A stretch of DNA of 58,034 nt, counting the filler, from Bipalium vagum (taxonomy: Eukaryota), in assembly GCA_037834085.1 (NCBI GenBank). It is 3 parts of 3 records of this genome, joined end to end, with 100 filler letters (N's around TTAATTAATTAA, not from the genome) between each part and the next. Parts side by side here need not be neighbours in the genome. Positions count along the whole stretch, not along the records: positions 20,386 to 37,406 come from JBBMKC010082244.1; 2 more parts are not named here. The stretch is one strand, 5' to 3'. Of this stretch, positions 1 to 58,034 are shown one piece after another. The notes beneath the pieces were generated by a model that was not told where the DNA came from, did no database searches, and was given only the letters and a program-made list of their open reading frames with translations. The position numbers were made by a program, and so were the translations under genes. Position 1 is the first letter of the stretch, and the number at the start of each line of letters is the position of its first letter.

Positions 1-169
1 TATTATTCCTATTAACTTTATCAATATTGAAATGACTTTTCTGAATGAATATTGAAAATATTAGGTGTATTTTTATGATTCCTGCTTTATTTATAATATA
101 AAAAACCTTTTTAAAAAGTTTTATTTAATAATATTTAATCAAAATATCTTACATTTACAGATATGACAT

Positions 170-706
170 TGGACCATCTTTAGGGCAACGAATGATTTCT
201 ACGAAAAAATCTAATTCTTTTGAAGAAATCCAACTATCAGAAATTTTTGAAGGTCCTCATCTGAACCGAACCTCTTCATACAAAGTCCGGATAGCATCGA
301 GAGGAACAAATGGTAATCAGAAGGAGTAACAATCGAGTGAATACGGTGGGTGATGTAAGACTTCCCAGTTTGCTCCTTCTAAGTAATTATTTATGGTAAA
401 ATGAACATGTTTTCTGGCGTTATAGTGTAGTAAAATTATCTTATCATATCTCTCTGCCCATTCTGACCTTTTCTATTTCCTAGCTCGCTTTAAACGAATT
501 AAATAGAATTGATAACGTTCACCAGTCATCATTTCTGATAGTTCCATCAGTTCATAATAAATCAGACCTTTTTGATCCCGGGAGGAGCATATTTGTCGCA
601 CATGTCTACCAACAAGTGATGTTTTTTTTGTACAGGTTTCATATGCAAAACATAATCGCAACACTTCTTTCCGCAGATGAAGTTTATTTGGAATAAAATT
701 GACCAT
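170..706 (-). mobile_element. Decayed mariner transposase fragment (C-terminal half)
   Basis: Minus-strand translations DQKGLIYYELM..TGERYQ..LIRLKRA (ORF 473-706) and WEVLHHPPYSLD (~332-367) match mariner WDQKGVIYYELL and HPPYSPD motifs; frameshifted. Confidence 0.8.
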
Positions 707-1019
707 TAGAGAATTTCCCTATTATTTAAAGAAAATCAATTTAAATAAACCAATGTTCTTATTGAATTATTAATATATGATCTTACAAATAAAATGATAC
801 CAATTTAATTTATTCATTGAACCAAAAATTTTAACTCGTTTTTCTTAACTAATAATAATTTACGTGGCAAGGATAAAGAGTACTTTAACCAACAGAAATG
901 TTAAAGATACTTAAATAAATTTTTACATGAAAAATCATTATTTTACAGAAGTATGAAATATACGATTAGTTTAAATATTCTCTTTTTGGTTTGCAGTGGG
1001 TTAGATTAACTCAAATAAA

Positions 1020-1960
1020 TTGTCTAAAATGTGGAATTTTTCAGTGTGATCCATTTTAGTTCTCAAGGAATCAGGCAAGAAAAAATTATTAATCAACCTG
1101 AAGAGGTATTCGGTGATGAAACCACATCTCAAGCGACATTGTGAAATTAGATCCGAGAATTATTATCTAGTTGAACTAGTGATTTCTATTCGATCAAAAG
1201 CAGAAGACTTATCTTAATTAGTGAAGAAATTACAAGAAAATTGTAAAAAGGAAAATTACTCCGCTATCAGATAGGCTAAATGTACCGCCAAAGTGTTCAC
1301 GAGTAAATGTGAATTAGAAAGTTATGTAGGACGTTATTGTCGAAATTTTTAACGTCTGAAATGATTTTTAGACGAAAAAGTCCTTCGTTTTCTGGTTTTG
1401 GTAATTTAATCAAATAGTTTATCGAATGTAATAATTACAGAGGGGTCATTAAGTCTCTATCTTCCTTATTCTAATATAGAGTAAAAGAAATGGATTTTTC
1501 AAAAATGAGAAGTCATTCAAAATCTTGCTTTTCGAAATTTTGCAACGTAAATGTGCCAAAAAAAATATCTTTAGGGGTAGAAATGACATGTTGAAGCTAT
1601 ATTTTATTTAAGAAATCTTAAATCCAGATTACTCAGTAATCTCATATTGGAAACGCGAACAACCCAACACAAGTCACGTATCTAGAACCTCTCTTGGTTC
1701 CATGATAACGCAACCATTCACATATCCATGAAAATGTAACACACATTAAAAAAAAGTGAATTTATGTAGCTGATATATCTTTCGCACAGTTCAGATCTTG
1801 CACCAAATTAATTTTGGTTGTTCAGTCATCAGTCATGTTTTAAAGAATGATATGAAGGATAACGTGACAAAATTCTTTGAAATGTGATTTACTGACATGG
1901 TCAGCGGTGAAAAATGCGTTGATTTTAATGCGCTCTTTTCGAGAAATAAGGCCTATAAAT
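1020..1960 (+). mobile_element. Highly decayed mariner relic
   Basis: VFGDETTSQAT (N-terminal HTH, ~1107), HDNA (~1701) and SSDLAPN*FWLF (~1790) occur in mariner order. Confidence 0.6.
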
Positions 1961-2192
1961 GTAAAAGTATTGTTTTAAAAACTTTTGAGCTGATTTCGAT
2001 ATTTTCTGCAGATTCTACATACTTTTTAGCCTTACCACGTATATAATACAAAGATAAAACAAATATTTTGTAATTTAATGATTAAAGGCATTAAAAAGTT
2101 TTACTTGAGAAGATAACAAAATTTATTTCTTTAGAATTTAATGAAAATCTTTTTTGGTTGATAAACTGTAAAAATTTATTATGAAAATTTGT

Positions 2193-2350
2193 ATCATGTT
2201 TTTTTGACCGAAATGACTATCAAGTCTCTTTTTTGACTGGTCTGTTGCATCAAGTCTCTTTTTTGACTGGTCTGTTGCATCAAGTCTCTTTTTTGACTGA
2301 TCAATCGTATCAAATATGTTTTTTGACCGAGTCAGTAAAAAAAACATGAT
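2193..2350. repeat. 30-bp minisatellite (~5 units) closed by an inverted partial unit
   Basis: Unit caagtctcttttttgactggtctgttgcat is exact at 2221 and 2251 and degenerate at 2191, 2281 and 2311; atcatgttttttt (2193) and aaaaaaacatgat (2338-2350) form a 13-bp inverted repeat. Confidence 0.9.
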
Positions 2351-3169
2351 CCGAAAACTCTTCTAATATTCCAAACTAAGTATTGAAATTAAATTATATA
2401 AATATCAAATAAAATATTAAATAATATTAAAAATAATTAAAAATATTTAATATATTTTTTATTTTTTTCATTCTTTTGTTTATTGAAAAAAAATTAAAAA
2501 TACATTAAAAAATATTAATAAATAAATAATTAAATATGCGGGAATATGTGTAACAGAAGTAAGGTATGTAATAACTATTTTCTTGGGATTATTATTATTT
2601 TATAAAATTATAATACATTTACATTAAAAGAATGTCAGCATTTTCTTTTAAATGATATTTAGAAAACAAATGGGTGTTACAGTCTAACATTTCTGTGACA
2701 TTGCAATTATTACCCATTAATTGCTTTTATTTTACTTTCACTAATCTGCAAAAAATTTTAATAATTAATGAATTAGAAATGTATAAGTACTGCGCAACTA
2801 ATTATATATATTATTTTATATAAGCACTTTTTATGTTTCATGTTTATAAATTTATCTCTCTGAAATTTATTTTCCTCAAAGGAATTTTAACGTAGTAATA
2901 AATATAGCTTAATATATAAATATTTATAATATATAATATTTTTGTAAATAAATATACATTTAAAAAATAAAAATAAACAAAACATTATTTTTTTTCCTAC
3001 CACTAATAAAAATAATGAAGAATATAGGATCCATGTTTTCTGATTATTTAAAAATTCTTATAAAAATGAGTACGTAAAAATTAATTTAAATAATTTTATT
3101 AATTTGTCTTTACAAGTAGCAAACAGGCATTTTAGAATTAGGACCTTTTTACCTTTTAAACCTAAATAT

Positions 3170-3430
3170 AATCAAAGCCATGTAACTAAATACGAGATTT
3201 GGGTATTTGAAATTGCAGCTACCAGCCTTGAACCATCAAAAATATATTTATAGGTAGTTGAAAACAGAAAAGCAGACACTCTACTACCATTAGTTAAAAA
3301 TGTATACCGATGGGGTACAATTATTATAATAGAAAGATTATAATGATATTGAAAAAGTTGAAAGTCAACCATTTATTATATTTTGTATACTCAAAACACA
3401 TGAGAATATACAAACAATATATTATTAATT
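3170..3430 (+). mobile_element. Merlin (IS1016/ISXO2-like) transposase relic
   Basis: EIWVFEIAATSLEPSKIYL*VVENRKADTLLPLVKNVYRWGTII then KVNHLLYFV resembles Merlin WVFG..VVENRSAETLLPII..PGSII..TVNHS. Confidence 0.7.
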
Positions 3431-3719
3431 TATTATTATCATTAATTAATTTTCTTTATTGGTGGAAAAATCAGGAAAAGATTTTTATTGGGGGGGGGAA
3501 AACAGAAAAGATAATTGTTAGGGGGAAATGTAAAAGATCCTAGAAATATTATCAATTTCAAAAAATGGATAGTGAAATATAGAAATTTTTTAAAATTCGA
3601 TTTATAAAAAAGCGCATAGCAAAAATTAAATGATATAAAGGTTTATAATTTCAAAAAAATCACGGAAGAATTTTTCTGGAAATTCTTTTGTCAATTTTGA
3701 CATTAATGGTATCAAAAAT

Positions 3720-4330
3720 GTTCCAAATCTTCAATAGAGATCGTTCAAGTTTAAATGACAACATTCTCACGGGTGATGAAACGTGGATTTATTCGTACTA
3801 CCCTGAAAGTAATTAATTAATTTATTGGAATGAGATCTTTCTGTTCGACAGGAATAGTCAAAGTAGTCAATTTGGAAAAGGGAGAGAAGATCACATGAGA
3901 TTTGTATACGAACATTTCAAGTTATCGCGGTCATCTTCAAAAGATAACAAATATCTGGTGTAAAGTGGATAATTTTGTACAATGATAATGCTCGACCACA
4001 TAAGGCTAAACGTACGACCGAATACTTGAGTATAAGTAATGAGTTGCTTCCACATCCACCTTACGGTCCAGATCTAGCTTCCTGTTACTTTTGGCTTTTC
4101 AAAAATCAGAAAAAAACTTACGGGGCAAAGAATGTGCAACAGAATAGTTGCATAATGCTCTTCATCCTTCTTTGATACAATTCCTTCTCAGGACTGACAC
4201 AAAGTCTACCTTAAATTTGAGGACAGAGTGGATTGCTGTATTTGAACTTAGGGGGATTACTTTTAAAGATTTTTGTGTAAAATTTTTAATACATTTGTTG
4301 ATTTCATTTTGAAGCTTAAGACTTTTCATT
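3720..4330 (+). mobile_element. Decayed mariner (DD34D) transposase fragment
   Basis: ILTGDETWIYSY (~3763), YNDNARPH, LLPHPPYGPDLASCYFWLF (ORF 3975-4175) and GDYF near the end. Confidence 0.88.
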
Positions 4331-7300
4331 AAAGATTTCTTTAATTAATATTTTGGAAAAGATATGTTTAAATAAAAAAATTTTAAAACTTAATTGGAGA
4401 CCCAATACATTTGTGATAAAAGAAATAGTCTTAACTTAAAAAAATATTTTTAAAATTTTTAACTTTGTCTATTTTTTACTTTTTTTTAAACTTAAGATTC
4501 ATAATCTTTTTCATCTATACTTTTTTTTATAAATGCATAAGTATTTCATGTTTACATTTATATATTTTGTAATTTCATTTTCACACAATTCAAAAAACAC
4601 TTTAATATTTTAAATTTTATTTGTTTTAATAATCTTTTTCACTTCGATTATAAAATAATTGAAAAAATTCAAAATTTATTTTAACTCTTTATTTTATTAA
4701 ATATTTTATTCAGAGTCATTTTTAATTGATTTAAAAACGTTATCACCAATATTATCATTTTTGATAATAATTTAATAAAATATTTATTCACTGAATAAAT
4801 AAAATAAATAATGAAATTTTTTCCCCAAATTATCAAATAAAATAATCTAATTTAAATTTAAAAGAATTTTATATTTAAATATTTTTTAAAAAATGAAAAC
4901 CTGGTATTAATTAAGTTGAAAATTATAATAAATTATAATTTTATATAAAATAATTAAATATAAAATAAATATACAAAAAAGATTTTTACCTAAGACATAA
5001 TTGAAATTCATAGTGGCATCGGGAGATTGCAATTTTTCGAATAAATTGTATAACCTAAAAAATAGTAGTTAAAAAATGAGCAATTTTAATTGGTGTGACT
5101 AACTGAAGAGAAATAAAAATTAAGATAATTAAGAAATAAAAAACTCAGTTACTGGAGCCAACTATTAATAAAAAGTATAATTAATTAAAATTCAAGTAAC
5201 TCTTAAATGACGGCAAATTAAAATTAAAAATATAAAATTAATTACGCCAACAATTGTATTATAGAAATGGCATCAGAAAAAGATAAATAAACGCAAAAAC
5301 TAATTTAAATATGAGACCAAAACGTATAAGTTACCTTTCAAAATTTTATGTTTTAGTTTAGTATTACAACTGAAATTAAATTTGATAAAACAAAAATTGT
5401 TAAAGTTCATTACAACTCATTATTAAGTAATAATATATAATAAAGCTAAATGAATTATTATACATACAATAAGTAAATAATTTTAAAACACAGAACGTGA
5501 AAATAATGTCTTGTTTTTGTTTTGTTTAATTCACCACTTCTATACTTTCTTCTATTTCTTTTCTTTTCTGGCAACCGCGGCCTGGTTAACTAGTCATACA
5601 ACTCGTTATTTTACTTCAGGGCATTTACACTATTACTGGTGTAGTTTGATATATTTTTATAATTTAAATTGTCATTTTAATTCAAATTGAATTTATTGTA
5701 TTGGTACGTTGTAAAACTGAATAGATTGTAAATTGAAATGAAAGAAATAAACATTATAAAAATAGTTGTTATCGTTATTTATTGTTTAATAAATTCTATT
5801 GTGATCAGTACAATACTTTCAAATTCATTATTTCAAATCAAAATTGCAATATAAGCTACCGATACTCAAAACCTTAACACTTAATTACAACGATTTTTTC
5901 TCAGTTTTAAATAATATTTAATTTTTATTCGTTTAAGCACTGAGAAAATTTTTTATATTTAAAAAAATTATGCATAATTAAAAAAATTAAAAAAATTTTC
6001 ATATATTACCTATGAAAAATAATTGAATATTCAAAAATTACTAGCACACTTGTTAACCAAAGGTTTAATGTATTAAATAATATATTTTATAATTTTTATT
6101 ACATTCATCTTTTTATAATTCAAAATGATTTATAATTATTATGAAGAAAAATAATAAAATGAAGTTATAACATATATCATTATAAACAAAATTAATAAAA
6201 ATAATTTTTTTAAAAAAATAAATATTTTTCCTTTTGTAAATTCTTACAAAATGTTACTTTATCTTCCTTAAATTCAAAATGTCCAAAATTAAGTTATTAA
6301 TATGTAAAAAAAATAAATAAAAATAAAAATAAAGCATTATTTCGGTATTCTTATTAAAAATCTAATTTTTTTAGTACTGTGGACCAAAATGGTTACATAA
6401 TTTAAAATAAAAATATTAATTATTTAATCATAATAGTAAAATTAAAGCAAAAGAAAAAATAGCATATTTTAGAAAATTAAAAAAATCTCTTTGGTTGATT
6501 ATATTTTTTATTACTTTTTTTATTTAAATGAAATAAAATCGTTACGATTTGAGCAAATCATCTCTGTGTCTATTTAGGTGAGAAGCAAAATTATTGAATA
6601 TCATTTTTATCCAATACTTTGTTTTAATGAAGCATAATAGTTGTAAAAAATTTAATAACTTTCAGCAACTCTCAACAGAAGCCGTTTATAACACAACATA
6701 AAATAACATAATTAGTGTGAAAATCGATTAAAGAACAATTTTGCTATGGGAGTTTTCAAATTGACAGGTCATATATAATCATATTTATTTTATTTATATT
6801 ATCCTAAACTCACTTGTGCATAAATCATTTTCAAAATTAAATTCTTGAGTTGGTAAATAGTGTAATATTATTCATTTACAACTGTTTCAATTTTTCTATT
6901 TCTTTTAATTTTAATTTTGAATTTAAAAATAAATAACTATCAAATTTAATAAAAAAAATAAATAATTATTTTTTTATAAATTTGAAATTTTAAAATTTTT
7001 TTAAAGGTTTACTAAATTATAAATACACAAAATTTTAGTATTAAAAATTTCTGTATACATACATTAATATTTTAAAATGTATATATATGGTAAAAGTCAG
7101 GACAGAAACTGTCAGAATTTTAATTTGTGAATATATTATGTGGTCATATTTTTCGACGTATTCAACATATATATTATAATTACGAAATATCAGAAAGGCC
7201 GTAAAACTGGATTAATATAGACACTAAAAAATTTTCTTTTTAAATTAATAAAAAATATATAAAAGAGAAATATATAAGCAAAAAGTTTCAATTGATAATT

Positions 7301-7649
7301 TTACTTATTTCTCAAATTTTATCGCATCGTAAATTTTACTGATGTAAAATTTTTGATTAAATTTTTAAATAAAATTTATTTTTGGAATTTGTATTATTGG
7401 TGTATATTTATTTTGTATAATTATGATTTTATTATTTAAAATTAAATTGTTTCATCACTTGATTTTACATAGCTGTCAAGGTGATTAATACATATTTTCA
7501 CTTTTGTTTAAATATTTCAAAGTATTAAACAATAATTTATTATACTGTTAAAAACATTTAAATTAATTGAGTCTTCATTTGAAGACAACAAAATATTATT
7601 TAAATAGGTAAATGAAATGATATGAAATAATATTTTATTTAAATTTTTT

Positions 7650-8300
7650 GGTCTAATCAATCTGGAAAATTTGACACTCCTTCGATATTATTGGAATTAA
7701 GATTTCAGTGCAAGTGCAATAACTGAAAAACATGTGAGGTCGCAAGTCAAGATGTTATGTCCGCTCATGTATTCCAAATGTGGTTCAAAAAATTAATAAG
7801 GTGAGAATAATTTTCAGGATCAACCACGTTCCGGTAGACCTATCGAAATGAATTGTGAAAAGTTACTCAAGTCAGTTTAATGGAATCTATTGACTACCAG
7901 TCTAAGATTGTCTGTTAAATCTAATGTATCTCAGAGGACAATTGTCCACATCTGAAAGCTATCAGTAAAGTCAACCAACGCTATAAGGAAGTGTCTCCTG
8001 ATTTAATAAAAAAACAGGCAAGGACATTAAAGTATGCACTAAACAGCTTGAAAAATCCTCGTGATGACAGTTTTTTTCTCCAAATTGTTACTTCAGATGA
8101 AAAATTGATTTACCTTAACAATCCTAAAAGAAGTTCTCAAATGAGATGCTATTACATATATATTTGGTTGAATTTCGAAGACATTATCCACAATAAATTA
8201 ATTCCGAACAAGACATTAGAAGCAGACTTCTATTTTGCACAATAAGATCAAATTTACGAGAAGATGCAGCAGAAATACCCATCACTGGTCAATATATTTT
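7650..8300 (+). mobile_element. Decayed mariner, N-terminal portion
   Basis: WFKK..DQPRSGRP (~7780-7842) and IVTSDEKLIYLNNPKR (ORF 7991-8245). Confidence 0.82.
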
Positions 8301-9523
8301 AGTTAAACAGAAGCAGTGAAGTATTAAATGTTAAAATATATCTTGAAACATTTTTTGTTACATATTCTAGAATTTTTATTAATTAGTTGTTGTACTACAG
8401 TTACGTTTTCCATTAATTGCATATGACAGTTGCAAATTGGTCGATTTACTTGTCGTTTTTCCCTTATTTATTAATAAAAATGAAATCTCTCCAAATTTTG
8501 ACTCGATAAGCAAAGAAACACTCCCATCAGAAGGTTATTTAAAAGATTTTTTAAAATTAAGCCTTATTACATTAAAAAATGTTCTTTAAAGTATAATATT
8601 TATTTTTATTATTTCAGTAACATTTTACTAAATATCGAAATTAAAGTTTACCTTCTATGATTTACTAACTCTAATTTATACTAAAATTTGAAAAATCAAA
8701 CAAATTTATATGGCTTGATTCTAAATTTTACACCTTTATGAAAGAAATTTTAAAAAGTTGTTTTAAAAATATATAAATTTTATTTTATTTTGTAAACATC
8801 GTTTTTTAATTTTAAATTTTAGTCAAAATAAAGCAAAAATATATCTTTAAAAAATATTAGAAAATCTAATGAAAAATTTTGTTATTATTATAGAATAAAG
8901 CGTTCAGGAATTTAGGATGTCTTCACTCAATTTTCCAAAGGAAATCAGAAGAAAATTAGATAAAAATAAGATAACCATTTTTGACCAATGATAATTTGAA
9001 ATCGACACCAAAGAATATTAACTCTTAAGAAATTGATTACAGATTAAAAGAATGAGTAGACTTGGTCGAAATGAATGGTGGAATTTTTTAAGGATGCTAT
9101 ATTACAAACAAAATTATTAAAAAAAACTCTGACATTAGTGGTAATGTATAAATTCTCGCATAACTCAGAAAAGGTTTTTAAGACTACAAATGCAAAATGA
9201 TAATATGTCATAATTAGGGCCCCCAAAAAATTGACCTAAAATTCATTGAAATTGACCTAACGTTTTGACTTATTAATTACTAAAAATTTACCTATAAACT
9301 GTAAAATTTTGACTTTAGTGCCCTTATAAATTATAATTCAAAAAAATCAAAAGAAAATTAAATATGAACAGTATTTATTTATTCACTGCTCATATTACAT
9401 GATTCATAACAATTTTTTGAAGTATTGTAACTTAACAAAAAGTTCATCTTAATATTTTCCATTTTGAAATTCCGATTGCTTCTACAGGGTTTTCAACATA
9501 ATTTAATCTTAATAAAGTTTGTC

Positions 9524-10810
9524 TTAATCATTGTAAAAATAATTTTTCAAACAAGAAAAGCTTCTTTCTACCTCTGATGTTGTGCTTTGACATTTTCTCA
9601 ATAAAACATATTCTCGTGGTGATATTTCAGGCCTGGAACAATTTATGATATTTTGCATTTCCTTATTATCAAGTCTTTTTGCCATATATTCCCTAATTTG
9701 ACATGGATCGATACCGAAATTCAAATTTTGAATAGCTTGAAATGCCTCATCCATGGAATACTTTGAACTTTCAAGTTTACTAATACAAAATGCTAATTGA
9801 GAGTAGAATTCTTGAATTTCAACCAATGAATTATTATAGTTGTTACATTGAATTGCTAATTTTGACTGTTTTACTAATATTCCTTCGCCTGTCCAATTTT
9901 CTATAATTTTTTTAACATCCGGCAAGTTACTAGAGTAGAACAAAATTGCTTTTAGCCAACTGGCCAATCTTGTAATAATTGTTTCTGGTGGATATCCAAT
10001 ACTTGCGAAATCATTCAATCTCGTTTTTTTTCAACGTTGCGCTTCAAGCTTTTGAGATCAAATAATAGACATTTTCGTAAAACAATCTAATTCGCATAGC
10101 ACAATTATGGATTAAGTGCGCTATACAAGTTACATGGAAAAGTTTTGGATAAAGTACATCTAATGTTTTACTTGCACCAGTCATATACCGATCTGCATCA
10201 CTTATAAATAAAATAAAATTTCCTCTATTAATTCCTAAAAGATTAATTGTATCTTCAATTATATTTATCATAATTTGAGTATCAGTTGCTATTGAAAGAG
10301 AGATGCAATCAACCAAATAAGATTTTTCAGGCATGTCCAATAACCCAATTAGAACATTAACAATTTTTTTACCTGATAAATCGGATTCATCAATAATCGT
10401 GAAAACTTCCTTGTCTTCAACTAAATTCTTCATTTTTATAACATCTTCATCATATAATTCAGGAATAATAGTTCTACACCATTGCTCACTTGGAATTGAT
10501 TTTCCAATCGAAGTGAATAGGTTTCGAGTGCTTTCAAGCCTTAATTTCCACAGTGGAATATCTGCATAAACGAAAACCCACAAGATTTCTTTTTTAAATT
10601 TGTCTTTTAGGATTTGCAAAAATTTTTGAATTATAGCTTTTGATATTGATTTCATTGCATTTTTGTGCTTTGCCGAATTCTGATGACTTTCAATGAATAA
10701 TAACTTCGAATAAAACAATATATTTTATTTTCAGTTTTCATGAATTCTGAGCTTAATTTTTTAACAATTTCTTGTACTTTCATAAAATCTGATTTAGCAT
10801 TTTTAGGAAT
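9524..10810 (-). pseudogene. hAT transposase pseudogene (split ORFs)
   Basis: IIDES (D1), FISDADRYM (D2), HVTCIAH (CxxH), TRLASW (TRW-like) and TTSEVERSFS (catalytic E); frame break between 10044 and 10018. Confidence 0.85.
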
Positions 10811-10837
10811 TTTTTAAAGTTAAAATATTTTGTGATA

Positions 10838-11586
10838 TTAGGATGTCTAATAAATTCGTGCCGTTTTTTTCGATATCGTTTTGAATGACATTAGATGCAT
10901 ATATTATTAATTTAATTTAATATTTAAATAGACAGATAACGAGTTTGTTATTTATTAATAGTTGTTTTAACTCATTAGTTTTTAATTTAGTTTTACATGA
11001 AATTCAAAGTGGATATCCAATTCAATAAAAATGAACATCTCCGACACCTTCTTCTATACAAGTTTAATTGCAATGTTAATGCAACCCAAGCTGCCCGAAA
11101 CATAAATGCCGTGTACGGAGAAGGTACCATGTGTTGTCTGGCAGCACGAAAATGGTTTTCTAAATTTAAGAAAGGCGATTTTAGCCTTAACGATGCTCCT
11201 CGTTCCGGACGTCTATCTCATTTCAGTGAAGAGTGTCTCAGCTCAGAGAATAGAGGGCGTAATTGCTGAAAAGAAATTTTACCATAACGGCCGCAATTTA
11301 TGTGCAACAATTAAAACGTGTTTTTACCTGTTTTGAGCAATAGCAAACGATCTCTGTGGTGTGACATTCGATAGTGATGAAGACGTCCGGATTTGGCTCG
11401 AAAAGTGGTTTGGCTCAAAAGATTAAGCTTTCTATAGATATGGAATCGAGAAGTTACCTAAACGATGGGAAACAGTCATTAACAATAAAGGCGAATACAT
11501 AACTGATTGATTTTTATGTAATGTACATATTTTATAAATAAAAATTTTGCATTTTAAAAACGGCACGAATTTATTAGACAACCTAA
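10838..11586 (+). mobile_element. Internally deleted mariner (749 bp) nested in the hAT element
   Basis: 31-bp TIRs with 1 mismatch (ttaggatgtctaataaattcgtgccgttttt / aaaaacggcacgaatttattagacaacctaa); TA flanks at 10836-37 and 11587-88; HTH ORF 10997-11269 (HLRHLLLYKF..WFSKFKKGDFSLNDAPRSGR) and C-terminus GIEKLPKRWETVINNKGEY; catalytic core deleted. Confidence 0.95.
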
Positions 11587-11799
11587 TATTATTAAACAAT
11601 AATTTTGATTTTATATTGACTTTATTGACTTTTTAACTTTTTGGAAAATTTTAACTTTAAGTTATTATTTTGACGGTAAATTTTATTTTACTTTATTGAC
11701 TTTTGTGGGTCATAGTCATAATATTGCATTATGAATTTGTAGCGGTAAAAGTTTTGAAAGTATGTGTTAATTACATTGGTTTTCTTTCAGATTTTAATG

Positions 11800-12300
11800 A
11801 AAAACTGCTAGGGAAAAATAAGTCATTTGTCATTTGAAAATCAAAAAAATAGCATTTGACATTTTGTAAATATTATTCCAACGACAATTAATGGATGACT
11901 GAAAGAAAATTTAACTTATGGTTAATGGAGTTTGACACGAAGTTGCAGAAAGAATTTAGAACAAAATTACTTTCGAAAATGTCTAACTGTCAAAATAATA
12001 AAATTACGAATTCATCGAAATTTAATGAAATTCTGTTATTCTCTAAGAATACGAGACTTACACCACTGGATTCTGGAATTACAAAATTTTTAAAATTAAA
12101 ATATTATCATAATTTTCTCTTATATAATGTCAATAAAATAACACATGCAAATCGTGATCAATCAATGTTTAAAGAAATTATTATAAAAGATTCTATTATT
12201 TATTCTATTCTATTATCTACCGTTGTAAAGATATTTATCGATCAACAATTGCAATGGGTTGGACGAAAACAGGACTTGTAAAACCCAGTCATACTATTTC
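11800..12300 (+). mobile_element. pogo/Tigger DDE transposase relic
   Basis: WMTERKFNLWL..FD and PLDSGITKFLKLKY match pogo WMT..F..WL and QPLDQGII..FK..Y motifs. Confidence 0.75.
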
Positions 12301-14479
12301 AATAATCGAAACTCAAAAAATTGATAATTATTACAAAGATTAGAAATTATCGAATAATTACATAAACAGAAATGATTAAACCACAGGACTCTTTTTATGA
12401 TCCAGATTTAAGTTTTTTGCATTAAGAAGTTACAATTATATATAGTAATGATATATCTAAAATAGAAACAAATGAAGATAATAATGAAATTATTACAAAA
12501 TTTAAGTTTGTAATCAGCATTGGTTTATTTTCATTATTTTATGTTATTTCTATGTATTTTTTGCCAAAGTCGAATTTTTTTCCAATTTTCCGGTTGAGGC
12601 AAAATTAAAGGGTAGACTAAATATAAATTTCAAAATGTGATACACTTAGCAAGTATTAAAACAAAATTTCGATATAAAAATAATGATTATTTGTTAATAA
12701 TATTTTCAGATTAATAGGTTGAAGTTTAATGCAATAAGTTGAAGAAACTTTTTGTTCAGATCAATGACTTACGAATATTAAAACGAAGTTTTTATGAAAT
12801 TAGATTTAATCAGAACTAACGAAAATTAATGACATATTTCTTTTTATTATGCCATTATCGATTTAGAAATTCTGAAAAATTATTATTACTAAACAGCTTT
12901 ATATTTTTCAATTTTCAAATAATAATTTGTTTTAAATAGTATGAAATTTTAATTAGAAATTTTTCATAATAAAAAGCCGATGATGATGTATTAATTGAAT
13001 TAAATTAAAAAATATTTTTCCGATGCTTAATAGTCAGATTCAGATTTGACTTAGAACAAAGTTTTCGTTGTAATTATACTCTTATCAAAACGATTGAAAA
13101 TTCTTGCATCTGTCAAAAACGTCCCAGAGATTTTTTGAGGAGACGATATTAATCAACGTGACAGGTAACAGACAAAAATGAATAACATAATTAATTGTCA
13201 TTTAAATTGTAATTAAATAAATTTGACTTCACGCGAAGAACGGATTCCCGTAGGGCGTTGACATATTCAGATTGATATTGATAATCTTAGGGCAACCCAA
13301 CCCTTAAAAGCTAAAGTTGAAGAATTATTTTCAAAGAATAATTGAGGAAGAAATCAATTTCTTTTCAATTAATTAGGGTACGCAAATTATTCATTTCTGA
13401 TCAGATTGACATCACAAACAATTATTGTTATTATTCTTTCTTAAATAATTGAACAAAATATCTCAAGATAATAAAAAACCAAATGAATTGAGTCTTAAAA
13501 TTTAATTGATGAGTCTCTCAAAGTTCAGACAATATTTATTAATTTCAAACATAATTTATGATATACTAAGAAGCAAAACTATTATGTTAACTAGTTTTCT
13601 CTAATCATATTTTGCAAACTCTGGAGAATTTAATATTAATTAATATTTATCTGTGTTTCTTTAGAAGAATAGAATTATTTTATTTTATTTATATAACATA
13701 TTAATTGAGAATTTTTAATTTAAACGTATGAAAAAATGGTCACGTGGTTAATTAATTATTTTTATTTTTATTTATATGACAAACATTTAAAATTGACGAT
13801 ATATACGTGTGAAAAAATACTTTCCCTTTTGATACTTTCTTCAAAATTATTATGTTAATATTTTTATGACATTGAATTCCTATATCGAAATTTTCAATAT
13901 TTTTGGTTTAAATTAAGAGGACGCATTAATTCTTGTCTAAAATTTAAATAAGCAATAACATTAGTTATATTTGTATTAAAGTCAAAATAAAAATTTATTT
14001 CAAATATCCAATTATCTAATGTAGGTTTAAATAAGGTTCAAAATGCTATTTGTTTAAATAAACTTTAAAAAGGTCAAAATTCCATTTTAGTATTTACTAA
14101 TGCTTTATTTGATTTCAGTAGAAGAAGTTCATTAAATGCGTGAGAAAAAAAATCAAATAGTTTAGATGGGTTACCAGACTTAAATCAGCTACTTCGATTT
14201 TAATGATAAAGACAATATCAGACAAAAAAGTCTGAAGATAATAAATTGTAATATTTATTAAATGAAAACCCCGTTAAACCAGAGAAACAATTGGGTATGA
14301 CACTAAATATTGTCAATCTTTGAATTTTATGCTCCGATTAAATAGAGAGACTTTTATTTCGTTTCTCATAAATCTTATGTAAAGGTCTAATTAGAATTAT
14401 CATAAGAAATTGTGGCTAATCCATTTATATCATATAACTACCCTCGAATTTATTTATTAGTTTTAGTTTTTAATTTATA

Positions 14480-14920
14480 CATTCAAATTATTGTTTAAAA
14501 AATTATGAAAATTGGTACCATGTGTTTGAAAAAAATATAATTCAGAACCATTTGAACACCTCAGTCTAAATTTTTTCCAGGCACCAAAAGAAGATTTTTC
14601 TGTGGATAAAAATAACTAGAGATGAGAAATGAATCTTATTTGACAATATAAAACGCAAAAGGTTATAGCTTAGGTCAGTTTAACCAATATCAGCGGCTAA
14701 ACATTAATGCTCTGCATTTAGTGGAGATCAAAAATATTTTATTTATTTTGAGCTTCAGTCACCAAATGAGGTCTTTATAGGAGATCGGTACAAACATCAA
14801 TTAATTAAATTGACTATAGATAATATGCATAACGACTTGATGTTTCTCATTTCACTCGGCTACATGTCGTAAAATGTGTAAAAGAAACGCTGCTGTGATT
14901 TAGTTTGGAAGTGCCATAGT
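14480..14920 (+). mobile_element. Decayed mariner relic
   Basis: ITRDEK*ILFDNIKRKR (~14612-14660) and MLCI*W (~14708). Confidence 0.7.
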
Positions 14921-14939
14921 ACGAAATATTTTAAATAAT

Positions 14940-15385
14940 TCCATGAAAATATGTCAATTTGTGCCAAACCTTTAAAATTGAAAATAAAAAGAGGTTTGTG
15001 GAGATTTACAAATTATAAATGCTAAAAACCTTTATATCAATTACAAAGAATTTAAATTTCTATGGTCACAGCAATAAATGTTCAAAATTGTGATGGTAGC
15101 ATACCTTTTGGTTTTAAAAGTCTCTAATTCCTCAATTAAAATTCATACCCGTTGCAGTCCCAGCAGAGTTTGCAATTACATGGAAAAATTTAGATACATA
15201 ATAATGCAAAACTTGGAACATGAAGATGATATATAGGCGGAGAAGACGTCATAGTTAGTAGGGATTGACTAAAAACGTTGTGTAAAAGTACAGCCGTGAA
15301 TATCATGTAAGTGGTATTAGGATCGTTCGTGGTGTAGAGGGCACAGAAAAGAAAATGATCTTCATGTTCGAAATATACGAAAATG
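14940..15385 (+). mobile_element. Merlin transposase relic (N-terminal to core)
   Basis: IGGEDVIVSRD..KYSREYHVSGIRIVRGVEGTEKKMIF resembles IGGPGIIVEIDES..KYHRGHRVEGVWVVGGVERT. Confidence 0.7.
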
Positions 15386-17074
15386 GTTTTGTCATTTAAG
15401 AAATATAATTACAAAATAAAAATTACAAAATTAGTTAATTTAAATAAAGAAAAGGTAACCATAAAAATATCAGACCCTGGTTTTTATACTAACCAAAAAT
15501 ACTTCACAGAACTTATCAATGAACGGTACCAAAATATAAGAATTACTCAAACAGACTGTTCATTAAAAATAAATAAAAAATGAGATTAGTTTTGAACAAA
15601 CCTATTATTATAAAATGCTTTGTCCTATGGATGGTATGTATATCAAAGCATGGTCATAGACATTGTCCATTTTAGCAAAAAGCGAAATTATGCTCTAATT
15701 ATCATCGCTTGTTAGCTTTATTAAACATTTTTCTTATTTGAAATTTCTTTATATAAACTTTTTGATGTTAATAATTACAGATTAATTTTGTGAAATATAC
15801 AAAGATTTGTAAGATAATTATTTACTTTTTCAAACTTTTTCCTAATTACGTATTGTATAATTAATAAGATATTTAAACAAATAATAATTAAGCTACATTT
15901 CCCCTTTTCATTGAAAAAAAGTAAATTTAAATATTTTTCATTATACTTATCTTGGTTTAAATTTCTCATGATTATTTAAGACTGGGCTGAAATATTGGAA
16001 ACCAATTGTACACCAACAATTGTATATTAATTTATTATTCAATAATTTTTTATAATAAAATATACTTGATAAAATTAATATTGAAACCTGATAAAACTGG
16101 CACAAATTACAATGTTCCGTGAAACTATTAATAAAAAATTAGCAGGTGTACTGAAAGTTTTAAATAAATAGAATCACTATTAATGGTTTATGTTTAATTG
16201 TTAGCTCTATATTATAAGACTATTGTCATTATTCTATTTTAATCAAGTTCAGAAAAAATCTGATTCCTAATGTTATAGTTATGTTCGCTAATAGATAAGT
16301 GAATTTCAGAGATCAGATAACAAGTTTATTTAATTTTATTTAATCGAAACACAGCCAACCTAATCCGTCATTTTTCGAATGTCTCAAAATATTCCACATA
16401 ATATTAAAATGTCTTAAAATGACAACTACTAGAATTAAAATAAATATCATAGGATTTTTCGTTATATTAAATAATTTTGTCAACCAATTAAATAATTTTT
16501 CCAATTAATTAAATAATGTTGTCAACCTATTACATAGACTTGTCAATCAATTAAATAATTAAAAAAAATTATTTAAAAACAACAATAACAATTTTCATTC
16601 ATTAATTACTTTTCTGGTGGAGCATTTAGTAAGATAGGGAAAAATTTTCTTATAAAAAGGCCCACAATAAACTTCAAAAATTTGATTAAACTTACTCGAA
16701 ATTAACCATTTAGCACCTGTTCGTTTTTTGCTCCTCCACGAATAACTAGATTCTTCCTAACCGATAATACATATTAGATAGGATTTTAAAATGGAGAAAT
16801 TTGAGGGAGATACAGTTTTTCAAGTGATGTAATTTCAATCCACGATAATGATGAATTCTAGCATTTTTCTTTTCAAGTGTACTGGTAATTGTCTTTACGA
16901 AATAACTTAGCTGCAATTTTCTTTTCTGTGATACGATTAGTCTTTTCGGCCTTCGATGTTCTTTTTCCTGAACTTGTTACGTTTGAATATTTTCACCAGG
17001 TAAGTTGAACATATTTCAGGTATAAAAATACATGCATTAAAGAAAACTTTTTTATAGTTTTCTGATCAATTACA

Positions 17075-18200
17075 TACGATGGTTTTCTTTTAGGTTTTGC
17101 ATAGAGATATAAAAATAACGCAAAAAAGACTTAATATTCAAAATATCAGTTTTCAAAATATTGTCCACAAAGATTTACACACTTTTCTGTGCGCTTAAAC
17201 CAATTGTGAAAGTAATTATTCAACTCATCAGCTGTAATACCAAAAATGACCATTTTGAATATGTCGATTACCTCTTTCGGTGACTTGAACTGTTGGCCAC
17301 GAAGTTTATTCTTCATGTTTGGAAATGTGGTAAAGTCGTCTGGACTTAGATGGGGACTATATGGTGGATGACCCAATAATTCTAAATTTTGAGATGATGA
17401 AAAATCTGTTGTTACTAGAGCTGTATGTGAACTAGCATTGTTGTGATGAAGAATGATTTTCCGTTTTATGTTTGCTCTTCGTTTTTTTTGTTCTACTGCA
17501 ATTATTTCTGGCAAACAGATTGTTGTAAAGCATTACGAGAACAGGTAAGTCGTGTCGAATTCTCCTCAGATTTGAACTCCCAAACACATGATTGACTTTT
17601 ATTTTCAGGCTCATACAAATAAATCCATGATATGTCAACACATTTTTTGACCTTCCGTTTTTGGACCTATTTAATGTTTTTCTGCACCAGTTGACTCGAG
17701 CTACTTTTTGTTCATCAGTCAGAAAATGTGGGATCAACGGGAAACTAACTTTCTCACATTCAGGTCTTCATGCAGGATCTTGTGCAACGAGGTCTTTGAA
17801 ATACTCAGCGAGCACTCCATCTCACGATATGCTGCAAGTCGATCTTCCACAATGTGCTAAAGTAAGCATCACTTTTTTTCCTGGGTAACTGCTGTTCGTC
17901 TTGTACCAATTCTCCGCTTGTCGGTCAGACTACAGCATCCACGTTGGTAATCGCAGTACCAACTAGAAATGACAGACTGATGTGGTGCTTTATCCACAAG
18001 AACAGATATCATTTCGAATCGATATTGTTCCTGAGATAATTTCTCTTCTAAAATTATACAGGATTGTTGCTCGTACATTTTTTCATTGATTATGTTTTTT
18101 TAAATAGTCGCTATAAAAAAGACTTTGATAAGCAAAATATATAATTCTTAGTATATAAATAGATGTTTGTTCCACATAATGATATTTTGAGAACAAAAAA
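17075..18200 (-). mobile_element. Near full-length decayed mariner
   Basis: Three ORFs in order: HTH (17869-18078), IPHFLTDEQKVARVNWC (17432-17737), ILHHNNASSH..GHPPYSPHLSPDDF..KCVNLCGQYFE (17146-17514). TIRs not resolved. Confidence 0.92.
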
Positions 18201-20285
18201 GCAAATCCACAAAACACTAAATAGTTTGAAATATAATATTCAAGATGTAATTAGGGAAATTGGACCAAATTTATATTTGAAAACGATCACGAATTTTGAA
18301 GAAAGATTAATATATTGTGAAGAGTGTTGACAGTCATTTGAACGATATTATCTTTCATATGTAATTGTAATGAGTTGCTTTTTATATAAAATAAAGCTTT
18401 TGATATTTTTTAAAATTTAAATGTTTTCTTCAACAATAACATCCAGTAGCTCTTAGTGAAACACCCTACATGTATTCATTGCTTGGAATTAGATTTAAAA
18501 ATTATATGAATATCTATTTTTAGTATAATATCATGCGTAATTATATCACATGATTATATATGCAGCATGGATAAGAAGGCCTTAGATACCAACATAAATT
18601 GAGACGTCAATGAAAATTTCTACATAAAACAATTAATATATACAATTATATATTTTTGAATTTGTCTTAATATAAATCGTTTAATGACATTATTTATGAG
18701 TCTTTCTTTAAAAATGTACTAGCCTGTTAAATTTCCCATCGTTATTCGTGATTTGTTTCATAAACATTAAAGGAAAACATTATTTATCCGCTACATAAAA
18801 CATATACCAATAACGAAAATTGACTATTAAGGGACACTGGTTTTGTGATAGGTTTGCACATGTAATGCATATTTCATATAACTTACAATGGAAAAAATAT
18901 TATATGGTAATATTTTATTAAAAAATAATTTTTTAATATAATATCTGACATTCACTAAAGGGTTTAAATGATACCTTAATTATTAATAATTAACCTCTCA
19001 GTCAGAAGTTTTTGGTTTTATTTGGAAAACACTACCACAGAAAATCATAAATTATTGTTTATCTTTTTCAATCTTAACCAAATTGTTAAGAATGATTAAA
19101 ACAATTTAAAATGATGGATTAAGTGTGTAACACAAGAAAAGTTCAGAGAAAATAAGAAAAATATAAGATAAAGAATTTTAAAAAACACTTTAAAACATTA
19201 AAAAATGTTTGATGAAATGTCATTTACATTAAATAATGGCAGAAACGCTGATGGTACACATTTGCATTCATTATGAATGCTATTTGGTTGTTCGGAAAGT
19301 CACTTTGCAAAAGTCACTTTTAAAAAGTAAGATGAGAAATTTTTAAATATTTTAATCAATGATGTATTATCCTTTTTGTTTCTAGGCCTTCTGCTATCTA
19401 CCATCTAATTTTAATATCCAAAACTTTAAAATGATTTGAATGGTTTAAATAAAGATTTAAAGAAAAAAATAAAAAACAATGTATTTTTCTGAAAAACTCA
19501 ATCAAAAATCGAAAAAAATGACTTTTCACTGAAGTTATATTCTTGTCCGATTAGTCAAACAAACTTTTCAAACTTAGACCTCACTTTTTATTAAAGATAA
19601 ATTATTTACTTTTTTAAAATTAACCAACATTTATTTTAAATATTTATTTAAAAATTAAAAAATACGTAACATTATAATTTTTAAAAACTTTAAATTAAAA
19701 ACATTTAATAATTGTTAATTTAGGCGAGAGGTCCATATTTAAAAAAATTCAACCAAACTAATTGTTCGAATCACTCCTTATAATGAATTTTATGCAAAAG
19801 TAAGGAAAGTCGTAGTATTCTTAAAACTTAAGTATTCCGTAACGAAAGGAAAAATAATATATTTTTTTTCTACAAGAGTCAAATGAATCAATATCAACAT
19901 TACGAAGATTTATGAAAGTAAAGAATACAAAGATTGTCGTATGACAGGTTGTATGTCAAGTTAGAATAATCAAAGATCAAGTAAGAGTAATCAATTTTGG
20001 AAGAGCTGTATCGACAAAATATTTGTAAAATTGATGATAACTTAAGAAAAAGTAATTTGTTTTAAAAATTATTTATGCAAATAAAAAAAATAACAGAATT
20101 TTGATATATTCTTTTAAATATAGAAAAGTAAAATATCCATTTTATTATATTACCTACGGCTGTCATATCAATAACTAACATGGTTTATGGCAGTGTCGGT
20201 AGGAGTTCTTTAATAATTGAGTATAGTTTCCAACGAATTTCAGCTTTGATAAATTGTTTTGCATTTATATCCGCATCATTAATAA

Positions 20286-20385
20286 NNNNNNNNNNNNNNN
20301 NNNNNNNNNNNNNNNNNNNNNNNNNNNNNTTAATTAATTAANNNNNNNNNNNNNNNNNNNNNNNNNNNNNNNNNNNNNNNNNNNN
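20286..20385. other. Artificial assembly linker/gap
   Basis: 44 N + TTAATTAATTAA (stops in all six frames) + 44 N = exactly 100 bp; identical to 37407-37506. Confidence 0.97.
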
Positions 20386-22397
20386 ATAATATTTAAAATT
20401 CATTTTTCAAAATTTATTTAATTAATTTTAAATTAATAATTAAAATGCATGATTTTAAATTGACCAGCGTATTAACTAAACCTTATTTTTCGCCAAAAGT
20501 TTATTTATAAAGATTAAAAGATTGGAGTCGAACCTCAACACAAGGTTGTACATTTTCGGACTACGAATTTTTATCATGTTTTTCTTGGTATAATAATTGT
20601 ATGATTTACTTTATATCTGATTCAAAATCAATCAAAAATATGACGGAACTGCTTTAGTATGTTTAGAAGACAATACTTTTTTAAAATTTTGAAAAAAATA
20701 TACGAGTGCCTTTTTAAAAATAAAATTTAATTCGAAAGATATAAATAATTATGCATTTTCACAATTATTTATAAGCAAATTAATTTTAAAAAATGAAATA
20801 CTTATAAAATAATTTTTCCAAATATTTTAAAATGAGTTAAATTGTGACACGAGTCCAGCAGTTTTTGGAAACAATATTAAAGATCTTCTGATGACGTTAA
20901 TACTTTAAATTTTATTACAAAAATCCTTTGGAACTAATAATTACGCCTCTCTAAATTTCACTCATTCTACGTCAATAGTGTTTGGTTCTAGAATTAATAA
21001 TGATTATATTATTAATTAATAATAAAATTTTCCAAAAACGATATATTAAAATCTGGTTGAGTAATGGAGTTGTCAGATGCAAATCATTTAATTAATTATT
21101 AAAACAAAAATCTATTTGAATAAACCATGATAAATATCCTACCAGAGCGACCAATTGGTCCACGAATCATAAGATAGTAATACTTTATTTTATATATTTT
21201 TATTGAAGAAATTTAATAATTATTATTAATTCAGAGATCTGGCAGTGAGCAATTCACACAAAATAAATTGAAAAAATTTTCATAAAATACTTTATTTGTT
21301 CTAAAAATATTAGAAATAACTGTTACTTTATGAATACAGTTTCATAAAACAAATTTAGACACCAAGGATATTTGATTTCTTTTTCCATTTTTGTCAATCC
21401 ATTACTTTCCTTTGATTAAGGAAGGCCCACATATAATTTCGATAATAAAGCTGATTATTTGTTTTATATCATAAATAACAGCACAGGTACGTAAATATAC
21501 TTAAAAATTTAAAGATTTTTGGTCAACCAAAAACGTCAATACTGTGTATTTTAAAACGAACGATTAAATTTTCATTTTATGATAAATCAGAGTTCATAAA
21601 AAATAAACACAAAAAATTCAAAATCAACCATTTTTTATATCAAATGTACCAAATATAATAACATTTCCAGTGTCGTCAGTTATCAAGCGACATTTCATTT
21701 GTTAAAATTTAACTATTGAAAGTCTTCTAAGTACATTTTTACTATTAACTTTCATGAATGTATTACGTTAAGTTCCAAATGCCATAAAAACTCATGTAAG
21801 ATCATATATAGAAAAAATACAATATAATTTATTTTATTAATAGTCTAATTCATTTATAAAAATTTCGTCAATATCCAGAAATATGGTATATAAAAGTAAA
21901 TTTTTAAGACTTATAGTGACTTCTATAATTTGAAATTAATATTAAAATAAATTGTGAAATAGTTATGACGACCTTTTTGAAAAATTTACATATTGTGTTT
22001 ATTATATTATTTAAACAAATGATTATTTTTAAAAATTAATTTCATTTTTAAACTAATGTTCTCTATTTTTAGCAATTTAATTATATTTAAAATCTAAAAA
22101 AATTTAAATGTGCTTGCAATGTAAACTTTACATGTTTAAATTTCTTATTGATTAAGTAAACAGTTTTTGAAATTTAAAAATTAATTTTGTTCTTATTTTC
22201 TAAACAAAGAGCTTAATGGGTAAGAATTTATATATTTAATATATTTTTACATATTCATAAGACAAAATATTAAAAAATCTTTTTGTATGAATTTAAAATT
22301 AAGTCTTTCCACAATTTCAAAGAACACTAGAAAATGTAAATTAAAAACAAAAATAGTGTAATAATAATAACTGGGATAAATTATTTTTAATAAAATA

Positions 22398-23040
22398 CAG
22401 TGCAACTTCTATTTTGGACCAATTTCTGAAATGGTCCACTTCTATAATCGGACGAAACTCTATAATTGGACCAATAATTTGTATTTATCATATTTCTCGA
22501 TATTTTCATATAAAAAATAAAATTCGTGGTCCAAAATTTTTAATAATCTGTTTAAAAATTTATTAATTTTATAATAATAATAATGCATATAGCATTTTCA
22601 AAATCAGGAATGAGTAAAAAATTATCATATGAAGATAAATATAATATTGCCAAGCAACTTCGCAATAAAGAATCTTCCCAGCGAATGCTATGCAAGAAAT
22701 ATACTATCAAGTCAACAATTCAAAGAATTTATACTGAATTCGAAATAAATCCTTTAAAAAAATTCAGGAACAGGCTTTGACAGTACTATTTTAGAAATGT
22801 TTCAAAGGTTACGTCAGAGAAACTTCCAGATAAATGGTCCGACATTAAAAAGCATTGTTTTAAATGTAGCAAAAAAATAGAATTGATTTCAAAGCACCGA
22901 CAGATTGGTTGGATAAATTTAAGAGACGGCATAAAATCAGTTAGAAAGTTTTATCAGAAGAAATGAAATCAGCTGATCACTCTGAAACTGAAAACTTCCG
23001 AAATATCATGAAAGAAAAAATTAGTCAATATACAGCTCAA
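22398..23040 (+). mobile_element. pogo/Tigger 5' fragment
   Basis: TA|CAGTG terminus at 22396-22402; HTH-psq-like ORF 22583-22780 (LSYEDKYNI..) and CENP-B-type WLDKFKRRHKI (~22906-22940). Confidence 0.85.
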
Positions 23041-23044
23041 TATA

Positions 23045-23785
23045 CCACTGTTCACCGTCAATGCAATAATATGTTTGTATCTCTTCTTTTATTATTATCG
23101 GTTCATCTAAGCATAATAAATTAGCACATTCTAGTAAATTACATTCCTCTGAATCGGATGAAAAAATTTCAGTATTGTCTTGGTTATCAACTCCTGCATG
23201 TTTGAAACAATTAATTATAATTTAATTCTGTATATTAATCCACGCTGAAGAAATCCATGCTACCGCATGTTTAACAGTTATTGTTTGGAAATGTTTCAAT
23301 ACGTTTTCATCTATCTCACTTACTGTCAGCAGGTAATTCAATAAAATTTGACGATACCGAAGCTTGAATATTCTAATTATTTTCTCATTTCTGTTAATTT
23401 TATTTGTTAATTCGTCCCCTACATTTTTCAAACTTGATGCAGTGCCTATTGAGATTCTATATTTCTTAGCAACAGCTCGTACGGACAAACCGTTCTACAA
23501 ATCATGGTGACATTTTATTTTCTCTAAAATACTTAAGTGCATAGTAAATATAATTTTAATTTAAATTTGTCATTTTTTATTATTTAAATAAAATTTCAAA
23601 TTTTATTTTGAATGTAACAGGTAATTTTAATTCAAAAATTTTTTAAAAAGTGTTCAAATTTTAAAGTATACAGGTTTTCAATTAACACAGGTGACAATAA
23701 CTTATATTTACAGTGTACGGAATTAAATGTTCAAATAAAAGAGGTATTCAGCTAACAAAGCTGTTCATGTATGCAGGTTTCACTG
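23045..23785 (-). mobile_element. Internally deleted pogo/Tigger
   Basis: CACTG|TA terminus at 23781-23787; ORF 23222-23488 fuses HTH (SVRAVAKKYRISIGTAS) to the C-terminal ITVKHAVAWISSAW..IINCFKHAG. Confidence 0.8.
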
Positions 23786-24302
23786 TAAATCTTAAATTTA
23801 ATCAAAATCTGACTCCACACAATTTAAAAACGATTAAAAAATAAAATTGAACAAAATAAAAATACATTTTATTTCGATTAAAATATATTGTTTTATTTTA
23901 ACAATTTAGAAACTAGATAACACTTTATTGAAGACAATAATGGATACTTTGAAGGGAAGTGAAAAGTCCTTTTGATAAGAAATAAATAATAAATAAACAA
24001 CTATATTAGACAAAACGCAAGAAAAAATATTAACTACTTGAATTGATTAGCCCTTATCAATTTGAAACATTTTTCTTACGCAACTATCGCAGTTACAATG
24101 ACCTTGAAATTACCGAGAAATATGTATGACATTATTTCTGATTTTTGACTCGAAATCTAGAGTAATTTTATTATAGAATGACTAACTACTATAAGACAAT
24201 TATTATTCCATTGACCCCATTGACTTAACGTTTGATCGGGCTCATAATGATTTGCGTCAATGGGCAAAATGATTACGACTAACTTAATTAAATTTATTAA
24301 TA

Positions 24303-24873
24303 CAGTACCCTCTAAAATTTTTTATTTTTTTGTAAAGTGTACTAATAGTTTATTATTTGATGTTATTCTTGTTTAAGTAACTTAAATTTAAAATTATTTA
24401 TTTTTAATAAACATTTTAACATTGGATGTTACGGAAACCAAATAAAAAAGACCAGATATATACACCAAACTTGGACCTAAGTTAAATAAATGAAGATGCT
24501 TTTCTTTGAATGATGTGAAGCTATTAAAAAAGATATAAAGTTAAATGGATGCCAAATTATATCAGAGAAGCACACTAAATGATATTATTGTCGTTGCTAA
24601 ATGTTTAGTACACCCTAAGTATAATTTCATATTCCACCATGGTTTGGAAACTTCACATAAAGCAGTTCAACGACACTCGTATTCATTGAATAGAAAATAT
24701 TGTCAAAATCTCGTGGAATTAATGGGGATTCGAGTCAAATCTGTTCTCAATATAAAAATGCATCACACTGGGTATTAGAATGTAATTATGATGAAAATTT
24801 GAAAAATATTTTTTGATTTATATTATTTTTTATTTATTGGATATAGGGGTAAATAAACTTTTAGAGGGTACTG
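24303..24873 (+). mobile_element. Non-autonomous Tc1 derivative (571 bp)
   Basis: Perfect 15-bp TIR cagtaccctctaaaa with TA flanks (24301-02, 24874-75); Tc1 C-terminus CQNLVELMGIRVKSVL..HTGY*. Confidence 0.9.
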
Positions 24874-24889
24874 TAATTAAAATCCAATA

Positions 24890-25400
24890 TTTGGTAACAT
24901 ATTAATATTGTTGATGAAAATCCTTTGCCACATTACATGCATGAAACCAAGCGTCAAAGTTTTCAGTGTGTTGCACCTGGTGAACGACAGATGGTTCATG
25001 CTAAGTCAGCCACATCAGTTGGAATATATCAAGTTACTGTACTCTAGAACAGGAAAAAACTTATCAAGTTGACCATCAAAGTACATCATCAGTGCTTGTC
25101 TATCACAGCGATTTGCTTCAAATTGTGCAACCAAAAACATGTATTTGGTCAAATCAGTGAACGGAAGTGTCAGTTGCTTCTACATCGACCGTATCCACCA
25201 GACCTAGGACTTAGGGATTACAACCTATTTGGTTTCATGAAAGATGTCCTCCACACTGTTAATTTCACGAGAGAACGTTAGATAAATGCATCCGTGAAGA
25301 ACTCACTAAAGTGGTTCTAAAAGAAGTAAAGGGATAAAGAAACTGGAGAGACTTTGGAGACTTGCATGTTGATTATGTAAAACTGTGACATATGTGGTTA
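24890..25400 (+). mobile_element. Decayed mariner relic
   Basis: HETKRQSFQ (~24940) and LLHRPYPPDLGLRDYNLFG (ORF 25069-25281). Confidence 0.72.
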
Positions 25401-25929
25401 TCCTTTGCTTGTTGTTGCTTAATAAATACAGGACTGTGTATTCTCAAAACCAACTTCAATTCGAAAAATGCAAATGAAAAGATTTTGCGCTGGCTAACCT
25501 AGGTGCAGAGTCCATCTGAAAACATCTGTAAACTTTGTCCTACTTATCGGAGTACATGAATAGTTACTGGAAGAGAAGTTTTAGCTTGAAATATTTTTAT
25601 AGAACAAATCAAGTAAAACTGGTTTTTTTCCTATTAAACATAAAAGACTTTCTTGAAATTTATCTTTTGTTTTATGGGTCCTCAAATCGACCAGTTTTTA
25701 GTTAAATATATTTTTTAATTCGTTAAATTGTATGAGTTCATGATTAAAAAGCTTGAAAAATCCAATCATTTTTTTCTTTTTTAAAAATATTTAATTTAAT
25801 TTTCCGTATTTAATCATGTGACAAAGTTTCCGAATTAAAAGCTAAATTTTCTATTATTTATAATTTCAATTAATAATTAATTAAAAAATCAATATCAATT
25901 TTAAAGATTAAATATTAATATTAAATAAA

Positions 25930-28638
25930 ATGGTTAGCGGATTTTTCTGAATGTTCTATTAAAATGGATAGTTTTAAAAATGATAAAATGATCTAGGATT
26001 GATCTGTTTTATAATTATTGTAGCAAGAAGTGATATGTATAAACATAGGCCAGGCTGGAATACAAATGGCCAACGCTAGCTGGGAACTATTTTGTGTGGA
26101 ACATGGTATCCAGGCCAATGGAAGATTAAAATATGAGCATCACGTATTTACCAATTTTACAACGTTCTTTCAGGAAGTTCCGTCAGGCAATTTTGTTCCA
26201 CGAGCAATAAACATTGATTTAGAACCAACAGTATTGGGTAAAAATATTTATTAAATGGAATTAATTAAGAATATAATAATGTATTAATGATAATAAAATA
26301 TAAATAGTCGAAAAATCTTAAGAAGATATTTAAATAAGTTGTTAATTAAAATACATGACAATTTATATCATAATATTATATTATTTTTGACCTGGAACTT
26401 CTGAAACTATTTCATTATATTGAGTAGACAATCAGATGAAATAAAGCTTTCCTGTTTGAAATAACAATATATGAATTTGGTAATCACTCCTGATTGATTC
26501 AGTGGTCTTGATAAAGTTGAATCCTTATATTTATCTGGCCTACTTAACTGCTTGATATCTATTACTTCTATTAGATTCTAAATATTTTTTTAATATCTCT
26601 GCTAGGATGAACCCGAGACAATTAAATTTCTATATTAAATTTTATTGATACAGTTTTCTAAGTAAATCAATGGTAAATCCTGTACACTCACTCTATATCT
26701 CATACACCTTAAGCTTCTACCAAAAAACCTTTTTTTATTATCTTAGCAACATTTTTATGTATCAAACTTATGAGAACCGCTTTTGTTAAAACCTTTATTA
26801 ATTGGCTTATTTAAACAACTTTCAAATTTTACAACTGTTAATGCTTAATTTAATGTAAAATAATGATGATTGAAATATTTTGTAAAAAGAATCGATGATT
26901 TTTTTATCATTCAAATAAAAGTTAAAAATATTTAAGTAATATTATTATGGGTACAAATAAATAACGTGGATTTTTTAATAACCAAAGCATATGATATTAT
27001 ACAGTATAAAAAATTAAACAGATAAATGAAATTATGAATTTTATAGTAAATAATTGTTAGAACTACTACTACTACTACTAATAATAATCATAATAATAAT
27101 AATGAAAATAATAATAATAATAATAAAATAATAATAGTAATAGTAATAAAAATAATAATAATGAAACTAATAATAATAAAAGTAATATAATAATAATTAA
27201 ATAAAAATAACTAATAAAATATAAGTAAAATATATAACAATAAATAAAATAATTACTAATAAATAATAAATTCTTTAAATGAAGCACATTGAATTATTTC
27301 ATTCATACACATACTTCAGTGGAGGGGTTAGATAACTTATTTCATCACGTTTCAGATGAAATCAGGGCAGCATCCTATCGTCAGTTGTGGCATCCAGATT
27401 ACTTAATAAATTGTTGTGAAGATGCAGCTAACAATTTCGCTCGAGGTCACTACACAATTGGGAAGAGTATTATCGAAAAGTTTATGGATCGATTACGGCG
27501 ATGTTCAGGTGCTTGCGAATCGATTCAAGGGTTCATAATTCTCAACAGTTACGGTGGTGGCACTGGGTCCGGACTATCTGCTTTGATACTTGAGCATATA
27601 AATAACGAATTTTCAAAAATCAGCAAAATTCAGCAAGCCGTTTATCCAGCTCCTCAGTTGGCCACTGCCATCGTTGAACCATATAATGCTCTGTTAACGT
27701 CTTCCAAAACCATGGAACTTACCGATGTCGTTACTTTGGTTGACAATGAAGCAATATATGACATCTGCTATCATAAGTTAAGTATCCCTCGACCCGGATA
27801 TAATAATATCAACCGACTGATTTCACAGATTTTCAGTGCCATGACCGTGTCTATAAGATTTGGATCTTCTTTACATAACGATTTGGTTCAATTACAAACA
27901 AATCTAATTCCGTACCCCAGGATACATTTTTCAATTGCCAATTACGCTCCTGTTATTGATTCTCATAGAGCAGTTCACGAAGGTCTTACAACATCGGAAA
28001 TAACGCGGGAATTGTACGACCAGGCTAACCAATTGATAAAGTGTGATATGCGCCTAGGAAAATATATGTCGTGTTGCGTTCAGTACCGGGGTTTGGTAAC
28101 ACCTCGTCAAGTGAATTTAGCAGTTTACGAAATCAAAAAGAGAACCGATATAAATTTTGTCGATTGGTGTCCCACCGGATTTAAGTTAGGTATTTGTCCG
28201 ATGCCCCCGGCTCTGGTTCCCGGTTCAGAAATGGCAGAAACCGATAAGAATTGCACCATGTTTTGCAACAATACGGCAATTGTTCAGCTATGGCAACGCC
28301 TGAACAAAAAATTTGATTTGCTCTTTCACAAAAGAGCATTCATTCATTGGTATGTTGGGGAAGGAATGGAAGAAGGCGAATTTGTCGATGCCAAAAACGA
28401 TTTGGCTGATTTGGAAAACGATTATGAAAGTGTTGCAGTTGCTACCGATGAATCTAATGTGCGACAATCAAGAACCAAGTCCCAAGGAAATCGAGATTCA
28501 CAAGGCGCTAATGTTAGATCGTTCGAACAAGTTCAAAGTGCAGGGTCGCAAGAAAGGAAAGTCAAGAAACATGACAGTATTACAGTAACTGATAATAATG
28601 CTAACTATAGTATGTTTTATAAAAGAAATTACAGATAA
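25930..28638 (+). CDS. TUBA: Divergent alpha-tubulin, 3 exons (25930-25932, 26024-26237, 27356-28638), 499 aa
   Basis: GQAG, VPRA..DLEPTVLDEIR, EDAANNFARG, GGGTGSG, VEPYN, QTNLIPYPRIHF, FVDWCPTGFK and KRAFIHWYVGEGMEEGEF are alpha-type motifs. GT-AG introns fall after the ATG and inside the D76-equivalent codon, both conserved metazoan alpha-tubulin positions. The 1500-nt CDS has no internal stop. Confidence 0.95.
26024..26237 (+). CDS. TUBA: alpha-tubulin exon 2
   Basis: ttgtag|CAA GAA GTG..TTG G|gtaaaa; QEVICINIGQAG..DLEPTVL. Confidence 0.93.
27062..27270. repeat. (ACT)n/(AAT)n degenerate microsatellite in tubulin intron 2
   Basis: Visible trinucleotide periodicity; it produces the spurious L/Y-rich ORF 27078-27287. 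Confidence 0.85.
27356..28638 (+). CDS. TUBA: alpha-tubulin exon 3
   Basis: tttcag|AT GAA ATC completes D-E-I-R in phase 1; open to TAA at 28636-38. Confidence 0.95.
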
Positions 28639-28713
28639 CGCTCAAAAATATACACATCCGAGATATATATTCAGATATATATATATTTTGGACGGTGTTT
28701 TAGCGCTGTACAA

Positions 28714-28719
28714 AATAAA
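28714..28719 (+). promoter_or_regulatory. Candidate polyadenylation signal of the tubulin gene
   Basis: AATAAA 75 nt after the stop; weak evidence in AT-rich DNA. Confidence 0.45.
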
Positions 28720-28925
28720 ATTTCATCATAATTAATAATTAAGGTTCCTTTTTCATAATTGTATCATTTTATCGTTTTTCTTACAGGAGCACAATTAACA
28801 TGATAATGATTAAATAGAATCGTTTACTAATCTTAAGTTAGTCTTGAAGATGTAATTTTTAATTAAATATTTTAATAATCCTATTTTTGTGGGAAACATT
28901 TCCCCTTGGCTAACTGTTAATTATA

Positions 28926-30167
28926 CAAGTGTTTAATAAGGCACTTCAAAATAAAAACAAATTTATTACGAATAAAAAATAGACAGGCTATAGTTAAATT
29001 AATGTAAATGTTATAATCAAGTCAGGAATATTTTCAATGTTTATAATAAATGTTCGATATGTCCACCATTTTCTGCCTCTACAGCCTCAAATCGAAGAAC
29101 CAATTTTTCAAAGGCTGCTGCAGTTATCTCGCAAAAACTGCTTGCCAGTGTTTGTTTTATAAGGGAAATTAATTCTTCTTTAGTTTTAGGCAGAGTTTCA
29201 TGATAAACTGTTGATTATTATATAGCCCCATAGCAAGTAATATATAGATATGGGAAACAAATAGCCTAGAATTGTGGAGAGTGTCTGCTAATAACAAGGT
29301 TTTTTCTAAATTGTAACAGGAGTTAATTAGCATTAGGGAAGATATGTGGGGCTCCCCATTATGTATGAAAATAGCGGAACAAAGTTTCTTATTCTTCCTC
29401 AAAGCAGGTAAAATATGCTCTAATCATTAAAGGATGGCGCTGGCCATTGACAGTTTCATAGTACATAAAGGGAATGAAAGTAAAATGTTTGAAGATGACT
29501 ATCCATATCGTCACTTTCTGTGAATGCTGAGGAATGGTGTGGTGTGTCTTATGTATTCACATAAAAATGGCATTCATCTCTCCAAAATAAATTACTCAAC
29601 ATTTCCTGATTGTTGAAAAGTAATTTTGTAAAATGCAGTTGGAGGTGAGAATCAGTTGATTTTAGTTCTGGTAGAATCGTGAATTTATAGAGAAACAGCC
29701 TCAGTTTATTACCAAAATGTGGCGCACACTAATGTGAAGAATTTTTTTTCCATCCTAGATTCTTCTAGAAGAGGTGCAGTCAATTTCTAATTCAGTTTTT
29801 TAAAGCAATCTGCAAGACTGCACATCGTTCATTTTTCTTAGATGGGCATCCTAATTTTCTCCTATCAATAACATTGCAGGTTTCTTCAAATTTTTGTAAT
29901 AGATTTTTTATGGAATTTGTAGAAAGGGGATAATTTATTAACTCTTTCTTAAACCTTCATGGAGTCGCAGTTGTATTTTCACTACTTGAATAAAAATATT
30001 TAATAATAAAATTTATGTCCTTCAAAGAAATCATGTTTTATCTAAAAAAACAATGAAATTGAAATATTAGCTACAAATATTAAATATTGATTTATTAATC
30101 ATAATGAAATGATAAATATTAATTAATTAAGATAACAAGCCACTTTTAATTTTTATGAAACACCCTG
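28926..30167 (-). mobile_element. Decayed Tc3/rosa-like (Tc1-mariner superfamily) element
   Basis: CAGGGTGTTTCA-type end at 30156-30167 with a degenerate partner at 28926; IWRDECHF, ETVNGQR, IFIHNGEPH (QDGAPPH-like) and ENGGHIEHLL* motifs. Confidence 0.78.
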
Positions 30168-30719
30168 CTTTAATAACACTAAGAAAAGTTTCATTTACAT
30201 TTGTTTAAGCGGAATAATTAATTAAATATATGTGATATCGTTATATATGACACTTTAAAAATTTCTAAAAAAAAATAATTAGTTAAAATTAATATTTTTA
30301 TGAAATATGTGAGCTACGACCAATAAAACGTATTTTATTTTAACAATATACCCATTAAAAGTCAAAAGTAATGCATTAAAAACATTTTAAACAAAATTTA
30401 ATTTTGATGTCTCATTGAAAATAAAGATCTAACATAATTTGAGCTAAATATAATTTCGAAATTATGTGAAATAATGAATATTTGTTCATCTGAAGATGCC
30501 ACAAAAATAGTTTTAATTAAACTATTAAATGTTAATGTGGTAAAATTCTAAAAAAATAATCCAAATAAGAAAATCGTACAAATGTTACTAAATAAAATGT
30601 AGAAAAGAAATAGTGGATCTAGAACTTGCGTATTTTATGTTTGTTTAAATATATCAAGATAATTAATTAAAATTCAAGAACCTTTAAATAATTATTTTAA
30701 TAAGATTTTTCAATTTTTT

Positions 30720-31260
30720 TTAGTTTTGGCTTCAAAAAGTCTCTACAATTTCAATAACAGCAATGATCAGATATAGTTCTTAAAGCGATTACTCGTATTA
30801 AAAATATTCAGAGACAATTAGGGACTCAATTGATTTTGATAACTGTGTCATTGAAGACGAAGTAAATATGGTGGAAATTGATGATTGCAAATTGGGAAAG
30901 AATAAAAATCAACGAGACCTAAGGTTAACGGTGCTGGGTCAGTGGTAGTGTTGAATTGACTGAAAAGAAAAATGTATCTTTTTATTAAGGTACCTGGCCA
31001 TTAAGCAGATATCTTAACCAAAATAATCAATGATTAAGTAAGGTCATGATCAATCATCTATAAAGATATATGTAAAGGATACTACCGTTTAAATGAAAAC
31101 AGATACCAACATGATACCGTTAATCATTTCAAGACATTTAAAGACCTAATAACTGGGGTTCATACCAATACAATTAAAGGATCTTGGAATTGTATCAAAA
31201 TGCAAATATAACCCAAAAATGGAACAGAAAAAAATGCGAAAATTAAAATTGGAAACTAAT
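30720..31260 (+). mobile_element. Merlin (ISXO2/IS1016-like) transposase relic
   Basis: VEIDDCKLGKNK, SIIYKDICKGY and HDTVNHFKTFKDLITGVHTNTIKGSW match VEIDESKFGKRK, SIIYTDCWKGY and HxTVNHS..FxDPxTGVHTNTIEGxW. Confidence 0.88.
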
Positions 31261-32195
31261 GAGTATTAGATCATATTCAGCAGTCTTATCTTTCATCCAT
31301 TTATTATTTATAATATATATATATAATAAAATATCTAAACCAAAGTTCGTTTATCCCTTTTATTACAATTTCACTCCGAAGAAAGTCAATGAAGAACACA
31401 CCAAAAAAGGATCTTTAAACTTTTCCTTAATTTTGTTATAAGCATCAATGTGATAATTTCTTTATTTTTTTTAAATAAAAAGATGGTATATGTAACCGGA
31501 GATCTTCATAATAATAATAAGAGCACCAATTACAGTACCATCGCCTATTTGGTATCACTAGATCTTGGTGATACTACTAAAATAGTTTCATTCATACTGC
31601 TTGGCAATATCCGTTTTATTATTGAATCACGGGTATTTTTTCGTATTGTATTTGACAGCTTAACATGAGTTTACTTTATGTCTGGAAAGAGTAATGCTTT
31701 CCAATATTGGCCTTGTAAAAATTATATTTTATAATAATTTAATCTTGCATCCCAGCCTCAATCCGAAGTCTTGTCTCTGACTTCAGTAACCATTGCTATC
31801 TACAATATTGGATATTGATAGAACTAGGGTTTCTGAGCGGAAAATTATCTCCTTTAAGCTTTGTGAGAGAATTGAATGAAGCTCGATGGGCATCTTCTTA
31901 TGTAAGCCTTAATATAGGAAATTTTAAACTTGCTTATTATTTAATATTGTATGCTAAAAGAAGTTGTAAAAGCAACAAATGTCGTACTATTAATTTTATT
32001 TATTTATTTTCTTGTTATATTATTTTTTATAATTTCAAACAATTTGTGCATACTCTGCATATCCTTTATGCATCTCCATACGATAAATCGTCAGGTTCAT
32101 AAGACCAAAGAATAATTAAATGCTATTAAAAGGACAATTGAATCACAAGCTAAACCATATTCAAGTCATACTTTAAGACGAACAAAATTTTGTCT

Positions 32196-32470
32196 TCAAT
32201 CATTAACGAAAACATTATCCGATGATTTGTTGAAATGTTTCTGAATGAATCTTGAGACTGCATTATTTGATACCTTAATCTTCAGACTAGATCTGTACGG
32301 TGTTGTCTGAAATGGTTTTGGAACAAGTCCCGGCCTTTCTCTTTCACTTTTTCTCGATAGCGATCTCAATTCCGTCACCAGCAAGACCAACAACTCATCC
32401 ACTCCATGGTTGAGACTCGTAGCAATTTCTTTGAATCTCAAGTTGTAAATGCAAGACAGTCTCTTTCCCT
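32196..32470 (-). CDS. Terminal exon of an RGK-like (Rad/Gem/Rem) small GTPase
   Basis: tttctag acceptor, then EGKRLSCIYNLRFKEIATSLNHGVDELLVLLVTELR (cf. RGK EG...FIETSAALNHNVDELLVGI..QIR) and a C-terminal AVSRFIQKHFNKSSDNV; upstream exons not found in this contig. Confidence 0.7.
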
Positions 32471-34199
32471 CTAGAAATATCAAATTTACGTATTATACCT
32501 TTACTTACCTTTACTTTTCGTTATTCACTATCTCTGAACAAAATTTACATGAATAAAAAAATGATAAATAATGTAGTGGACGAAAATTTGTTTTCCCTTT
32601 CAATTATTTATAATAATAATAATAATTATTCTTCTTATCACATAAAAATTTAAATTTAAAGAATTACAATAGAGAAATTGAGTAAAATATTGAATTTTTT
32701 ACAGATAATTGACGCAAATTCGATAAAAACCTGAAATCTTCAGTCACATTTAACTTCATTTGAAGGAAAAATAAAAGATATCTAGATTAAATTATTTTAT
32801 AATTTATATTATTTTTAGTAAACAAATAAAATACATTGTTCTCTATGACACACAAACCATATTTCCTCAGTAGACATTTATTCATAATTTCTGTCAATTA
32901 CATGACGAGCACCAGTCAAACAAGCCAAAATAAATCTCTTCCAGTGTATTTAAGGACTAATCATTATTTTTTTAATATTTTAATTACTGTTATGTTTGCA
33001 ATCGGATATTTTGAGTGATTCAAACACAGTAAATAATCGATTTTTCATGATATTCCATTTCGCCAATTTTTCTTATTTATAATTTATAATAATATAAATT
33101 ATATAATAATATATAATTTTATTTATTTATTTGTATTATTCATATTCTATTTTTCTCCATACGATTTTATTTATTTATTCATGATTATTTAAAATTCATG
33201 GTTATATTTTAATAATTTATATTTTAATTGTAATTTTTTTTAGTTAATTTGTTAGTTTAAATAAGTTTCACCTTTGAATAATAAATTAAACCGAATTCTT
33301 AGTTTTAGGTCCAAAACTTTATTATATTTCAATAAAAACACAAAGACTAGGTCTTATTTCTTTTTTTTACTGTGATATTGTTTGCTTTTATGACTTAGGG
33401 TATAGAGTAATTTCGAAACATCTAATAGGTGATGGATTGAAGGAGTTATATAAAGCTCTTCTTAGACGCAGTTAAGACGGTGCATTTCTTTCATAAGGTT
33501 TTTTATGCACAGCTGAAGATTGGCGAAGAGAACCAGGTAAATTGCTTTATTTTCCTTTTAATCCTTTCCAATCTACTGCCGATGACTGGTGAAGAAGAGC
33601 TGATGAGGCTGACAAAACCTTCGGAAAGAAGAAACCAAAAGAAGATGCCAAAGATGATTTTAAACGAATTGAACACATCAAAAAAATCTGACGAAAATGG
33701 TCACAAAGTGTTTTACAAAATAAATATTGCTTTTATTTTCAGAGACGTCAAAGCCACATACTTAAGAATCGAGAAGAATGATTCTTGTCATTTATTATAA
33801 TGCAATAGGGAGTGAGAAACACCCTGAAATAAAGACAGGATTTTCAAAATATCCGAAAGCGTTTAATTCCTTTAACACATCTGCATATGTTGATTATATA
33901 AATAATAAAAAACATGGGTGATTTATATGGTTTTTAATCTTTAGGAAAACTAGATTCGGATAGGAAAGTAATTTTATTTATGGTTAATGCATCAAGGTAT
34001 GTTAAGAAAAATATCTTTCTTAATGCAAAATAGTTTTCATCCAGAAAATATCGATGTAGTCTGCAGACATTGGATAAAATTGACTAACAATAGCATTGAC
34101 ATTTATTTTAATTTCGATGAGAATGCATTTAAAAATAATAGTTTTACCACGGATGACGAAGAAATCTTAGAGTTATTAAAATATGATGTTAATAGTGAT

Positions 34200-35258
34200 C
34201 TAAATATGTCAACATTGACATCAAGCAAAGAACAAATGCCGGAAGTTCTCATTCATTACTCCATGATGAACAAAACTGCGACAGAGCTGCAGGATATTAT
34301 GCGATGTTTATGGAAAACATGTATTATCTCAGGACATATGCGAGCGTTGGTTTCACCACTTCAGAATTAATGATTTCAGTGTGAAGGATAAAGAACGCCC
34401 AGGCCTTTTTTCTTAATTTGAAAACCACGATTTACAAAGTTTATTGGATGAAGATGCTTGTCAATCACAAAATCAACTTGAGTAAGATATTAAAGGAAGA
34501 AAAATGGGTGACTCGTCAATTGAATGAAAGACAACTAGAAAACCGAAAAGTAGTCAGTGACATACTCTTACAATGGCATGAAAGAAAGTCTCTGACTATT
34601 AACAGGAGATGAAAAGTGGATCTATTTTAAAAATCTCAAACTTACAAAACCATGGGTTAACCGAGGTCAACCATCAAAAGAAACTACAAGACCAGTCCAC
34701 TTCGGAAAGAAAACAATGCTTGGCGTCTGGTGGGATCAGCATGGCATGGTGTAACATGAGCTTCTCAAACCAGGTGAAAGTGTTAATCCGAAGAGATACC
34801 AAAACGAAATAGCCCAGCTGAATCAGTCTCTAATTTTTAAACGTCCGGAATAGGTGAATAAACATGGAGAAGTAATTCTTCTACATGACAAAGCAACGCT
34901 TCACAGTTCTTAAGCAGTTAAAAGCATGTTAAAAGATATAAAAAAGGGAGTAATCACTCATCCGACGTATTCACTAGATCTTGTTCCTTCCTATGTTCAC
35001 CTGATCTCGTACAATGGCACATGGACTTGCTGAGCAGCACTTCAAATCGTATGAACATTTCCAAAATTGGGTCTTTGGGTGGTTCTCTCGAAAGCAGAAA
35101 AGTTCTTTTGGAATAGCATCTATAAATTGATTGAAAGATGGAAAAAATGTGTGGATAACAATGGCCATTATTTTGAATAAATTATTTTTTATTTTCGTTT
35201 TGAAATTACCTTGATTCGGTTATTAAAATAATCCACATTATTTATTGGTACCCATAAT
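34200..35258 (+). mobile_element. Near full-length decayed mariner
   Basis: WFHHFRINDFSVKDKERPG, WVTRQL, LTGDEKWIYFKN, MLGVWWDQHG, THPTYSLDLVPS and C-terminal ..KCVDNNGHYFE*. Confidence 0.92.
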
Positions 35259-35744
35259 ACATCTTTTCTGAATACAATTTAAGTGTTTTGCTTTAGTTAC
35301 CCAGTTTTAGAATTTTCGCCAAATTCCGTTTCGCCAATGTTTTAATTTTTCTTAAATAACCTCACAGTCGTAACCTCACGTAGTTGGAGTCTCAAATTTA
35401 GTTGTATTCATTGGAATCCATTTTATAACTCTATAGTAATAAATATCCTCTTGAAAGGACTTTTACAATTAAAGATACAACTAGAAATTTTCACAAATGA
35501 AGTTTTAGTGACATCCATTGATAGTTGTGAATTAGAATGGACCTTCTAGAAGTTAGGATGTTCAAAAATTAAAATCTATTAAGGTTACAAAGCAAAAGTT
35601 GATACATTGCAAAATTCAGCCTGAACATTTTACCGTTATAGTATACAAACGTACAAAAAATAATAAAATCTATAAATCTTATTTATTTCGTTTAAACGGC
35701 TTTGTTAACAGGGGCAATTGAAGAATTTGGGAGCTCATCTGCTA

Positions 35745-36130
35745 GGTGCAATTATTCCAAGATGCCACTCCAGTCCAGAAGTTATTGCTTGAATGGGTAT
35801 TTCTATATCACGTATTTATAGTCGGTTATTTTAATGGCCCAAACAATTCAGAAATGCCGAAGCCTTACGTCATGACACAACTGCGTCGGCAAACAAGAAC
35901 AAAATTAATTTTTCAACTGGATGAAGATCTTGATCGATGCTCGCATGAAGTTAGAAATATTTTGAACAGCATATTTCCCGGATGGTGATTTGGGTGACCA
36001 GAACAAATACATTTGGCTGGGAAATCATCAGATCTTTCCAAAATGAAATTCTTTTTTGGGGATGTCTACAGACAAAGATTAATGCAAAAAAACTAAATAA
36101 GCTAAAAGACCTGATTAAATATATCATCAG
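35745..36130 (+). mobile_element. Tc3/rosa-like transposase fragment
   Basis: IFQLDE..EVRNILNSIFPGW*FG..SSDLSKMKFFF resembles FQQDGAP..VREFLNETFPGRWIG..SPDLTPLDFF. Confidence 0.72.
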
Positions 36131-36790
36131 TTCTTTATAATTTAAATATTCCAGCCTTTTAATTATTATTTTTTCTGAAAAAAATTGTTACATTATTTTC
36201 TCTCGTGTAAAATTTGATTGAGAAATTATTATTACAATGTAGTTTTTAATAATTTAGTTTTATTAGTTAAATAAATTCATTTAAACAAGGTATATAACTG
36301 AGAAGTATTAAAAGAAATTTATGTAGAATCAGGATTTCAATGATAATATTTATAACATCATTTCTTTTGGTTTTTGGACAGAAAAAGTTTATTATAATTA
36401 TTATTACGCAACAATATTCTCATTAAAATCATGGCCATAAAAACGATTTTTGTTGAGAAAATCAGAAATATTTTCCTCTTTTAAAATTTAATCAAAAAAG
36501 AAATGAAAAACATTCAGAATTGAAACATCAAAAATTGAATCGAAGCCGAATCTCTTATCGGAAACAGCTCGAAAGAACAAAAAGAAGAATGTAATACATT
36601 CATCTCCTATCACTTCAATGGCCAGGTGATTGTGGCTGTACAATAATCAAGATGGCCATCCTAATTAACAGCGACAGTTTTCCATAAAAGGCGCTTCAAA
36701 GATTGAAAAATATGAAAAATGAAATGGAGATTTTAATTCAATTCGACATCAAGTTTATCCATGAGAATGATGTGAAAATTGAACATTATT

Positions 36791-36825
<35 letters not shown>

Positions 36826-37406
36826 CTATATTTTCTGTTATTATGAAGAATACACGTGGGAATTTTTAATTTTAATATCATTAATTAAATCTGAATTATA
36901 ATAAAATAAAATTTTATTGTAATTAATTTTTTATTATTATATTTTTTTATTATTTTATTAAATTGAAACAGTAATTAAGTTACATTAATTTAAAATTTGA
37001 ACAGTTAAAAAATCAAAAGTATTAGGGTGAACCAAAAGTTCGGGTGTTTTTTACACATTATATATTATTCGATCATTCGGAAAAAATGACTTGCACTTCA
37101 ATAGTCAAAACATTCAAGGATTTCTATAAATAATATTTAGATCTGATTGATTTTCAATGTTATCATAATTAATATAATATAATTCTATATGTTGCATCTT
37201 TTTAATATAAATTGATATTTAAAACTGATATATTTTATTGATTTCAGTAAGTAATTCATCATTTTATAGATTGTTAAATTATCTTTAATATGAGCTGTCG
37301 AATATATACTCATGGAAAAAAGTAAAAATCACCCTAAAATTCTAAATAATTGTTAATAAATTAAAAAATTTCTAAACTATTTTTTATTGTTTAAATTTTT
37401 CAAATC

Positions 37407-37506
37407 NNNNNNNNNNNNNNNNNNNNNNNNNNNNNNNNNNNNNNNNNNNNTTAATTAATTAANNNNNNNNNNNNNNNNNNNNNNNNNNNNNNNNNNNNNN
37501 NNNNNN
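37407..37506. other. Artificial assembly linker/gap
   Basis: 44 N + TTAATTAATTAA + 44 N. Confidence 0.97.

Positions 37507-37573
<67 letters not shown>
37507..37573. repeat. (AAT)n microsatellite at the contig edge
   Basis: About 22 perfect AAT units adjoining the gap. Confidence 0.95.
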
Positions 37574-37577
<4 letters not shown>

Positions 37578-38940
37578 TAAATATTAAAAAAAATAATAAA
37601 TAATCCTTTATTTTTAATCAACTACAAATTTAAAAACAAAATTTATGTAAAAAGATTCCGACAACCATTTTCAAATATCAATTTGATTAAAAAACTTTTT
37701 CATATCCAAAAATTATTAAATAAATAAATAATAATTCTCAACTATCAATATCTATATCTATATCAATAATTCTAAATTCATTGATCGTTAATCATTGAAT
37801 AAATATTATTGAATATTAATTAATCATAAATAATATTTCTGTATTGAAGAAATATTTACATAGCTGTGTTTTATTAAAAAGCATTATCATCATAATTAAT
37901 GAAAATCTAAAACAACTTAAAGGTTAAATAGTTAAATTGTCCATTGAATTTATTTTATTTTTTATCCAATATCTATTTAAGAAATTTCATCAAATATTAA
38001 TTTTATAATGAAATATGAACTAATTTTTCGTTGTCAGTGAAAGATTATTTATAGTTAATTATTTGACCTTTCAAAATATGGTCATTTCGTAAAATGAGAA
38101 CACTGTCGACCATTTAGGGACAAAGATAGTAACATTTTCTAACAATGAAAGAAATATAATGGAAATGCCTGGTGAAAATTTTCGATATCATTTATTAGCG
38201 CGCACTGTGAAGGTCAGGTGATATCAGAAAATTTAGTCCACTTAGGTATTAATTGAATTAAATAATTTTCATCAAAAAATATCGAAAAATTAAATAGAAA
38301 ATAGAATGAAAAAATTTGTTATTTGTTTGAAATAATTCAGTACTGGTAGAGAAAATATTGATTTTGATAAAATAAATTGTTTCAATTTTATTAGCATCAA
38401 AAAACTATGTAACAAAATTTTTAGAAAATCTTTTTCGCAGACCTTAAAATAATAAAAAGTACAAATTTTTACGAAATTAAAATTTATAGAAATTTCTATT
38501 TATACTTTCCCTAAATATTCCTATAAATATAGACTAATTTCCTGTAGACAGAAAGGTAACATTTATGTAGAAAACGTGCACCATTGATTAATGAAATTCG
38601 ATTTTTAAATAGTGGATCGATATTTTATCTGAATTAAGAATCGTTACAGATTTAAAATCACAATGATAAAATTTTCAGGATTTTATTTTTACAATGTATT
38701 TCAATTAAAATAAAGGCATTAATAAAAAGAGCCATGTTAAAATGCAATTGGATTTCAAAGAAAATATAAATTGAATAAAAGACTAAATATATTTTCAATA
38801 TTTTCAGTATCACCAGAGTCAATTTGAATATCGTAAAATTAGGAAACATAATGAACAAAATTCAAAATATTATTATAAAAATATAATCATGAAATAATTT
38901 TAATATGGAATTTTTGAGGTAGAATTTTTTTAAAACTTAC

Positions 38941-39009
38941 TTTAATATGAATGAAGTCTTCGATTGACTTTGGTGGTGATTTTGTCAAATATCCTTCCAT
39001 TAAAGCCAT
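38941..39009 (-). CDS. First coding exon of a Gab/DOS/PLEKHS1-type PH-domain protein (partial)
   Basis: attttatttag|ATG..AAA|gtaagt, 69 nt, MALMEGYLTKSPPKSIEDFIHIK; GxLxKSPP is the PH beta-1 signature of Gab and PLEKHS1 proteins. Not in the ORF track. Confidence 0.65.
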
Positions 39010-39599
39010 CTAAATAAAATATAGTTTGTAATTTATTTTCGTATTTCAAAATTATTATTTATTTTATCTCAATATCAGGACTAAAATTATATATAAACAT
39101 TTCCACATATTTAGAAACAGTCAGTGCTCCAAATATATTAATTTACTATTAAAAAAATGTCTATAAAAAAACATAATGAAAACTTACTTTCTATAAAATA
39201 ATTTCAAAAGTGTATAAGTTAAATATTTCTAATTTAAAAGTTATTACTTAATATATAAACAAAACATAATTTTACAGTGTTACCAAATATATTTTGAAAT
39301 TATAAAACAGATCGCTTATCAATTATCCTTTCTATTTTATTATAGTAATTATTGAATTTTTTGATTAAATTAAAGTAACTTCTTATGAATGTGTAAACGC
39401 GAGGTGAGTGTGAAGATTCATTCTAAACCTTAAATAATGTGTTTTCATAGTTATCACTAATATTCTAGTTTTCTACCTTCACTGCCGAAATGTACAGTCG
39501 TAGACAATGAAAAATACACATATTTTCATTTTTTAAAAAATAAACAAAAACTAATCTTTTTCTACCACTAGAAGTATTATACAAAGTTTTAACACAGTC

Positions 39600-40150
39600 A
39601 ATCCTATATTCAATCAAAATAAGGCGATATTGTGTGGTGCTCATTAAGTCAATCCATTCAATTTTTTATTATTAGTCGGTTCACATACCGAACCGCATCA
39701 CTGCTTATTGAAAAGGTACTCTCATCACTGAAGGCAATGCAAGACCAGTCGTCTAATATCTAGTGTAAGTGATTGAATACCCACTCACTTATTCAATTTT
39801 TCAATCCGTGACCGAGTTTCGGTTACCGCGCAGGTGTATACGTATATAGTTCGTGCAGAAATATTAATGATAACTTCCTTTTGTACTTCGACAGCATCTC
39901 TAAACTGGTTAGCTACATAATTTCGTACGATATGACGTTCATCTCACTTACTTGTGATTTTACTGCTTCCGTACTGTGATCTCTCGTTCTTCTCTGGTGC
40001 ATACATTTCTTTCAGTTTTTGACAACATTTAACAACTGTATTTGTGAACATCTTTAAATGAACCACATTTTCCTGGTAACTCCATTGAGCATTAAATTTA
40101 AATGAATATGTTTTTCTACGCATAAAATCTGATAAATTTGCACCTCTTTT
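39600..40150 (-). mobile_element. Decayed Tc1 transposase (5' half)
   Basis: KITSK*DERHIVR..RDAVEVQKE..NISARTI (HTH), then EWVFNHLH*ILDDWSCIAFSDESTFSISSDAVRYV (first catalytic D, FSDES). Confidence 0.88.
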
Positions 40151-40169
40151 TAAGATGAATATATAACCC

Positions 40170-41285
40170 AGTCGATCATACAAGCTCATCGGATGCTGAA
40201 CACCTCAGAGAAGCAAATATTTAATCTAGCCTTGAATTCCTTAAAGTTTCAGTCAAACGTGACGACAGCAGAAATGTACATTGGCTGGTTAAACAAAGCA
40301 CACAATGAGGCCCTACAAAGGTCCTGGTGGTCCAAAATTAGCATGGCTATACATTATTTTGATAAGTACCACAATATCAATATAGCCTTTCAACTGAACA
40401 ACTTCAGCGAAGTCATTACAATCATCAAAGTTAGAAATAAAATCACAATCTTTGACAAATTCGCAACTCACCTTCTATGTCCGTTCTTACATGAGGAAAT
40501 TGGGGAAAAGATGTTTGAGAATTGGGCTAACTTGTGCAGCGTAGGAATACTGGCAAAAACAATTGTCTTAAATGGTCACCTAAACAAAAAACTGATGAAC
40601 GGGCACCTGTGCAGTACAGAAAAATCGTACTTTATTCAGAAGTATCGGGCTAATGATCTACCAACCAATAAAAAATTGAAAAAGGCCGGCAACTGTAGAA
40701 ATTGTTATGGGAAAGAAGAAACTACCTCACACGCCTTATGCAGCTGCATCTACATAATGCCTATGGTACAAAAAAGGCACAATGGTGTACGCGCTATCTT
40801 AGTTGATTTGTTGTCCACACTTAAAAAGGAATGGGAAATGCACTTTGAAAAGAAAGGAATTTTTTCTGGAAAAAACTTAATTCCTGATACACAATTAGTG
40901 AATAAGAGACTTAAAAGATACCTAATTATAGACGTCAAAGTCCCCTTTGAATCAGAGATTTCTATCAAGGGCAATGACAAAGCAAACAAGCAAAAATATC
41001 AGACTTTGTTGGACGAAGCTCAATCCGAGCTCGGAAGAACATTGTACTATGATATCAGAACAATTATAATCGGAACCGGGAGTTAGTGGATCCCATCAAA
41101 CTACCAAACACTCGAAGCATTTGAATTTAAAATAACAGAAATTAATTCAATTTTGGAAAAATTGACAGCCATGGCTATCATTAATTCCCATAATATCTGG
41201 AAAAAATTTATATCCAGAGCAGAAATAAACATTTAAAAACTTCCCCGTATCAATGACAACCATATCTTTGATTTGAAATAAATCA
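40170..41285 (+). mobile_element. 5'-truncated RLE-type non-LTR retrotransposon (NeSL/R2/R4-like)
   Basis: ORF 40193-41086 has a CCHC knuckle CRNCYGKEETTSHALCSC, RHNGV, PD..IIDVKVPFE (PD-(D/E)xK), KQKY and IIIGTGS*W; the frame continues past one TAG to TAA at 41234-36; AATAAA at ~41278; no RT domain. Confidence 0.9.
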
Positions 41286-42014
41286 CTGTTTTTTATAATT
41301 AAACATAAAGTTATAATATAAATTTTGGTTAATTAATGTAACGGATGTGTAAGTACAAAAAATGTTTTAAAGTAATGGTCTAATCATATGGAAAAGTTAT
41401 ACTTATTTAGTTTTAAGAGCAATTTATTCATAATATTTAAGAAATCTTAGCATTGTCTGTCTAGTAACTTTTAGTTTTATAATGGGTCATGTCAATTTCT
41501 TGGTTTGACTATAACTTTTTTAAACATGGTTTTGCCTGAAATATCGAATTTAGCCTTCCATCTTCTTCGGTTGCTGGTCCTTCATTGTTTCTCTGGTTAA
41601 ATATCTTTATTTTTATATCATTCACGCTACTCAATACCGTCTGAGTTCGTATTCATGTACTTATTTACTTATATACTAATAATACTTATTATCTGACTTG
41701 TCCTATCTTGTTCATATAAGTCTTACCATATTGATAATTCTTAAAATCTTGATCATTCCAATAACAATGGGATTATCTGTCGTATTTACGACTTAATTTA
41801 TTATTACCTAAGGAAAATCATTTTTGACAGGCACCGCAAATATTTTAATTTACCATCATATATTTGAAAGTTTCTCTTGGATCCATCATAATGTTACTAT
41901 TATACTAAAACGTAGCAACGTGTGCTCGTCTGCTCGTGATTCCTCACTTTTTATAACTCGTTGTGTTCGTAATTACGCTTAACCTTTTTGAATTTAAACC
42001 ACCCTCCACAATAC

Positions 42015-42774
42015 TGTATCCACACTCTTAAGAACCAATTCGAAATATTTAAAATAAAACTTTATTTGTACTAACACAATAATTACAATTGCTAAGTCGA
42101 TTCAAATCACAAAAAAACGTTATTAAGAGTAAAATAAAATCACATTCAAGGATAGAATCAATAATAATAATAAATTAATAATAAAATTGAGAAATGAAAA
42201 CAAAAATGAATAAATCGGTCTCACCAAGAACGACAAGCGGTCCCAGGTTCACCCTCTAGGCCCTTCTCAGGTCGCCTAGGGGTTCCCAAGCTTGCTGGGT
42301 CCCTTTGTAAAAATCCGGCTGCATCATCAATGATTACTTCGAGGTTTCCTCTTCGTTTACTGGCTTTTCGGCTTTTTGACTTCTTGGTTTCTCTGGCCAT
42401 TAACGGGAATATCCGTCTCCTTTCATAGTTGTAGAAATTGGTCTACGATCACCAATCGCTACGCTCAGAGACGGCTATTTTTCCCTAATAGTCACTCATT
42501 ATCTCCACGCCGTGATAGTCTCCTGTCGAGGCTAATGTATTCCTGACAGGAAATCCATTAGCCTAATTCCAGGAAAAATCCCCACGGCGGGATTTTTCCA
42601 TTAAAAATTAATAAAAAATTTCCCTTTTTTTTAAAATAATTTTTATTATTATTATTAATTAAAAACGTTATTATCGAAAACTTATTATTCTTATCGAAAC
42701 ATTATTATTATTCTAAAATTCAACAATAATAATAAAAAACAACTTCATTTAGTAAATTTGACAAAACAGTGACA
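42015..42774 (-). mobile_element. Probable LTR (solo or 5' LTR) of an LTR retrotransposon
   Basis: TGT..ACA ends, GC-rich interior against AT-rich flanks, TATA-like element and AATAAA (plus-strand tttatt, 42061-66) ~45 nt before the CA end; no clean PBS or second LTR seen. Confidence 0.5.
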
Positions 42775-43724
42775 TATTTTGATAAATTTATTGTAATAGA
42801 AGTATCCATCCGGTTTCCATTTGTTGATTCATACAAAAATTTTACAATTTTCATTTTAGGTTCAATAATAAACATTTTTATTTTAATTTCATAACTTTTT
42901 ATTTTTAACTATTTTTGTAATAAAACGATGTTTTTTCTTTTAAAAATATGTCAAGTTAACTGAGTTTTCAGGTTGTCTTTTTAGATAAAAACAAAATATG
43001 AAATATAAATTTTAAAATTCTAATAAACTTAATTTTTGATTTTATTAAAATATCTACATGCTTTTACACAATTTTAATATATTCTATTATTTTTGTCTTT
43101 TGTAGATTATAATAGATATAACAGATAATATAAATTATTAAGTTTAACTGTTAAACCTATATTTGTCTTCTTTTTTTAGTTTTCTTTATATTCAACTTTT
43201 AATTTATCTGGATTTCAACCGAAAATGTTGCCTTATTATTTTCGTTATCAAATAATACAAAATTAGTTTTAAAATTTGAAAATCCTAAATTTCTTATTGT
43301 TTCAATTTATTTAAATCTAATTTTAAAATAATATTTGAAAATAAATATTTCAGGTTATTTTGTAAAGTTTTTTTTAATTTGCTTTTATATCCGCTATTTT
43401 AATTTCAAAAACTAATAAAGTTTCTTATAAATCTAAAGCATTTTTTGTTTAAAATAAAGGCAATTTTATTTAAATTTGTTAAACACACTTTTTTTTGTCA
43501 AAATCTGATTAATATTTTTGTCTAAATTTAATTTTAAACTTTTTAAATAAAAAAACCGATTTAAAAATTATTTTTAAAGAAATTAAATAAGATATTTATT
43601 TAGTAACAAGGTAGAACTTAACGATATAATCTCTATCATAAATAAATATAATTTCTATTGATGAGACTAGTCATTGACAAGACTGATCATTTGGAATGCC
43701 GAAAGAAATTTTAATAACATTTTA

Positions 43725-43731
<7 letters not shown>

Positions 43732-43768
<37 letters not shown>
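43732..43768. repeat. (TA)n microsatellite
   Basis: About 18 TA units. Confidence 0.95.
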
Positions 43769-43770
<2 letters not shown>

Positions 43771-44652
43771 CTTGTTAATATTCAGGAGTTTATTTTATTT
43801 CCGTAAGATGAATAGTTGGTAGTTTAGTGCTCTGATTTTGAGAACAGATTGATAATTAATAAACGAGTAACAATTATTTGTGACCATTAGAGTTTTATTG
43901 GAAGTGTTTCAATTTTAAGTATCATTATTGTAATTCATAAATGTACTTTATTTTGTTCTTTTTGATTATTACACCTACCATTCGTGGTGTAGAGAATTTT
44001 GATAATTTATAATAAATAATAGTCGATTTTTTGAATTGAAACAATTGTTCATTCACTTTATCTCTGTTCTTTGAACCTTCTGTCATCTTCGATTTAGGCT
44101 TTTTGTTATTGATGACTTCATACCTGTCTACATTTAATATTCTGGTTACATTTTACTGTCTAATCTATCCAGAAGTTAATATTTCTTAACTTGAGTCTAG
44201 CAAACTTAAGTGTAATAATTCTATAAAATTTAAATTTCAATAATACATAATTTAATTCATTTTTAATTTCTATTGTTTTAACAATTATTATATAGATGAA
44301 TAAATATTTACAGTGTCTTTCATAAATATGTATACGCATTTAAAGCAAAATTTATTAACAATATTTATGAAACACCTTTTATAATTTTGGTTGTTAACCA
44401 GTCTTACTCATCAATATAACTAAGACAATTGAATCAATTTCAGAAATTATAAATTTTATTATTGCCATTTTAAAAAATAACCTAACAATTAAATATAATA
44501 AATAAAAAGTTGAAAGTGGAATTTAGTATAATTAAAACGATTTACAGTCAACTTAAAATGATAAGTATTATTAATATAAAATTTCAGGTTAAAATTTCCT
44601 GATATTAAAAACCCAATATTGTAGTTTCAAATGATTATAAGAGAAAATGGAA

Positions 44653-45999
44653 CTAGTATGACACTTTGATAGCTTTGACATTTTTATTATTAATTTTCGG
44701 GTTATAAGGAATTGAAGACATCCACTTTTCATTAATAATAAAATTCGTTTCTTCACTATTGTTTTTTGACAGAATTAAATTATTAAAAAGCTCCAATGGT
44801 AAACTGTTTCGACATTTTAAAATGGACATTTTACTTTTCCCATCAATATTTACGGTATAGATATTATTTCCCCTAAACTCAGTGAGCTCATCACTTAGAT
44901 TGACAACACAGTCGAATTTTTCTTTGTATCCTAATTGAAATCTTCTCATTAGAACTTTCAGTCTGGGCCAATTGACATTGTCAGATTTTACAAAAGCCGT
45001 ATATCTGAATTTTTCATTGTTAATGGGCTCACTAAAACCGATTCCCGGAATCACTGCCTGATAGGTCTTACACAACTGTTTGTCTTCCGTTGTATTACTA
45101 GCATTTTGTTCTTCCTCTTTTCTTTTAGCCTCTTTATAACTTGATATTAACTTTTGATTCAAAAGCTTTTTCTTCAATTTCTTATTCACTGAATTTGTAG
45201 CTGTTATACCACTTTCTCTAATCTTCTCATGTCTGACTTTTTTATAATATATAATAGGATTTTTGTCTATAGACTTATTGACTTTCTCTTTCACAGATAT
45301 TGCTTTCATTTCTTGAATTTCTTTTTCGTTTTCAACAAAATTTTTATTTTTTTTATCATTGACTGCTGATAAAGACGAATCGTATAACCCGGCGTTTTTA
45401 ATATAATCATTTTGTTCATTAAAATTTACAATTTTTTTACTAGATATTTTTAAGAATTTATTTTTATTTGTAGTCCTCGTGTCATGGTTATCTTTATCAG
45501 ACACATCTTTGATTAAATCTTCTTCATTAGATTTATATTCGTTTATGTTATTTTTTATTTCTTTTGAATTATCAATGTGATTTTCAGTACCATTCCCAAT
45601 CATGAATTGTGAAATGAAATAATGGCTTTGAGTGTCATTGTTTGCTTGGAGATTACCTGTTTCGTTAATGAGTTTTTTAGAAAAATCTTTTATAGAATGT
45701 AGCAAATTGATAATCCCTGCTTGAATGTCTTTTGTGTCACCATCCGATTTCGGTGGAACACAGAGCGATGCTTTCACTTGGAAATTTGCATTTTTCTTGG
45801 ACAGCATCAACAACTGTTCCTGAGTAATAGGACCAACTATTGCAGAGCCGCTCTCAACATAAAACTCTTCACCCAGTCTGTGAATTGTAGCATCGTTAAA
45901 TTTACAAGAATAACTTGTATATTCGTTGTGATCATCTTTGGATTCATTCAGACTTTTTAAATAATTAGGCAATTCACTTTTACTTTTGTTATTTCCCAT
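44653..45999 (-). CDS. Intronless 448-aa protein of unknown function, putative N-myristoylated
   Basis: 1347-nt uninterrupted ORF in stop-rich DNA; starts MGNNKSK (MGxxxS); K/N/E-rich middle with more globular-looking ends; no family recognised. Confidence 0.72.
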   Translation of the reverse strand: MGNNKSKSELPNYLKSLNESKDDHNEYTSYSCKFNDATIHRLGEEFYVESGSAIVGPITQEQLLMLSKKNANFQVKASLCVPPKSDGDTKDIQAGIINLLHSIKDFSKKLINETGNLQANNDTQSHYFISQFMIGNGTENHIDNSKEIKNNINEYKSNEEDLIKDVSDKDNHDTRTTNKNKFLKISSKKIVNFNEQNDYIKNAGLYDSSLSAVNDKKNKNFVENEKEIQEMKAISVKEKVNKSIDKNPIIYYKKVRHEKIRESGITATNSVNKKLKKKLLNQKLISSYKEAKRKEEEQNASNTTEDKQLCKTYQAVIPGIGFSEPINNEKFRYTAFVKSDNVNWPRLKVLMRRFQLGYKEKFDCVVNLSDELTEFRGNNIYTVNIDGKSKMSILKCRNSLPLELFNNLILSKNNSEETNFIINEKWMSSIPYNPKINNKNVKAIKVSY

Positions 46000-48450
46000 T
46001 TAATTATTGAAAATATAAAATTGTTTAAATTCAAATATTCATCAATTAATCAATTAATATATATTTTAATTTTAAAATTCCTTATCGCCAAAAAATTTTT
46101 AAAATTCATTATATATTATTTATTATTTTATCCCATTATCTTTTATTTTTTGAAATACTGTTATTATTATATTGTCTATTTGTTTTCTGAATTACACACT
46201 TTTTTAACAATCTAAAAATGATGTTTAATAAATGAATTTCTCCTAACTTCTACACTTATTAGATGCTACCAAAAATTATGAATATAATTTTATTTCAAAA
46301 AACATTTACATGCTAGATATATATAATTAAGATCTTTATACAAGATAATAACACCGAATAAGGTTAAATACCACATAATTATTGTTTCACTCAATAGTTC
46401 ATAATAAATATTCATTATTTTAAATTAAAATTCTCAATTAAGTCTTCACTTAAACCAAAAATTTAAATAATCACATTTTACAATATATATTCTTCAAAAA
46501 TTAATCTTCCAAATCTCTTTGATCTTTGTTGCGAAACATTTTGAAGCTATTTATACTTTCATAAAGAATTCTCTTAGAAATTTTTAGAAATTATTATTTT
46601 CCTTGACTTAAGAATAAAAATATTGCAGTCTTTTCTTATAAATAACATTAGAACATAGATTCCCTTGTAATGTAGAATGAGGTTTTCGAATCCATCGCTC
46701 CACAGAAATTTGAAGTAGAATTTTTTTAAGTTTACTAATTTTTATTTATTTTATTAAAATTTATTTAACATATTGGTTTACTAATCTGAGTTATTATCGA
46801 ATTTATAATAAAATTATTATACTTTCAAACTTATAATAAAGCTATTTTCAATTTCAAAAGTTATAATAAAACAAAAACGTTTGTGGTAAAACTTTTTTAA
46901 ACTTAAAAACCTCTGAAAGTGTTATAGAAACAGCAAATTATATGATTTATACGCTTTTATTTATTCTTTTTTTCATGTTTCTTAAATTAATCAGATCTTT
47001 TGTTGTCCCTATAGTTATTTTTCTTAACATCTTTCATATTAATTATTCATATTGAAAATCTTTTACATTGATCTTTAACATTTCTTACATCAATCACTTA
47101 CATTAGAAAAGGTTTTTATTAATAAATCAATTAATCATTTGAAAATCTTCTGAAATGTGTCCCATCATTTTATATTTTCTTATAATTCTACAACTAAGGA
47201 AAATTTACAGATATAATACAGAGTCCCTAATATTTATCGAGGGCTGTTATTTTATGCTTAATATTAAAAAAATATTTCCGTCTACATTTTTATGTTATAG
47301 TTACTAAGATATATTTTTAAATTAATTTTTTTTAATAAATTAATTTTTGCTTTGATTTTATTTTCAATTTTCTAAATTTTAAAATGAATGTTTCAAAACT
47401 AAAGAATCTTTAAATCTTACAGTATTTTGAAACTGAAAAAAAGAATAAAATAAAATGAATTACCTTGAAATAAAATCAATATTTAATAATAAATATAATT
47501 TTAAAAAACAACTTAAAACAATTTATTTTAGATAAAAAATATATTTGAATTTGATAAAAATTCAGGCGGTATTAATAAAAAAATTAATTTAATAATTATT
47601 TATTTAAGTAATACTTTAAACTTAAAACTTTAAAAACCATTTATGTACAGATTTTCAAATATTATCAACTACTTAAAATTAATTTAAAAAATAAATGAAA
47701 ATTTTAAAATCAATTATATTCAAGTCCAGTAACGAGTTGGTTAATAATTCTTCTCATATTATAGAAAAAGTGAGAATCACTGGAAAATAAAATTATAAAA
47801 AATTAAAATATTATTATTTTTATTAATGTTATTAATTAAAAATTACCAAACCAATTTTAGAACTGAAGTCTTCTCGAAATCTTTGATATTTTACTTGATT
47901 TTCAAAAATTATTTCATGATTTTTATCTGGTTTAATTATTATTAAATTATAATTATTTTTCTTTCCATTTATCCATATAAATGTTTTCTTAAATTTTTAA
48001 AATTATTTTATTATTCTTAATATCAGTAACCTCAGCTTGGAAATCAATATGTATTCATGCAAAACAAGACAATATATCCATTTAAAAAGATAAATACTGA
48101 CAATATTTCGAATATTGTTAAATATTATATCAGAATTGTTTTTGAAGTTTCTTATTCCTTTATTTTCAGATGAGAATATTATTTTTCTGAATTTAAAAAT
48201 AAAAAAACAACTATGATAGTTAGTACAGTTCAATAACTGAAACGACCACTAAGATGAGTTCAGATCGATTTTAATAATTATCTTAAATTAAAGTCAGTAA
48301 CAGTGCGAAAACCTATTAAAAGTTTTGATTTCCAAACTTTAAAGCATAGCAGTGATGCATTATGCATGTGTGACCCATATTTTTATGGTGATAAACAAAT
48401 ATTCTTCCCGTGAAGAATTTTGAAAGGCAGTATTTTGGAATAAGTTAAAA

Positions 48451-48453
<3 letters not shown>

Positions 48454-48496
<43 letters not shown>
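48454..48496. repeat. (AAT)n microsatellite
   Basis: About 14 perfect units. Confidence 0.95.
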
Positions 48497-48497
<1 letters not shown>

Positions 48498-48999
48498 AAA
48501 TTTAAGATAAGAAACATTAAATAAAAGTAACTTTCAACGAGATCTCAGAAAAATGCTAAGCTTTGAAGCAATAAAGGAGTGAGTTCTTTATGTACATATA
48601 TCGACATGAATATATATCGTTGTATATTCAAGCTTGTTGTTTTGTCGAGCATGTTTACTATACATTTTTTTGCATTAACCGATTAAAAGTTGCCATTCCA
48701 GTTAATCAAAATTAATAATTTATTCCTATCGAACTGATTTTAAAAAATTATTTTTATAAAATTAAAATAGTTCGTATCAATCAATACCCGTGATCCATTC
48801 AGATATCAAAATATCCTGAACCCCAAGAAAATAAATAATAGTAACAGTTTTCTATTTTCGAGATTTAATTCAGTTTAATTCAAAAGAAATTCATAAGTAA
48901 TTTATAAAATTAATTAAGAAAAAACAATAAATATGAATTTTTCTATTCTTAAACAACAATAACATTCTAAAATAATAAAAGAACATTTTCTGACTTGAA

Positions 49000-49077
49000 T
49001 CAAGCTTCCTCATCTTCCTTTAGGCCTAATTCCCGGAGAAATGCTTGTTCATCTTGTAAATAGCTGTCATATTCAGC
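49000..49077 (-). CDS. DNAI3: DNAI3 exon 7 (last)
   Basis: ttattcag|AEYDSYLQDEQAFLRELGLKEDEEA*; absent from the ORF track. Confidence 0.85.
   Translation of the reverse strand, partial: AEYDSYLQDEQAFLRELGLKEDEEA

Positions 49078-58034: not shown

Follow-up and report, generated by a model that had tools for sequence, protein, structure and literature searches.

To our knowledge, the catalytic glutamate E254 and the acidic C-terminal tail are regarded as near-universal in alpha-tubulin, and hydrolysis-deficient tubulins are known only as engineered mutants. Alpha-tubulins without a tail, chytrid beta-tubulins with a long one and expansions of the alpha-tubulin family have been published before, and a sister sequence of the gene described here stands in public databases as a plain alpha-tubulin. 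With human tubulin in vitro, alphaE254Q microtubules are reported to retain GTP and to lack catastrophes, and in E254Q/E254N mosaics the E254Q fraction blocks lattice compaction (PMC11893814, available text). In cells, hydrolysis-deficient tubulin is reported to increase the accessibility of the alpha-tail (PMC12885479, available text).

We analyzed a window of 58,034 nucleotides from the genome of the flatworm Bipalium vagum (the whole stretch, made of three joined parts), in which a tubulin gene lies within part 2 (20386–37406). With splice sites predicted from consensus, the gene encodes a protein of 499 amino acids with no internal stops (Table 1), which is matched by both PF00091 and PF03953 in Pfam and whose best 60 PDB sequence matches are alpha chains. 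The long exons of its paralogues likewise start at codon 76, the site of intron 2. One contig of run X1 covers 27219–29026 with no differences and no gaps relative to the window, an agreement that is not independent confirmation because that run consists of contigs only and may be the source data of the assembly. The candidate poly(A) signal lies in AT-rich DNA in which AATAAA-type hexamers are frequent (6 within 460 nt). An AlphaFold2 model built from 103 sequences had a mean pLDDT of 86, with most of the body above 90, and Foldseek superimposed the body on alpha-tubulin chains at 1.2–1.5 Å rmsd over ~360 residues (TM 0.82–0.84). The product is 69% identical to its match in Dugesia ryukyuensis, versus ~56% for other animals, and both its sequence and its predicted fold indicate that the gene is a divergent alpha-tubulin paralogue.

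Table 1. Predicted features of the alpha-tubulin gene, in positions of the window.
Feature	Position	Strand	Details
Predicted exon 1, coding part (ATG only)	25930..25932	+	ATG/GTTAGC...TTGTAG; consensus-predicted; joins exon 2 in frame
Intron 1	after ATG at 25930..25932	+	91 nt; GT..AG; consensus-predicted
Exon 2	26024..26237	+	alpha-tubulin residues ~2–76; Pfam Tubulin match; residue map
Intron 2	26238..27355	+	1118 nt; GTAAAA..TTTCAG; phase 1; at codon 76
Exon 3	27356..28638	+	tubulin body from residue 76, then tail and stop
Q254 codon CAA, replacing catalytic E254	27889..27891	+	
67-aa C-terminal tail	28435..28635	+	net +5; 13 Ser/Thr
Terminal motif NYSMFYKRNYR	28603..28635	+	identical in P0020; similar in P0014 and P0015
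Candidate poly(A) signal AATAAA	28714..28719	+	75 nt past the stop

A preliminary description of this locus had reported that the E-hook is replaced by a long basic tail, and in-frame translation of 28435–28638 confirmed a 67-codon tail after DYESV, followed by TAA, with 12 K/R against 7 D/E. The net charge amounts to 0.075 per residue, with 28% of residues charged, and in place of a short tail ending EEY the protein ends YR. The E254Q change reported with it was likewise confirmed. The SQG and NVR 'repeats' did not survive scrutiny, being two repeated trimers that 13% of 20,000 shuffles matched (P = 0.13) and that were absent from the three relatives whose tails were compared. In the flanking non-coding DNA a stop-free run of 51 codons starts at 640 of 15,228 positions (4%), and the tail stands out from chance mainly because the orthologue P0020 has the same last 11 residues. 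The GC content of the tail is 37% (45, 42 and 25% at codon positions 1, 2 and 3), compared with 25.5% over the 200 bases that follow it and 20% within intron 2.

Splicing to a conventional acidic last exon had been named as one outcome that would undo the basic tail. None of the 577 GT-to-YAG joins that we surveyed within 5 kb gave a net charge of −5 or below, the lowest being −4, and downstream on the contig we found one weak acidic candidate alone, of 6 amino acids. The canonical paralogues in the genome encode their acidic tail within the same exon. A consensus-like donor (ATA/GTATGT) does lie at 28610, inside the terminal motif, and splicing from it would remove the motif but leave, for five of the six acceptors closest to it, a tail of 62–68 amino acids with a net charge of +3 to +4. 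In two paralogues, L013 and L016, the frames run into G/GTTTGT donors, which suggests an intron within the tail of each and hence that tail splicing occurs in the family. These two likely tail introns, the fragmented state of the assembly (272,664 contigs) and the report that separate E-hook exons are common among tubulin genes (PMC4202323, available text) are what could be said for an artefact, be it mis-assembly, a stop codon lost only recently, a pseudogene or splicing that takes the tail out. Against it stand the unbroken 499-codon frame with consensus splice sites, the tail end common to P0020, the lack of any acidic product in the splice survey and the single-exon acidic tails of the canonical paralogues, and we regard an artefact as very improbable. 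Relatives, composition and the splice survey all indicate, at the level of sequence, that the tail is coding.

P0020 groups with the gene (SH-aLRT 94–95; both of our trees are quick searches without bootstrap) and carries a tail of 78 amino acids with a net charge of +4. It is identical to the gene product at 251 of 309 positions in the body (81%) and at 11 of 52 in the mid-tail (21%), and then at 11 of the last 11. In two sister proteins, P0014 (the D. ryukyuensis alpha-tubulin BAF75867.1, UniRef A7M6D9, 534 aa) and P0015, the tails run to 100 and 106 amino acids with net charges of +4 and +6, and their ends resemble the motif (Y..YK[RK]{2}.Y[FY]). P0014 reads unbroken across the position of the exon 2/3 junction, and we infer that it is an mRNA-derived record; it presumably stems from a sexual-organ cDNA screen, and no paper describing it was found in the literature that we searched. 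The preliminary description had called for a comparison of tail length and charge, and in the orthologue and the two sister proteins the tails are likewise long (78–106 aa) and net basic. The recent stop loss that it had weighed fails at this level, since long tails with an identical or similar end recur in all three, which makes the tail old. The five-member clade to which these proteins belong is fully supported (SH-aLRT 100), and its tails are all net basic (+4 to +7), at 0.04–0.075 per residue with 7–17 acidic residues interspersed.

What is conserved in these tails is the 11-residue aromatic–basic end, and not the charged middle; the terminal motif is known from four proteins only. Further orthologue searches, with the tail alone and among shorter proteins, added none: the tail-alone search returned four candidates, none at E ≤ 10, and none of the 120 shorter proteins listed belonged to the clade or matched the end motif. 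Within its own genome the tail matches itself alone. In L002, the paralogue nearest to the gene, a basic tail of 51 amino acids lacks the motif, which implies that at least one copy can do without it. We also considered whether the DNA past the stop of L002 is a decayed distal tail like that of P0014, but the resemblance was not significant (best P = 0.05 in nine comparisons).

The pattern extends beyond this clade. Among 15 pairs of a paralogue and an outside match, which involve 12 paralogues and so are non-independent, the last 20 residues beat shuffles (P ≤ 0.001) in 7, and the remaining 8 had no clear terminal match. The sign of the tail charge agreed in all 15 pairs, or in 14 once the tree re-pairs P0276 with L023 (a mismatch); omitted from this set are two short-tailed pairs and seven distant ones (≤53% identity), in which the sign agreed in four. 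Judged from these alignments, the tails appear to be conserved orthologue by orthologue. This bears on the idea that the tail is a tolerated spacer with a purely negative effect, in which the code-bearing acidic tail is gone and motors, glutamylases and severing enzymes ignore the subunits. In the orthologue P0020 the mid-tail has diverged and yet the end is identical at 11 of 11 residues, and terminal motifs recur in further orthologue pairs; neither is what a spacer predicts, and we think such a role quite improbable.

The preliminary description had instead proposed that the basic tail could act as a built-in MAP, binding the acidic tails of neighbours electrostatically, bundling microtubules and shielding them from severing enzymes. 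Basic, Ser-rich disordered segments of many MAPs bind microtubules, and the tail resembles them to a degree: its last 42 residues have a pLDDT below 50, which also follows from the shallow alignment there, and it carries its net +5 (the first ~20 residues are modeled as a weak helix after H12, pLDDT 60–65). The net-basic character of all five clade tails, the charge sign kept between orthologues and the net charge of the whole protein, −5 versus −24 in the canonical chain, likewise favor such a role. The charge is weak and diluted by acidic residues, however, so that the tail would be better called a weak polyampholyte than a polycation (+5 over 67 residues; +4, +4 and +6 in relatives), and phosphorylation of its Ser/Thr residues could cancel the charge altogether. 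Conservation falls on a sequence-specific end rather than on the charged middle. The tail matches no Pfam family at E ≤ 0.1, and neither a tau-type tubulin-binding repeat of the MAP2/tau kind nor PGGG occurs in the sequence; to judge by this, the protein is not a tau-type MAP. The net-basic character of the tail stands, and the electrostatic role assigned to it we consider unlikely, the more so as charge is uncoupled from the E254Q change that it had been said to fit: 10 of the 15 Q254 paralogues have acidic tails, and 7 of the 15 long basic tails retain E254.

These last counts come from the gene family. The genome contains 99 tubulin matches, of which we analyzed the open frames of the best 48 (L001–L048), all of them alpha, and read the C-termini only of 18 more. 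Tails of at least 30 amino acids after the YxxV anchor, and up to 580, were present in 34 of the 48 frames, these being genomic frame lengths of which at least two may enter introns and one (L042) stops at a contig edge; 15 of the 34 are net basic, and a short acidic tail was present in 10 of the 48. E254 is absent from 29 of the 48 (Q in 15, V in 7, D in 2, I in 2, T in 1, A in 1 and an alignment gap in 1). The gene is thus one member of a large family, not a single oddity. All 24 rows with Q254, 5 of whose 15 members in this genome have basic tails, fall into a single group, whose support (SH-aLRT 91) stays under the tool's mark of 95 and which includes the trematode protein KAA0189647 of Fasciolopsis buski, with a tail of 63 amino acids and a net charge of −5, although its long branch leaves this placement unsure. 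Long-tailed relatives that retain E254 were found in Paragonimus and Calicophoron.

At position 254 a second clade of 11 frames (L025, L027–L030, L033, L035, L036 and L040–L042; SH-aLRT 99) carries V, I, A or a gap; it mostly has Cys at position 416 (EECE), and its tails reach up to 580 amino acids, that of L033 containing long internal repeats. L034, L037 and L043 form a clade that keeps E254, with net-basic tails of 223–533 amino acids and trematode relatives of 800–1100 amino acids, and the 177-amino-acid tail of L012 consists of many KMS[FVA]DK repeats. One further locus, L065 (G000:C233380:3000-6000), is a divergent beta-tubulin with a short acidic patch followed by a long Ser/Lys-rich tail ending NY, and is a candidate partner of the long-tailed alpha chains.

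Compared site by site with a canonical chain, using residue lists drawn from general knowledge, the predicted protein keeps 23 of 25 N-site GTP residues, 25 of 33 residues of the intradimer face and 13 of 18 on the outer H11–H12 surface (the motor-binding helices). The interdimer face is kept at 19 of 34 positions, the M-loop at 5 of 11 and H1-S2/H2-S3 at 6 of 15, and in the K40 loop, encoded in exon 2, 2 of 16 residues are kept, with H at position 40 and a three-residue deletion. Three features of a canonical isotype are accordingly missing from the chain, namely the catalytic E254, the short acidic EEY/F tail and the K40 acetylation loop. With its polymerisation faces so much changed, incorporation into the lattice is not assured, and the better-kept intradimer face would suit a protein that binds beta-tubulin outside the lattice, as a cap, template, seam or scaffold subunit or as a buffer of free beta-tubulin; its minus face would then no longer touch another dimer, and E254 would have been lost for that reason. 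The V, I, A, T or deletion found at position 254 in 12 other paralogues is what relaxed constraint would be expected to produce. Q254 is nonetheless fixed in all 24 rows of its clade, the trematode protein included, which looks like selection rather than drift, and the outer motor-binding helices are kept, so that we rate a role outside the lattice as rather unlikely.

The reading that we prefer, tentatively and at a little short of even confidence, is that the gene encodes a dimerising, lattice-stabilising isotype, probably of sperm type, with a disordered tail that exposes a conserved docking motif at its end. The alpha chain would pair with beta-tubulin and join long-lived microtubules in mixture with normal tubulin, probably the microtubules of spermatids and sperm. 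Q254 would leave the GTP of the neighbouring beta-tubulin unhydrolysed and so suppress catastrophe; the preliminary description had taken E254Q as a stabilising change, and the human tubulin work backs it in this (PMC11893814, available text). Having neither the EEY tail nor K40, this subunit would escape detyrosination, CAP-Gly docking and K40 acetylation. The tail may then serve as a flexible tether, with its last ~11 aromatic and basic residues docking on a specific partner (a cross-linker, a membrane anchor or the lattice itself) and its weak positive charge acting as a secondary aid. Every paralogue of the family would in this way mark the lattice with a tag encoded in its own gene.

Published expression data bear on the sperm assignment indirectly. 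In D. ryukyuensis, alpha-tubulin transcripts (2081 and 1831 nt) are reported among the top genes of sexual worms and as testis-expressed (PMC6467871, available text), and alpha-tubulin is again listed among the top sexual or testis genes of this species (PMC12654950, available text); in Fasciola several alpha-tubulins are reported as testis-enriched (10.1101/2023.12.11.571084, available text), and flatworm sperm are described as having cortical microtubules and 9+'1' axonemes. None of these published testis alpha-tubulin transcripts was matched by sequence to the clade of the gene: two supplementary files of PMC6467871 gave no match, and in twelve of PMC5544531 the accession was absent and the tubulin rows were not assignable to the clade.

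A broader interpretation, possible but doubtful, is that flatworms have a hard-wired tubulin code, in which dozens of hydrolysis-incompetent alpha-tubulin paralogues in stable arrays, each with its own long tail and conserved end motif that replace MAPs and tail modifications, would make up the cortical microtubules and the 9+'1' architecture of the sperm of the phylum. As we conceive it, and with the same reserve, this would embrace the Q254 clade from planarians to trematodes together with the V/I/A254 clades. A natural, conserved Q254 clade with long gene-encoded tails would, if true, mean that an animal can set how stable its microtubules are, and which partners they recruit, through isotypes alone. 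More important than this one tail is the family to which it led, relatives of which are present in parasitic flukes.

Elsewhere in the window, at 52161–56428 on the minus strand, lie several exons whose product has a Pfam WD40 match and resembles the axonemal dynein intermediate chain WDR63/DNAI3, a putative identity. A 448-amino-acid ORF at 44656–45999 (−) without a Pfam match starts MGNNKS, a possible myristoylation site judging by its letters. A 310-amino-acid frame at 40154–41083 (+), also without a Pfam match, has a CCHC-like knuckle and a PD..D-K motif, and we take it to resemble the endonuclease end of an R2-type retroelement; fragments at 7925–17767 and 22600–25300 we take to resemble mariner/pogo and other DNA transposases.

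We found neither naturally occurring E254Q alpha-tubulins nor this flatworm family described in our literature search, which missed most subscription journals and several supplements. Among the closest known systems is P0014 of D. ryukyuensis, which stands on the fully supported sister branch, has Q254 and ends its long net-basic tail in Y-K-R-R-N-Y-F; it is the orthologue of L002 rather than of the gene, and its mid-tail is unalignable. The canonical alpha-tubulins (TUBA1-type), to which the 10 frames with a short acidic tail belong, share with the gene product the fold, GGGTGSG, the N-site GTP residues, R402 and E414/E415/E417, and 241 of 435 residues are identical; the gene product differs from them in E254Q, in lacking K40 and EEY, and in its altered lateral and interdimer faces. 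Alpha-tubulins without an E-hook and chytrid beta-tubulins with extensions of up to 1,100 amino acids have likewise lost or replaced the acidic tail, with sequence of low complexity (PMC4202323, available text). Those extensions are described there as not conserved across species, unlike the flatworm tails with their conserved ends and lost E254, and the main text of that paper mentions Platyhelminthes, Schistosoma and flatworm zero times. Bdelloid rotifers too have many divergent alpha-tubulins, 11–13 per species, an expansion with fewer copies for which the available text mentions neither position 254 nor long tails (PMC3464624). Engineered human alphaE254Q carries the same catalytic-site substitution as the flatworm protein, but as a laboratory point mutant on a canonical background, whereas the flatworm change is natural and common to a clade; the paper on the human mutant nowhere uses the word 'naturally' (PMC11893814, available text).
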